Positions 1-64,000 of a stretch of DNA of 64,000 nt are shown here, one piece after another (within the stretch, counting starts at the first letter, position 1; the number at the start of each line of letters is the position of its first letter). A program made the translations under genes and the position numbers. The notes under the pieces are model-generated. The model saw only the letters and a list, made by a program, of their open reading frames with translations, was not told the DNA's origin and did not search any database. The DNA is from Gemmatimonas phototrophica. Lineage in GTDB: Bacteria > Gemmatimonadota > Gemmatimonadetes > Gemmatimonadales > Gemmatimonadaceae. The stretch is from assembly GCA_945869195.1 (NCBI GenBank), contig CAMBNV010000008.1:1367-65366 (forward strand), given 5' to 3'.

Positions 1-14
1 TGCCGCAACGCGCC

Positions 15-1097
15 CTAGGCTCTCGGAACCCCCAAGACCCCTCGAATCTGCTCGAACATCGAGTAGAAATCCGCGAGTTCAACGCCCGTGGCAGTCATAA
101 AGGCCGCTGCGAGCGACTTGCCGGTGCCGATCTCAGAATAGATGGCAACGAATTTGGCCACGCCCACGTTGGCAACCAGGAATTCCGTGGCCACCTCTCC
201 GATGGCGTACGGGTCCAACGTCGTCCCGTTGTTGAGCGTGACGCCTGACAGGAGAAGCGATCGCGTGGTGAGCGGACCATTCTGGAAGCGGCTGATCATC
301 TGCGGATGGCCCTGCGAGGCGAAGTCCGCGAAGCCGAAGTGACTCGCCGTCTGGAGTCCGATGAACATGGCAGGCCCTTCCCAGAACCAGCAGGGCACCG
401 CCGACCCAACCTGGCAGGGATTCGTATTCGCGGACCGCTCCTGGATCGAATGAAAGAACTCATGGCCGGCCGTTTGAGCCATTCCGATCCTGTCATTCAC
501 CATGAGGTTGTTCGTCAGGATCGTGCGGTAATTCCAGGTGTTCGACTGCCTCCCTCCAAAGGCCGGGGCGCCAGCCTTGAAGGCAGTCAGTAGACCGCTG
601 ACCTCATTCGCCGAGAAACCCTGAGCCCGATAGGTGTTCACCAGATATGCGCTATCGATGGCCACCAGATCCACAAATGGCCTGGTCGAGGGCGGGTAGG
701 AGAACGCCCTGGCGACCAGATTGGCCCCTCGGTCGATCCAACTGATCAGCACCGTATCGACACCCGTCTGAGCCAGTACCTGAATTGACGCGGCAGGGGT
801 TCGTGTCGTGGCCACATACACACCGAAGGCGGCGGTGGATGCACTGACGATCTCGGCGGCGGACGTGGGTTTTGTCCAACCGTATTTGTTCCAGAGCGCG
901 TCGACGTCAACGTCGATGGGGGCGGTCGGCGCCGTGTCTCCTCGGCATTGGGCCGCCACCAGAACGAGCGACGCGAGCGCGAGCACGGAGCGGACCCCGT
1001 TCCTCACGCGAGTGAAGGTGCGCCGCTGCTCGCAGCCGCCTACTCGCATCGCGGGTTGGGGTGCCCGGACCACTTCCGCGCCTCGCTTCGTCACCAT
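15..1097 (-). CDS. Putative lipoprotein, gluzincin-like zinc peptidase (peptidase MA-like)
   Basis: HEFFH (HExxH) followed by WFWEG; hydrophobic stretch ending VAAQC (lipobox-like); GGAG 6 nt before ATG at 1097. Confidence 0.6.
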   Translation of the reverse strand: MVTKRGAEVVRAPQPAMRVGGCEQRRTFTRVRNGVRSVLALASLVLVAAQCRGDTAPTAPIDVDVDALWNKYGWTKPTSAAEIVSASTAAFGVYVATTRTPAASIQVLAQTGVDTVLISWIDRGANLVARAFSYPPSTRPFVDLVAIDSAYLVNTYRAQGFSANEVSGLLTAFKAGAPAFGGRQSNTWNYRTILTNNLMVNDRIGMAQTAGHEFFHSIQERSANTNPCQVGSAVPCWFWEGPAMFIGLQTASHFGFADFASQGHPQMISRFQNGPLTTRSLLLSGVTLNNGTTLDPYAIGEVATEFLVANVGVAKFVAIYSEIGTGKSLAAAFMTATGVELADFYSMFEQIRGVLGVPRA

Positions 1098-1336
1098 GTG
1101 CTGCTCCAATTCCCGCTCAGGGGGGATACGGGTTCTGCCTCACTGAGAACAGAGGATTTCCCAATTAAGCATCGCGGTGTTGGCGAATCTAGATGGAAAG
1201 TGCATGGTGCCGACGACTACCACGATCGCCAACCAAAACGGCAGCGGCCGCACCAGCTGTCGCGGCGGACGCGACGGAACGATACTTTCCGGCAGCCCCG
1301 ATGGCAGATTGACTTTTCAACAGGATTGCGCCCGTC

Positions 1337-3733
1337 GTGTCCACCTTTCGGCTCCATCTGCCACGACGCGCTCGACGCGTCGCCCTCACGACGCTCGGCC
1401 TCCTCACCGTCATTGTCGGTGCGCCACGCGGCGACCTGATGGCCCAGCCGGCCACCCCCGATCGACTCCCCGACCTCGAGCGCGCGCTCGGCTTCAAGCC
1501 CGGCGCCGACCGCAAGTTGCCGAGTTGGAAGCAGGTAACCGACTACTTCGCCGCCCTCGACCGTGCCTCGCCGCGCGTGAGTGTGCGCACGATTGGCCGC
1601 ACGGTCCAGGGGCGCCCTTTCATCGTCGCCTTCATCGCCGATTCGTCGACGCTCGCGCACCTCGACCGGTACCGCACCATCCAGCGCAAGCTGATGGATC
1701 CGCGCACGCGCACCCCGTTGGATAGCCGCGAGCGGTTGATCGAAGAAGGCAAGAACGTCATCCTCGTCACCTCGGCGATTCACGCGAATGAGGTGGGCGG
1801 GTACACGACGCCCCTCGTGCTCGCGGATCGACTCGCGCGCGCGGCCGACGCCGAATCGCGGATGATCCTTACGAACACGATCATCATGTTGGTCCCGAGC
1901 CAGAACCCGGATGGCGTGGACATCGTGGGCGACTGGTATCGGGCGACTCTCGGGACGCCGGCGGAAGGCACCAATCCGCCCGAGTTGTATCACGCCTACA
2001 CTGGCCACGACAACAATCGCGACTGGTACGCTTTCACGCAGCCGGAAACGCGCGCCACAGTCGATTCGCTCTACACGCCGTGGGATCCGCAGATCGTGAA
2101 CGACATCCATCAACAGGGCGCCAACGCCGGACGGATTTTCGTGCCGCCGTACATGGACCCGGTGGAGCCGAACATTGATCCGATTCTCACCGCGAGCACC
2201 AACGCGATGGGCCTGCAGATGACCTGGCGCCTGATTGCCGACGGAAAGACGGGCGTTGCGAACAACGCCAGCTACGATCAGTGGAGTCCGGCGCGGCAGT
2301 ATTCGCTCGTCCATCGCGGGGCACGACTCCTCACCGAAACGGCGAGCGCGCGGCTCGCTTCACCAATCGAAATCCCGTTCGAGCGACTCGGGTCGGCGCG
2401 CGGCTACGACGCGAAGATCGTGACCTGGAACTTTCCTGTACTCTGGAAGGGCGGCACCTGGACCTACGGCGACATTGTCGACTATCAGGTGAACGCCTCA
2501 TGGGCCCTGTTCGTTAGCGCCGCGCGCGACCGACGCGCCTGGCTCGAGAGCTACGCTACGATGGGCGACCGCGCGCTCGGCGCGTTGCCGCCGTGGGGGA
2601 AGGAGCCATGGCCAACCGCGTTCGTGATCCCCAAGGCGCAGGCGAACGCGACCGTGTTGCAGCGACTGGTATGGACCATGCAGCACGGGCAGGTGGAGTT
2701 TCGCGAGAGCACCGCGCCGGTGACTGTGGACAGCAGGACGTATCCGGCCGGCAGCTACGTGGTGCTCACGCAGCAGCCGTTCGGCTCATATGCAAAGACC
2801 CTGTTGGAGCCACAGAACTACCCCAACCTCTTTGAGTATCCTGGCGGCCCGCCCAAACGACCGTATGACGTCACGGCGCACACGCTCCCGCTGCTCTTCG
2901 GCGTGGAGGTGGTGCCGGTCATGGGCCCTGCGCCAACGACCGGCGCGGTGCTGCCGCCGGTGCGCGACCCCTCGTACCACGCCCCGGAGCTCTCCGGTGT
3001 ACGCTCCCGCCGGATCGCGATCTACAAGAGTCACGATGCGTCGATGGATGAGGGATGGACGCGGTACGTGTTCGACACGTACAAGATCCCGTTCACGACG
3101 CTGCGAGACGGCGAGGCGCGTGCCGGTGGCCTAATCGCGAAGTACGACGTGATCATCCTCCCCGAGCAGTCGCCCACGAGCATCGCGCGCGGACTCGGCG
3201 CGCAGTATCCCGACTCGTTGCGCGGAGGTCTCGGCGAACCGGGCGCGGCGGCCCTGATGGCGTTTGTGAATGCCGGCGGCACGTTGCTGGCGTTCAATGA
3301 TGCGGCCGAATACGCGATCGATGCGCTCACGTTGCCGGTGACGAATGCGTTGGAGGGGCTAGGCAACACCGAGTTCTATGCGCCCGGCTCGATCTTCTCG
3401 GTCGAGATCGACCGTGCGCATCCTATCGCCCGGACGTTCAATGCGCCGACACCAGCGGTCTGGTTCGAGAACGGCGCGGCCTTCGACGTGAGTGATGCGT
3501 CACGCGCGACGGTGGTGGCACGCTATCCGGCGACGGGCAATCCGCTGCTCAGCGGTTGGCTCCTCGGTGCGCAGCGGCTACATGGGAAGGCCGCGCTGGT
3601 GGATGTGCGTCAAGGGAAAGGGCACGTCGTGCTGTTCGGCTTCCGTCCTCAGTATCGAGGGCAGACGGAGGCGACGTATCCACTCATCTGGGGTGCGATC
3701 CTGCAGGCGGCGGGGAATCGCCTGCTGCCGTGA
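1337..3733 (+). CDS. Exported M14-family zinc carboxypeptidase with C-terminal GATase-like domain
   Basis: Signal peptide; AIHANE (HxxE), NPDG, DNNRDW and DIHQQG motifs; GTG start. Confidence 0.85.
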   Translation: MSTFRLHLPRRARRVALTTLGLLTVIVGAPRGDLMAQPATPDRLPDLERALGFKPGADRKLPSWKQVTDYFAALDRASPRVSVRTIGRTVQGRPFIVAFIADSSTLAHLDRYRTIQRKLMDPRTRTPLDSRERLIEEGKNVILVTSAIHANEVGGYTTPLVLADRLARAADAESRMILTNTIIMLVPSQNPDGVDIVGDWYRATLGTPAEGTNPPELYHAYTGHDNNRDWYAFTQPETRATVDSLYTPWDPQIVNDIHQQGANAGRIFVPPYMDPVEPNIDPILTASTNAMGLQMTWRLIADGKTGVANNASYDQWSPARQYSLVHRGARLLTETASARLASPIEIPFERLGSARGYDAKIVTWNFPVLWKGGTWTYGDIVDYQVNASWALFVSAARDRRAWLESYATMGDRALGALPPWGKEPWPTAFVIPKAQANATVLQRLVWTMQHGQVEFRESTAPVTVDSRTYPAGSYVVLTQQPFGSYAKTLLEPQNYPNLFEYPGGPPKRPYDVTAHTLPLLFGVEVVPVMGPAPTTGAVLPPVRDPSYHAPELSGVRSRRIAIYKSHDASMDEGWTRYVFDTYKIPFTTLRDGEARAGGLIAKYDVIILPEQSPTSIARGLGAQYPDSLRGGLGEPGAAALMAFVNAGGTLLAFNDAAEYAIDALTLPVTNALEGLGNTEFYAPGSIFSVEIDRAHPIARTFNAPTPAVWFENGAAFDVSDASRATVVARYPATGNPLLSGWLLGAQRLHGKAALVDVRQGKGHVVLFGFRPQYRGQTEATYPLIWGAILQAAGNRLLP

Positions 3734-3821
3734 CCGGCACCGCGACCTTCCCAGTATAGATATTACTGACACGACCAATCCCCGCGCGCGCCTGTACATC
3801 TACCTCCAGACCACCACATCG

Positions 3822-5867
3822 ATGCGACTCTCACTCCTGCGATTCGCCGCTACACTCAGTGCATTGCTGACCTCACCGGCCGCCGCTCAGGTCGAGGCAT
3901 CGACGCCCCCCTCGGCGACGCCGTCGCGTATCGCCCGGATCGTAGTGACGCCAGTGCAGAAGGTCGTCACGGCTGGTGACTCACTCCGCTTCACGGCCGA
4001 GGCGCGCGACGCACAGAATGCTATCATCCCCGGAGTCCAGTTTCGCTGGAGCCGCGAATCGGGCGCACGATTCGAAGGACGCGTCGACGACTCGGGACTT
4101 CTGGTCTCCGGCTCCACCGGGACACTGCCGGTGGTCGTCGTCGGCATCCTGCCCGGCGAGCAACCGAAGGTGCTGCGGTTTGAAGTCCGCATGGTGCCGG
4201 GCACGGCCGCCCGCATCGCGATCGCTCCCCAGCCGGCCCGGCTCGTGCCCGGACAACGGATTCGCCTCGGCGCCTCTGTTTTCTCGCGCCTCGATGACCT
4301 GCGCGCCGATCGCGTGACGTGGACCTCATCGAACGCGGCCGTTGCGCGGGTGAGCGATGCCGGACTTCTCATCGCCGTCGCGGCCGGGCGCGCGACAATC
4401 ACGGCGAGCGTTGGGACGGTCCAGCAGACACACGCACTACAAGTGGTGGCTACCACCGTGAGCTCACTCACGGTCACGCCTGACGTGATGGACGCTCGCA
4501 CCGGTGACGTAATCCGCTTCGCCGCGGTGGCCAAGGACGCGACGGGCAGGACGATCGAGGGTCTCACGCCCGTCTGGAGTTTCAATCCGGGCCACGGCCT
4601 ACTCGAAGGCGATGGCGTCTTCGTTGGCTACGAGGCAGGACTGTACACCGTGACCGCTTCACTCGGCAATCGCACGGCGGAGGCGATGGTCACGCTGGCG
4701 CCGCGCGACGTACGCCGGCCGCTCGAGCTGGTGGGCCGCCTCGCGCGCTCGCGCTTCACCACGGAAGAAGTCTGGCTGCATCCCAACGGCAAGGTCGCGT
4801 ACCTCGGCTCTGGCGGCGGTGGCGACGCACTCTTCGTGATTGACATCTCTGATCCGGCACATCCCGTGCTCGTTGATTCGCTCATCGCGAACACGCGGCG
4901 CGTGAACGATGTGATGACGACTCCCGATGGCAAGTTTCTCGTGCACACGCGGGAAGGTGCCTCGGACCGAAAGAATGGCGTGGTCTTCGCGTCGCTCGAG
5001 GATCCGCTCCACCCCAAGGTGATCTCGGAGTTCACCGAGGGCGTCACTGCTGGCGTGCACTCTGCGTTCATCTACAAGGATCCCAAGTACGGCCAGCACG
5101 TCTACATCACCAACGCCGGTACCGGCGGACTCAATGTGCTCAACATCGACGACCCGTACCATCCGCGCGAAGTCTCGCGCTGGTCGCCAACGGATCAGCC
5201 AGTCGCCGGGCGCTCGTTGCACGACATCGACATCAAGGACGGCCTGCTCTACGCGTCGTGGTGGAACGAGGGGCTCGTCATCCTTGACGTGGGCAACGGG
5301 ATCCGCGGCGGCACGCCGTCGGCTCCGGTGATGGTCTCGCAGTTCAAGTACGATCTCAATGCGCTCTATCGGCAGACGGAAGTGGACGGCGGCGCGGGCT
5401 TCATCCGCGGTACGCACACGGCGTGGCGCCACAAGAACTATGTCTTCATCGCCGACGAGGTATTTCCCGCCAACCCGCCTAAAGGGGTAACGGCGACATG
5501 GGCCGGGCGCGCGTACGGCCGCCTGCAGGTCGTCGATGTCAGTGATATCGCCAAGCCGCGCTCGGTCGCGTTCTACGAGCCGGAATACGGCGGCGTGCAC
5601 AACGTCTGGGTTGCCGGCGACTCACTCTACATGGGCGCCTACAACGCTGGTTTTCGCGTCTTCGACATTTCGGGCGAACTGCGGGGTGACCTGCGCGCGC
5701 AGGGCCGCGAGATCGGCGCCTTTAACACGGCCGACATGGACGGCCTGGTGCAGAACTCGGCGATGACCTGGGGCGTGGTGGTACGCGACGGCCTCGCGTA
5801 TGTGAACGATGACCACAACGGGCTCTGGATCATTCGGATCGTGCCGAAGACGCCCGTGGTGCCATGA
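3822..5867 (+). CDS. Exported Ig-like (Big_2) repeats plus LVIVD-repeat beta-propeller protein
   Basis: Signal peptide MRLSLLRF..AAAQ; Ig-like repeats (VTWTSSNAAVARVSDAGLL); LVIDIS/LVILDV/LQVVDVS repeats; start moved from 3492. Confidence 0.75.
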   Translation: MRLSLLRFAATLSALLTSPAAAQVEASTPPSATPSRIARIVVTPVQKVVTAGDSLRFTAEARDAQNAIIPGVQFRWSRESGARFEGRVDDSGLLVSGSTGTLPVVVVGILPGEQPKVLRFEVRMVPGTAARIAIAPQPARLVPGQRIRLGASVFSRLDDLRADRVTWTSSNAAVARVSDAGLLIAVAAGRATITASVGTVQQTHALQVVATTVSSLTVTPDVMDARTGDVIRFAAVAKDATGRTIEGLTPVWSFNPGHGLLEGDGVFVGYEAGLYTVTASLGNRTAEAMVTLAPRDVRRPLELVGRLARSRFTTEEVWLHPNGKVAYLGSGGGGDALFVIDISDPAHPVLVDSLIANTRRVNDVMTTPDGKFLVHTREGASDRKNGVVFASLEDPLHPKVISEFTEGVTAGVHSAFIYKDPKYGQHVYITNAGTGGLNVLNIDDPYHPREVSRWSPTDQPVAGRSLHDIDIKDGLLYASWWNEGLVILDVGNGIRGGTPSAPVMVSQFKYDLNALYRQTEVDGGAGFIRGTHTAWRHKNYVFIADEVFPANPPKGVTATWAGRAYGRLQVVDVSDIAKPRSVAFYEPEYGGVHNVWVAGDSLYMGAYNAGFRVFDISGELRGDLRAQGREIGAFNTADMDGLVQNSAMTWGVVVRDGLAYVNDDHNGLWIIRIVPKTPVVP

Positions 5868-7036
5868 CGGTGCGGCCACGCCTCGTCGTCGCACTGATCC
5901 TCGCGACGACGAGTCTCACGATCACGAGTCTCACGCCGACGCCGGGCGCCGCGCAGCCGACGCGGGAGTACCGCGCGTATGTGCTCTCCGAGTCGGTGGA
6001 TGAGATCGCGATCGTGCGCTTCGGACCGGCGGGAGCGAGTGTCGAACGCACTGTCCCCATCGGCCTGTCGCTCATGGATCCCGACGGTCCGCACGGCGTC
6101 GCGGTCGCGCCGAATGGCGAGTTCTACTTCGTCTCGACCGCACATGGCAATCCGTTCGGCAGCCTCTGGAAGTTCCGTGCCTCCACCAATGAACCCGTCG
6201 GTCGCGTGGAGCTCGGCAACTTTCCGGCAACAGTGCAGGTGAGCCCCGACGGCTACTTCGCCTGGGTAGCAAACTTTAACCTGCACGGCGCGATGGAACC
6301 CTCGAGCGTATCGGTGGTGGAAACGGGGGAGATGATCGAGATCGCGCGCATTCCCACCTGCACCATGCCGCACGGCTCGCGCCTGAACGCGCAGGGGACC
6401 AAGCACTACTCGGCCTGTATGATGGACGAAGAGCTCGTGGAGATCGACGCGCGCACCTTTCAGGTGGCACGACACTTCTTCCTCACCAAGGGAAGCGAGA
6501 TGGGAATGAGGGGCGCGCCGCCCCTTCGCGGGACGACCGCGCGCCAGGACCATGACCGGGGCGGCCACGGCATGGTGCCGCCGCAGCCCGGTGACGTCGG
6601 CTGCTCTCCGACCTGGGCGCAGCCGAGCAGAGATGGCACGCGTGTCTGGGTGGCATGCAATAAGTCGAATGAGCTGGTGGAGATCGACGTCGCCACGTGG
6701 CAGCTCGTGCGGCGGATTCCAGCGGGCGATGGGGTCTACAATCTCGCGGCCACTCACGATGGAACGCGCCTGCTCGCGACGAACAAGCGTGGGCAATCGG
6801 TCTCGGTATTCGATGCGGCGAGCGGGAAGGAACTCGCGCGGATTGCAACGTCAAAGCGCGTAGTGCACGGCGTCACCGTGACCGCGGACGATCGCTATGC
6901 GTTCGTCACGAACGAGGGCGTGGGATCGGAGACAGCGACGGTCGATGTGATCGATCTCGTGACGCTCAGGCGCGTAGCGACGGTGGAGGTCGGCCAACAG
7001 GCGGGCGGCGTAGACGTCACTCCACCCGACGCCTGA
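5864..7036 (+). CDS. Exported YncE/YVTN-type beta-propeller protein
   Basis: Signal peptide; PHGVAVAP and VSVFD-type blade repeats; ATGA overlap with upstream gene. Confidence 0.75.
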   Translation: MTVRPRLVVALILATTSLTITSLTPTPGAAQPTREYRAYVLSESVDEIAIVRFGPAGASVERTVPIGLSLMDPDGPHGVAVAPNGEFYFVSTAHGNPFGSLWKFRASTNEPVGRVELGNFPATVQVSPDGYFAWVANFNLHGAMEPSSVSVVETGEMIEIARIPTCTMPHGSRLNAQGTKHYSACMMDEELVEIDARTFQVARHFFLTKGSEMGMRGAPPLRGTTARQDHDRGGHGMVPPQPGDVGCSPTWAQPSRDGTRVWVACNKSNELVEIDVATWQLVRRIPAGDGVYNLAATHDGTRLLATNKRGQSVSVFDAASGKELARIATSKRVVHGVTVTADDRYAFVTNEGVGSETATVDVIDLVTLRRVATVEVGQQAGGVDVTPPDA

Positions 7037-8648
7037 GCGCCCGCCCAGTCCGCGCGAACCGCTCCCCGTCGAGGAACGACACGCCCCCGTTCACGACTGT
7101 TGCTTTGAACCCTTCGGCGTACTGAAACGGATTCGTAAAGTCCGCGCGATCGATCACCCGGTCGGCGTCGAACACCGTCACGTCGGCAAAGGCCCCAACA
7201 CGGAGCCAGCCGCGGTCGGTCATCCCAACGCGTGAGGCGGGGAGCGCGCTGCACTTGCGCACCCCCTGCTCGAGCGTGAGGGTCTTTCGCTCCCGCACGT
7301 AGCGCCCCAGCACTCGAGCGAAGCTCCCTGCCCCGCGCGGATGCGGCACCCCGCGTCGCGCCGGACCGCTCACCGCCAGCGAGCCGCCGTCCGACGCGAC
7401 CATCCCCCAGTCGTGCTGCAGGATCCGCTCGAGGTTCGCCTCGCTCATGGCGAATCCGATCATGCCCACGGATCCGTTGTTCCGACGGAGCAGCGCGAGC
7501 GTGAATGCGTAAGGATCCTGCGCCAGACGCGTCGCGAACGCTCCCAGCCGCTGCCCTTCGGAGGGCTTATCACCGGCGGCCCCGACGCTCGTGATCTGCA
7601 CGTTATCCCAGCCGCCGATGAGCGCGACTTTATCGAGCGTCTCGGTCCGAATGCGGGCCGCCGTGGCCGGATCATCGAGGCGCGCAAAGAACTGCGGCGT
7701 GCCGCCGTCGCGCGACCAGACGGGGAAGAGATTGGTGAGACCGGTCTGATAGGCGAGATACGGATATCGGTCGAATGCGATATCGACGCCGGCTGCGCGC
7801 GCTTCGTCCACGCGGGCAAAGACGGCGTCGAGCCGCGCCCAGTTGCGCGGGCCCTGCGTCTTGAGATGTGCGATCTGCAGTCCGCACCCCGCGCCCCGCG
7901 CGACCGCGATCGATTCGTCAATCGCGTCAAGCAGGCGGTCGTCCTCGTTGCGCAGATGCGTGTGGTAGGCGAGGTACCGCGCCGCGAGGGGTGTGCAGAG
8001 CGCGATCAGTTCATCGCGCGAGGCGAACGCCCCCGGTGTGTACTCAAGCCCACTTGATGCCCCCAGTGCTCCCTCCACGAGCGCCTGCTCCACGAGCGCG
8101 ACCATGCGCGCCATCTCGGCGGGCGTGGCGGGACGGTCGTCGCCGCCCACGACGACGCTGCGGACCGTACCGAGCCCGACGAGCGTCCCTACGTTCGCTC
8201 CAGGCCTGAGTGCGTCAATCCGATCGAGCACCGTGCGGACCGTCGCACTGCCTTCCCCGTCCTCGCGTCGCGCCGGAGCGCGTGAACTGCCGTCGGCGCC
8301 GACGATGATCGAGGTGACACCCTGCCGTACGACGGATTCCATCTGGGGGTCGTCGAACATGGTGCCGTCGCCATGGGAATGCACGTCGACGAACCCTGGG
8401 GCAACAATGAGCTCCCGGCAGTCGATCTCGCGCGCGGCGCGCGCGGCAAGGCGCAGACCAATTTGGGTGATCCGGTCACCCGTGATTGCGAGGTCGGCCT
8501 GAAAGCGCGGGCGGCCGGATCCGTCGACCACAACGCCGCCTCGGAGGATGAGGTCTTCATCGCGGCGCCTGATACCGACGAGCGCTGGGGGGCCCGCGAG
8601 CAGCGGCAACGCGGCGGCGATCTGAGAGACGAATGCGCGACGTTTCAC
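7017..8648 (-). CDS. N-acyl-D-amino-acid deacylase (D-aminoacylase), Tat-exported
   Basis: KRRAF twin-arginine signal; PGFVDVHSH, HTHLRNE, IAHLK, SDGG and PHPRGAGSFARVLG motifs; GTG start chosen at 8648. Confidence 0.85.
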   Translation of the reverse strand: MKRRAFVSQIAAALPLLAGPPALVGIRRRDEDLILRGGVVVDGSGRPRFQADLAITGDRITQIGLRLAARAAREIDCRELIVAPGFVDVHSHGDGTMFDDPQMESVVRQGVTSIIVGADGSSRAPARREDGEGSATVRTVLDRIDALRPGANVGTLVGLGTVRSVVVGGDDRPATPAEMARMVALVEQALVEGALGASSGLEYTPGAFASRDELIALCTPLAARYLAYHTHLRNEDDRLLDAIDESIAVARGAGCGLQIAHLKTQGPRNWARLDAVFARVDEARAAGVDIAFDRYPYLAYQTGLTNLFPVWSRDGGTPQFFARLDDPATAARIRTETLDKVALIGGWDNVQITSVGAAGDKPSEGQRLGAFATRLAQDPYAFTLALLRRNNGSVGMIGFAMSEANLERILQHDWGMVASDGGSLAVSGPARRGVPHPRGAGSFARVLGRYVRERKTLTLEQGVRKCSALPASRVGMTDRGWLRVGAFADVTVFDADRVIDRADFTNPFQYAEGFKATVVNGGVSFLDGERFARTGRALRRRVE

Positions 8649-8699
8649 GAGACGATGTGAGAGGAGAGAGACGATGCCCAATATGGTGGATAAAGTGAA

Positions 8700-8739
8700 G
8701 CGGGGTGGTCCGGCGCGCTACCGCGCTGGACCGCCCCGC
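8700..8739 (-). terminator. Probable intrinsic terminator downstream of ahcY
   Basis: 18-bp arms (16 paired on the minus strand), 4-nt loop, followed by UUCACUUU on the minus strand. Confidence 0.65.
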
Positions 8740-8775
8740 CTCTTCTCTCGCCTCTCCCTGCGACTGCCTGCCCCT

Positions 8776-10266
8776 CTAGTACCGATAGTGATCCGACTTG
8801 TACGGCCCCTCGACCGGCACACCGATATACGCGGCCTGCTTCTCCGTGAGCTTCGTGAGTTTGACGCCGAGCTTCGCGAGGTGGAGGCGCGCGACCTTCT
8901 CGTCGAGGTGCTTCGGCAGCACGTACAACTTCTTCTCGTACTTGCCGTTGTTGAGGTGCAGCTCGATCTGCGCCATCACCTGGTTCGTGAACGACGCCGA
9001 CATCACGAACGATGGGTGGCCGGTCGCGCAGCCGAGATTGAGCAGACGGCCTTCGGCGAGGATCAGCACCGAGTGGCCGTCAGGGAAGATCCACTCGTCG
9101 AACTGCGGCTTGATGTTATTGCGCGTGATGCCCTTGTAGTTCTTGAGGCCCGCCATGTCGATCTCGTTATCGAAGTGGCCGATGTTTCCCACGATCGCCT
9201 TGTCCTTCATCTTGGCCATATGCTCGACCGAGATGATGTCGGCGTTTCCGGTGGCGGTAATGAAGACGTCCGCGGTCGCGACGACCTCGTCGAGCGTCGT
9301 GACCTGATAGCCTTCCATCGCAGCCTGGAGCGCGCAGATGGGATCGACCTCGGTGATCACCACGCGCGCGCCCTGCGCGCGCAGCGACTGCGCCGACCCC
9401 TTGCCGACATCGCCGTAGCCGAGCACGACAGCGACCTTGCCGGCGAGCATGACATCGGAGGCGCGCAGGATGCCGTCGGTGAGCGAGTGGCGGCAGCCGT
9501 AGAGGTTGTCGAACTTTGACTTGGTCACAGCGTCGTTGACGTTGATCGCCGGAAACAGGAGCGTGCCGGCCGTCATCATGTCATAGAGGCGGTGTACCCC
9601 GGTGGTCGTCTCCTCGGAGACGCCGCGGATCGCTCTGCCGACGGTCGTCCAGCGCGTCGGGTCTTCCTTGATGGTTTTGCGCAGTAGCTCGAGAATCACA
9701 CCCCACTCCTCGGGCTCGTTCGTTGGATCGAACGCTGGCACCTTGCCCGCCGCCTCATACTCGGTCCCCTTGTGCACGAGCATCGTCGCGTCGCCGCCGT
9801 CATCGAGGATCAGGTTCGGGCCACCGCCGTCGGGCCACATGAGCGCCTGCTCGGTGCACCACCAGTATTCATCGAGCGTCTCCCCCTTCCAGGCGAACAC
9901 CGGCACGCCGCGGGGCTCTGCGACCGAGCCGTCTTGGCCAATCGCGACGCCCGCTGCCGCATGGTCCTGTGTGGAGAAGATGTTGCACGACACCCAGCGC
10001 ACGTCGGCGCCGAGCTCCGTGAGCGTCTCGATGAGGACCGCCGTCTGGATGGTCATGTGCAGCGAGCCCATGATGCGCGCGCCGGCGAGTGGCGTTTTAC
10101 CCTTGTACTCGGTGCGGAGCGCCATAAGCCCCGGCATCTCGAACTCGGCGAGACGGATTTCTTGACGACCCCACTCGGCGAGCGAGAGGTCGGCGACCTT
10201 GAAGGCTGGGCGGCCGGTGGACTTCACGGCATCGAATGGGTGGAGCGTGGGTACGGTGGCGGTCAT
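8776..10266 (-). CDS. ahcY: Adenosylhomocysteinase (SAH hydrolase)
   Basis: [54 protein letters not shown]. Confidence 0.98.
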
Positions 10267-10382
10267 CTGAACTCAACTCGTGGAATGGGAACGGTGAGAG
10301 GTGCGGGGGGCGGGTAAATCAAGAAACTCTGGTGGCGTGCGCGCGGTGCGGGACCTTCCCTCGCCTCTCGCTCTGGTCGCCT

Positions 10383-11321
10383 TCAGGCGTGGAGTACGGC
10401 GGCAAACAACGTCGGTCCCTTGGCCTGGGGTGCGGCGGGTAGTGCGTGGTGACGCACGCGGCTAAATCCGGCCGCTGTCGCCCAGGTGGTCAGTTGCGCC
10501 GCGTCGAAGCCCAGCCAGACATGACCCATCGTCTGTCGATACTCGGCGCGGTCGTGCGGGAGCATGTCGATGACCAGCAGGCGGCCGCCACCGGTGCGTA
10601 ACGTGCGGCGGATCTCAGTCAGCGCGACGACCGGATCGGAGACGTAGTGCATCACCAGCGAGAGCACGGCGATGTCGAGTGCCGCGTCAACGATCGGCAA
10701 TGCCTCTAGCGACCCTTCTCGGATGTCGACGTTTGCATACGTCATGAGTCGCGCGCGGGCCGCCGTGAGCATCGCCGCCGACTCGTCCACCGCGATCACC
10801 TGGCGCACGAACGGGGCAACGACTTCAGCGAGCTGTCCCGTACCGCAACCAAGGTCACCGAGCGTGGCACCTGCGTCGAGTAGTCCCACGAGGGCGAAGA
10901 GTTCAGTGCGCGAACCAAAGAGATCGGACCGCACACGATCCCATTGCCCTGCAGAGCTCGCGAAAAACGCCTGCGAGCGGGTGTGACGGTCCGCAAGCAC
11001 GCTCTTCACCCGCTCCGCGTCTCGGCGCGCAGCCGTGACGCTCTGCGCCTCCTCGCGCACCGCTTCCCAGAGCCGCTGGGAGGGGGCGTCGAGCAGGCGT
11101 CCGTCGTGTCGGTAGCGGTTTGACGTCCCGTCTTCCCGCGCGACGAGCCACCCGGCGTCTGTGAGGACCTTGAGGTGTCGGCTCACGGTCGACTGCGGGA
11201 GCTGCAGCACCGCGCGCAACTCAGACACCGTCAACTCGTGGCGCTCCAAAACGAGGAGGAGCCGCGTGCGAATAGGGTCGGCGAGTGCCGAGAGCCGGTC
11301 GTGGAGGGGTGGTCTATTCAT
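10383..11321 (-). CDS. sahR: ArsR-HTH plus SAM-methyltransferase-fold regulator (SahR-like)
   Basis: N-terminal ArsR HTH (ALADPIRTRLL..QSTVSRHLKVL) and C-terminal DLGCGTG domain; directly upstream of ahcY; start moved to M23 of the track ORF. Confidence 0.8.
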   Translation of the reverse strand: MNRPPLHDRLSALADPIRTRLLLVLERHELTVSELRAVLQLPQSTVSRHLKVLTDAGWLVAREDGTSNRYRHDGRLLDAPSQRLWEAVREEAQSVTAARRDAERVKSVLADRHTRSQAFFASSAGQWDRVRSDLFGSRTELFALVGLLDAGATLGDLGCGTGQLAEVVAPFVRQVIAVDESAAMLTAARARLMTYANVDIREGSLEALPIVDAALDIAVLSLVMHYVSDPVVALTEIRRTLRTGGGRLLVIDMLPHDRAEYRQTMGHVWLGFDAAQLTTWATAAGFSRVRHHALPAAPQAKGPTLFAAVLHA

Positions 11322-11366
11322 CCGTATATCCGGATGAAAGGTTACACCACCGAGATCCGCAGTCAA
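11317..11366 (-). promoter_or_regulatory. Sigma70-type promoter and palindromic operator of sahR-ahcY
   Basis: TTGACT (11366-11361), 16-nt spacer, TAACCT (11344-11339); inverted repeat TTCATCCG-6-CGGATGAA at 11317-11338 overlapping the start codon. Confidence 0.75.
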
Positions 11367-11528
11367 CCCCTGTCGGGACCGATGCACCGACGGTCGCGCT
11401 GGAACGGCTCACCTACGACGGGGCCCACGGCACACCCTGAGCCTCGGCAGGCGGGCTTCCTGAGCGATCTTTCGCTGTCCAAAAAAGCGACGCCACTACT
11501 ATGCTCGCGATGCAGCAGATCTTGACCC

Positions 11529-12137
11529 TCACGACTGTCCACGCTCGAGCGCGGCGGTGTCTTTTACCAGGTCGCCACCCACGTAGCAGTGCATCCCGAC
11601 ATGATGCAGATCGGCGCGAGCGAACTGTCGCAAATACGCTCGGGTACTGCGATGATGCCAGTCGGCGTGGTCACCCTCAATCTCGTCGGCAGTCGTGTAC
11701 GCCTCGAGATACGCTGCGCCGCCGAGGAGCGACGCGATCGCGTCGAGACCAGGCGTGAGCTCGCTGGTCGGCACATAGTGCAGCACGTCGCAGACCACGA
11801 TGAGATCGAACGGCCCCTTGAGCCTGAGCGCGCCGAGGGTCCCGAAGGTCCCCTGGACAATCCCGCGCGAGGCTCCGAAGCGCTGCACCGCATACGCGCT
11901 CGACTCCACGCCCACATACCGCACATTGGGCCGTACGCGCATCAACTGCGCGCGCCAGGGCGCCTCACCACACCCGACATCAAGGACCGATCGAATGGGA
12001 CGCTCAAGCAGCGACTCGGCGATGCTCATCACAAGATGGACTTTTCGCGCGACCGCCGCGGGCCTGATCACGCGCCGCTCGGGGTCGTGGTACCAACGCC
12101 GGTAGTACTCCTCGTCATAGGCTTTCTGATCGGTCAT
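11529..12137 (-). CDS. Class I SAM-dependent methyltransferase
   Basis: VLDVGCG motif I; FDLIVVCDVLHY. Confidence 0.85.
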   Translation of the reverse strand: MTDQKAYDEEYYRRWYHDPERRVIRPAAVARKVHLVMSIAESLLERPIRSVLDVGCGEAPWRAQLMRVRPNVRYVGVESSAYAVQRFGASRGIVQGTFGTLGALRLKGPFDLIVVCDVLHYVPTSELTPGLDAIASLLGGAAYLEAYTTADEIEGDHADWHHRSTRAYLRQFARADLHHVGMHCYVGGDLVKDTAALERGQS

Positions 12138-12154
12138 CGGGCGGGCGCTCTGGC

Positions 12155-12216
12155 GGTCCAGTGTGGTCCAGTGTGGTCCAGTGTCGTCCAGTGTCGTACA
12201 GTGTGGTACAGTGTCG
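12155..12216. repeat. Intergenic 10-bp tandem repeat, 6 copies of SGTMCAGTGT
   Basis: GGTCCAGTGT x3, CGTCCAGTGT, CGTACAGTGT, GGTACAGTGT read directly from sequence. Confidence 0.95.
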
Positions 12217-12222
12217 AGAACG

Positions 12223-12894
12223 TCAGCCCGCGTACATCAGACCGCAGCCCACGCTCTGCGCATGACTCGTAGCGAAGATGCCAGAGGGCATCCGGACCAC
12301 GCCGGGAACGATGTGGTCGGTGATCAACTGCCGGGCATCCGCACGAGGGATGCTGCGCCGCGTCGCGATCTGCCCGGCGACGTTGTCGAGTGCGAGATCA
12401 CAGGCGAGTACGATCACGCCGCGGGCGATGAGGTTGTCCAGTGCGCCGTCGCGCCAGCCGAGCGCGAATTTCGCACCAGTCGGGACGTTGGCGAACGGAT
12501 TGCGCTTGGTGGGCTCACCCGAGACGGGGTCCTTGAGTGATTCTTTTTCGCCAAAGGCGCCATCGGCCCAGAGTGCATCGCCGAGCACCATTGGCACGGC
12601 TGCATGCCGGATGATCAGGACGGCCGAGAGTTCGGAGTCCTTGAGCCCATAGACCGTATTGTAGCCGGCGAGAAAGGAGCGGACCTGATGGAGCGCGATC
12701 CCGTCCCGCACTTCGGGTGCGTCAAAGGCCATCCGGTACTTCGCCGTCACTCGGCTCGCCCACGACATATCGTAGCTGCGCTGCGCTTGCGGTGCGGACT
12801 GCGCCTCGAGGAGGTCGGCTGCGAATGCGCCGGCCGCAGCCGAACCCGCGGCGATCAGCGAAGCCCGACGGAGAAATTCACGGCGCTGGGTCAT
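12223..12894 (-). CDS. Tat-exported hypothetical protein, possibly DsrE-like fold
   Basis: MTQRREFLRR Tat motif; VLIIRH..VPM and GVIVLACDLAL..GVVRMPSG pattern; fold call tentative. Confidence 0.6.
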   Translation of the reverse strand: MTQRREFLRRASLIAAGSAAAGAFAADLLEAQSAPQAQRSYDMSWASRVTAKYRMAFDAPEVRDGIALHQVRSFLAGYNTVYGLKDSELSAVLIIRHAAVPMVLGDALWADGAFGEKESLKDPVSGEPTKRNPFANVPTGAKFALGWRDGALDNLIARGVIVLACDLALDNVAGQIATRRSIPRADARQLITDHIVPGVVRMPSGIFATSHAQSVGCGLMYAG

Positions 12895-13444
12895 TCGGCG
12901 GGCTCGTGGATGGGGTGAGGGATGCGTCGAGGTGCGCGGCCTGATCGTCCTCGCGCCAGAGCAGCAACGCGAGCAGCATAGCCCCGGTGGTGACGCCGAT
13001 GTCTGCCACATTGAAGGTCCAGAAGCGCCAGCTCGTTGTGCCCATGTCGATAAAGTCGACGACGCCCTTCGTGTGGCGGAGTCGATCGACAAGGTTGCCA
13101 AAAGCGCCGCCCACAATGAGCGCCAGCGCCGCCGGGGTGGCACGTGAGAGGGGCGAGGCTTGACGATAGAGCTGAAACAGGTAGCCGATCATCCCCAGCG
13201 CGATCAGACTGAAGCCGATGCGCGACGCACTGCCGAGCGAGAGGTTCATCGCGGCGCCGGTATTGTACGTCAGCGTCCAGCGCAGCCAGGGCGCAACGAC
13301 CTCTTCTGGCAGGTGGAGCGTGAGCGCACGCTCGGCCCAGCGCTTCGTCAGGACGTCGACGATGGCCACGAGCAGCGCCAGCGACCAGAAGGTGCGGTCG
13401 CGCGGGCCAAACGCTGAGGGGTGCGGGGGCGTGGGATCGCTCAT
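12878..13444 (-). CDS. lspA: Lipoprotein signal peptidase II
   Basis: NTGAA, GGAFGNLVDR, VVDFI and FNVAD motifs; start moved to M85 of the track ORF. Confidence 0.93.
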   Translation of the reverse strand: MSDPTPPHPSAFGPRDRTFWSLALLVAIVDVLTKRWAERALTLHLPEEVVAPWLRWTLTYNTGAAMNLSLGSASRIGFSLIALGMIGYLFQLYRQASPLSRATPAALALIVGGAFGNLVDRLRHTKGVVDFIDMGTTSWRFWTFNVADIGVTTGAMLLALLLWREDDQAAHLDASLTPSTSPPNDPAP

Positions 13445-13574
13445 ACGAAGAGCAAAAGTTATCGACGCGGCGGTCCGATTGGTACAATCCGTAGGTAATA
13501 TCCGATTCGGCGGTGCCAGAGGGCGTGGCCCGCCAGTGATCGTCCCATCCGTTGGCCCACGCCCTGCCCCTCTC

Positions 13575-16088
13575 GTGCCTACGCTCCGCGGCGCACCACC
13601 ACTCCCGATTGACGCGGTGCTCCCCGAGCTGCTCGCGGCCCTCCGCGATACCAGGAGCGCGGTGCTCATGGCGCCGCCCGGCGCCGGCAAGACCACGCGG
13701 CTTCCACTCGCGTTGCTCGACGAACCGTGGGTGGCGGGTCAGCGGATCTTGGTGCTAGAGCCGCGACGGATTGCCGCGCGCGCCGCCGCCACGCAGATGG
13801 CGCGACTCCTTGGCGAAGAGCCGGGAGAGACCGTCGGGTATCGGGTGCGGCACGAGACACGTGTGGGCCCCCGCACCCGCATCGAAGTCGTCACCGAAGG
13901 GATCCTGACGCGGATGGTACAGGGCGACGCGTCCCTCGAGGGGATTGCCGCGGTGATCTTTGACGAGTTCCATGAACGGCACCTCACCGCCGATCTTGGA
14001 CTCGCGCTCACGCTCGAGTCGCGTGCGGTCCTGCGCCCCGACCTTCGCATTGTGGTGATGTCGGCCACACTCGAGGCGTCGCCGATCTCGGCCCTGCTCG
14101 ATGGAGCCCCCGTCATCGCGAGTGCGGGGCGCAGCTTTTCGGTGGAGACGCGCTGGTGCCCGCCCCGCGCTGGCGTGCCGGTCGCGCTCGCTGTCGCGAA
14201 CGCGGTCCGCGACAGCTGGGCGGCGAACGACGGCGACGTGCTCGTCTTTCTTCCCGGCATCGCTGAGATAGACCGGGTGCGCCGGAATCTCGCCGCGGGC
14301 GGAACGCTCGGTGATGCCGAGCTGCTACTGCTGCACGGCGGACTGACGCTCGCGGAACAGGATCAGGTCCTGCGACGGCGGAGCGAGCGACGCCGCGTCG
14401 TGCTCTCCACGGCGATCGCCGAATCGTCGGTGACGCTCGACGCCGTTCGCGTCGTGGTCGATTCTGGCCTCGCGCGCCTGCCTCGCTTCTCGCCCCGCAC
14501 TGGCATGACGCGCCTTGAGACGACGCGCGTCTCGCAGGCCTCGGCAGACCAGCGCCGTGGTCGCGCCGGCCGCGTGGCACCGGGTGTCTGCGTGCGACTC
14601 TGGAGCGAAGGCGACCACCAGTCGCTCCCGGCGCGGACCGTGCCGGAGCTGCTCGAGGCCGATCTCGCGCCGCTCGCGCTCGAACTGGCCTGCGCGGGCA
14701 TCGCCGACGCCGAGGCACTGCGGTGGTTGGATCGACCACCCGCAGGCGCGCTGGCGCAGGGGCGTGCCCTCCTCACCGACCTCGGAGCGCTCGACCACGG
14801 AGGACGCGTCACGGAGCATGGCCGCGCGATGGCCGCGCTCGGGATCGCCCCGCGTCTGGCGCACCTCGTGCTCATCGGTGGCGCTGGCGGCGCAGCGACA
14901 CTCGCCTGCGAGGTCGCGGCGCTGCTCTCGGAGCGCGACATTCTGCGGCCCGACTCGGCGGCATACGACCACGACCTGCGCACGCGCGTGGACGCGCTGC
15001 GCGACCGCGCGCGCGGCGTGGAGGTGGACCGCGGCCGAGTCGACCGCGTGCGTCAGGAGGCCCGCGCCCTGCGCCGATCGCTCGCCGCGAACGCGAGCGA
15101 CGTGCACGAAGACCCCGCGCGGGCCGGCGCGCTCATCGCACTCGCCTACCCCGACCGAATTGCGATGCGGCGCAGCGGCGAGGCGCCGCGCTACCAGCTG
15201 CGCAATGGGCGCGGCGCGCGACTCGAACTCGCGGAGCCGCTCGGACGGGAAAAATTTCTTGCGATCGCGGAGCTCGACGGCGATCCAGCCGAGAGCCGGA
15301 TCTGGCTCGCCGCGCCACTTGACGAGGACGAGGTGCGCGCTGCACTGGGGGCCGCAATCATTGTCGAGCGCGAGGTCGCTTGGGATGCGCGCACCGAGTC
15401 CGTTCGCGCAGTCGAACGCGAGCGGGCAGGTGCGCTCGTACTGCGCGAGCGCGTGCCGCGTGACGTTGCGCCGGCCGAAATCACGGACGCGCTGGTCAGT
15501 AAGCTGCGCTCGGCGGGCGTCGGGATGCTGCCCTGGTCGAGTGCCGCGGTGGCGCTGCGGTCGCGGCTCGCCTTCGCCCATGCGATCGCGCCGGCCGACT
15601 TCGCCGACGTGAGTGATGCCGCGCTCGACGCTCGGCTGGACGAGTGGCTCCGTCCTGCGATTGGTGCGGCGAAACGATTAAGCGACATCGCCCGCCTGGA
15701 TCTCGGCGCGGCACTGGTCGATGCGTTGCCATGGAAAGCGCGCGCACGCCTTGAGACACTCGCGCCGACACACTTCGCGGTGCCGAGCGGATCGCGGATC
15801 CCGATTGACTACGCGGATCCCGCAGCGCCGGTTCTCGCCGTCCGGCTACAGGAGATGTTCGGCCTCCTGGAGACTCCGCGCGTGGGCGAGGGGCGCGTGC
15901 CGCTCACCATCCATCTCCTCTCCCCCGCACACCGCCCGGTGCAGGTGACGCGCGATCTCGAGAGCTTCTGGCGCAGCGGATACTTCGAGGTCCGACGTGA
16001 TTTAAAGGCGCGCTACCCGCGGCATCACTGGCCCGATGATCCGGTCCTGGCCGTAGCGACGAAGCGCGTGAAGCCGCGCGGGACGTGA
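13575..16088 (+). CDS. hrpB: ATP-dependent helicase HrpB
   Basis: APPGAGKTT, DEFHER, MSAT, TAIAESSVT, QRRGRAGR, C-terminal LLSPAHRPVQVTRDL; start uncertain (GTG at 13536 or 13575). Confidence 0.92.
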   Translation: MPTLRGAPPLPIDAVLPELLAALRDTRSAVLMAPPGAGKTTRLPLALLDEPWVAGQRILVLEPRRIAARAAATQMARLLGEEPGETVGYRVRHETRVGPRTRIEVVTEGILTRMVQGDASLEGIAAVIFDEFHERHLTADLGLALTLESRAVLRPDLRIVVMSATLEASPISALLDGAPVIASAGRSFSVETRWCPPRAGVPVALAVANAVRDSWAANDGDVLVFLPGIAEIDRVRRNLAAGGTLGDAELLLLHGGLTLAEQDQVLRRRSERRRVVLSTAIAESSVTLDAVRVVVDSGLARLPRFSPRTGMTRLETTRVSQASADQRRGRAGRVAPGVCVRLWSEGDHQSLPARTVPELLEADLAPLALELACAGIADAEALRWLDRPPAGALAQGRALLTDLGALDHGGRVTEHGRAMAALGIAPRLAHLVLIGGAGGAATLACEVAALLSERDILRPDSAAYDHDLRTRVDALRDRARGVEVDRGRVDRVRQEARALRRSLAANASDVHEDPARAGALIALAYPDRIAMRRSGEAPRYQLRNGRGARLELAEPLGREKFLAIAELDGDPAESRIWLAAPLDEDEVRAALGAAIIVEREVAWDARTESVRAVERERAGALVLRERVPRDVAPAEITDALVSKLRSAGVGMLPWSSAAVALRSRLAFAHAIAPADFADVSDAALDARLDEWLRPAIGAAKRLSDIARLDLGAALVDALPWKARARLETLAPTHFAVPSGSRIPIDYADPAAPVLAVRLQEMFGLLETPRVGEGRVPLTIHLLSPAHRPVQVTRDLESFWRSGYFEVRRDLKARYPRHHWPDDPVLAVATKRVKPRGT

Positions 16089-16113
16089 ACGAGGCGGCGG
16101 CGCGCCCGAGGGT

Positions 16114-16554
16114 TCAGATACCGAACTGCCGGAAGTGATGATTGATATGCTTATAGCCGAGGACGCCCCAATCGCGCGCGCTGATCGTGCCGAACGCGGG
16201 ATGCACTGGCACCGCGGTGCCAGGGGGCGGCTCGCGTACGGCATCAATCGCCGCGCGCAGCGTCGCAACGTCGCGACTCCAGTCCGCTGGCTCACGCGCA
16301 AGGAGTAATGGCGCGGTGGGCGCACGCCGGGGAAACGGCAGGAGGTGAATAAAGAGAGGCCGAATCAAAAACTGCAACGGCAGCGGCTGCGCCGGCACCT
16401 GCAGCTCACCCGACGCCATCCTGCTCGCCTCGAGGAGATGTGTGAGCATCTGGGGCGCCGTAAAGCAGCCCCACCGGGGGGGACGGTCGGCTGTTAGGTG
16501 CGACAGACGTTCAACAAGCTCGCGACGACGATCGGCTGAGTAGAGAGTGGGCAT
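16114..16554 (-). CDS. DinB-like / DUF1569 protein
   Basis: WG..TAPQMLTH and HPAFGTISARDWG..YKHINHHFRQF. Confidence 0.8.
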   Translation of the reverse strand: MPTLYSADRRRELVERLSHLTADRPPRWGCFTAPQMLTHLLEASRMASGELQVPAQPLPLQFLIRPLFIHLLPFPRRAPTAPLLLAREPADWSRDVATLRAAIDAVREPPPGTAVPVHPAFGTISARDWGVLGYKHINHHFRQFGI

Positions 16555-16597
16555 AGTCCATAAAAGTCGATGTCAGCGAGCCGACCGCGTTCGAGCG

Positions 16598-18136
16598 TTA
16601 CGCGCGGAAAATCCCTGGCTTCCCGTGCTCGACGCGAAAGGTGGCAGGCGTCGTGACCGGCGCCCCCGGCCGCTCCACGTACGCCACCTCGCGATACGCG
16701 GTGGTCCACGCGTCGGGCTGCACATCGCACACCATGTAGCCCCGGCGCGCACTATGCCATTTCACATGGGGATTCTCTGGCAGCGCCGCGGCAGCGTCGC
16801 GCCACATCGCCTCACCGTCCCCGCCCGAAGCAAGTGAGGTTCCCACGAACTCCGCCGCCACGACCTCGCGACCGGGGCGATCGAAACCCTCGTGCAGTTC
16901 GTTCACCCAGTTGGAATGCACGTCACCGGTGAGGACGACGGTGCGGTTCTTTGCTTTCGTCGTGATATCGGCCAGCAAGCGATCGCGGTTGGCCGGATAC
17001 CCGCTCCATCCATCCATATACAGTTTGGTCTCGGGTCCTGTCGCGCCGTCGAACGGCGCGACAGGCACCTGCTGACCCAGCACCTGCCAACGCGAATGCG
17101 AAGCGGCGAGTCCGTCGCTCAACCACCGCTCCTGCTGCGCGCCCAGGATCGTGCGCGCCGGGTTCCCCCAGTCGCCGCACGGGACGGCTTGGGTCCCGTC
17201 GCCACAGGCTTGGTCGTCCCGATACTGGCGCGTGTCGAGCATCCAGAAACGCGCGAGTGCCCCCCAGTCGGTGGTGCGCCGAATGTCGAGGTCGGCCCAC
17301 GAGCGTGCACGCGGCACCCGCACAGGCTGGTGCTCCCACCAGGCCTGATACGCCGCCGCGCGTCGGGCACGTAACTCCTCTGCCGACTCCATGACATTCT
17401 CGCCAACGTCGTTGGCGTAATTGTTGTCGACTTCGTGGTCATCCCAGGTGACGAGCCAGGGGCACATCTCATGCGCGGCCTGAAGCATCGGGTCGAGCTT
17501 GTACTGACTGTAACGCGCGCGGTAATCCCCGACCGTCTGAATCTCAAATGAGTGGTGCGTGCGCACCGCCCCGGCGCGGGGGCCGTACTCGTAGATATAG
17601 TCACCGAGATGCGTGACGAGATCACACCGCTCGCGCGAGAGGTGGTCGAGCGCGGTGAACAGTCCCTGTTCGTAGTTCTGGCACGACGCCACGCCGAGCC
17701 GGAGAGGGGTCATCGCACCCGCCGCCGGCGTGGTGCGTACGCGCCCGACCGGGCTCGTCGCATCACCCGACCTGAACCGATAAAAGTACCAGCGATCGGC
17801 CGCGAGGCCGTCGAGCTCGACGTGCACGCTATACGCGAGCTCGGGGGCCGCGGTGTACCGACCGCGACGCACCACCTTAGTGAACGCCTCGTCGTCCGCG
17901 ACCTCCCAGTCGATGAGCGGGCGAATCCCCGGCATGCCGCCCTCCGGCTCGAACGGCCGAGGCGCGAGCCGCGTCCACAGCACAGCACCGCCACTGGTCG
18001 GATCCCCACTCGCGACACCGAGCGTGAACGGGTCGTCCACAAAACGCGGCCGCGCGACAACGCGCCAGTCGTTCGGCACGGCCGAACAGAGCGCCGCATA
18101 GCGCGCGATGTCCGAGAGAAAACGACGACGTTCCAT
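16598..18136 (-). CDS. phoD: Alkaline phosphatase D family, Tat-exported
   Basis: ERRRF signal; FTLGVASGDP, ASCQNY, HLGDYIYE, WDDHEVDNN, LDTRQYRD, LTGDVH. Confidence 0.92.
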   Translation of the reverse strand: MERRRFLSDIARYAALCSAVPNDWRVVARPRFVDDPFTLGVASGDPTSGGAVLWTRLAPRPFEPEGGMPGIRPLIDWEVADDEAFTKVVRRGRYTAAPELAYSVHVELDGLAADRWYFYRFRSGDATSPVGRVRTTPAAGAMTPLRLGVASCQNYEQGLFTALDHLSRERCDLVTHLGDYIYEYGPRAGAVRTHHSFEIQTVGDYRARYSQYKLDPMLQAAHEMCPWLVTWDDHEVDNNYANDVGENVMESAEELRARRAAAYQAWWEHQPVRVPRARSWADLDIRRTTDWGALARFWMLDTRQYRDDQACGDGTQAVPCGDWGNPARTILGAQQERWLSDGLAASHSRWQVLGQQVPVAPFDGATGPETKLYMDGWSGYPANRDRLLADITTKAKNRTVVLTGDVHSNWVNELHEGFDRPGREVVAAEFVGTSLASGGDGEAMWRDAAAALPENPHVKWHSARRGYMVCDVQPDAWTTAYREVAYVERPGAPVTTPATFRVEHGKPGIFRA

Positions 18137-18175
18137 GGGGTGAACGAGGGGGAGGGGTCGGCGGTGCTTACGTGA

Positions 18176-20581
18176 TTACGGCCACGGCAGCGGAATCACG
18201 TCAAAGCGCGTGCGAGTCGCTGGGTCATTGTCTCCCGAGAGCGCACCCGCGATCTCGCGACGAGCCGATGCACGGAGTGCGCGATCAGCGGGTGTACCGC
18301 CGGTCGCAGTCGCGAGACGCTGATCCAGCTGTTCGAGGTGCATCGCCGCAACCGCACGGACGTCCGGCAGTGCGGCCTTGTCGCCGGCGCGGTCGAGCAA
18401 CGTATTGAGCACCACGCGCTGCACCGTGCGCCGAAGTGACTGCACCTGCGGATCGTCCGACGCGCTCGCGCCCCAGGTGCGGTCCACAATCGCCTGCAGC
18501 ACCTCGTCGACCGAGGGGTTCTGTGCGTCGCGCGCGCGGAAGAGTGCGACGCGAGCGAGACGTTCACGGTGCATAAGCCCCTCGAGCACCTCGGTGGCGA
18601 GCCCACCGGCCAGCGAAATTTCGTCGAAGGCCGTGCCGCCCGCCGAGCCGATCCATTCGAACTGCTGATCGCCACCCGGCGGGAGCGGCGGGATTAGCGC
18701 TTGCACGCGCTGGGGGACCGCGAGCGCGCGCGGCTCGAGCGCGTCGAGCGCCATCGCAAGCGCGCGCCGCTGGTCGGCTGCGGGGAGGATCGTCGTCGGC
18801 ACCTGACCGTCGCCTCGGTAGGCGTACCGAAAGTCCATGCCGCCGACATACTTCACCAACCCCTCCAACGAGTATCGGTGATGCAGGTAGACGTGAGCGA
18901 AGCGCATGTTGAGCAGATACATCGGATCGCCAGGCTTGATCGCCGTCTCATTAAACTTGTCGATCGCGACCCGACGCACCGCACTCGTCCGCTCGACGGC
19001 CTCGAACATCGTCTTGCCCTCGACCCAGCGCGTCACGTCAGGGATCGAGCCGGTCGCGTCGGCGTGCTGATCGGCGACGAAGCGCAGTCCGCGCCGCAAC
19101 CCCTCGTCCACAATCTTCTTGAGCCCGGCGGTCTCGCGCGCCGCGTCGGGATACCAGGTGTAGCCGTAACGCACCGTGAGCGAGTCCCAGCCGCCGGCGA
19201 ATGGCCGCCACGCCTTGGAGAGGTCGAGCGTGCCGCGCGCGTCCACCGTGATGAGCGGCACCGGATAATCCATCACCGACGCGCGGTCGCTGGCGTGGGC
19301 GATATAGTTGTGCGCGAAACCAATCGTGTGACCGATCTCATGCGCCACATGCTGCCGACGGCGCATCATGATAAAATCTTCGGCGCTCACGTTGAGTCCG
19401 TTCGGACCCGCCGCCGGGATGAGGCCGGCGTAGATGTTGTAGTCCACGAGTGAGCGCCAGGCGTCCATGCGGACCACGGTGCGCACAATCTCACCCGTAC
19501 GCGGGTCGGTGAAGGACGGGCCCACCGACGGACCGGTGCCAGCGCGGTGCACCCAGTAGACGAGGCTATAGCGCGCGTCCATGGGATCGACACCGGCGGG
19601 GAGTTCTTTTACTTGGAATCCGTTCTTCCAGCCCGCCGATTCAAACACCTTGTTCCACCAGTTGCCTCCCTGCAGAAAGGCGGTGCGATACGGCTCCGGG
19701 ATTCCGGGGTCGAGATAATAGACGACCGGCTTCACGGGCTCCGTGAGTTCGCCGCGCAGGTAGGCGGCAGGATCCTTGGGGACCAGGCGCCAGCGGTTTG
19801 CGTAACTCTCGCGATAGGTACCGTCAAAGCCCTGTGCAAAGTCCTGAAAGCTGGTGCTATTGACCCCCGAGCGTGCATCGGACTGTCGTGGCCGAAAACC
19901 CTCTAACGATGGCAGCTCGACGAGCGAGTGATGCACTTCAAAGGTCGGCGACGCTGCATCGGGCGCGGCACGGCGCAGCACGGCGCCCGGATTGTCCACC
20001 GCGAACGTCAGTACCGCATGGATCTCGGTGTTGAGTGGAAAGGCCTTCGTGCGTCCGGGCTCAATCCAGCTCCGATTAGCATCCACGCGCGCGTTGCCGC
20101 CCTGCGCGCGTCGGATGCTCTCCGCAATGCCATAGGTGTCCGTGAGAAAATATCCCGTCGCGTCTACCACCAGCACACCGTTGGCTTCCGACTCAATCGG
20201 GAACGACGCGACCACCGACGTCGCGAACGCCTCGCTCGCCGCGCGCGCGCCGGCCTCCGTTGCGCCGAGTGCGCGCACGCTCCAGTTGTCGCGCGTCAGG
20301 AGCACGCGTTTCCCGCGGCGCTCGAGGCGGACGATCGCGCTGCCTCCGGTCTGCCCGCGATCAAGGCCGAGTGCACCGTTGCCGCCGCCGGTTGCAAGCA
20401 CGCTCTGATGCATGAAATCGCGATCGAGCCGCACGGCCGGAACCTCCAGGAGGACCTTATTGCGATCGGCATCAACCCGCACGCCAATGAAGCTCTCTTG
20501 CGCGGGGAGCCTCGTGGAAAGCGTCGCGCCCCCCACGACAACGACGGCGGCGAACGCGAGCAGGGATCGGAAGGAACGCAT
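18176..20581 (-). CDS. Exported zinc-dependent metzincin protease (DUF5117/DUF4953 type)
   Basis: HEIGHTIGFAHN (HExxHxxGxxH), Met-turn SVMDY, signal peptide. Confidence 0.85.
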   Translation of the reverse strand: MRSFRSLLAFAAVVVVGGATLSTRLPAQESFIGVRVDADRNKVLLEVPAVRLDRDFMHQSVLATGGGNGALGLDRGQTGGSAIVRLERRGKRVLLTRDNWSVRALGATEAGARAASEAFATSVVASFPIESEANGVLVVDATGYFLTDTYGIAESIRRAQGGNARVDANRSWIEPGRTKAFPLNTEIHAVLTFAVDNPGAVLRRAAPDAASPTFEVHHSLVELPSLEGFRPRQSDARSGVNSTSFQDFAQGFDGTYRESYANRWRLVPKDPAAYLRGELTEPVKPVVYYLDPGIPEPYRTAFLQGGNWWNKVFESAGWKNGFQVKELPAGVDPMDARYSLVYWVHRAGTGPSVGPSFTDPRTGEIVRTVVRMDAWRSLVDYNIYAGLIPAAGPNGLNVSAEDFIMMRRRQHVAHEIGHTIGFAHNYIAHASDRASVMDYPVPLITVDARGTLDLSKAWRPFAGGWDSLTVRYGYTWYPDAARETAGLKKIVDEGLRRGLRFVADQHADATGSIPDVTRWVEGKTMFEAVERTSAVRRVAIDKFNETAIKPGDPMYLLNMRFAHVYLHHRYSLEGLVKYVGGMDFRYAYRGDGQVPTTILPAADQRRALAMALDALEPRALAVPQRVQALIPPLPPGGDQQFEWIGSAGGTAFDEISLAGGLATEVLEGLMHRERLARVALFRARDAQNPSVDEVLQAIVDRTWGASASDDPQVQSLRRTVQRVVLNTLLDRAGDKAALPDVRAVAAMHLEQLDQRLATATGGTPADRALRASARREIAGALSGDNDPATRTRFDVIPLPWP

Positions 20582-20692
20582 GGGGACCTGTGTGTGGAGG
20601 GGATCAGCGTCGCATCTGCACATCAACGCGCCTGGAGCACTCGACGCTGGACGGCGGGTGCTGGCGTCGCTACCGTGTCATCGATCGAGGAA

Positions 20693-21118
20693 CTACTTGA
20701 GCGTCGCGGTCAGCGTCTTTGGCACCGCAGCCAGTGCCCGGGAGACGATACAACCGTCTTTCGTTGCCTCGGCAACCTTCTGAAACGCCTCGTTCGAAAT
20801 CCCAGGCACCTCAGCGTCACAGACGAGTGCCATCCCGACAATCGTCATCTTCTCATCGACGCGTTCCATCTGAACCGTGGCGCGGGTATCGACGCGCACC
20901 GGAGTATGCCCGGCCTGCGATAGTCCAAGAGCGAACGCCATCGAGAAGCAGGCGGCCGCAGCGGCGCCGAGCAGTTCCTCCGGATTGGTGCCCGGGACGT
21001 CCTCGAATCTGGTCCCGAACGAGAAGGGACCCTCAAAGGCACCGCTGCCGAGGCGGACTGAGCCCTGGCCGCCCTTGAGATCGCCGTGCCACTGGGCGGA
21101 TGCGTTGCGGTGGATCAT
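20693..21118 (-). CDS. osmC: OsmC-family peroxiredoxin
   Basis: WHGDLKGGQG, GTNPEELLGAAAAACFSMA, ATKDGCIVSRAL; GGAG upstream. Confidence 0.9.
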   Translation of the reverse strand: MIHRNASAQWHGDLKGGQGSVRLGSGAFEGPFSFGTRFEDVPGTNPEELLGAAAAACFSMAFALGLSQAGHTPVRVDTRATVQMERVDEKMTIVGMALVCDAEVPGISNEAFQKVAEATKDGCIVSRALAAVPKTLTATLK

Positions 21119-21248
21119 GATGAGGCTCCGAGTTGTGAGGGTCTGAGTGGATGGTAACCCTCCGGCCACGCCGGGGCGAGGCGCGCTGGGTTGCGAACAG
21201 GAGCGGGGAATGGTTACAACTACCACATTCCCCTCTTCCGGATCACCG

Positions 21249-22556
21249 ATGGCCCACCGATTTTTACGCCCCGCGCTCCTCGTCGCCCTCCTGCTCGCCC
21301 TGCTCACGCCCGCCCGCCCCGCGCGCGCTCAGGATGAGGCCGCGCTCGTAGCTCTGGCGCGCGCGATTCATGGGCGTGTGATGACACTCGACACGCACGT
21401 CGACATCAGCCCGTCGGCGTTCCGCGCCGACACGCTCAACTACGTCACCGGGATTGCGCGCAATCAGGTGGACATTCCGAAGATGGAGGCGGGGGGCCTC
21501 GACGCCGTCTTTCTGATCGTCTACGTGGGCCAGGCGCGCACAATTGACTCGGCCGCGATGGCCGCTGCCTACGCCTCGGCGATCGAGAAGTTCGAGGCGA
21601 TTCATCGTCTCACCGACTCACTCGCTCCGACGCGCGTCGGACTCGCGCGGACCGCCGTCGACGCCCGCCGCATTTACGCGAGCGGCCGCAAGGTGATCTT
21701 CATCGGTATCGAGAACGGCTTCTCCGTAGGGACCGACCTCTCGCGCATCAAGCAGTTCGCCGATCTCGGTGGTCGGTATCTCTCCCTCGCACACAATGGC
21801 CACAGCCAGTTCTCCGACTCCAACACCGGCGAACGTGACGGTGTCTGGCTACACAATGGCCTGAGCCCGCTCGGCCGTGAGGCGGTCGCCGAGCTCAATA
21901 AGTGGGGTATCATGATCGACATCTCGCACCCGAGCAAGGCGAGCATGATGCAGACGCTGTCCCTCACCACGGCGCCGATCATCGCATCGCATTCTGGCGT
22001 CCGCGCACTCTGCGATCACAGCCGCAATCTCGATGACGAGCAACTGCTCGGCATGAAGAAGAATGGTGGCGTCGTGCAGCTCGTCGCGTTCAATGGTTAT
22101 GTGAAATGCAATCCCGCCCGGGACGCAGAGCGTCAGGCAGCGATCGACGTCCTGCGCACACACTACGGCGTGACCGGCGCCAATCCCCGCGACGTGAGCT
22201 CCTCGGTGCAGGCGCTGCCCGAAGACCGGCGGAACGCGTATCTCTCGGCACAGGAGGATATCACCGCTCGCCGATACCCCACCGACCCGTCGGCGACGGT
22301 GAAGGATTTCGTCAACCACATCGACTACACGGTGCAGTTGATCGGGATTGAGCACGTGGGAATCAGCAGCGACTTCGACGGCGGTGGCGGTGTGGACGGC
22401 TGGCGCAACGCGAGCGAAACCTTCAACGTCACGCTCGAGCTGGTGCGGCGCGGCTACACCGAGGCGCAGATTGAGAAAATCTGGAGCGGCAACCTCCTCC
22501 GCGTTCTCACGGCAGCACAGACCACGGCGGCGCGTCTGCAGCGCGGAGCGCGGTGA
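21249..22556 (+). CDS. Exported membrane-dipeptidase (M19) family enzyme
   Basis: LDTHVD, IGIENG, LAHNG, IDISH, IASHSG, ISSDFDGGG. Confidence 0.9.
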   Translation: MAHRFLRPALLVALLLALLTPARPARAQDEAALVALARAIHGRVMTLDTHVDISPSAFRADTLNYVTGIARNQVDIPKMEAGGLDAVFLIVYVGQARTIDSAAMAAAYASAIEKFEAIHRLTDSLAPTRVGLARTAVDARRIYASGRKVIFIGIENGFSVGTDLSRIKQFADLGGRYLSLAHNGHSQFSDSNTGERDGVWLHNGLSPLGREAVAELNKWGIMIDISHPSKASMMQTLSLTTAPIIASHSGVRALCDHSRNLDDEQLLGMKKNGGVVQLVAFNGYVKCNPARDAERQAAIDVLRTHYGVTGANPRDVSSSVQALPEDRRNAYLSAQEDITARRYPTDPSATVKDFVNHIDYTVQLIGIEHVGISSDFDGGGGVDGWRNASETFNVTLELVRRGYTEAQIEKIWSGNLLRVLTAAQTTAARLQRGAR

Positions 22557-22580
22557 GCAGAACGCTCTCCCCGCTCCCTT

Positions 22581-24617
22581 CTATTTTCTCACCAACGTCA
22601 GAATCGAGTACAGCGCTACCGCTTCACTGTCCTGATTGCTAACCTCCACGTCCCACTCGACCACGCCCTGCGGGATCCCACCCTCGGGCGTGTCCTTCGC
22701 CGTCTTCTGCTTCACCGTGAGCCGCACGCCGATCGTGTCGCCCGGATAGACCGGCTTGGTGAACCGCAGTCGTTCCATGCCGTAGTTCGCGAGGACCGGA
22801 CCGAGCGCGGGATCGACAAAGAGCCCGGCCGCAGCCGATACGATGAAGTAGCCGTGAGCAACACGCCCGGTGAACACGCCATTGGTGCGTGCCTCATCGT
22901 CGCTCATGTGGGCGTAGAACCTGTCGCCACTCAGGTTTGCGAATGCCACGATGTCGTCGAGCGTGATCGTCCGCGTGCCCGTGATGTGGGTGTCACCAAT
23001 CTGGAGTTCATCGAACGTTTTCCGGAACGGATGGACGGCATCGAGCCGTTTCGCCGAGCCGGCACTCCATTCCCGTGTGATGGCGGTGAGCATGCTCGGA
23101 CTTCCCTGCACCGCTGTGCGCTGCATGTAGTGCAGCACGCCGCGCGCGCCACCCATCTCCTCGCCGCCGCCGGCGCGTCCAGGGCCGCCATGCACGAGGT
23201 TGGGGAGCGGGGACCCATGCCCAGTGCTCTCCTGCGCGCTCGACCGGTCGATCACCATCAGGCGACCGTGGTACGACGCGACCCCGAGCACGACCTTGCG
23301 CGCGATCGACGCGTCGCCCGTGAACAGCGAGCCGCAGAGCGAGCCGCGACCGCGTTTGGCGAGTTCAATCGCCTCGTCGAGCGTCGCGTACGGCATCACG
23401 GTGTTCACGGGCCCAAAGGCCTCGATATCGTGCGGTTCACTGCGGCCGAGCGGCTCATGGCAGACCAGGAGCATTGGGCCAAAGAAGGCACCCTTGTCTC
23501 GGTCGGCGCCCACCACCTGGAAGTCGCCACCGCCGAACACCACCTCGCCCGCCTCTCTGATCCGCGCGGCCGCCGCAGCGACGTCGCGCACCTGGCCGGC
23601 ACTCACGAGCGGCCCCATGCGGACGCCCTCGACGGCCGGGTCGCCGATTGTCGTCTTCTTAAGTCGCACCGTGAGCGCCCGCACGACATCTTCCAGCATG
23701 CCCGCGGGGACAATCGTGCGGCGGATTGCCGTGCATTTCTGTCCGGCCTTCGTCGTCATCTCGCGCAGGACCTCCTTGATGAAGAGGCCGAACTCCTCAG
23801 TGCCTGGCGCAGCGTCGGGGGCGAGGATCGAACAGTTGAGCGAGTCGGCTTCCATATTGAATCGCACCGAGTGCGCGACGACAGCCCGGCTCTCTTTAAG
23901 CATCTGCCCCGTCGCGGCGCTGCCGGTAAAGGCGATCGCGTCCTGTTCGGTCACATGGCTGAGCAGGTCGCCCGCCGAGCCGCAGATTAATTGCATCGCG
24001 CCCTCGGGCAGGATCTTGGAGGCGATCATCTCCCGGACCATCAGCTCGGTCAGATAGCTGGTGGAGGTCGCTGGCTTCACAATGCATGGCACGCCGGCCA
24101 GCAGCGTCGGCGCCAGCTTCTCGAGCATCCCCCAGCAGGGAAAGTTAAAGGCGTTGATATGCATCGCCACGCCTTCGAGCGGCACGCAGATGTGACGCCC
24201 AGCAAAGGTCCCGCCCTTTGAGAGGACCTCCTGGGGTCCTTCGACGTGAAATGTCTCGTTTGGAAAATCGCGACGGCCGCGGCTCGCGTAGGCGAACAGG
24301 GTTCCGATACCCCCTTCGATGTCGACCCACGAATCCGACTTCGTTGCGCCCGTCGCTGCTGAGAGCGCATAGAACAGTTCTTTCCGCTCCATCAGGTACT
24401 TGGCCAACGCCTTGAGGAGCAATGCACGCTGGTGGAACGTCAGTGTGCGCAACGTCGGACCGCCCACCGTCCTTGCATACTCGGCCATTGCCCTGAAGTC
24501 GAGGCCGCCGCTCGACGCCTCCGCGATTGGCGCGCCGGTCACGGCGTGGAGGAGGGTGGCCGACTTGCCCGTGCCTGCGACCCACTCGCCGAGCGCGTAG
24601 TTGCCGAGCTGCTTCAC
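22581..24617 (-). CDS. paaZ: Oxepin-CoA hydrolase / 3-oxo-5,6-dehydrosuberyl-CoA semialdehyde dehydrogenase
   Basis: ALDH domain (HINAFNFP, MEADSLN, GQKCTAIRR) plus MaoC domain (SGDRFYAHM); GTG start. Confidence 0.96.
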   Translation of the reverse strand: MKQLGNYALGEWVAGTGKSATLLHAVTGAPIAEASSGGLDFRAMAEYARTVGGPTLRTLTFHQRALLLKALAKYLMERKELFYALSAATGATKSDSWVDIEGGIGTLFAYASRGRRDFPNETFHVEGPQEVLSKGGTFAGRHICVPLEGVAMHINAFNFPCWGMLEKLAPTLLAGVPCIVKPATSTSYLTELMVREMIASKILPEGAMQLICGSAGDLLSHVTEQDAIAFTGSAATGQMLKESRAVVAHSVRFNMEADSLNCSILAPDAAPGTEEFGLFIKEVLREMTTKAGQKCTAIRRTIVPAGMLEDVVRALTVRLKKTTIGDPAVEGVRMGPLVSAGQVRDVAAAAARIREAGEVVFGGGDFQVVGADRDKGAFFGPMLLVCHEPLGRSEPHDIEAFGPVNTVMPYATLDEAIELAKRGRGSLCGSLFTGDASIARKVVLGVASYHGRLMVIDRSSAQESTGHGSPLPNLVHGGPGRAGGGEEMGGARGVLHYMQRTAVQGSPSMLTAITREWSAGSAKRLDAVHPFRKTFDELQIGDTHITGTRTITLDDIVAFANLSGDRFYAHMSDDEARTNGVFTGRVAHGYFIVSAAAGLFVDPALGPVLANYGMERLRFTKPVYPGDTIGVRLTVKQKTAKDTPEGGIPQGVVEWDVEVSNQDSEAVALYSILTLVRK

Positions 24618-25219
24618 CGCGCTCCTCCGTCCTTGGATTCGTTCCAGGTCTTGAGCATCGCCGACTGTGCTGGGCGGTCGGCGGGGATCTCACGCAGCGG
24701 CTCGACTTCGCGCCATGACGCACGCATCACCGCTGGCAGCTGCTGATACAGGGCGCTACCGTCACTCTTCCAGGCAAGCATCTCGTCGCTGACCTCCCGC
24801 ACAATCCTCGCCGGGTTGCCCACGACGAGACTGCGCTCCGGGACCTGCAGGTCGGCGGGGACGAAGCTGAGCGCGCCCACGATGCTCCCGGCACCGATCA
24901 CCGCGCCGTCCATGATCACGGCATTCATGCCGATCAGTGCGTTGGCGCCGATTCGCGCGCCGTGGATCACGGCGCCATGCCCGATGTGCGCTCCGGTCTC
25001 GAGGACCACGGTCACTCCGGGGAACATGTGCACCGTGCAGTTCTCTTGCACATTGCACCCATCTTCGATCACAATCCCGCCCCAGTCGCCGCGAATCGCG
25101 CAGCCTGGCCCGATGTACACGTCACGCCCGATAATCACATTGCCTGTCACGGTCGCCTGCGGATGCACGAGCGCGGTCTCGTGCACGACCGGGATGAAGT
25201 CATCGAAGGAGTAGATCAT
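24614..25219 (-). CDS. paaY: Hexapeptide-repeat gamma-carbonic-anhydrase-like PaaY
   Basis: IRGDWG, NVQENCTVH, HIGHGAVIHG; inside paa operon. Confidence 0.88.
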   Translation of the reverse strand: MIYSFDDFIPVVHETALVHPQATVTGNVIIGRDVYIGPGCAIRGDWGGIVIEDGCNVQENCTVHMFPGVTVVLETGAHIGHGAVIHGARIGANALIGMNAVIMDGAVIGAGSIVGALSFVPADLQVPERSLVVGNPARIVREVSDEMLAWKSDGSALYQQLPAVMRASWREVEPLREIPADRPAQSAMLKTWNESKDGGAR

Positions 25220-25231
25220 CTGAGACGGGGA

Positions 25232-26449
25232 TCAGGAGGAGGCGCGTTCGATGATGAGCGCGAACCCCTGCCCGACGCCGATGCACATGGTACAGAGCGC
25301 ATAGCGCCCCTTACGCCGCTCGAGTTCCCGCGCGGCGGTGAGCGCGAGGCGCGCCCCGCTCATGCCGAGCGGATGCCCCAGCGCGATTGCGCCGCCGTTG
25401 GGATTCACGCGGGGATCATCATCGACCATACCGAGCTCGCGCAGGCAGGCCAGCCCCTGCGCCGCGAACGCCTCATTCAGTTCGATCAGATCCATCTGAT
25501 CGATTGAGAGTCCCGCCCGCTCGAGCGCTCGATGCGTGGCCGGTACGGGGCCCATGCCCATGAGACGCGGCTCCACGCCAGCGGCCGCGCTCGTCACAAT
25601 GCGCGCCAGCGGCGTTAGCCCGGTGTCGCGCAGACCGCGTTCGGACGCGACGAGCAGCGCCGCGGCGCCGTCATTGAGGCCGCTCGCGTTGCCCGCTGTG
25701 ACCGAGCCGTGACCGTCGTGCCGGAATGCCGGCCTGAGTTTGCCGAGGATCTCCAGTGTTGTTTCCGGACGGATAAACTCGTCCTGATCGACCCGCGTCG
25801 TGCCCTTCTTCGTCGCGACATCCACCGGAATGATCTCCTCGGCGAGTCGGCCTAGGGCGCGCGCCGCGGTGGCCTTCTGCTGCGAGCGCAGGGCGAATGC
25901 GTCCTGATCGGCACGCGAGATCTTGTACTGCGCCGCGACATGTTCCGCGGTCTCGCCCATCGAGTCGGTCCCGTGCGCGGATTGCATCGCCGGATTCACA
26001 AACCGCCAGCCGATGCTCGTGTCGAATAGCTGCTGGTCGCGCGCGAACGGCGTTGCGCCCTTGGAAAGGACGAATGGGGCCCGCGTCATCGACTCGACGC
26101 CGCCCGCCAGATAGAAGTCGCCCTCCCCCGCACTGATACCGCGCGCTGCGCCAGCCACCGCACTCAACCCTGAGGCACAGAGTCGATTGACCGTCTCCCC
26201 AGGCACCGTCACCGGCAGGCCTGCGAGCAGGAGCGCCATCCGGGCGACATTGCGATTGTCTTCGCCGGCCTGATTCGCACAGCCGAGGATGACGTCGGCC
26301 AGGCGCGCGGGATCGAACGACGCGTGACGGGCGAGGAGCGCGCGGATGGCGTGCGCGCCGAGATCGTCGGCGCGCACAGCGGCCAGCGCGCCGCCCAGGT
26401 TCCCTATGGGTGTCCGGACTCCGTCAACAATGAACGCGGCCGTGCTCAT
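25232..26449 (-). CDS. paaJ: 3-oxoadipyl-CoA thiolase
   Basis: [38 protein letters not shown]. Confidence 0.93.
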
Positions 26450-26946
26450 AGGAGTGGCTTCCTCGTACGATAGACCGTGCCGCGAAAGAGGCCGACGACA
26501 ATGTCGTCCTGGTTGCGCACGGTAATCTCGCTGTACGCGAGACGGTTGGACGAGGCCTGCTCGACCGCCGTTGCCGTGAGTACGTCACCCGCACGGATCG
26601 CTGCCGGATAGCTGATGCTGCAGTCGATCGCGACGCTGATCTCTCCGCTCGAGTTGGAGCAGAACGCGTGTGCGCTGTCGGCGAAGGAGAACACAATCCC
26701 GCCATGCGCGAAGCCAAACCCGTTGAGCATCTCCGGGCGGACGGTCATGCGAATGACCGCCTGCTTGTCCGCCACCTCGAGGACCTCGACGCCAAGCCAC
26801 TGCGAAAAGGCATCGGTGGCCATCAGGCGATCAACGACCGACATTGCCATCGCGTCCGCCTCGGTCGGCGCAGCGCCGACTCCGGCCGAAACGCCCGACA
26901 CGCGATCGATGAACCTCGTGGCGCGGCGGGGGGGGATCTCGGTCAT
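26446..26946 (-). CDS. paaI: Hotdog-fold acyl-CoA thioesterase
   Basis: DAFSQWLG, MLNGFGFAHGGIVFSFADSA. Confidence 0.9.
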   Translation of the reverse strand: MTEIPPRRATRFIDRVSGVSAGVGAAPTEADAMAMSVVDRLMATDAFSQWLGVEVLEVADKQAVIRMTVRPEMLNGFGFAHGGIVFSFADSAHAFCSNSSGEISVAIDCSISYPAAIRAGDVLTATAVEQASSNRLAYSEITVRNQDDIVVGLFRGTVYRTRKPLL

Positions 26947-28136
26947 CGCAACAGTCTCCCGCCGTCTCGGACGGCCTGTTTCAGGAGTGGGCTCGGGCGG
27001 TAGCGGTCTTCCCCATACTCAGCCTGCAGTGACTCGAGTGTGGCAAGCACCGTCGCCGGTCCGATCTCGTCGCCCCAGGCCAAGAGGCCTTTCGGATAGT
27101 TCACGCCACGCGTCATCGCGACCTCGATGTCCTGCGGCGATGCGATGCGGAGACGCACGGCGTCGACCGCCTCGTTAACGAGCATCGCGAGAATGCGCTC
27201 GAGGATTCGGTGGCCAAGCACCAGATCCGTATTCGGCGGTGGCGCGAGAGCGCCCTGACCGTACACGTAGTGGCCACGCCCGCTCTTGCGACCCAGCAGT
27301 CCCGCGTCGACGAGCCGACGTTGCGTGAGCGAAGGCCGGTAGCGCGGGTCCTGGAACATCGCCTCATAGACCGAGCTCGTCACGGCGAAGTTCACGTCGT
27401 TGCCGATAAAATCCATGAGCTCGAATGGTCCCATCTTGAAGCCACCGAGTTCGCGCATCGCCCAGTCGATCGTCGCGGGGTCAGCGAGGTGCTCCTCGGC
27501 GATGCGGAGCGCTTCGCCGTAGAACGGCCGCGCGATCCGGTTCACGATGAAGCCGGGCGTGTCGGAACAGACGACCGCAATCTTATTCCACGACACGACG
27601 AGATCGCGCGCCGCCGCCGTGACGACCGTCGCCGTGGAGATCGCCGGCACGATCTCGACGAGCGGCAGGACTGGGGCGGGATTGAAGAAGTGCACGCCGA
27701 TGACGCGCTCCGGGCGTGCGCAGGCGCCGGCGATCGCCGCGACCGAGAGCGAGCTCGTGTTGGTCGCGAGGATTGCCTCGGGCGCGATCACGCCCTCGAG
27801 CACGGCGAAGAGTGCGCGCTTGGCGGCAAGCTCCTCGACGATCGCCTCGATCACGAAGGCACAGCGGCCAAAGGTCGAGAGCGCTGAGGAGTCGACTCCC
27901 TCGACGTACGTGAGGCGCGCGAGCACCACATCGGCGGCCTCGCGAGTGAGCCGACCCTTCTCCACTTCGCGCGCCATCGCCTTGGCATGGCCAACGCGAG
28001 CCTTGGCGACCGCGGCCGGCACCGCGTCGCCAAGGACCACGCGGTGTCCGCTCATGGCCGCGACCTGCGCGATCCCCGCGCCCATGGCGCCGGCACCGAC
28101 CACACCAATCACCGTCGTTGGGCCCACCGGGCTCAT
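26943..28136 (-). CDS. paaH: 3-hydroxyacyl-CoA dehydrogenase (short PaaH, about 397 aa)
   Basis: GAGAMGAG, EAIVE, ATNTSS, HFFNPAP, GFIVNRI, MGPFELMD; start at 28136 or GTG 28148. Confidence 0.9.
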   Translation of the reverse strand: MSPVGPTTVIGVVGAGAMGAGIAQVAAMSGHRVVLGDAVPAAVAKARVGHAKAMAREVEKGRLTREAADVVLARLTYVEGVDSSALSTFGRCAFVIEAIVEELAAKRALFAVLEGVIAPEAILATNTSSLSVAAIAGACARPERVIGVHFFNPAPVLPLVEIVPAISTATVVTAAARDLVVSWNKIAVVCSDTPGFIVNRIARPFYGEALRIAEEHLADPATIDWAMRELGGFKMGPFELMDFIGNDVNFAVTSSVYEAMFQDPRYRPSLTQRRLVDAGLLGRKSGRGHYVYGQGALAPPPNTDLVLGHRILERILAMLVNEAVDAVRLRIASPQDIEVAMTRGVNYPKGLLAWGDEIGPATVLATLESLQAEYGEDRYRPSPLLKQAVRDGGRLLR

Positions 28137-28137
28137 G

Positions 28138-28929
28138 TCAGGCGCCACGGTAGGCGGGCTTTCGCTTCTCAAGGAAGGCGCGCACACCTTCCTCATAGTC
28201 GGCGGTGCGACCGGCTTCTTGCATCGTCCGCGCTTCCATCTCGAGCTGCTCGTCGAGTGAGTTGGACCACGAGGCGTTCATCGCGCGTTTGGTGAGCCCA
28301 AAGCCACGCGTCGCCTGCGACGCGAGCTGCTTGGCCAGCTGCATCGCGAACTCGGTCAGTTGCGCCGCTGGCACGACCTCCCAGATCAGTCCCCACTCCT
28401 TCGCCCTGGCCGCCGGCAGCTTCTCGGCGAGGAAGAACATCCCCGTCGCGCGTTGCGGCCCCACGAGACGCGGCACGAAAAAAGTGCCGCTCGTGTCCGG
28501 GATGAGGCCGAGCTTCGCAAAGCTCTCAACAAAGACGGCCTCCTCCGCAGCAATCGTGAGATCACAGGCGAACGCGAGGTTAGCGCCGGCACCGGCCGCG
28601 ACGCCGTTGACGGCGCAGATGACCGGCTTCTCGAGGGTCCGGATCGCACGAATGATCGGGTTGTAGCTCGCCCGCACGATCTCGCTGATATCCGGCATCG
28701 GCCCGTCCCCCGCCGGCAGGGCCTCCTGCAGGTCCTGCCCAGCGCAGAAAGCGCGGCCGGCGCCGGTGAGGAGAACCGCGCGAACGCCTGGGTCGCTCGC
28801 GGCCTGGGCAAGCTGCGCCTGCAGCTCCGCGGCCATCGCCGTGGTCAACGAGTTGAGGACGTCCGGACGATTGAGCGTGAGGACGAGGACGCCTTCGTTC
28901 AGCTCCGCGAGCACGAGGGAGGTCGGCAT
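28138..28929 (-). CDS. paaG: 1,2-epoxyphenylacetyl-CoA isomerase
   Basis: LNRPDVLN, FCAGQDL, AAGAGANLAFACD, GLIPDTSG (catalytic Asp); the 875-aa track ORF is an antisense extension. Confidence 0.93.
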   Translation of the reverse strand: MPTSLVLAELNEGVLVLTLNRPDVLNSLTTAMAAELQAQLAQAASDPGVRAVLLTGAGRAFCAGQDLQEALPAGDGPMPDISEIVRASYNPIIRAIRTLEKPVICAVNGVAAGAGANLAFACDLTIAAEEAVFVESFAKLGLIPDTSGTFFVPRLVGPQRATGMFFLAEKLPAARAKEWGLIWEVVPAAQLTEFAMQLAKQLASQATRGFGLTKRAMNASWSNSLDEQLEMEARTMQEAGRTADYEEGVRAFLEKRKPAYRGA

Positions 28930-28945
28930 GGCCGGAAAGATATCA
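28930..28945 (-). promoter_or_regulatory. Putative extended -10 leaderless promoter of paaG-H-I-J-Y-Z
   Basis: TG-a-TATCTT then 7 nt to ATG; no Shine-Dalgarno sequence. Confidence 0.6.
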
Positions 28946-29001
28946 GCGTTCTCTCTGCCGGGTCGGTTCCGCCCTCGCTCCACCCTGCCCAGATTCCTCC
29001 C

Positions 29002-31092
29002 ATGGCTCCGAGACCCCTCGCCGGCTTCGACTGGCGCCGCATCGCATACACCGTCCTCGTCTCCCGCGCCCTCGATGACGTCGAGGAGGCAACGAACCGC
29101 AACCGCGCCACGGTCCCCAAGGATCAGCTGGTCCTCTACCAGTTTTCGGCACGCGGGCACGACGTCGCGCAATGCATTCTCGGCGCGTTGATCAATGGCC
29201 GGCACGATGCCGCCGGCGCCTACTACCGGAGCCGCCCGCTGCTCCTCTCGCTCGGCCTCTCGCTCGACGACGCGCTCGGCTCCCCGCTGGGACGCGCGGG
29301 CGGATTCTCCGACGGACGCGACATCGGCGTGGTCTCCAATCTGCCCAACCGCCATGGTCCGGTGGTGTTGCCGATGTCCGGCGATGTGGGGTCGCAGTAC
29401 ACGCCCACCGCCGGCTGGGCACAGGCGATCACCTACCATCGCGATTCGCTCCAGGACGCGAGCTGGGCGGGCTCGATCGGCGTCGCTCTCGGCGGCGACG
29501 CCTCGGTCGCGACGAGTGGCTTCTGGTCCGCGCTCACGATGGCGACGACGCTCAAGCTCCCGATGCTCTTCTATATCGAGGACAACGACCTCGGCATCTC
29601 GGTGAAGGGCGAGATGCAGACCCCGGGGGGCAATATCGCGAAAAACCTCGCGGCATTCTCGCACCTGTTCATCCGCGACGGGGACGGCACCGATCCGGCC
29701 GCGTCGGCCGCGCTGCTCAAGGAATGCGTGGACCATGTGCGTGCCGGCGAGGGCCCAGCGTTGGTGCGGCTGACCGTGCCGCGGCTCTCGAGCCACTCGG
29801 GTCCGGACAATCAGAAGGGCTACCGCACCGACGCCGAGATCGCGGCCGACCAGGCGCGCGATCCGCTGCCGCGCCTGCGCTCCTACCTCGTCCCCGCGCT
29901 CCTCAGTGCGGTCGACTGGAGCGGGCTGGAGGCGGAGGTGGCGCGCGACGTCGAGCGCGCACTCGTGGCAGCGCGCGCACGTCCCGTGCCCGACGCATCC
30001 CGGATCGCCGAGCATCTGCGCGCCGACGACACCGACGATGCGCCCGAGGCCTTCGGCGGGGTCCCGCGAGCGATTCGACGCGATCTCGGTGGCACCGACG
30101 TCCCGCGTAAGGATGGCGAGATGCTGCGCTTCGCCGAGGCGGTGCGCCGTACTCTGCGGCGCGAACTCGAAGTGAATCCGCGCCTCGTCGTGTTTGGCGA
30201 GGACGTGGGCAAGAAGGGGGGCGTGCATCTCGTGACCGAGGGACTGCAGAAGGAGTTCGGCACGGCGCGCGTCTTCGACACCAGCCTGAGTGAGGAGGGC
30301 ATCATCGGCCGCGCCTCTGGGCTCGCGATCAGCGGCCTCATGCCCGTCGCCGAAATCCAGTTTCGTAAGTACGCTGACCCGGCCACCGAGCAGCTCAACA
30401 ATACCGGTTCGATGCGCTGGCGCACGGCCAATCGCTTTGCCGCGCCGATGGTGGTGCGCATGCCCGGTGGCTTCGGCAAAGATGTGGGCGACCCGTGGCA
30501 CTCGCTGAGTGACGAGGTGCGCTTTGCACACGCCTACGGCTGGCAGGTCGCCATGCCGTCCAATGCCGCCGACGCCGTGGGCCTGCTGCGCGCCGCGATG
30601 CGCGCGCCCGATCCGACGGTGTTTTTCGAACATCGGTCGCTCCTGATGACCGGCGACGGCAGCGCGCGGTATCCCGGCGACGATTACGTCCTGCCATTTG
30701 GCAGAGCGCGTGTCGTACAGGAAGGTCGGTCGGTCACGCTCGTCACATGGGGTGCGATGGTGCATCGCTCAGTTGCGGCGGCGGCGCGGTTCCCGGGCCT
30801 CGTCGAGGTGATCGACCTGCGGACCATCGCGCCCTGGGACCACGCGGCCGTGCTCCGCTCGGTGGCCAAGACCGGCCGCTGCCTGGTCGTGCACGAGGAC
30901 AACCTCACCGCTGGATTCGGCGCCGAGATCGCGGCGTTCCTCGCGCAGGAAGCGTTCTGGGATCTCGATGCGCCGGTGCAACGGCTCGCGCCGAAGGACA
31001 TCCCGATGCCGTACCATCCGGTGTTGCTCGACGCGGTGTTGCCCGACGCGGACCGGATCGCGAGCGCAATCGAGGAGCTGGTACAGGCCTGA
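29002..31092 (+). CDS. Fused alpha/beta E1 component of a 2-oxoacid dehydrogenase (TPP-dependent)
   Basis: TPP motif variant GGDAS..EDN, RLSSHS loop, FGEDVG, DTSLSEEGI, AEIQF, EVIDLRTIAPWD. Confidence 0.88.
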   Translation: MAPRPLAGFDWRRIAYTVLVSRALDDVEEATNRNRATVPKDQLVLYQFSARGHDVAQCILGALINGRHDAAGAYYRSRPLLLSLGLSLDDALGSPLGRAGGFSDGRDIGVVSNLPNRHGPVVLPMSGDVGSQYTPTAGWAQAITYHRDSLQDASWAGSIGVALGGDASVATSGFWSALTMATTLKLPMLFYIEDNDLGISVKGEMQTPGGNIAKNLAAFSHLFIRDGDGTDPAASAALLKECVDHVRAGEGPALVRLTVPRLSSHSGPDNQKGYRTDAEIAADQARDPLPRLRSYLVPALLSAVDWSGLEAEVARDVERALVAARARPVPDASRIAEHLRADDTDDAPEAFGGVPRAIRRDLGGTDVPRKDGEMLRFAEAVRRTLRRELEVNPRLVVFGEDVGKKGGVHLVTEGLQKEFGTARVFDTSLSEEGIIGRASGLAISGLMPVAEIQFRKYADPATEQLNNTGSMRWRTANRFAAPMVVRMPGGFGKDVGDPWHSLSDEVRFAHAYGWQVAMPSNAADAVGLLRAAMRAPDPTVFFEHRSLLMTGDGSARYPGDDYVLPFGRARVVQEGRSVTLVTWGAMVHRSVAAAARFPGLVEVIDLRTIAPWDHAAVLRSVAKTGRCLVVHEDNLTAGFGAEIAAFLAQEAFWDLDAPVQRLAPKDIPMPYHPVLLDAVLPDADRIASAIEELVQA

Positions 31093-31188
31093 ACTGAGAG
31101 GGTCGCAGCGGGCAGGGAGCGGTCCGGAGTTCAGCGCATCAGACGAGCAGGTCAGGCTCCTCGCGGCGTGATGCCTGATGCGGCGCCG

Positions 31189-39647: not shown

Positions 39648-40727
39648 ATGCGCTCCCTTCGTTTACAGACCGTCGGCCAGCCCGTCGTTGCCCTCGAGCT
39701 CCCCACGCCGACGCCCAGCGCCGGAGAGGTCCTCGTGCGTGTTCGGGCCGCAGGCATCTGCCACTCCGACGCGCACTACCGCGCCGGTCGCTCGGCCTCC
39801 CTCGTTGCGCCGGTCACGCTTGGTCACGAGGTCGCGGGCGAGGTGGCGGCGCTCGGCGCGGGAGTGACGTCGCATGCGGTGGGTGACCGCGTCTGCCTGC
39901 ACTACCTCGTGACGTGCGGCCGGTGTGGTCACTGCGTCGCTGGCCGGGAGCAGTTCTGTCCGAGTGGCACGATGATCGGGCATCATCGCGACGGCGGCCA
40001 CGCCGAATACATCGTGGTGCCAGCACGCAATGCGGTGCCGCTACCAGCGGAGATCTCGTTCGAGCATGGGGCGGCGCTGATGTGCTCGAGCGCGACCTCA
40101 CTGCACGCACTCTACCGAGGGCGGTTCGCGCCGGGCGAGACCGTGGCGGTGATCGGGATCGGAGGGCTGGGCATCTCGGCGGTGCAGCTCGCCAAGGCCC
40201 TTGGAGCGCTCGAGGTGTTCGCGGTGGATTTTGACGAGACGAAGCTCCTGGCCGCCGCGCGTCACGGCGCGATCCCGATCCACGCGGCACGGCCACTGAA
40301 GGGCGGCGTGGCTGCCGTGGGCTCTGCGGATGTAAGCGGCGCGTCCGATGCCGTCGCCGCCTTACGCGCCGCCACTGGTGGCCGCGGCGTCGACGTCGTG
40401 CTCGAACTCGTCGGCTCGCCGGTCACGATGCGCCAGGCGGTGCAGATGTGCGCCGTACACGGCCGCGCCGTGATCGCAGGCCTCTCGCGCCTGCCGATGG
40501 AGCTCGACACCTATCGCGAACTGCTCGGTCCCGAGACCGAGCTCATCGGGTCTAATGACCACCTACTAGCCGAGCTACCGCTGCTCCTCGAGCTTGCACG
40601 GAAGAAGGCGGTCGACCTCACGCATGTCGTGGTGCGCACGGTGCCGCTCGATGCGGATGCGGTCAACGGCGTGCTCGACGAGCTCGACACCTACACCGCA
40701 CCCCTGAGGACCGTGGTCGTACCCTAA
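39648..40727 (+). CDS. Zinc-binding alcohol dehydrogenase (MDR family)
   Basis: GICHSD, GHE, CGRCGHC..C, GIGGLG. Confidence 0.9.
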   Translation: MRSLRLQTVGQPVVALELPTPTPSAGEVLVRVRAAGICHSDAHYRAGRSASLVAPVTLGHEVAGEVAALGAGVTSHAVGDRVCLHYLVTCGRCGHCVAGREQFCPSGTMIGHHRDGGHAEYIVVPARNAVPLPAEISFEHGAALMCSSATSLHALYRGRFAPGETVAVIGIGGLGISAVQLAKALGALEVFAVDFDETKLLAAARHGAIPIHAARPLKGGVAAVGSADVSGASDAVAALRAATGGRGVDVVLELVGSPVTMRQAVQMCAVHGRAVIAGLSRLPMELDTYRELLGPETELIGSNDHLLAELPLLLELARKKAVDLTHVVVRTVPLDADAVNGVLDELDTYTAPLRTVVVP

Positions 40728-40752
40728 GCCGGGCGAGCGTGCCGCGCTTGGA

Positions 40753-41946
40753 TCAGGGCCGACTCGGCCATGGCGTGCCCTGATCGCGCCGCGTCACGGC
40801 ACGGAGACCCTTGTACGCAAATCGCTGCACGCGTTTGCCTTCGTAGGTCTCGGTCGTGAAGATGTTGCCCTTGGAGTCCGTCGCGATCGAGTGGACCGCA
40901 AAGAACTGTCCTGGCTGACGTCCGCCGTCGCCGAACATCGTCAGAATCTCGAGGGACTGCCGGTCCAGCACATAGACCCGCTCGTTCTTGCCGTCGGCAA
41001 GGTAGAGGTACTTCTGCTGGGGGTCGCGCGAAAAAGCGATGTCCCAGACCGCCCCGTCGCCGCGGGTGAGCGGCGCGATCCGCACTTCCTTCACAAACTT
41101 CCCATCCCGCGTAAAGACCTGGATGCGGTTGTTGACACGGTCGCAGACGTAGATGAGACCGTCCGTCGACGGATCGGCACAGTGCACCGGGTTCCGGAAC
41201 TGCGGGATCAGGGGCTTCGCGGGATCGTACGGTCCGTAGTTGCTGTCAGATGGCACATTGCCGTAGGCGCCCCAGTACCGCTTGATCGCGCCGGTGGCCA
41301 TGTCGAGCACCGCGACGCGCTTGTTCCCGTAGCCGTCGGCGACATAGGCCTCGTTGTTGGCCGCGTCAAAACTCACTTTCGCGACGCGGCCGAACGAGTC
41401 CATGCTCCGCGAATCGCTCGGGCGCCCCGGCACTCCAATCTGCTGGAGAAACCGGCCCTCATGCGTGAACTTGAGAATATGGGAGTCGCCCGCGCTGACC
41501 GAATCCCGGGTCCCGTTGCCACCGATCCACACATTCCCGAGCGGGTCGATGGTGATGCCGTGATTCGACCCCGGCCAGGTGTAGCCCGGACCCGGTCCGC
41601 CCCACGAGTTCACAAGATTGCCTTCGGGGTCAAACTCAAGCACGGGCGGTGCCGAAGAGCAGCAGGGACCCGTCGCCGGGTAGCCGCCCTCGGTGCGCGC
41701 GTTGAGCGTCGCCTGGCCACGATGCACGATGAATACATGGTCGCGGGCGTCGACGCCGACGCCGATCACCATTCCGAGGAGCCACCCATTGGGCAGCGGC
41801 TTGGGCCAGAACGGGTCGACCTCGAAGGCCGGCGCCTGCACCGCCTGCCGTTCGAGCGAAGCCGAGAGCTCGCGCTCCCCCGCAATCAGAAAAACAATGG
41901 CGGCGCCCAGCACTGCGGCAGTAAACAGCGTACCCTTGCGTGACAT
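40753..41946 (-). CDS. Exported NHL-repeat protein, peptidyl-alpha-hydroxyglycine lyase (PAL)-like
   Basis: NHGITID, ADGYGNKRV, PVHCA, CDRVNNRIQVF, AVHSIATD. Confidence 0.75.
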   Translation of the reverse strand: MSRKGTLFTAAVLGAAIVFLIAGERELSASLERQAVQAPAFEVDPFWPKPLPNGWLLGMVIGVGVDARDHVFIVHRGQATLNARTEGGYPATGPCCSSAPPVLEFDPEGNLVNSWGGPGPGYTWPGSNHGITIDPLGNVWIGGNGTRDSVSAGDSHILKFTHEGRFLQQIGVPGRPSDSRSMDSFGRVAKVSFDAANNEAYVADGYGNKRVAVLDMATGAIKRYWGAYGNVPSDSNYGPYDPAKPLIPQFRNPVHCADPSTDGLIYVCDRVNNRIQVFTRDGKFVKEVRIAPLTRGDGAVWDIAFSRDPQQKYLYLADGKNERVYVLDRQSLEILTMFGDGGRQPGQFFAVHSIATDSKGNIFTTETYEGKRVQRFAYKGLRAVTRRDQGTPWPSRP

Positions 41947-42010
41947 GCTCGGCTCCGGCCTCGGGTGATGTTCAGGTGATCTCCTGCGACCAATGCTCTC
42001 TCTCCCATCC

Positions 42011-43384
42011 ATGACGCACCAGATACGTTCTTCCCTGACAATACGTTGTGCCGCGATTTTGAGGCGTATTGCCCTCGTCTCGCTGCCACTCCTTGGCACG
42101 CCCCGGGACGTCGCGGCGCACGAGATTCCCGCGCGCGTCGCCGTACTGGGATTCGTGCGTGCCGAGGGCACGCGTTTGGAGATTTTGCTCCGCGTCCCGC
42201 TCGTCGCGATGCGCGACGTGGACTTCCCGCTCCGGTCCGATGGATCGCTCGACCTGATCGCGGTCCGACCGCTCCTCGCGGCCGCGGCGCAGCTCTGGCT
42301 CGCTGACTATCTCGCGCTCGAAGCAAACGGACTCACGGTCGCCGCACCCCGCGTCGCAGCGGCCCGCGTGGCACTGCCCAGTGACCGCGGTTTTAGATCG
42401 CTCGCCGATGCGCGCGCGCAGTTCGAGCTGGCGCTGATCGGCGGCAGTACGACCATCGCGTGGCAGCAGGCGATGCTCGACGTGCGTCTCGAATACACGT
42501 TGCCTGCGCCGGACGCGCGGCTCGTGCTGCGTCCAAGGCTCGCGCACCTCGGCGTGCGGACCACAAGCGTGCTTCATCTGATCGGAGGCGACGGCGTCGA
42601 TCGACTCCTGACCTTCGAGGGCAACCCCGACGGGATCACGCTCGACCCCCGGTGGTACGACGCCGCGGGGCAGTTCACGGTCGATGGATTCCGCCACATC
42701 CTCGGCGGCATCGACCACCTGCTGTTCGTGCTCTGCCTTGTGTTGCCGGTGCGGCGCTGGCGCACCCTGGTCGCCATCGTGACGGCCTTCACGCTCGCCC
42801 ACTCTCTCACGCTTGGGTTCGCCGCACTCGGTCTCGCGCCGACCGCCGGTTGGTTCCCACCGCTCGTCGAGACGCTCATCGCGGCCTCGATCGTCTGGCT
42901 CACACTCGAGAACATCGTCCTGCCGGCGGACCGGCTCGAGCACCGCTGGCTAATGGCGTTCGGCTTTGGGCTCGCGCACGGGTTCGGTTTCTCGTTCGCG
43001 CTCGCCGAGCGGCTGCAGTTCGCCGGCAGCCATCTGCTCATGGCGCTCGCGTCGTTCAACATCGGCGTTGAACTCGGCCAGCTCCTCGTGCTCGCCCTCG
43101 CGCTCCCACTCCTCGGGTGGCTGCATCGTCGAGTGGGAGTCGAACGGGAACGCCTCCTGATCATCGTCGGCTCGGCGCTTGTCGCGCACACCGCCTGGCA
43201 CTGGATGACGGAGCGCTGGGCGACGCTCGCCGCGTATCGCGGCAGCCTCGGCGCACCGGTGATCGACGCAACGTGGGGCCTCGGGCTCATGCGGTTCGCC
43301 CTCCTCGCCGTGCTCGCGCTGGCCCTCGTGCTAGCCCTCGCGGTAGCGCGACGTCAGATTGCCAAGTCTGTTTCGCGACCCTGA
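42011..43384 (+). CDS. HupE/UreJ-family membrane protein with N-terminal exported domain
   Basis: AAHEIP mature N-terminus; HILGGIDHLLF, FTLAHSLTL, FGLAHGFGF, FNIGVELGQ. Confidence 0.85.
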   Translation: MTHQIRSSLTIRCAAILRRIALVSLPLLGTPRDVAAHEIPARVAVLGFVRAEGTRLEILLRVPLVAMRDVDFPLRSDGSLDLIAVRPLLAAAAQLWLADYLALEANGLTVAAPRVAAARVALPSDRGFRSLADARAQFELALIGGSTTIAWQQAMLDVRLEYTLPAPDARLVLRPRLAHLGVRTTSVLHLIGGDGVDRLLTFEGNPDGITLDPRWYDAAGQFTVDGFRHILGGIDHLLFVLCLVLPVRRWRTLVAIVTAFTLAHSLTLGFAALGLAPTAGWFPPLVETLIAASIVWLTLENIVLPADRLEHRWLMAFGFGLAHGFGFSFALAERLQFAGSHLLMALASFNIGVELGQLLVLALALPLLGWLHRRVGVERERLLIIVGSALVAHTAWHWMTERWATLAAYRGSLGAPVIDATWGLGLMRFALLAVLALALVLALAVARRQIAKSVSRP

Positions 43385-43404
43385 GCCCTTCTACCGCATC
43401 CCTC

Positions 43405-43815
43405 GTGCGACTCCGTCTCATCCTGCCCCTGCTCAGCATCGCCGCGCTCGCGGCGGCCCAGACTAGTCTCCGCTCCACCGCGGATGGGGTCTACACGACC
43501 GCGCAAGCCAACCAGGGACGCGAACTCTGGGCCTCGCTCTGCCAGAACTGCCATACCCCACACTCGGGTACCCCATTCAAAAACAGATGGATGGGGCGCG
43601 AACTCAGTGCGCTGTTCGCGTACACGCGCAACGAGATGCCCAAGTCCGACCCGAGCGGACTCTCCGATGAGGAGTACACGCTCGCGATCGCGTACCTGCT
43701 CCGTGTGAACGGGATGCCCGCCGGCGCGACCGCACTTCCCTCCGACTCGGCCGCTCTGCACCGCATTCGCTTCGATTCCGTTCGTTCTGTCCCCACCTCG
43801 ACCGGTCCCCGCTGA
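43405..43815 (+). CDS. Periplasmic monohaem cytochrome c
   Basis: Signal peptide, CQNCH, distal MP; GTG start inferred. Confidence 0.85.
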   Translation: MRLRLILPLLSIAALAAAQTSLRSTADGVYTTAQANQGRELWASLCQNCHTPHSGTPFKNRWMGRELSALFAYTRNEMPKSDPSGLSDEEYTLAIAYLLRVNGMPAGATALPSDSAALHRIRFDSVRSVPTSTGPR

Positions 43816-46028
43816 TGAATTTGCGACGCTTTGCTCACGCACCCCGGCTGGCGCTCCTGCTCGCGAGCGTTGCGTCGCTCGCGGGCGCGCAGCTACCCCG
43901 TCTGGCGAGCTCCCCCGGCGGCGCAGCGCCTGCCACAACAGGCTTGCAACGCGGCAACGCTTTTGGCGAGTGGCGCTACTGGGGCGGCGACGCCTACAGC
44001 ACACGCTACTCGCCGCTCGACCAGATCACCGCGAGCAACTTCAACTCGCTCGGGGTGGCCTGGCAGTGGGACGCCGGAACGTTTGGGCCGGACGAGTATT
44101 ATCGCACCACCCCACTCTATGCGAATGGCCGACTGTTCACGGTCGCGACGACGCGCCGCTCGGTGATGGCGATCGATCCGGAAACCGGTGAGACGCTCTG
44201 GATGTATCGGCTAGAAGAAGGGATTCGTTGGCAGAAAGCACCGCGGCAGTTCGCCGGGCGTGGACCCTCATACTGGACCGACGGTCGAGAGGAGCGCGTG
44301 ATCGTCGTGACGCCGGGATATCACCTGGTGTCGCTCGATGCGAAGACCGGCCTCCCCGATCCGAAGTTCGGCACGAACGGCGTGGTCGACCTCATGGGCG
44401 GGCTCGGGTACCCGCTCGTGCCGCTCGCGGTCGATGACACCGGGGCGTTGGTCGTCTCCGACGCCGCGCCGGCGCGGCGCGCCCGGACAGGCGAAGGGTG
44501 GAACGCCGTGACGCGGACCGGCGCCGACGGGACCATCGGCATCGATCCGGTGAATGGACAGATTGCGGCGAGCTCGCCGGCGGTGATTATCAACGACGTC
44601 GCGGTGGTCGGCAACTCCAGCATCCATGGGTACTATCCGATTCGCGTCCGCAACATCCCCGGTTTCATCCGCGGCTTTGATGTGCGCACCGGCAAGCAGC
44701 TCTGGAAGTTCAATCTCGTCCCCCAGCCCGGTGAGTTCGGCGCCGAGACGTGGAAGAACGGCTCGAAGATCGGCACCGAAGGCGTCGGCAAAAACGACGC
44801 CTGGGCGACCTACTCCGGTGACCCGGAGCTGAACATGGTCTATATCCCGGTCGGCATGCCGCTGATGGACGAATACGGCGGCCATCGGCCAGGCGACAAC
44901 CTCTACGGCAACTCGCTCGTGGCGCTCGACGCGCGCACGGGCCTGCGCAAATGGCACTTCCAGATGGTGCATCACGACATCTGGGACTATGACACGCCGA
45001 TGGCACCGAACCTGATGGATGTCACGGTGAACGGACAGCGCCGCCGTGCGATCACGCAGAGCACAAAGCAGGGGTGGCTCTACACCTTCGACCGCGTCAC
45101 CGGCGAGCCAATCTGGCCAATTGTCGAGACCCCGGTGCTCCAGAGCGACCTGCCGCGCGAACAGACCTCACCTACGCAGCCGATTCCGTCCCGTCCCGCT
45201 CCGTACTCGCAGCAGGGCCTGCTCGAGAGCGACGTCATCGATTACACGCCGGCGATCCGCGACTCGGCGCTGGCGATGGCGCGCAAGTGCCGCATGGGGC
45301 CGTACTACATCCCCGCCGTGCTCTCGAATGGCACGAGTGCGACCGGCACCCGCTGCACCTGGTACGCACCGGGCGCGTCGGGCGGAGTGAACATTGACGG
45401 AGGCGCGGCCTTCGACCCTGAGACCGGCATGCTCTACGTCGCATCGCTCAGTGGCCTCTCCACGATCTCGCTGCAGAAGGACCCGTGCAGCGAGTTCGAC
45501 TATAGCTCGCCGCGCGACAACTGCGGACTATTGGGCGCGCTCACGCCTCCGGCAGGCTATACCCCGCCGGAAAGCCGCGGCGGTGGCTTTGAAGGACGGG
45601 GCAACGCCTCAAACTTGCACGGCGTGTCGATCCTCAAGCCGAAAGAGTTCGGTGGCATCACCGCGTATGACATGAACAGCGGTGACAAGCGCTGGTGGAT
45701 CCCGAACGGCGGCTGGGTGCCGGTGCGCAGCACCGACCCGCTCTTCGCCGGCGTCACCCTCCCGCCGCGACCGGCGGGCGGCCAGGCACAGGTCATCAAC
45801 ACCAAGACACTCGTGATCTATGGCACCGGCCGTTCGGGCGGCGTCCCGGGGGCGAAACCGATCCTCTACGCCGTCGATAAGGCCACCGGTGCCCAGGTCG
45901 GCGCCGTCGAGATTCCGGCGCGCACGACCGCGGTACCGATGACGTTCTTGCACAAGGGAAAGCAGTACATCGTGTTCGCAACAGGTGCGGGGACAACGAC
46001 GGCGTTGGTGGCGCTCCGACTGCCGTGA
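43815..46028 (+). CDS. Exported PQQ-dependent dehydrogenase (glucose/quinate DH-like, no membrane anchor)
   Basis: TRYSPLDQI, TPL, GFIRGFDVRTG, WHFQMVHHDIWDYD, KQGWLYTFDRVTGEP, GKQYIV; TGATG overlap with cytochrome c. Confidence 0.88.
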   Translation: MNLRRFAHAPRLALLLASVASLAGAQLPRLASSPGGAAPATTGLQRGNAFGEWRYWGGDAYSTRYSPLDQITASNFNSLGVAWQWDAGTFGPDEYYRTTPLYANGRLFTVATTRRSVMAIDPETGETLWMYRLEEGIRWQKAPRQFAGRGPSYWTDGREERVIVVTPGYHLVSLDAKTGLPDPKFGTNGVVDLMGGLGYPLVPLAVDDTGALVVSDAAPARRARTGEGWNAVTRTGADGTIGIDPVNGQIAASSPAVIINDVAVVGNSSIHGYYPIRVRNIPGFIRGFDVRTGKQLWKFNLVPQPGEFGAETWKNGSKIGTEGVGKNDAWATYSGDPELNMVYIPVGMPLMDEYGGHRPGDNLYGNSLVALDARTGLRKWHFQMVHHDIWDYDTPMAPNLMDVTVNGQRRRAITQSTKQGWLYTFDRVTGEPIWPIVETPVLQSDLPREQTSPTQPIPSRPAPYSQQGLLESDVIDYTPAIRDSALAMARKCRMGPYYIPAVLSNGTSATGTRCTWYAPGASGGVNIDGGAAFDPETGMLYVASLSGLSTISLQKDPCSEFDYSSPRDNCGLLGALTPPAGYTPPESRGGGFEGRGNASNLHGVSILKPKEFGGITAYDMNSGDKRWWIPNGGWVPVRSTDPLFAGVTLPPRPAGGQAQVINTKTLVIYGTGRSGGVPGAKPILYAVDKATGAQVGAVEIPARTTAVPMTFLHKGKQYIVFATGAGTTTALVALRLP

Positions 46029-46061
46029 GCTAGATAAGGGCTGATCGGCGAGAGAATGCAG

Positions 46062-46098
46062 AAGGGGCGGCCCGATTCGATTCGGAGCCGCCCCTTTT
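46062..46098. terminator. Probable bidirectional intrinsic terminator
   Basis: AAGGGGCGGC..GCCGCCCCTT hairpin with T tail, between convergent genes. Confidence 0.75.
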
Positions 46099-46128
46099 GC
46101 ATCCAGCCGTCTTCCTCTCCTCTCTCCC

Positions 46129-47868
46129 CTACTGAATGAACTTCCAGGCCGCCCGATAATCCCGCGTCAGCGGCGTCCCCATTAACCGCGCCCGCACCAT
46201 CTCGATCGGCATCCGCCCGCCCTGCAGGATCGCATCGTGAAACTCCTTGTTCGTCATGCGCCCGCCACCGACCAACTCACGGTGAAGCGCGCGGATCTGC
46301 AGCCCGCCGAGCATGTACGCTGCCTGATAGAGCGGTGAGTACGACCCGTTGAACGACCGCCGCACTTCGGCTTCGGCATTCGCGCGCTCATGGCCCACGC
46401 GATCCACCAGCAGGTCGATCGCCTCCTGCGGCGTCATCCGACCCAGGTGCACGTTGAGCGAGAAGATGATCCGCGCCAGACGGTGCGACCGCCAGAAGAG
46501 CATCCCCATCCGGTCTTCCGGCGTGCGCGGAAAGCCCTGATCCCAGAGCAGCATCTCCCACCAGAGTGACCACCCCTCGCCCCAGAACGGCGTACTGAAA
46601 GCACCCCGGTGCGTGTTGTAACGCGAGGTCATGAAGCCCTGTAGATGATGTCCTGGGATCAGCTCGTGGTGCACCGTCGCCATTGAGAAATGTGGATTAT
46701 TGCCGCGCATCGACATCATCTTGTCGGCGTCGGCCATCGAATCGGTCGGGTACGACACCTGGATGATCTCGCCCCCGAGGAAGAACGGGGAGACGAGCTG
46801 TTGCCGCGGCGTCATCATCTCCATGCGCCAGATTTCGTCCGAGAGTGGCGGCACCGTGACGAGATCGCGCTGCGTGATGAACTGCACCGCCTCACGGGAG
46901 AGTCGCCGAATCAGGTCGGGCTGTTCGCCCGGCGGAACGAAGGCCTGCTTCACCTTCTCCAGCGCGGCACGCCAGTCCTCACCGAAGCCCATCTCTCGTG
47001 CGGCCTTCTTGCGCTCCTGATCAATCCACACGAACTCGCGCTCGGCGAGCGCGATCAGCTCGTCTGGTGTGTAGTCGATCATCTCCGCTTCCAAATCCTC
47101 CCTGAGTCCCTCGGCGCCGATCGGATCACCCACAATCGGCTCCTCCTGGCCCTCGCGCTGACCGACGATGGCCTCGCGCAACGCCTTGGCGTACCGGGTG
47201 ATCGCCTCGTTGGCGCGGCGGCTTGGGTCTGCGGTCCACCAGGAGAACTCTGGATCGTAGCCGGCGTAGAATCGATTCCAGTTGCGCATCGTGCCCTGCA
47301 GGTCTTCGAGATACCCGATCGTGCGCAACGCCACGATCCGCTCGGCGCGCGTTGCACCGTTTGCCGGTTTGGCGCGCGCCCCCTTCGCGAGACTGTCGGC
47401 CTGCACCGCCAGCGCAGCGAGCGCCTTCGCTGCTTTCGGGGCGTCGACCTTCTCGAACCGACGGCGCACCTCCTCCAGATCGGTGATCACCGCTGCGAAT
47501 GGCACCAGCGGCGCCATCTCACGCCCGAGCGTCTCCTCGCGACCGAGCTGGGCGACCTCGTAGCGCAGCTTGTTGCCGAGGAGCAGGTAGTCGATTCGCC
47601 CCTCCTGGCTCAGTTTGTTGAAGTCGACCTTCGCCAGGCGCGCCTGCCAATCCGAGTAAAATGTACGGAAGCGCGCCCGACGGGCCGGCGAGTACTCAAC
47701 CGTCCACCGGCGCCCGAGCGCAGCGCGGTCGGAGGTGAAGAGCGCGACGGAGTCGCGGAGCTCGCTCGCGCCCACGGAGATCTGGCCGATCCGACGTTGC
47801 GCGGGGAGCGCCCCGGCGACGAGTAGCAGCAGGAGCGCGGTCGGGACGAGCCGCGGAAGTGAGCGCAT
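46129..47868 (-). CDS. DUF885 family exported protein (probable metallopeptidase)
   Basis: HHELIPGHHLQ, EGWSLWWE, PLYQAAYMLG; signal peptide. Confidence 0.85.
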   Translation of the reverse strand: MRSLPRLVPTALLLLLVAGALPAQRRIGQISVGASELRDSVALFTSDRAALGRRWTVEYSPARRARFRTFYSDWQARLAKVDFNKLSQEGRIDYLLLGNKLRYEVAQLGREETLGREMAPLVPFAAVITDLEEVRRRFEKVDAPKAAKALAALAVQADSLAKGARAKPANGATRAERIVALRTIGYLEDLQGTMRNWNRFYAGYDPEFSWWTADPSRRANEAITRYAKALREAIVGQREGQEEPIVGDPIGAEGLREDLEAEMIDYTPDELIALAEREFVWIDQERKKAAREMGFGEDWRAALEKVKQAFVPPGEQPDLIRRLSREAVQFITQRDLVTVPPLSDEIWRMEMMTPRQQLVSPFFLGGEIIQVSYPTDSMADADKMMSMRGNNPHFSMATVHHELIPGHHLQGFMTSRYNTHRGAFSTPFWGEGWSLWWEMLLWDQGFPRTPEDRMGMLFWRSHRLARIIFSLNVHLGRMTPQEAIDLLVDRVGHERANAEAEVRRSFNGSYSPLYQAAYMLGGLQIRALHRELVGGGRMTNKEFHDAILQGGRMPIEMVRARLMGTPLTRDYRAAWKFIQ

Positions 47869-47943
47869 GGTGTGCCTCAGGATAGACGGAGACGAGGGCG
47901 AATCAACCGGAGCCGGCAGGCCCAGTGGCCCGCCCACAAAACA

Positions 47944-49029
47944 TTAGGGCTTCACGTAGCGCTTAAGCGCGCGCGGTCCTACTTCTGCGCCGTAGACCAC
48001 ACCGCGGGCATCGGCCGCCACACCCTCCGCCGCACTCGTGTTGCGCGTGGTCGTGACCGGATCGGGAATGAACGCCGTGACCACGCCGGTCCGTGCACTG
48101 CCGATCCGGATGCCACGCTGCCACTCGGGACGCCGCGGCTCGATCGACCCCGACTCCGAATCGGCGACGTAGATCACGTCGTTCGCGTCGATGAAGATTC
48201 CACTCGGGCGCGAGAACTGGTACCAGGTGTCGAGGAGCGTGCCGCTGGCCGAGAAGATCTGGATCCGGTCATTCCCGCGGTCCCCAACGAAGAGTCGGCC
48301 CTGCGAATCCATGGCGAGAGCGTGGGGCTGATCGAACTCGCCCGGCCCCGTGCCTTTCTTGCCCCAGCTCGAGAGGAGCGTGCCGGTGCGATCGAAGCGC
48401 AGGAGGCGCGCATTCGCGTCCGCCCCTGACGCATGCCCTTCGGCCACGTAGATGTCGCCAGTCGGCGCGACGTACACGGCATTGGGCTGGAAGAAGAACC
48501 CGGGCTCGCGCGCACTACCGTCGGTGCCCAGGCGCATGAGGAGCTCGCCCCGCGGCGAAAACTTGAGCACCTGATGCCCGAAGATTCGCGCGGGCGGCAC
48601 TGACGCCGGCGCATCGGCAGCGGCCGTCCGCGGTGCGACCGCGCGATTGTCGCGGCCATCGACGACCCAGACGTTGCCCTCACGGTCTACGTGGATGGCA
48701 TGCGGCCAGTTCACCATCCCCTTGCCGAACGAGCGCACGAGCGCGCCGTCTTTGTCGAACAGCAGGATCGGATCGAGATCGGAGCCTACGCAACTATTCT
48801 GCCCGCAACGCTCACCCACCCAGACGCTCAGGCCGTCCTGGTCGATCGCCACGGAGCTCGTCGAGCCCCATGCTCGGCCGGCCGGCAGTTTCGCCCACCC
48901 TTCAATGGTGCGATATGGGTTGGGGCGATCGTTTACCGGACTTGGCGCCGGCGCCTGGGCGCCGAGCGCGCCGAGTGTTCCCGCCAGGATCGCCACGGTC
49001 GCGGCGCTGTAGATCAGTCGAGTGCTCAT
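47944..49029 (-). CDS. Exported NHL-repeat protein, PAL-like variant
   Basis: WPHAIHVD, FFQPNAV..AEGH, FDQPHAL..GDRGNDRIQIF; TGATG coupling to the upstream oxidase. Confidence 0.8.
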   Translation of the reverse strand: MSTRLIYSAATVAILAGTLGALGAQAPAPSPVNDRPNPYRTIEGWAKLPAGRAWGSTSSVAIDQDGLSVWVGERCGQNSCVGSDLDPILLFDKDGALVRSFGKGMVNWPHAIHVDREGNVWVVDGRDNRAVAPRTAAADAPASVPPARIFGHQVLKFSPRGELLMRLGTDGSAREPGFFFQPNAVYVAPTGDIYVAEGHASGADANARLLRFDRTGTLLSSWGKKGTGPGEFDQPHALAMDSQGRLFVGDRGNDRIQIFSASGTLLDTWYQFSRPSGIFIDANDVIYVADSESGSIEPRRPEWQRGIRIGSARTGVVTAFIPDPVTTTRNTSAAEGVAADARGVVYGAEVGPRALKRYVKP

Positions 49030-50486
49030 CAGTCGTCATCTCCACCAAATGGTGATTCGCCAGTCACGTATTCCTGCGTCGGTAACCGAAAGGCCGCGGC
49101 GAGGGCCGGATCACCGCCGTCACCCATCACGCGCCAGGCCGCGTACTCGCCGATCACGATCGAGAACTTGAATCCCTCGGCCTGCCCCATGCCGGTGATC
49201 CAGGCGTTCTCGGCTCCCGGTACGCGATCGACGATGAAGTTGCGATTGACGCTGATCTCATAGTGACACGAACGGGTCGAGAGCAGCGGTGCCGCGGCCA
49301 TCGCGGGGAAATACTTGGCCAGGACGTTCCGCGAGCCGTCGATCCGCTCCTGACTCGTCCACCGCGAACTGGTGTCTGGATCCTGCTGACGCGCATCGGG
49401 CGGCGTATTGGGCGGCGGCGGGGGCGGTGCGGCGGCAGCGGCTCCCGGCGGTGGTGGCGGCGCGATCGCGCCGCGCACGCGAAATCCATGACTGTCCGCC
49501 GGCAGCGCCGCCCAACCCGTCACCCCCGGCACATTCCAGGTCGGACAGTTCGGATGCGTGAATCGACTGTCGTCGACGGGCGTACCGAAGTAGCAGACGT
49601 GACCGATCGGCAGATTGGTGCGGTTGCGCATCACGTCGGGGAATACTTTCCCGAGCCAGGGACCGCAGGCGAAGACGTACGAGTCGGCGGTGAGCTTCGT
49701 GCCGTCCTGCAGCGTGACACCTTGCATGCGACCATTCGCAATCGACCCCGGCGTCACGCGACCTAGGCGAAACTCGACGCCCGCTTCGCGCGCGAGCGCG
49801 ACCTGCGCCTGCACCGAGTCGCGCGAGCGCGCGACGCCGGCGTCAGGTTCGAACAGGAGTACCTCATGCCCCTCGGACCGAATCTGCGGGAACCGTCGCT
49901 GCGCGTCGTCGGGCGTGAGCACCTCGTACTTGACACCCAGTGTGTCCCAGAGCTCGCGCGAACGGGTGGTGAACGCCTGCGGCTTCTCACGGAGGATCAG
50001 GTCGCCGGTCTCGTAGAAAAAGCGGGTCCCAAAGCGCTTGCCGTGCTCGGCGTCGAACTCGCGCCAGCGCTTGATGCTCTCGCGCGCCCAGCCCACCCAC
50101 AGCTCGGGCGTGTTGGCGCGGTCGCCGTATGAGGAGCGGATGCCGCGGGTCTCGTCACCGGTGGTCGCACGCGAGTTCGCGGCGCCATACTGGTCGATGA
50201 GCGTGACGCGATTCCCCTGCTTGCGCAGGTGCCAGGAGATGAACGCGCCCCAGGCACCGGCTCCCACGACAATCACGTGGCTCGAGGGGCGCGCACGTCC
50301 AGGCTGGGCACTGGATGGGGCGGCGCGAGCGGCATCAACGGTCGTGGGTGCGACGCTCGTGGGTGCGACGGTCGCCGGCGCGACGCCGGTGAGTAGCGCG
50401 CCCGTGCTCAATCCCGCGAGCCGGAGAAAGTCGCGGCGGGGCAGTTCGTTGACTGCGGAGTGGTTGTCGTCGGCGGTGTCGGACAT
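49029..50486 (-). CDS. Tat-exported FAD-dependent oxidoreductase, sarcosine oxidase/MTOX/FAOX family
   Basis: RRDFL Tat signal; GAGAWG, GDETRGIRSSYG, SCHY (Cys at covalent-FAD position), GFKFS. Confidence 0.82.
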   Translation of the reverse strand: MSDTADDNHSAVNELPRRDFLRLAGLSTGALLTGVAPATVAPTSVAPTTVDAARAAPSSAQPGRARPSSHVIVVGAGAWGAFISWHLRKQGNRVTLIDQYGAANSRATTGDETRGIRSSYGDRANTPELWVGWARESIKRWREFDAEHGKRFGTRFFYETGDLILREKPQAFTTRSRELWDTLGVKYEVLTPDDAQRRFPQIRSEGHEVLLFEPDAGVARSRDSVQAQVALAREAGVEFRLGRVTPGSIANGRMQGVTLQDGTKLTADSYVFACGPWLGKVFPDVMRNRTNLPIGHVCYFGTPVDDSRFTHPNCPTWNVPGVTGWAALPADSHGFRVRGAIAPPPPPGAAAAAPPPPPPNTPPDARQQDPDTSSRWTSQERIDGSRNVLAKYFPAMAAAPLLSTRSCHYEISVNRNFIVDRVPGAENAWITGMGQAEGFKFSIVIGEYAAWRVMGDGGDPALAAAFRLPTQEYVTGESPFGGDDD

Positions 50487-50661
50487 GGCAGGGAAGAGGG
50501 GGCGATTGGAGATATGCGAAGATGCCGCGCTCGCGGCGGTGCCGCAATCGGCGCGGGCGCGGCGGGCGCGGCGACGCGCGCACCGCGTCGCCGACTCGAC
50601 TACCGTCAACCAACGTGCGGTGTCTTGCACGCGTTGAACCACCTCGCCAGCTTCCCTCTCG

Positions 50662-51099
50662 ATGCCAACACCCTTTATCCCGCGCTTGCGCCTCGCTGCA
50701 CTCGTCGCGTTCGTATTTGGCCTGGCCGCCGCGCGCGCCCAGCCCGCGGGCGCCCAGGACCACGCCCTGCCCTCTGCGGCCGCCAAGCAGGTTGAGCTCG
50801 GCGAGCAGTGGTTCCGCGCCGCCTGCGCCGAGTGTCACGCCATCGGCGGCCTCTCCAACGCCGACTTCCGTCTAAAATGGAGCGGCCGATCCGCGTTCGA
50901 ACTCATCGAGTCAATCCGATCGACGATGCCCGAATCCGCCCCAGGCTCGCTCACGCAGGGGACCTATATCGCCGTCGTCGCCTACCTCATGCGGACGAAC
51001 GGCATGCCCGTCGGCACGACCGCGCTCCCCGCTGACAGCGCGGGTCTCGCGACCGTCAGGCTCAGTTTCACTCCCGCTTCCTCCACCCTTCGACGCTGA
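50662..51099 (+). CDS. Periplasmic monohaem cytochrome c (paralogue of 43405-43815)
   Basis: Signal peptide, CAECH, TMP, YLMRTNGMP.G..ALP.DSA. Confidence 0.88.
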   Translation: MPTPFIPRLRLAALVAFVFGLAAARAQPAGAQDHALPSAAAKQVELGEQWFRAACAECHAIGGLSNADFRLKWSGRSAFELIESIRSTMPESAPGSLTQGTYIAVVAYLMRTNGMPVGTTALPADSAGLATVRLSFTPASSTLRR

Positions 51100-51106
51100 C
51101 CGACCT

Positions 51107-51550
51107 ATGCGCAACGCACAGAGCTTGTACCGCACCGCAGCGCTCCTCGCGCTCGCGCTCGTTCCCGCACTGGCCCAGGCCCAAGCGCGCGAGGCACTTG
51201 GCCGCTCGACCGCGACGCTGACGCAGGCGATCCGCGTCGGCAACATGGTCTACGCCTCGGGCGCACTCCCGGCGGGTGGCGCCAACGCCGACACGACCAT
51301 TCAGGGCCAGACGCGCAGCGCGCTCGCCAGCATCAAGAGCACACTGGAGCTGGCGGGCACGACCATGGAGCACGCGGTCAAGTGCACCGTCTTCCTTCTC
51401 GAGGGCAGCGACTTTCGCGGTATGAACGAGGCCTACGCTGAGTCCTGGCCGGTGTCGCCACCGGCGCGGTCCACCGTGATCGTCAAAGGACTCGTGGTCC
51501 CCAACGCGAAGCTCGAGATCGAATGCATTGCGGTGATGCCGGTGAAGTAA
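51107..51550 (+). CDS. Rid (RidA/YjgF/UK114) family protein with signal peptide
   Basis: AIRVGNMVYASG, VKCTVFL, MNEAY, PARSTV (catalytic Arg), LEIECIA; N-terminal LLALALVPALAQA. Confidence 0.85.
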   Translation: MRNAQSLYRTAALLALALVPALAQAQAREALGRSTATLTQAIRVGNMVYASGALPAGGANADTTIQGQTRSALASIKSTLELAGTTMEHAVKCTVFLLEGSDFRGMNEAYAESWPVSPPARSTVIVKGLVVPNAKLEIECIAVMPVK

Positions 51551-51596
51551 ACAACGGCGTGTGGCAACGAGTCGTTGCACCGACGCGTTGCACCCC

Positions 51597-52595
51597 TCAG
51601 CCGAGCGCGATCCGCAGGTCCCGCTCGCTGAGGTTTCCGCCACAGATCACAATCCCCACACGCAAGCCCGCCAGTTCAGGCGCGAGCGTGCGTAGCCCTG
51701 CGAGACCGGCCGCCCCGGCCCCCTCCGGCAGATTGTGTGTGATCCGGATCAGATCGCGGACCGCGGCATACATCTCCACGTCGGTCACCGTGACGAAGCC
51801 CGAGAGCCCCGCGCGCAACGCATCAAAGGTGAGATCGTAGGCCGAACCGGTCGCGATCCCCTCGGCGAACGTCGCGATCGGCTGGCGCTCGAGCTTCTCC
51901 CCGCGCTTCCAGCTCTCGTACTGCGCGGCCGCACCCGTCGCGCCCACCGCATAAATCCGCAACGACGGCCTCCGCGCGGCGGCGACCGCAAGCGCCCCCA
52001 CCGACTGCGAGCCGCCGCCGAGCGCGATCACCAGCACGTCGAGCTCCGGCTCCTGCTGCACGATCTCGAGCGTCATCGTCGCCGCGCCGGCAATGACCAG
52101 TGGGTCATTGGTCGAGTGCGCGAGCACGAGCCCGCGCTCGGCCCCAATCCGCGCGCACTCACGCACGGTCACATCGTAGGTCTCACCGACCTCAATGAGT
52201 TCGGCGCCGAGCGCGCGGATGGCGGCATTCTTCCCGGGGTTGTTCCCGATCGGAACGCAGATGCTGACGGGCGTGCCCGTCAGCCGGCCGCCATACGCGA
52301 TGCCCTGCCCGTGATTGCCCGTGCTCGCGCCAATCAGGCCCCGTCCGCGCTGCTCCAGTGTGCGCCCAAGGATCGCGTTAAGCCCGTTGCGGATCTTGAA
52401 GCTCTGCGTGGGATGATGGTTCTCGTGCTTCACGTGCACGCGAATGCCGTGCCCAACCAGCGCGTCGAGCTCGTCGTAGTGCCGCAGCGGCGTCGTGGCG
52501 AGGTGGGGCCGGAGCCGCGACTCGGCGGCGAGGACATCACTGAAGGTGATCGGCAGCGCACCGCTGGTGAGCGCTTCGGTGGCCCCGGGGCTCAT
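51597..52595 (-). CDS. PLP-dependent threonine/serine dehydratase-family enzyme (fold type II)
   Basis: SFKIRNG (PLP lysine), ASTGNHGQG, LGGGS, CGGN; ATGA coupling with csoR. Confidence 0.85.
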   Translation of the reverse strand: MSPGATEALTSGALPITFSDVLAAESRLRPHLATTPLRHYDELDALVGHGIRVHVKHENHHPTQSFKIRNGLNAILGRTLEQRGRGLIGASTGNHGQGIAYGGRLTGTPVSICVPIGNNPGKNAAIRALGAELIEVGETYDVTVRECARIGAERGLVLAHSTNDPLVIAGAATMTLEIVQQEPELDVLVIALGGGSQSVGALAVAAARRPSLRIYAVGATGAAAQYESWKRGEKLERQPIATFAEGIATGSAYDLTFDALRAGLSGFVTVTDVEMYAAVRDLIRITHNLPEGAGAAGLAGLRTLAPELAGLRVGIVICGGNLSERDLRIALG

Positions 52596-52948
52596 CGGCC
52601 GTGCCGGTACATGAGATCGACGAGCTCGTCGTACATCGCTTCGGCTTCGACCGGGCCCGATCGGATCGCTCCGGCGGCACAGTGCTTGAGGTGATTGCGC
52701 ATGAGCTCTCGACTCACACTCCGCAGCGCCTCCTGCACCGACGAGATCTGCGTCATCACGTCGGCGCAATAGCGGTCCTCCTCAACCATCTTCTGCAGCC
52801 CGCGCGCCTGGCCCTCGATGCGGCGCAAGCGTTTGAGGTTTCGGTCCTTGATGTCGGCGTCCACCGCCAGGGCCTTGCGACCCGAAACGTCCCCGTGCGC
52901 ACCGCACCCACAGGCCGCCGCCAGCTGAGTTGTCGGCGCGCTCGCCAT
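52592..52948 (-). CDS. csoR: Copper-sensing repressor, CsoR family
   Basis: RLRRIEGQARGL, YCADV..Q, NHLKHC (Cys/His/Cys ligands). Confidence 0.92.
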   Translation of the reverse strand: MASAPTTQLAAACGCGAHGDVSGRKALAVDADIKDRNLKRLRRIEGQARGLQKMVEEDRYCADVMTQISSVQEALRSVSRELMRNHLKHCAAGAIRSGPVEAEAMYDELVDLMYRHGR

Positions 52949-53157
52949 CAGCGCATTCCCACGACGGCGTAGCCCTCGTCGGTCACGGCCTTGGCGAGGG
53001 CGGTGGCGGAGACCTGTGCTTCGTCAAACTCGACGGTGGCAGAGCCGATGCGGACCTCATCAACGTGCACCCCGGTGATGCGCTGCAGGGTCCGCGAGAT
53101 CGACGCGACGCAGTGGCCACAGGACATGCCGGAGATGTCGAGCGTAAGCTTGATCAG
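52948..53157 (-). CDS. copZ: CopZ-like copper chaperone (HMA domain), absent from the ORF track, probable CTG start
   Basis: (L)IKLTLDISGMSCGHCVASI..DEGYAV; GAGGAG 5 nt before CTG; TGATG coupling to csoR. Confidence 0.85.
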   Translation of the reverse strand: MIKLTLDISGMSCGHCVASISRTLQRITGVHVDEVRIGSATVEFDEAQVSATALAKAVTDEGYAVVGMR

Positions 53158-53169
53158 GCTGTCTCCTCG

Positions 53170-53223
53170 AGTTCTTGAACGACGTTGATCAAGAACTTAT
53201 ATACCCCCCTACCCTATTGGCAA
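53170..53223 (-). promoter_or_regulatory. copZ-csoR promoter with CsoR-type operator and 5'UTR inverted repeat
   Basis: TTGCCA (53223-53218) with TATAAG or TAAGTT 16-18 nt downstream; ATACCCCCCTACCCTAT (53201-53217) in the spacer; AGTTCTTGA-10-TCAAGAACT (53170-53197). Confidence 0.7.
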
Positions 53224-53334
53224 GCAGTGCAACGCACGGGGTCAACTCGACGCGCGGACGACACCGCCGGGTCCCCTACTTCTGTCGCCCGCGTACACGC
53301 CGTATTCTCTTCTGACCTTTTCTCCGAGCCCTGA

Positions 53335-55311
53335 ATGCTCCTGCCGGTTATAGCCCTCATCGTCGCGACCACCAGCGCCGCGGTGACCAGCGTCGACACG
53401 ACCACCTGGATTGTGGACAACCACGGCCGACGGGCTGGAGCACTCACGGTCATCACCAAGGGTGACTCGGTTGTCGCACGATGGATCTATACCGACCGCA
53501 ATCGCGGCGGGCGCGTGGAGACGCGCTACCACCTCGGGCACGACGGGCGACTGCGTGCGGCCGAAACGCGCGTCGTCCTGGCGGACGGAACAGCTGGCGA
53601 GCCGACCGAGCGCCTCGAGGTCCTCGGTGACTCGGTCTGCGTGCGCACTGGCCTAGGGGCAACCGCGACGTCCACCATGGCCGTGGTATCGGCGCGCGCC
53701 TTCGTCGGGTTGCGCGGCCAGTCCACACCGTACGAGCAGGCGGCGCTCGCGCGCCATCTCCTGGCACAACCCGATCGCACGGCACCGCTCGTCGGCGGCG
53801 GCGAGGCACGCGCCGAGGTCATCGCCGACACGAGCTTGCGCCTCGGCAGCGGGCGGCAGTACGCCCGACTCGTCATGATCTATCGCGGTACTGCGGTGAC
53901 CCCCACTGGCATCTGGCTCGACGAGCGCGGGCAGCTCATCGCCACCGACGTGCAGTGGTTCGTCACCCTCCGACAGGGCGCGGAGCCGCTGCTGCCCTCG
54001 CTGAGGGCCATCGAACTCCGGTGGCGCGACGAGCGCGCCGAGGCGCTGGCCAAGACCGTCCGCACACCGACCAACGCTACGATAGTGATCAGGGGCGGCG
54101 ACCTCTTCGACGCGGAATCCGGCGTCATGCGCCCCGCGCAGACAATCGTCGTGCGTGGTGACCGCATCATCGCCGTCGGGGCCGCCGACGCGGTGCGCAT
54201 TCCAGCGGGCGCCACGGTGATCGACGCCACTGGCCGGACCGTCATGCCGGGGATGTGGGATATGCACGGGCACATTCAGGTCGGCACGCAGGGCCCACTC
54301 GGGACCAGTCAGCTGTCGCACGGCCTGACCACGGTGCGCGACCTTGCCGCCGACATCGACGTCGCGACATCAGTGCGTGACCGCGAGCGCGCGGGGAAAC
54401 TGGCGTCGCCTCGGGCGGTGCTCGGCGGCATCATCGAAGGACCCCTCGCGTGGGCCGGTCCCAGCGACGCGATTGCCCGTGACGAGGCCGAGGCGCGCCG
54501 ATGGGTCGCGCGATACGACTCCCTCGGCTACAAGCAGATCAAACTCTACAACGTCGTGCATCCCGACCTCATCCCGGTCATCGCCGCCGAAGCGAAGCAG
54601 CGCGGGATGCGTCTCAGTGGCCACATCCCGCGCGGAATCAGCATGGAGGCGGCCGTTGCGCTCGGCTACGACGAGATCCAACACGCCGCCTTCTTCTTCT
54701 CGAACTTCTTCCAGGACTCGCTCTACCTGCCTCGCATGCGCGCGTATTCACAAGTCGCGACCGCCGTCGCACCGCAGTTCGACGTCTTCTCGCCGGCGAT
54801 GACGCGGCTGCTCGATGTTCTCAAGGCGCACGGGACCGCCATCGACGGCACCTTCAATCTGTGGATCGGTGGAGGGGGAGCGCTCGTCGGCGCCGGTGGC
54901 TCCACCGACCAGCAACGTTCCGACAGTGCCTACGTCAACCTGATCCGACGACTGTATGCCCACGGCATCCCACTCATCGCCGGCACCGACAACTCGAGTG
55001 GGGCAACCTTCCGTCGCGAACTCGAGATGTACGAGCTCGCGGGCATCCCAGCACCGCGCGTGCTGCAGATCGCCACCATCGAGGCGGCGCGACATATGCG
55101 CGACGATCGCGACTATGGCAGCGTGAGCGTGGGGAAAGTCGCCGACATCCTGATCGTGACGGGGAAGCCTGCAGAGCGCATCGGTGACCTGGCGGGGATT
55201 GAGACGGTGATCCGAGCTGGCCGGCTCTATCAGGTGGCTGCGCTACGGGCAGCGACCACCGGCCGCATCGTGGCGCCTACCGGCGCTGACGGAACCGATC
55301 ACCGCCACTGA
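53335..55311 (+). CDS. Exported amidohydrolase-family protein
   Basis: MPGMWDMHGH, IKLY, SGHIP, EIQH, GTDN, GKVADILI. Confidence 0.85.
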   Translation: MLLPVIALIVATTSAAVTSVDTTTWIVDNHGRRAGALTVITKGDSVVARWIYTDRNRGGRVETRYHLGHDGRLRAAETRVVLADGTAGEPTERLEVLGDSVCVRTGLGATATSTMAVVSARAFVGLRGQSTPYEQAALARHLLAQPDRTAPLVGGGEARAEVIADTSLRLGSGRQYARLVMIYRGTAVTPTGIWLDERGQLIATDVQWFVTLRQGAEPLLPSLRAIELRWRDERAEALAKTVRTPTNATIVIRGGDLFDAESGVMRPAQTIVVRGDRIIAVGAADAVRIPAGATVIDATGRTVMPGMWDMHGHIQVGTQGPLGTSQLSHGLTTVRDLAADIDVATSVRDRERAGKLASPRAVLGGIIEGPLAWAGPSDAIARDEAEARRWVARYDSLGYKQIKLYNVVHPDLIPVIAAEAKQRGMRLSGHIPRGISMEAAVALGYDEIQHAAFFFSNFFQDSLYLPRMRAYSQVATAVAPQFDVFSPAMTRLLDVLKAHGTAIDGTFNLWIGGGGALVGAGGSTDQQRSDSAYVNLIRRLYAHGIPLIAGTDNSSGATFRRELEMYELAGIPAPRVLQIATIEAARHMRDDRDYGSVSVGKVADILIVTGKPAERIGDLAGIETVIRAGRLYQVAALRAATTGRIVAPTGADGTDHRH

Positions 55312-55333
55312 TCCGGAGCGACCCATCGGGCCG

Positions 55334-56329
55334 TTACGGATCGAGCAACCCCGAGAGCCAGTGCAGCGTGTTGAGCGCAAACTGGGCGTTCTGCTCGGCG
55401 AGCGGCGCGTTCATCCCCATCGGCCGCTTCTCGCCTCCGATGACCTGGGCGCTGAACATCGCCGCTTCGCCGAAAAAGGCCACGCGCCCACTCCCGATCC
55501 GGCGCGTAGCACCTTGTAACCAGCCCCCCACTTGGCGCTGCGTGGTCGTCGAGTCGAACTGCCACGCAATACGTGGCTCGAGCAGGACGAAGTCCTCCGG
55601 CAGTACCATCACCGCGGCGGCGGTGGCGCCCGCCAGACGAAACGCCTGCCCTGTGAAGCTGCGCACCTGTGTCACGCGTTCGGTCGAATCACGCCCGCGG
55701 ATGATTGCGTGTGCCTGGAGCGTTCCATCGGTGGGGACGAAGAGGGTGGGCGTGGCGCGGACGGCCGTGATCGCTGCCTCGGTTGATCCGACGGGTGCGG
55801 CCTTGTAGGCGAACCCGTCGGTGAACGATGCCCCGAAAGCCGCGGCCAGCTTGGCGGCTGACCCGGCGAGCGGCATGTGGTCGGCAATCAACAGTAGTTG
55901 ACCGCCACGCTCGACCCACGAGTGCACCGCGACGATCTCACCATCCGTGAATGCCGACGGCGTCGGGGTGGGGTACGTCGACCACTCCACTCCGCTCCAC
56001 TGCGCGTTGGAGATCACGAGCAGCTCGCAGTCACCGAGACTCGTCGCAGCGAACGCGGCGCGGAGCGGTGCGACGCGGTAGCCATCGCGTCGCGCGAGTT
56101 CACCGAACGCCCAGAAACGCTCCGCGAGGGTATGAAAGTTTTGGTGCGCCTCGTCGAGGCAGAGCCGAGGACCCTCTGCCGTCCCGAAGGCCGGCCGTGC
56201 GACGGACGGTCGAAACTCGCGATCAGGAATCTGCTGGGCGCCGAGCGCCGGCGCCGCCACGACGGTCACGCGGAGCAGAGCGTACCAGAGGGCGATCGAC
56301 CGGTGACTGCGAAATTGCAGCAGGGGCAT
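55334..56329 (-). CDS. Exported DUF4350 / GATase-like domain protein
   Basis: LDEAHQNFHT, GGQLLLIADHMP, GRVAFFGEAAMFSAQ, NTLHWL. Confidence 0.65.
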   Translation of the reverse strand: MPLLQFRSHRSIALWYALLRVTVVAAPALGAQQIPDREFRPSVARPAFGTAEGPRLCLDEAHQNFHTLAERFWAFGELARRDGYRVAPLRAAFAATSLGDCELLVISNAQWSGVEWSTYPTPTPSAFTDGEIVAVHSWVERGGQLLLIADHMPLAGSAAKLAAAFGASFTDGFAYKAAPVGSTEAAITAVRATPTLFVPTDGTLQAHAIIRGRDSTERVTQVRSFTGQAFRLAGATAAAVMVLPEDFVLLEPRIAWQFDSTTTQRQVGGWLQGATRRIGSGRVAFFGEAAMFSAQVIGGEKRPMGMNAPLAEQNAQFALNTLHWLSGLLDP

Positions 56330-56391
56330 CAGCGCTCCGAATAGTTCCCACAAAGTTGCGGCATGCCCCGGCACAGGACAACTTCCCGCGC

Positions 56392-57813
56392 ATGAAACCC
56401 TACGCCATTCGCACCATCGCCGCTGCGGCGGCCCTCACGGCAGCACTTGCTGCCACCACGCCGATCACTGCGCAGGCGCCGAACCCGCGCGCGCGTTGGG
56501 AAGCGCAGTCCCGCGCGCTCCTCAAGGAGCTCGTCGAGATCAACACCACGCACAGCACCGGCAGCACCGTGATCGCTGCCGAGGCGATGGCGAAGCACAT
56601 GCGCGCCGCTGGCTTCCCGTCCGAAGACGTGATCGTGCTCGAGAATGCGCCCCGCAAGGGGAATCTCGTGGTCCGCTATCGCGGCCGGAACACTGGACGC
56701 AAGCCGATCCTGCTGCTCTCGCACATTGACGTCGTCGAAGCCGACCCCAAGGACTGGACGCTACCGCCGTTCGAGTTCATCGAGAAGGACAGCATCTTTT
56801 ACGGTCGTGGCGTCGCCGATGACAAGGACGAGAGCGCAATCCACCTGACCATCCTCCTGCGGATGAAGGCCGAAGGGATCGTGCCCGACCGTGACATCAT
56901 CGTCGCGCTCACCGCTGACGAGGAGGGCGGCCCGGCGAACGGCGTCGACTGGATCCTGCGCAATCGGCCGGAGCTGCTACGGGCCGAGTACGCCTTCAAT
57001 GAGGGCGGCGGTGGACGGGTTGAAGACAAGAAAAAGATTTCCAACGACATCCAGGCGAGCGAGAAGAAGGTCGCCAACTTCACGGTCGAAACGACCAACT
57101 CTGGCGGTCATAGTTCGCAGCCGCGGCCCGACAACGCCATCTACCAACTGGCCGCTGCGCTCTCGAAGCTCGGCAACTACCACAGCCCGGTGCACCTGAA
57201 CGAGGTGACGCGCGAGTACTTCCGCCGTCAGGCCGCCATCGTTGGCGGCCCGACCGGCGCGGCGATGCGCACGATTGTCGCCAACGAGCGCGACTCGGCT
57301 GCTGCCGCGATCATCTCGCGCGACCCGGCAAACAACTCGCGCCTGCGGACCTCGTGCGTAGCGACGATGCTCACCGGCGGCCATGCATCGAACGCGCTCC
57401 CCCAGCGCGCGACCGCGACCGTTAACTGCCGCATCCTGCCCGACGAGTCCACCGCACTCGTGCAGCAGCGGCTGGAGAAGGCGATTGGCGATACCGGGGT
57501 TCACATCACGGTCCAGCGGGGAGCGCAGGACAGTCCGCCGTCGCCGCTCACGCCCGAACTGTTGCGCACGATCGAGCAGACGACACTGGAGCTCTGGCCG
57601 GGAATGCCGGTGGTGCCGACCATGAGCACCGGGGCGACCGACGGCCGCCATCTTCGTGTGGCGGGGATCCCCGTGTACGGCGTCTCGGGGCTCTTCTACG
57701 AAGGGCCGAACGCGCACGGGATGAATGAGAAGATCGAGGCGCGCGCCTTCTATGAGGGGCTCGAGTTCATGTACCGGTTGGTACGAAAGCTCTCGGCCGG
57801 GCCAGGGATGTAA
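56392..57813 (+). CDS. Exported M20/M25/M40 metallopeptidase
   Basis: LSHIDVV, GRGVADDK, ADEEGG, NEGGG, GGHSS, GATDG, AHGMNE. Confidence 0.9.
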   Translation: MKPYAIRTIAAAAALTAALAATTPITAQAPNPRARWEAQSRALLKELVEINTTHSTGSTVIAAEAMAKHMRAAGFPSEDVIVLENAPRKGNLVVRYRGRNTGRKPILLLSHIDVVEADPKDWTLPPFEFIEKDSIFYGRGVADDKDESAIHLTILLRMKAEGIVPDRDIIVALTADEEGGPANGVDWILRNRPELLRAEYAFNEGGGGRVEDKKKISNDIQASEKKVANFTVETTNSGGHSSQPRPDNAIYQLAAALSKLGNYHSPVHLNEVTREYFRRQAAIVGGPTGAAMRTIVANERDSAAAAIISRDPANNSRLRTSCVATMLTGGHASNALPQRATATVNCRILPDESTALVQQRLEKAIGDTGVHITVQRGAQDSPPSPLTPELLRTIEQTTLELWPGMPVVPTMSTGATDGRHLRVAGIPVYGVSGLFYEGPNAHGMNEKIEARAFYEGLEFMYRLVRKLSAGPGM

Positions 57814-57849
57814 GCGAGCGGCAGCGATGAGAAGGGAAAAGCGAAAAGG

Positions 57850-57881
57850 AAAAAGGGCCGCCCGAGTGGGCGGCCCTTTTT
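57850..57881. terminator. Bidirectional intrinsic terminator
   Basis: Perfect AAAAAGGGCCGCCC-GAGT-GGGCGGCCCTTTTT between convergent genes. Confidence 0.9.
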
Positions 57882-57888
57882 ACAAGGA

Positions 57889-60660
57889 TTACGGCGCCTT
57901 GACATCCCGTAGCCGTTTGAGCACCTCGCCCAGGCGCTGCATCTCACGTCCGTACGTCGCCCAGTCGTCCGCCCGCTGCGCCGCGCGCGCCGCGTCGTAG
58001 AGCTTCACGGCCTCGGCCGTGAGCGCCGCCCGCGACTCGGCGGCCGTCTCCGTCGGACGTGCCGCGGTGCTGCCACTCGCCGTGGCGGCGGCCGCGCCGG
58101 CCCGAGGCACCGCGCCACCGCCGAACATCACCTGCAGGGCCCGCTCAAGCGTCTCCTCCATCACCACCTGTCCCTCGTGCGCGACGATCACGCGCTTGAG
58201 CTCAGGGATCTTTCCTCCCGACGCCTGCAGGTAGAGTGGCTGGACGTACAGCAGCGAGGCTTCGATCGGGATCACCAGCAGCTCGCCGCGAATCACCTCA
58301 GAGCCGCCCTGATCCCAGAGCGAGACCTGTTGCGAGACATCGGTGTCCTGGTAGATCCGACTCGCGACCTGCGTCGGCCCGAACACCAGGCTCTGCCGTG
58401 GGAACCGATAGGCGATCAACTGCCCATAGTGCTCCCCGTCATTCCGCGCGACCATCCAGGCCGCGAGGTTGTCCTTCTGTCGCGGGGTGAACGGACGCAT
58501 GAGGAGATACTCTGCTGCCTTCTCCCCGGGCAGCCGCATGACGATGTGCCGCTGGAAGCCTGTCCCGTCCGCGGCACCGGTACCAGTGCCTGGGATCTGC
58601 CACTGGTCTTCGCGATGATAGAACGTCTCGGCGTCGGTCATGTGGAAGGTGGCGTAGAGCGACGTCTGCGCGCTGAAGAGCAGCTCCGGGTACCGCGCAT
58701 GCGCCCGCAGGTCGGCCGGCATTTCGGCCATCGGTCGGAGCATCCCCGGATAGATCTTCGCGATCGTTCTGATCATGGGATCGTCCGGGTCGCTCAGGTA
58801 CGCCCGGACATCGCCGTGGTACGCATCGATCGTCACCTTCACGCTGTTGCGCAGATAGTTCGTCCCGTCGCGGAGCCGTGCCGAGTACGGGTAGCGGGCG
58901 GTCTGGGTGTAGGCGTCGAGCATCCACACGAGGTGTCCGCTGTCAGTCACAATGACATACGGATCGGGATCAAAGGTCAGGAACGGCAGCGCCTTCTCCG
59001 CACGTTCGCGCACGTTCCGATAGTAGAGGATGCGGGTGCTGTCCGTGAGATCGCTCGAGAGCAAGAGATTGAGTGCCCTGAACCGAAGCGCGAACAACGC
59101 TTTCGTCATGACCGACCGAATCGGAACACCAGCCTTGCCGGTGTACGTCGAGTAGACGCCCTCGTCTCCGTCGCGTGCCGGATGGTCAAACTCGCGCTGC
59201 CGCGACGGCGCCAGTGCGAAGGTGCTCGGCAGTTCACCGAAGTAGATCTGCGGCCGCGTGATCGTGCGGTCAACGCTCGACGTCGGCGGAAGATCCTTGA
59301 CCCAGAGGACGGGGAGCCCTTCGGGTGTTACCTGATTCGTCGGGCCCATGGTCAGACCCATCCCATGCGTGAACGTGAGATGCTCGTTCACGAAAGTCCG
59401 GGTCGGCAGTGCCGAGACGTCCAACTCGCGCGCCGAGAGGAGCACGTGGCGCAGCGCGCCGTTGACGACGTAGCGGTCATCGTCGACAGCGACGAACTCG
59501 TAGTAGGTGCGGATCGACTGCAGCTGCCCGAAGGTGCGGAGCAGTGGCTCACGATCCCACAGGCGCACATTGTCGATTGTCGCGCGGTTGGCCTCGAGAT
59601 CGCGCGCGGTGAGCAGCTGCGCGCCGTCGAGCTCCCGCCGTTCGACCTTGTCGAGCCCCCACGCCTTGCGTGTGGCGGCGATGTGGTGCGCAATCTGCGG
59701 CGCCTCGCGCGCGAGCTCATTGGCTTGCACCACAAGTCGCTGGTAGGCGCTCGGAATGAGACCGGTGAGCACAATGGCGAGCACGAAGTAGCCGAGGATC
59801 ACGCCACCGGCGATGCGTACCACGCTGCCACGACGCGCGCGCCATAGTACCGCAATGCTTCCCCCGGCGAGCAAGACCGCCAGCAGGTAGAGCGACGGGA
59901 GCACGATCTGGATGTCCGTGAGGCTCGCGCCCTGCAACGGCCCATGGGTGCCGAAGAGCAGCGCGGGCGCCTGGACGAAGGCGATGCGAATGGCATGTAC
60001 GAAGAGCAGCAGGGCCACGAGCACTCCGGTGTGGAGGCTCACACCGGGATCGACGCGAAGCCCGGTCTCTTGGAGCCGGATATCACCGCGCGCGACATAG
60101 ATCGGGACCACGAGCGCAATCAGGGCGAGGGCGAGCGCGGCGGTCACCAGATTGAGCGATAGCTGGAGCGTCGGCAGCGTGAAGACGTAATAGGCGATGT
60201 CGCGCCCGAAGATCGGGTCGACCTCGCCGAACGGCGTGCGATAGACGTACTGCACCAACGTGCGCCACTCCGCCGCCGCGCCGAACGCGATGAGGGCTGC
60301 GCCGCCGAGCGAGACCGGGAGTGCGAGCATTTCGGCCAGGCGCACAAAGAACCGCTCGCGCATCTCGAGCCCCCCCTGCGCGAGCACGCGGACATCCTCG
60401 CGGACGCGTTCAATACCGCGCAATGCCACGCGCGCATTGGCATAGAGCACCGCGAACGCCATAGCACCCACCAGGAGTCCCAGGCTCCATTGGGCAACGA
60501 TCTCGAGGAGGAAGACGCGCTCGAATCCGACTTCCCGGAACCAGAGCCAGTCGGTGAGCTGGACCGCGACGCCGCGCAGGAGGAGGAAGGCGGCGAAGAT
60601 GAGCGCGAGCCAGATGAACGGCTGCGGACGCGAGGGACTCGTGGGGAGCGACTTTGGCAT
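57889..60660 (-). CDS. UPF0182 family membrane protein
   Basis: DWLWFREVG, DPIFGRDIAYYVFTLP, NVRLWD, YTHG-like FTHGMG, YLRNSVK..DAYHG, KDNLAAWM. Confidence 0.92.
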   Translation of the reverse strand: MPKSLPTSPSRPQPFIWLALIFAAFLLLRGVAVQLTDWLWFREVGFERVFLLEIVAQWSLGLLVGAMAFAVLYANARVALRGIERVREDVRVLAQGGLEMRERFFVRLAEMLALPVSLGGAALIAFGAAAEWRTLVQYVYRTPFGEVDPIFGRDIAYYVFTLPTLQLSLNLVTAALALALIALVVPIYVARGDIRLQETGLRVDPGVSLHTGVLVALLLFVHAIRIAFVQAPALLFGTHGPLQGASLTDIQIVLPSLYLLAVLLAGGSIAVLWRARRGSVVRIAGGVILGYFVLAIVLTGLIPSAYQRLVVQANELAREAPQIAHHIAATRKAWGLDKVERRELDGAQLLTARDLEANRATIDNVRLWDREPLLRTFGQLQSIRTYYEFVAVDDDRYVVNGALRHVLLSARELDVSALPTRTFVNEHLTFTHGMGLTMGPTNQVTPEGLPVLWVKDLPPTSSVDRTITRPQIYFGELPSTFALAPSRQREFDHPARDGDEGVYSTYTGKAGVPIRSVMTKALFALRFRALNLLLSSDLTDSTRILYYRNVRERAEKALPFLTFDPDPYVIVTDSGHLVWMLDAYTQTARYPYSARLRDGTNYLRNSVKVTIDAYHGDVRAYLSDPDDPMIRTIAKIYPGMLRPMAEMPADLRAHARYPELLFSAQTSLYATFHMTDAETFYHREDQWQIPGTGTGAADGTGFQRHIVMRLPGEKAAEYLLMRPFTPRQKDNLAAWMVARNDGEHYGQLIAYRFPRQSLVFGPTQVASRIYQDTDVSQQVSLWDQGGSEVIRGELLVIPIEASLLYVQPLYLQASGGKIPELKRVIVAHEGQVVMEETLERALQVMFGGGAVPRAGAAAATASGSTAARPTETAAESRAALTAEAVKLYDAARAAQRADDWATYGREMQRLGEVLKRLRDVKAP

Positions 60661-61067
60661 CAACGTATGCAGGAGGGGAGCGGAGCGTCCTAAGGCGTTC
60701 TTCGTCCCTTAACTCTGTGGTGCCGCGTACCAATACGCTATAGGCGAGCCCCACCGGACGATTTGTGGCGACGCGAGCCCCGACGGTACGATACGCCGCC
60801 AACTCCGATGCAGCTTCCCTGGCCCGCGTACCCAACAGCCGTCCAACTCTTCTCTGCCTCGCCGCTGTGGGCGGCCGCCTGGGGTGCGCTCGCTACAATC
60901 GACCGCCGCGATCGGTGTCCGGCGTAACGGCGATGCGGTAACTTTGCCGCGGGAGCCTCCGCTCCCGCCGCACCCCTGGCGGCATGAGGTGCCGGCGGTG
61001 AATGCGGGCATTAGGCCCTGACAGTCGCCATCTTTCGGTCTTCATCCTTCAGCCTTTATCGGATTTC

Positions 61068-61991
61068 ATGACAAAAATCGGCGAAACCGCGTGGATTTGG
61101 CGCGACGGCCAGTTCGTGAAGTGGCACGATGCCAACGTCCATGTCCTCTCCCACTCCGTGCAGTTCGGCTCCGCCGTCTTCGAGGGCATTCGCTGCTACA
61201 AGACGCCTCAGGGACCGGCGATCTTCCGGCTCGACGCCCATCTCAAGCGAATGCTCAACTCGTGCAAGATCTATCGCATGGACCCGCCCTGGAGCGCCGC
61301 CCAGCTGACCGAGGCGCACATTGAGACCGTGCGGCGCAACAAGATCGAGTCCTGCTACCTCCGGCCAATGGTCATGCGGGGTTACGGCGCTGCCGGCATG
61401 GTGCCCCACGATAGTCCGATCGAGACGTTCGTTCCCTGTTGGCCCTGGGGCGCCTATCTCGGCGACGAGGCCCTCGAGAAGGGCGTCGATGCGTGCATCT
61501 CGACCTGGCACCGCGTGGCTCCAAATACAATCCCCACGGCCGCGAAGATCGCCGGTAACTACCTCAGCGGTCAGCTCATCAAGATGGAGGCGCTGCGCAA
61601 TGGCTTCGACGAAGCGCTCGCACTCGGCCCAGACGGCATGCTCAGCGAGGGATCAGGGCAGAACATTTTCCTCGTAGATGGGGGTGTCCTCCTGACGCCG
61701 CCGATCGACGGTACCCTCCTGGCGGGCATCACCCGTGACACCGTGCTCAAGCTCGCACAGGAGGAAGGAATCCCGGTGCAGGTCGGGCCGCTCACGCGAG
61801 AGTCGCTCTACACCTGCGACGAGGTCTTCGTGTGCGGTACGGCAAGCGAGGTCACGCCGATCAGGAGCGTCGATCGCCTGCCGGTCGGTGATGGCACGGT
61901 TGGCCCCATCACTCGTCGGATCCAGCAGCGGTTCCTCGACATCGTGAACGGTCGCGAGCCGGACACGCACGGGTGGCTGACGTTGGTGTGA
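61068..61991 (+). CDS. ilvE: Branched-chain amino acid aminotransferase
   Basis: HSVQFGSAVFEGIRCY, AKIAGNY, EGSGQNIF, LAGITR, GTASEVTPI. Confidence 0.93.
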   Translation: MTKIGETAWIWRDGQFVKWHDANVHVLSHSVQFGSAVFEGIRCYKTPQGPAIFRLDAHLKRMLNSCKIYRMDPPWSAAQLTEAHIETVRRNKIESCYLRPMVMRGYGAAGMVPHDSPIETFVPCWPWGAYLGDEALEKGVDACISTWHRVAPNTIPTAAKIAGNYLSGQLIKMEALRNGFDEALALGPDGMLSEGSGQNIFLVDGGVLLTPPIDGTLLAGITRDTVLKLAQEEGIPVQVGPLTRESLYTCDEVFVCGTASEVTPIRSVDRLPVGDGTVGPITRRIQQRFLDIVNGREPDTHGWLTLV

Positions 61992-62070
61992 GGTGTGGCG
62001 TCGCTGGAACTTTTGGAACTCCATCGTCGGGGCATGGTACGATCTGGTTGACTGCCACCCCGGAGACCCC

Positions 62071-63513
62071 ATGCCCCGTTCCACCGCCGCCGTTCTCCTC
62101 GCACTGACACTGGTCCGTGCGAGCACTGCGTTTGCGCTCCCAATATCGCGCGGAGCACAGGAGCCGACCGTCAGGGCGGAGTCCGTCCAGGACGCACCGC
62201 TCTACACCGTCGAGGAGCTCGACAATCTCCTCGCGCCGGTCGCGCTCTACCCCGACCCGATCCTCGCGCAGCTCCTCGTCGCGGCGACCTATCCGGATCA
62301 GATCGCGTTGGCCGCGCGCTACATCGCGACCTACGGCACCCTTGACATCGACGATCAGGCGTGGGACCTCAGCGTGAGATCGATTGCGCGCTATGCGCCC
62401 GTGCTGAACATGTTAGCCGAACGCCCCAACTGGGCGACCGCGCTCGGCGGCGCCTACGCGCTCCAGCCCGGCGACGTGATGGCGAGCGTACAGAGCCTGC
62501 GACAGATGGCGCGTCAGCAGGGAAATCTCGTCTCCACTGCGGAGCAGCGCGTCGAGGTCGAGCGCGAAACGATCCGCATCGTGCCGGCGCAGCCGACGGT
62601 TATCTATGTACCCGTCTATGACCCCCACGTGATCTATTATCGCCCCGTGGACTACTTCCATGTGCGGACCCCCTATTGGTCGTTCGGCCTCGGGTATCCG
62701 ATCGGCAGCTGGCTCGCGTACGATCTCGACTGGTCGACGCGTGTGGTGTACTACCATGGCTGGAACAGCTATGGCCGCCGGCACAGCTGGTTCGACGTCT
62801 CGCGTCCGCACATCTCGTTCGGCGGCATCTATATCAGATCGCCCCGCACGGTGGTGGTGATCAATCGCAACATCGTGCACCGCCGCGTGTCGTATGACGG
62901 CTTCGACCGCTACAACATCGTGCATCGCCGGACCTCGTGGGATCGTCGGGATCTCCCCGGGCGAGGCAGTGTGGAACACGCTTCCACTCCGACCCGGCCA
63001 GACCGCTACGGAGTTCCCACCGGTCGCGGTGTCGGTGTGAACACGCCGAGCAGGGGTGACGCGGGACGCGGGATCGTGCCGCGCGCCGACAACGACTATC
63101 AGCGCCTCGGCAACGATGGTCAGCGTCGCGACAACGGTGCGGCTCGAGTGCCGCGTGCCAATGGCAGCACCGCCGCCGACCGGGTGAAGCCCGTGCGCGA
63201 AGGTGGGAACGGGCGTCCGACTCCCGAGCCTTCGAACACGCCGTCGCGGACCGCACCACGCCCGGAGCCGACGTACGAGCCACGCAACATTCCACGTACC
63301 AGCGGTCCACGGGAGAACGTGGAACGGTCGTCACCGCGGAACGAGCCGCGTGCGAGTCCGAGGACCGAAACGCGGAGCCTGCCGCGGGTCAGCGCCCCAC
63401 GCGCGAGCAAACCGCGCAGTACACCCCGCAGCGAATCACGCCCCGCACGCAGCGCACCGGAGGAACCGCTCGCCGCGCGCCCCACCAGCGGAGGCGCGAA
63501 GCAACGGCACTAG
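62071..63513 (+). CDS. DUF3300 domain protein with long disordered C-terminal tail
   Basis: LLAPVALYPDPILAQLLVAATYP, WDLSV, DVMASVQSLR; GGAG before ATG. Confidence 0.88.
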   Translation: MPRSTAAVLLALTLVRASTAFALPISRGAQEPTVRAESVQDAPLYTVEELDNLLAPVALYPDPILAQLLVAATYPDQIALAARYIATYGTLDIDDQAWDLSVRSIARYAPVLNMLAERPNWATALGGAYALQPGDVMASVQSLRQMARQQGNLVSTAEQRVEVERETIRIVPAQPTVIYVPVYDPHVIYYRPVDYFHVRTPYWSFGLGYPIGSWLAYDLDWSTRVVYYHGWNSYGRRHSWFDVSRPHISFGGIYIRSPRTVVVINRNIVHRRVSYDGFDRYNIVHRRTSWDRRDLPGRGSVEHASTPTRPDRYGVPTGRGVGVNTPSRGDAGRGIVPRADNDYQRLGNDGQRRDNGAARVPRANGSTAADRVKPVREGGNGRPTPEPSNTPSRTAPRPEPTYEPRNIPRTSGPRENVERSSPRNEPRASPRTETRSLPRVSAPRASKPRSTPRSESRPARSAPEEPLAARPTSGGAKQRH

Positions 63514-63515
63514 CA

Positions 63516-64000
63516 CTACTTCGCCGCGAGCCGGCGAATCTCCGCCGCCATCGCCCGCACACGAGCCGCGTCCGATGCTCCGGCCACGTCCTTGTCCACC
63601 TCGGCCGCCAGCGCCGTGAGCGTGCGACGGCGCGCCCGCCCGCTCTGCTGCTCCGCCGAGGTCAGCGCCTGATCGATCGAGGTGGAACGGTGCGCTGCGA
63701 GCCCCTGCCCACGCACCAGCTGGTCCAAGTACGACCGCACCACCGGGAAGGCTGCCGGCCACTCGAGCCGCGGCTGGCTCTGCGGATTGTACTGCACGAA
63801 CCGCACGAGCTTGGCCGCGGCGATCTCGTTCGCCGAGAGCTGCTCGCTGGGCGTCAGTGCGATCACATCGAAGCCGCGATCGAGTTCCGACGAATACACA
63901 AAGCCATTCCAATAGTAGGCGCCCCACGAGCCGCCGATGGTGCCGCGGGCGCGACCGCCGGCCGGCGGCGTTTGCGCCGGAGGCGGGACCGGCACGTCTG
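63516..64000 (-). CDS. C-terminal part of a probable LVIVD-repeat protein (5' end outside the window)
   Basis: GGSWGAYYWNGFVYSSELDRGFDV..NPQSQP; frame open to the window edge. Confidence 0.55.
   Translation of the reverse strand, partial: DVPVPPPAQTPPAGGRARGTIGGSWGAYYWNGFVYSSELDRGFDVIALTPSEQLSANEIAAAKLVRFVQYNPQSQPRLEWPAAFPVVRSYLDQLVRGQGLAAHRSTSIDQALTSAEQQSGRARRRTLTALAAEVDKDVAGASDAARVRAMAAEIRRLAAK

What the first reader, a model, noticed from the sequence alone, without database searches (positions are those of the whole stretch)
47944..51550. Periplasmic flavo-oxidase + PAL-like lyase + cytochrome c + exported Rid: possible uncharacterised extracytoplasmic C-N cleavage system
Seen: a Tat-exported MSOX-family flavoprotein is translationally coupled (TGATG) to an exported PAL-like NHL propeller. 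Divergent from them are a cytochrome c and a Rid protein with a signal peptide and the catalytic Arg. Known: MSOX-family enzymes oxidise amine C-N bonds to imines, Rid proteins hydrolyse imines, and PAL cleaves carbinolamides to amide plus glyoxylate. Inference: the oxidase makes an imine or carbinolamine from an N-substituted amino acid or C-terminal Gly, the NHL or Rid enzyme resolves it, and electrons go to cytochrome c. That would be a copper-monooxygenase-independent route in the periplasm. Fructosyl-amino-acid deglycation is an alternative.
Basis: partly seen in the sequence, partly recalled or inferred. Interest (0 to 1): 0.72.

Follow-up and report, generated by a model that had tools for sequence, protein, structure and literature searches.

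The report
Periplasmic amine dehydrogenase with cytochrome partner
A Gemmatimonadaceae bacterium exports a sarcosine-oxidase-like flavoenzyme that most likely passes its electrons to the neighbouring cytochrome c rather than to oxygen, helped by an exported imine-hydrolysing Rid protein. This is a new enzyme-family version of an arrangement already described, and the proposed PAL-like lyase step is possible but unproven.

Summary
All four genes are real, at the stated coordinates, and predicted to be exported. The oxidase has a Tat signal. NHL1, the cytochrome c and Rid have Sec signals. The oxidase stop overlaps the NHL1 start (TGATG).

The firmest link is flavoprotein to cytochrome c. A homologous mono-haem cytochrome c lies within 900 bp upstream of the oxidase in 64 of 76 related loci. 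Three metagenomic relatives fuse the two into one Tat-exported polypeptide. Rid is nearby in 40 of 66 loci.

This matches two published arrangements, with an MSOX/DAO-family flavoprotein in place of an MAO-type one:
- the lao-cccA-ridA operon;
- the rule that a Tat signal plus an adjacent cytochrome c predicts a dehydrogenase (NicA2/CycN).

The NHL protein is a true PAL homologue by fold. It has His in place of the catalytic Tyr and Glu in place of one Zn-binding His. A second NHL paralogue 6 kb away keeps the full PAL set.

NHL1 lies within 6 kb of a PQQ dehydrogenase island in 37 of 50 genomes, but within 6 kb of the oxidase in only 16 of 46. All belong to one co-inherited periplasmic module.

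The substrate is unknown. I rate this a new variant of a known kind, of moderate interest.

The parts
49029..50486 (-). Tat-exported MSOX-family flavoprotein ('OX'), 485 aa. Residue numbers in this report refer to the 480-aa query 49029-50471; add 5 for the full protein.
   Evidence: Pfam DAO E 2.6e-40. The NMTO and soxA_mon NCBIfam hits fall below their cut-offs. The RRDFLRLAG motif is invariant in the family. Equivalents of MSOX T48, R49, R52, C315, Y317 and K348 are kept. The AF2 model has pLDDT 85, and its best fold hits are MSOX at TMt 0.82-0.87.
47944..49029 (-). Sec-exported six-bladed NHL propeller ('NHL1'), a diverged PAL homologue. Its start overlaps the OX stop (TGATG).
   Evidence: The AF2 model has pLDDT 89, and the top Foldseek PDB hit is PAL 3FVZ (E 2e-16, TMt 0.74). 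Equivalents of PAL R533, H585, H690 and R706 are kept as R74, H110, H236 and R251. Y654 is replaced by H199 and H786 by E335.
46129..47937 (-). DUF885 protein with a signal peptide, 6 nt downstream of NHL1. It is probably the third gene of the OX operon in this clade only.
   Evidence: Pfam DUF885 E 2.1e-56. It is present downstream of NHL1 in about 13 loci.
50487..50661 (.). 175-bp divergent intergenic region between the OX operon and the cytochrome c-Rid operon. It is the presumed shared promoter region.
   Evidence: Sequence read. The divergent arrangement is conserved in 61 of 76 loci. Promoters were not mapped.
50662..51099 (+). Sec-exported mono-haem cytochrome c ('cyt c1', CAECH), the proposed electron acceptor of OX.
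   Evidence: Pfam PF13442. A homologue lies within 900 bp upstream of OX in 64 of 76 loci. It is 39% identical to the C-terminal cytochrome domain of the natural OX-cytochrome fusions P0214, P0221 and P0236.
51107..51550 (+). Sec-exported Rid-family imine deaminase, 7 nt after cyt c1.
   Evidence: Pfam PF01042 E 2e-24. The PARS arginine aligns with RidA. The signal peptide is conserved in 34 orthologues. It lies within 2 kb upstream of OX in 40 of 66 loci. It is read as one ORF with the cytochrome c in L046, L051 and L060.
43815..46028 (+). Exported PQQ-dependent dehydrogenase. It belongs to the wider co-inherited module and is convergent with the OX operon.
   Evidence: Pfam PQQ E 2.2e-153. 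It is present in 51 of 121 family genomes, nearly the same set as OX, NHL1 and NHL2. It lies within 6 kb of NHL1 in 37 of 50 genomes.
43393..43815 (+). Second mono-haem cytochrome c ('cyt c2', CQNCH), a paralogue of cyt c1. Its stop overlaps the PQQ-DH start. Its own start is uncertain.
   Evidence: Pfam PF13442 E 4.8e-10.
41993..43384 (+). HupE/UreJ_2 membrane protein with an extra N-terminal exported domain. It is the first gene of the PQQ-DH operon.
   Evidence: Pfam PF13795 E 9.7e-42, covering residues 230-379 only. It corresponds to cluster 6 in the related loci.
40753..41946 (-). Second NHL propeller ('NHL2'), about 27% identical to NHL1. It keeps all six PAL active-site positions.
   Evidence: It aligns to PAL 3FVZ over the full length. 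hhalign against NHL1 gives probability 99.9%. It is present in 51 of 121 family genomes.

Best explanation
The core of the finding is a periplasmic, respiratory amine (amino-acid-type) dehydrogenase module.

**Proposed mechanism**
1. The flavoprotein is folded with FAD, probably bound covalently through the Cys that aligns with MSOX Cys315. It is exported by Tat.
2. In the periplasm it oxidises the C-N bond of a carboxylate-bearing secondary or primary amine to an imine.
3. The reduced flavin is re-oxidised by the dedicated Sec-exported mono-haem cytochrome c encoded divergently next to it, not by O2. That cytochrome feeds the aerobic respiratory chain.
4. The exported Rid protein, co-transcribed with the cytochrome, accelerates hydrolysis of the released imine in the periplasm.

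**Relation to known systems**
This is the MSOX/DAO-family counterpart of the lao-cccA-ridA operon and of the NicA2/CycN type of Tat-flavoprotein plus cytochrome c dehydrogenases.

**NHL1**
- It is co-transcribed with the oxidase here. It is a metal-dependent PAL homologue with an altered active site (likely His/His/Glu plus a fourth His, and two retained Arg).
- It belongs to a larger co-inherited periplasmic module: PQQ dehydrogenase, a second paralogous cytochrome c, a HupE/UreJ-like membrane protein and a second NHL propeller that keeps the full PAL set.
- It may process an oxidised carboxylate-bearing product, but its reaction is not known.

**Shown versus inferred**
- Shown: gene structure, family assignments, conserved residues, linkage statistics and the existence of fusions.
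- Inferred: the export route, covalent flavin, cytochrome c as acceptor, the role of Rid and everything about the substrate.
For: **Flavoprotein-cytochrome c link**
- A homologous cytochrome c lies within 900 bp upstream of OX in 64 of 76 loci: 61 divergent, 3 co-directional.
- Three relatives (P0214, P0221, P0236) are single Tat-signal polypeptides with the OX domain followed by a cytochrome c domain. That domain is 39% identical to cyt c1, E 2e-22.
- One of these fusions is followed by a further cytochrome c gene.
- In the FAO family, a Tat signal plus an adjacent Sec cytochrome c was shown experimentally to predict cytochrome-c-using dehydrogenases. Fused forms were noted there too (PMC12224317).

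**Flavoprotein active site**
- The family's only invariant Lys residues are K275 and K435. None lies in the strand homologous to the MSOX Lys265 oxygen-activation site, which reads GFRVRG.
- The role of Lys265 is taken from PMC5459902.
- The carboxylate-binding R52 and K348, and the flavinylation residues R49 and C315, are conserved.

**Rid**
- The catalytic Arg is kept and the signal peptide is conserved.
- It is linked to OX in 40 of 66 loci.
- Rid proteins hydrolyse imines made by FAD amine oxidases and cluster with them (PMC4433059).
- A Tat-LAAO, cytochrome c and RidA operon has been described (PMC5053998).

**Wider module**
- OX, NHL1, NHL2 and PQQ-DH occur in 47, 52, 51 and 51 of 121 family genomes. 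The union is 53 genomes.
Against: - There is no biochemical or expression data.
- Signal peptides were judged by motif only.
- Twelve of 76 loci lack the adjacent cytochrome. Eleven of those keep Rid, and several have only the PQQ-linked cyt c2 nearby.
- The alignment around MSOX Lys265 is ambiguous. HMMER does not align that segment, and MAFFT and my by-eye registers differ by two residues. 'No Lys' is robust, but which residue replaces it is not.
- An Arg at that site could still support some O2 reactivity.
- The near-identical phyletic patterns may partly reflect one clade of the family rather than functional dependence.
- Rid is absent from the Gemmatimonas-type loci, so it is dispensable.
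Confidence: 0.6

Rival explanations
1. The oxidase converts an N-substituted glycine, N-acyl-Gly or C-terminal Gly into an imine or carbinolamide. NHL1 then acts as a PAL-type lyase that releases glyoxylate plus an amine or amide. Together they would form a PHM-independent periplasmic C-N cleavage or amidation-like route.
For: - OX and NHL1 are translationally coupled here.
- NHL1 lies immediately downstream of OX in 30 of 68 loci. In 4 more it lies behind cyt c1.
- They co-occur in 46 of 47 OX genomes.
- PAL is the best fold match.
- Both PAL arginines and two Zn histidines are kept. This fits a carboxylate-bearing substrate held at a metal.
- The PHM-like gene does not track the module.
- The island repeats the same logic twice: dehydrogenase plus cytochrome c plus NHL propeller.
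Against: - The Tyr of the PAL catalytic dyad is His, and one Zn His is Glu (dyad from PMC10303134).
- NHL1 is within 6 kb of PQQ-DH in 37 of 50 genomes, but within 6 kb of OX in only 16 of 46.
- In the 121 family genomes, 27 of the 47 that carry OX, among them the single-contig genome G045 (the SusC-adjacent, 'Gemmatimonas-type' layout), have no NHL1 within 6 kb of it, or have it on another contig.
- Three to six genomes have NHL1 without OX.
- Carbinolamines of ordinary amines collapse spontaneously, so a lyase is needed only for amides. MSOX-type flavoenzymes are not known to oxidise amides (my own knowledge).
Confidence: 0.13
2. NHL1 works with the PQQ dehydrogenase branch, for example as a hydrolase or lyase for the quinoprotein's product. 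Its co-transcription with the oxidase in this clade would then be a by-product of island synteny, and the oxidase-cytochrome-Rid triad would be functionally self-contained.
For: - NHL1 and PQQ-DH share a contig in 40 of 50 genomes. They are within 300 bp in 12 and within 6 kb in 37.
- The NHL1, PQQ-DH and NHL2 trio persists where OX is elsewhere or absent.
- The OX-cytochrome pairs and fusions occur without any NHL gene.
Against: - NHL1 and PQQ-DH are usually convergent (tail to tail), not co-transcribed.
- Where NHL1 is in an operon, it is with OX or with cyt c1 (34 loci).
- No lactonase-type propeller appears among the top 50 fold hits.
- The Pfam SGL hit is below its cut-off (20.1 against 26.3 bits).
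Confidence: 0.2
3. The flavoprotein is a genuine periplasmic oxidase that reduces O2 to H2O2. The neighbouring cytochrome c would then be unrelated or would serve another enzyme.
For: - All characterised close structural relatives (MSOX, NMTO, amadoriases) are oxidases.
- Some Tat-exported FAOs without a cytochrome are real oxidases (PMC12224317).
- Twelve of 76 loci lack the adjacent cytochrome.
Against: - The cytochrome is adjacent in 84% of loci.
- Covalent fusions exist in three relatives.
- The O2-activating Lys is lost.
- No catalase or peroxidase gene lies in the locus.
Confidence: 0.07

Closest known systems
lao-cccA-ridA operon of Gluconacetobacter diazotrophicus PAL5 (GDI2456-2454; Rodrigues et al. 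2016, PMC5053998)
   Same: A Tat-signal flavin amino-acid oxidase-type enzyme, a small cytochrome c and a RidA protein are encoded together. The published hypothesis is the same: the cytochrome assists the redox step and RidA hydrolyses the imine.
   Different: - The flavoprotein there is an LAAO/MAO-type enzyme, whereas this one is MSOX/DAO-family (PF01266).
- That cluster is one co-directional operon, whereas this one is two divergent operons.
- That cluster has no NHL propeller and no PQQ island.
- Neither system has been tested biochemically for electron transfer.
NicA2/Pnao-CycN and other cytochrome-c-using dehydrogenases of the flavoprotein amine oxidoreductase superfamily (PMC9396064, PMC12224317)
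   Same: A Tat-exported flavoprotein sits beside a Sec-exported cytochrome c. Natural flavoprotein-cytochrome fusions occur in some relatives. The flavin is re-oxidised by cytochrome c rather than by O2 (shown in those systems, inferred here).
   Different: The flavoprotein fold family differs (PF01593 MAO-like against PF01266 DAO/MSOX-like). The substrates there are nicotine-type amines. No Rid or NHL partner was reported there.
Monomeric sarcosine oxidase / N-methyltryptophan oxidase (MSOX family; PDB 1EL5, 7EXS, 2UZZ)
   Same: The fold matches (TMt 0.82-0.87). The FAD-binding motif is present. Equivalents of Thr48, Arg49, Arg52, Cys315 (covalent FAD), Tyr317 and Lys348 are conserved.
   Different: - This protein has a Tat signal and is exported.
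- About 23% identity.
- It scores below all NCBIfam equivalog cut-offs.
- No Lys sits at the Lys265 oxygen site.
- It carries a proline-rich insert of about 25 residues after the GFRVRG strand.
- It has a cytochrome c partner.
[quoted passage not shown]
   Same: Six-bladed NHL propeller, and the best fold hit. Equivalents of Arg533, His585, His690 and Arg706 are kept in NHL1. The paralogue NHL2 keeps all six positions.
   Different: In NHL1, Tyr654 becomes His and His786 becomes Glu. There is no fused or co-varying PHM. NHL1 is bacterial and periplasmic, and it is linked to dehydrogenases rather than to a copper monooxygenase.

Membership tests
MSOX / NMTO subfamily of DAO-family flavoproteins | DAO fold with an N-terminal GxGxxG FAD-binding motif | tested here: met
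   Pfam PF01266 E 2.6e-40. The VVGAGAWG motif is invariant. The model's top fold hits are MSOX.
MSOX / NMTO subfamily of DAO-family flavoproteins | Covalent 8-alpha-S-cysteinyl FAD site (Cys315) together with Arg49 | tested here: met
   C402 aligns with MSOX C315 and R109 with R49. Both are invariant in 53 sequences. Actual flavinylation was not tested.
MSOX / NMTO subfamily of DAO-family flavoproteins | Substrate-carboxylate ligands Arg52 and Lys348 | tested here: met
   R112 and K435 align with them and are invariant.
MSOX / NMTO subfamily of DAO-family flavoproteins | Oxygen-activating Lys265 (and His269) | tested here: not met
   The family has no conserved Lys in the homologous strand, which reads GFRVRG at residues 329-334. 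The register is ambiguous: G329 or R331 could be the equivalent. HMMER leaves the segment unaligned.
MSOX / NMTO subfamily of DAO-family flavoproteins | Score above the curated equivalog cut-offs (NMTO NF008425; soxA_mon TIGR01377) | tested here: not met
   151.8 against 257 bits for NMTO, and 98.3 against 479.65 bits for soxA_mon. This is a distinct, unnamed subfamily.
Tat-flavoprotein plus cytochrome c amine dehydrogenases (NicA2/CycN type; lao-cccA-ridA type) | Twin-arginine signal on the flavoprotein | tested here: met
   RRDFL(R/K) is invariant, including in relatives at only 42-47% identity. This rests on the motif only.
Tat-flavoprotein plus cytochrome c amine dehydrogenases (NicA2/CycN type; lao-cccA-ridA type) | Adjacent Sec-exported cytochrome c, conserved across relatives, with fusions in some | tested here: met
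   Present in 64 of 76 loci. The fusions are P0214, P0221 and P0236.
Tat-flavoprotein plus cytochrome c amine dehydrogenases (NicA2/CycN type; lao-cccA-ridA type) | Flavoprotein belongs to the MAO-like FAO superfamily (PF01593) | tested here: not met
   Only PF01266 and generic Rossmann families are hit. No LAAO or MAO structures appear among the sequence hits.
Tat-flavoprotein plus cytochrome c amine dehydrogenases (NicA2/CycN type; lao-cccA-ridA type) | Slow reaction with O2 and fast reaction with the cognate cytochrome c | not testable with these tools
   This needs stopped-flow kinetics.
[quoted passage not shown] | Six-bladed NHL beta-propeller fold | tested here: met
   Model pLDDT 89. 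3FVZ is the rank-1 Foldseek hit at E 2e-16. Generic TRIM-NHL domains score nearly as well.
[quoted passage not shown] | Catalytic dyad Tyr654 and Arg706 | tested here: not met
   The Arg is kept as R251. The Tyr is replaced by the invariant His199. The dyad is as stated in PMC10303134.
[quoted passage not shown] | Zn ligands His585, His690 and His786. The ligand identities are recalled from the 3FVZ paper, which was not held. | tested here: not met
   H110 and H236 are kept. The third position is the invariant Glu335. The PAL numbering was checked against the 3FVZ chain through R533, H585 and Y654.
[quoted passage not shown] | Partnership with a PHM-type copper monooxygenase | tested here: not met
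   PF01082 gave no hit, and the controls were silent as well. A borderline PF03712 protein lies on another contig. It is present in only 9 of 121 family genomes, 3 of which lack the module.
Rid family, Arg-containing imine deaminases (RidA, Rid1-3) | YjgF/Rid fold plus the catalytic arginine | tested here: met
   PF01042 E 2e-24. PARS aligns with the PARS of RidA structures. PAR(S/T) is present in the orthologues.
Rid family, Arg-containing imine deaminases (RidA, Rid1-3) | Membership of the archetypal RidA subfamily (TIGR00004 cut-off) | tested here: not met
   73.7 against 106.25 bits. The subfamily was not assigned further.

The most novel reading that the evidence does not exclude
The whole co-inherited island would be a periplasmic, PHM-independent oxidative C-N cleavage system built twice from the same three parts.
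- Each set has a dehydrogenase (flavin-dependent or PQQ-dependent), its own paralogous cytochrome c and a PAL-homologous NHL propeller.
- The dehydrogenases would create imine, carbinolamine or carbinolamide adducts next to a carboxylate.
- The propellers would then cleave these adducts to glyoxylate plus an amine or amide.

Bacterial PAL homologues would then be the partners of respiratory dehydrogenases rather than of copper monooxygenases.
Probability: 0.12. Interest if true: 0.8.

Novelty: new variant of a known kind. Interest (0 to 1): 0.52.

Why it matters
If confirmed, three points follow.
- The rule 'Tat signal plus adjacent cytochrome c means dehydrogenase, not oxidase' would extend from MAO-like flavoproteins to the sarcosine-oxidase (DAO/MSOX) family. 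Members of that family are routinely annotated as oxidases. MSOX-family enzymes are also used in biosensors, where O2-independent variants are wanted.
- It would add a second, independent case of imine control by an exported Rid protein outside the cytoplasm.
- It points to an undescribed Gemmatimonadaceae periplasmic module in which two PAL homologues sit beside two cytochrome-c-linked dehydrogenases. That module gives a concrete place to ask what bacterial PAL-like propellers do.

The substrate and the physiological role are unknown. Possibilities include scavenging N-substituted amino acids or peptide breakdown products taken up through TonB-dependent receptors.

Tried and rejected
1. **NHL1 as a lactonase for the PQQ-DH product.** The Pfam SGL hit is below its cut-off. 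No SMP30, Drp35 or PON propeller appears among the top 50 fold hits. Not supported, but not excluded.
2. **A PHM-like partner in trans.**
   - PF01082 found nothing.
   - PF03712 found a borderline exported lipoprotein on contig 4 with HH...H...HxH...M motifs.
   - It occurs in only 9 of 121 family genomes and does not co-vary with the module. Rejected as an obligate partner.
3. **Proteus-type L-amino-acid deaminase.** No such structure appears among the PDB sequence hits.
4. **Fructosyl-amine oxidase reading.** Amadoriases and FPOX match clearly less well than MSOX (profile E 1e-18 against 1e-34). Nothing in the context is sugar-specific. Not excluded.
5. **The nearby CsoR-family repressor as a formaldehyde sensor (FrmR).** By eye it has the Cu-type C-H-C fingerprint. 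Its best NCBIfam hit is RicR. This gives no support for a formaldehyde link.
6. **Getting the PAL alignment for NHL1 directly from PDB searches.**
   - This failed because generic TRIM-NHL repeats outrank PAL.
   - One search was a wasted search.
   - I solved it indirectly through the N-terminal half of NHL2, the coordinates and hhalign.
7. **Fixing the MSOX Lys265 equivalent by alignment.** The result was ambiguous.
8. **Literature searches.** Searches for a Tat-exported MSOX-family enzyme with a cytochrome c partner, and for bacterial PAL homologues, found nothing relevant.
9. **The PAL structure paper and the Lys265 paper.** Neither was held.

Full report
**1. What is in the sequence**

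The window comes from a 2.33-Mb, 98%-complete Gemmatimonadaceae genome.

| Gene | Coordinates | Key evidence |
|---|---|---|
| NHL1 | 47944-49029 (-), 361 aa | Pfam NHL |
| Flavoprotein (OX) | ORF to 50786; real start almost certainly ATG at 50486, 485 aa | M-S-D-T-A-D-D...RRDFLRLAG; same length as database protein P0001; Pfam DAO E 2.6e-40 |
| Cytochrome c (cyt c1) | 50662-51099 (+) | Single CAECH motif |
| Rid | 51107-51550 (+) | Pfam Ribonuc_L-PSP |

- The OX stop overlaps the NHL1 start by one base (TGATG).
- Cyt c1 and Rid are 7 nt apart.
- A DUF885 gene (46129-47937) starts 6 nt after NHL1.
- The unit is therefore two divergent operons, OX-NHL1-DUF885 and cyt c1-Rid, separated by 175 bp.

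Export signals were judged by motif only.
- The twin-arginine motif is invariant in 53 family members.
- All 34 Rid orthologues have a leader ending A-x-A/Q.
- All cytochromes have a leader before their single CxxCH.

**2. The flavoprotein**

- By sequence and by predicted fold it sits in the MSOX/NMTO corner of the DAO family. The best PDB sequence hits are sarcosine oxidases (profile E 8e-34).
- The AF2 model has pLDDT 85, with the first 60 residues disordered as expected for a leader. It matches MSOX structures at TMt 0.82-0.87.
- It scores below every NCBIfam equivalog cut-off, so it is an unnamed subfamily.
- Using the MSOX chain numbering recovered from the alignments, these residues are conserved and invariant in the family:
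  - Thr48, Arg49 and Arg52;
  - Cys315, the covalent FAD site;
  - Tyr317;
  - Lys348.
- These point to a covalently flavinylated enzyme acting on an amine that carries a carboxylate.
- The segment holding MSOX Lys265 is not aligned by HMMER. Lys265 is the oxygen-activation residue and is conserved in MSOX, FPOX and amadoriases (PMC5459902).
- In the model that segment is a beta-strand reading G-F-R-V-R-G, followed by a proline-rich loop.
- MAFFT and my by-eye register differ by two residues. In either register there is no Lys, and the family's only invariant lysines lie elsewhere.

**3. Linkage in related loci**

A scan of one genome per species returned 80 loci, all from Gemmatimonadaceae or Gemmatimonadales. 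I located window homologues in them by tblastn and by clustering GC3-filtered ORFs.

| Partner and position relative to OX | Loci |
|---|---|
| Homologous cytochrome c within 900 bp upstream | 64 of 76 (61 divergent, 3 co-directional) |
| Rid within 2 kb upstream | 40 of 66 |
| NHL1 immediately downstream | 30 of 68 |
| NHL1 behind cyt c1 instead | 4 further loci |

- Eleven of the 12 loci without the cytochrome have Rid directly beside OX.
- In Gemmatimonas-type loci only OX and cyt c1 stay together. They sit next to a SusC-like TonB receptor, a borderline exported HpcH/HpaI-like protein and a tricorn protease.
- In L046, L051 and L060 the cytochrome c and Rid are read as one ORF without a stop.

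**4. Fusions**

- I searched with a distant orthologue (L082, 45% identity). This found three clusters, P0214, P0221 and P0236 (550-552 aa), whose precomputed Pfam domains are DAO plus Cytochrome_CBB3.
- Their sequences show a Tat motif, then the OX-family signatures (SGDETRGVRSSYGD, GFRVR, ACHYE, AEGFKF), then a C-terminal CSACH cytochrome domain.
- That domain is 39% identical to window cyt c1 over 93 residues, E 2e-22.
- On its contig one fusion is followed by a further cytochrome c gene.
- This is the same signature that led to the experimental demonstration that many Tat-exported MAO-like amine 'oxidases' are cytochrome-c-using dehydrogenases. An adjacent cytochrome c was the best predictor there, and fused forms were also seen (PMC12224317).
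- I therefore consider electron transfer from this flavoprotein to cyt c1 the best-supported part of the story.

**5. Rid**

- The PARS arginine aligns with the catalytic Arg of RidA structures.
- Rid genes are known to cluster with FAD amine oxidases, and RidA and Rid2 hydrolyse the imines those enzymes make (PMC4433059).
There a Tat-signal LAAO, a cytochrome c and RidA are co-expressed (PMC5053998).
- That paper also cites a periplasmic LAAO with a Rid subunit in Chlamydomonas.
- The flavoprotein-cytochrome-Rid triad and an extracytoplasmic Rid are therefore already described in kind. What is new here is the flavoprotein family.

**6. The NHL protein**

- By sequence, generic TRIM-NHL repeats outrank PAL.
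- By predicted fold (pLDDT 89), PAL 3FVZ is the top hit, narrowly.
- A second NHL gene in the window, NHL2 (40753-41946), aligns to PAL over its full length.
- From the alignment of its N-terminal half I recovered PAL residues 511-677 and checked the numbering on Arg533, His585 and Tyr654.
- hhalign of the NHL1 and NHL2 families gives probability 99.9%. Together with the direct coordinates, this gives the equivalences below.

| PAL residue | NHL2 | NHL1 |
|---|---|---|
| Arg533 | kept | R74 |
| His585 | kept | H110 |
| Tyr654 | kept | His199 (replaced, invariant) |
| His690 | kept | H236 |
| Arg706 | kept | R251 |
| His786 | kept | Glu335 (replaced, invariant) |

- Tyr654 and Arg706 form the catalytic dyad (PMC10303134). 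The Zn-ligand identities are from my memory of the 3FVZ paper, which was not held.
- NHL1 is thus a PAL homologue with a remodelled, still metal-site-like centre. It should not be filed as a PAL.

**7. Which partner does NHL1 follow?**

I searched 121 family genomes at least 80% complete and parsed the results.

| Gene | Genomes with it (of 121) |
|---|---|
| OX | 47 |
| NHL1 | 52 |
| NHL2 | 51 |
| PQQ-DH (43815-46028) | 51 |
| Any of the four | 53 |

- The four genes, and by synteny the second cytochrome c and the HupE/UreJ-like gene between NHL2 and PQQ-DH, form one co-inherited periplasmic module.
- NHL1 lies within 6 kb of PQQ-DH in 37 of 50 genomes, usually tail to tail. It lies within 6 kb of OX in only 16 of 46.
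- Six genomes have NHL1 without a clear OX orthologue. Only one shows the reverse.
- Where NHL1 is in an operon, however, it is with OX or with cyt c1.
- My reading: NHL1 belongs to the module, and its coupling to OX is real in this clade but not obligatory. The idea that it resolves the OX product stays a hypothesis.
- The near-identical phyletic patterns could reflect a single clade. I could not test that on a tree.

**8. Copper monooxygenase**

- PF01082 found nothing.
- PF03712 found a borderline exported lipoprotein on another contig with PHM-like HH...H...HxH...M motifs.
- It is present in only 9 of 121 family genomes, three of which lack the module.
- Whatever the NHL proteins do, it does not depend on that protein.

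**9. Verdict**

- The best explanation is a periplasmic MSOX-family amine or amino-acid dehydrogenase that respires through its own cytochrome c, with an exported Rid to clear the imine (confidence about 0.6).
- It is a new variant of a published kind of system.
It is weakened by the loss of the catalytic Tyr and by the linkage data (about 0.13).
- An NHL1 role in the PQQ branch is at least as likely (about 0.2).
- The substrate is unknown.
- The twice-repeated trio of dehydrogenase, cytochrome c and PAL-homologous propeller is the most intriguing feature and deserves experimental follow-up.

Noticed in passing
window 40753-41946 (-): A second NHL propeller (NHL2) aligns to rat PAL over its full length. 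It keeps the equivalents of Arg533, His585, Tyr654, His690, Arg706 and His786. It is present in 51 of 121 family genomes, often with a tandem partial paralogue.
   Followed up: partly
P0214, P0221, P0236; L087:3858-5510: These are natural single-polypeptide fusions of the Tat-exported OX-family flavoprotein with a C-terminal mono-haem cytochrome c domain. They lack the proline-rich insert. In L087 the fusion is followed by a 266-aa cytochrome c gene.
   Followed up: partly
L046:7882-8895 (-), L060:8382-9785 (-), L051:1-961 (-): Cytochrome c and Rid are read as one continuous ORF with no stop between them. The Rid part still carries its signal-peptide-like segment. This is either a real fusion or a lost stop codon.
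   Followed up: no
G000 contig 4, 177328-178650 (-) = L086:5329-6651 (-): An exported lipoprotein of 441 aa has PHM/DBH-like copper-site motifs (NSHHF, VHY, SHTHRLG, GEMN) and an N-terminal CX4CH. Its Pfam Cu2_monoox_C score is 22-27 bits, around the cut-off. It is found in only 9 of 121 family genomes.
   Followed up: partly
window 41993-43815 (+): The HupE/UreJ_2 membrane protein has an extra N-terminal exported domain of about 190 aa. It is followed by a second cytochrome c (CQNCH) whose stop overlaps the PQQ dehydrogenase start. Cyt c2 is a paralogue of cyt c1.
   Followed up: partly
window 51597-52948 (-): A CsoR-family repressor is Cu-type by its C-H-C fingerprint (read by eye), and its best NCBIfam hit is RicR. 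Its stop overlaps the probable start of a cytoplasmic threonine-dehydratase-like PLP enzyme. This pairing is conserved in about 13 related loci.
   Followed up: no
L057, L067, L071 and similar loci, around 5600-13300: In Gemmatimonas-type genomes the OX-cytochrome c pair sits beside several other genes: a SusC-like TonB-dependent receptor, a putative SusD-like protein, an exported borderline HpcH/HpaI aldolase-like protein, a metallo-beta-lactamase-fold protein, a PepSY-TM protein and a tricorn protease.
   Followed up: partly
window 49029-50486, residues about 335-360 of the flavoprotein: A proline-rich insert (APPPPPGAAAAAPPPPPPNTPP) follows the GFRVRG strand. Its length varies across the family and it is absent from the cytochrome fusions. 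Its function is unknown.
   Followed up: no
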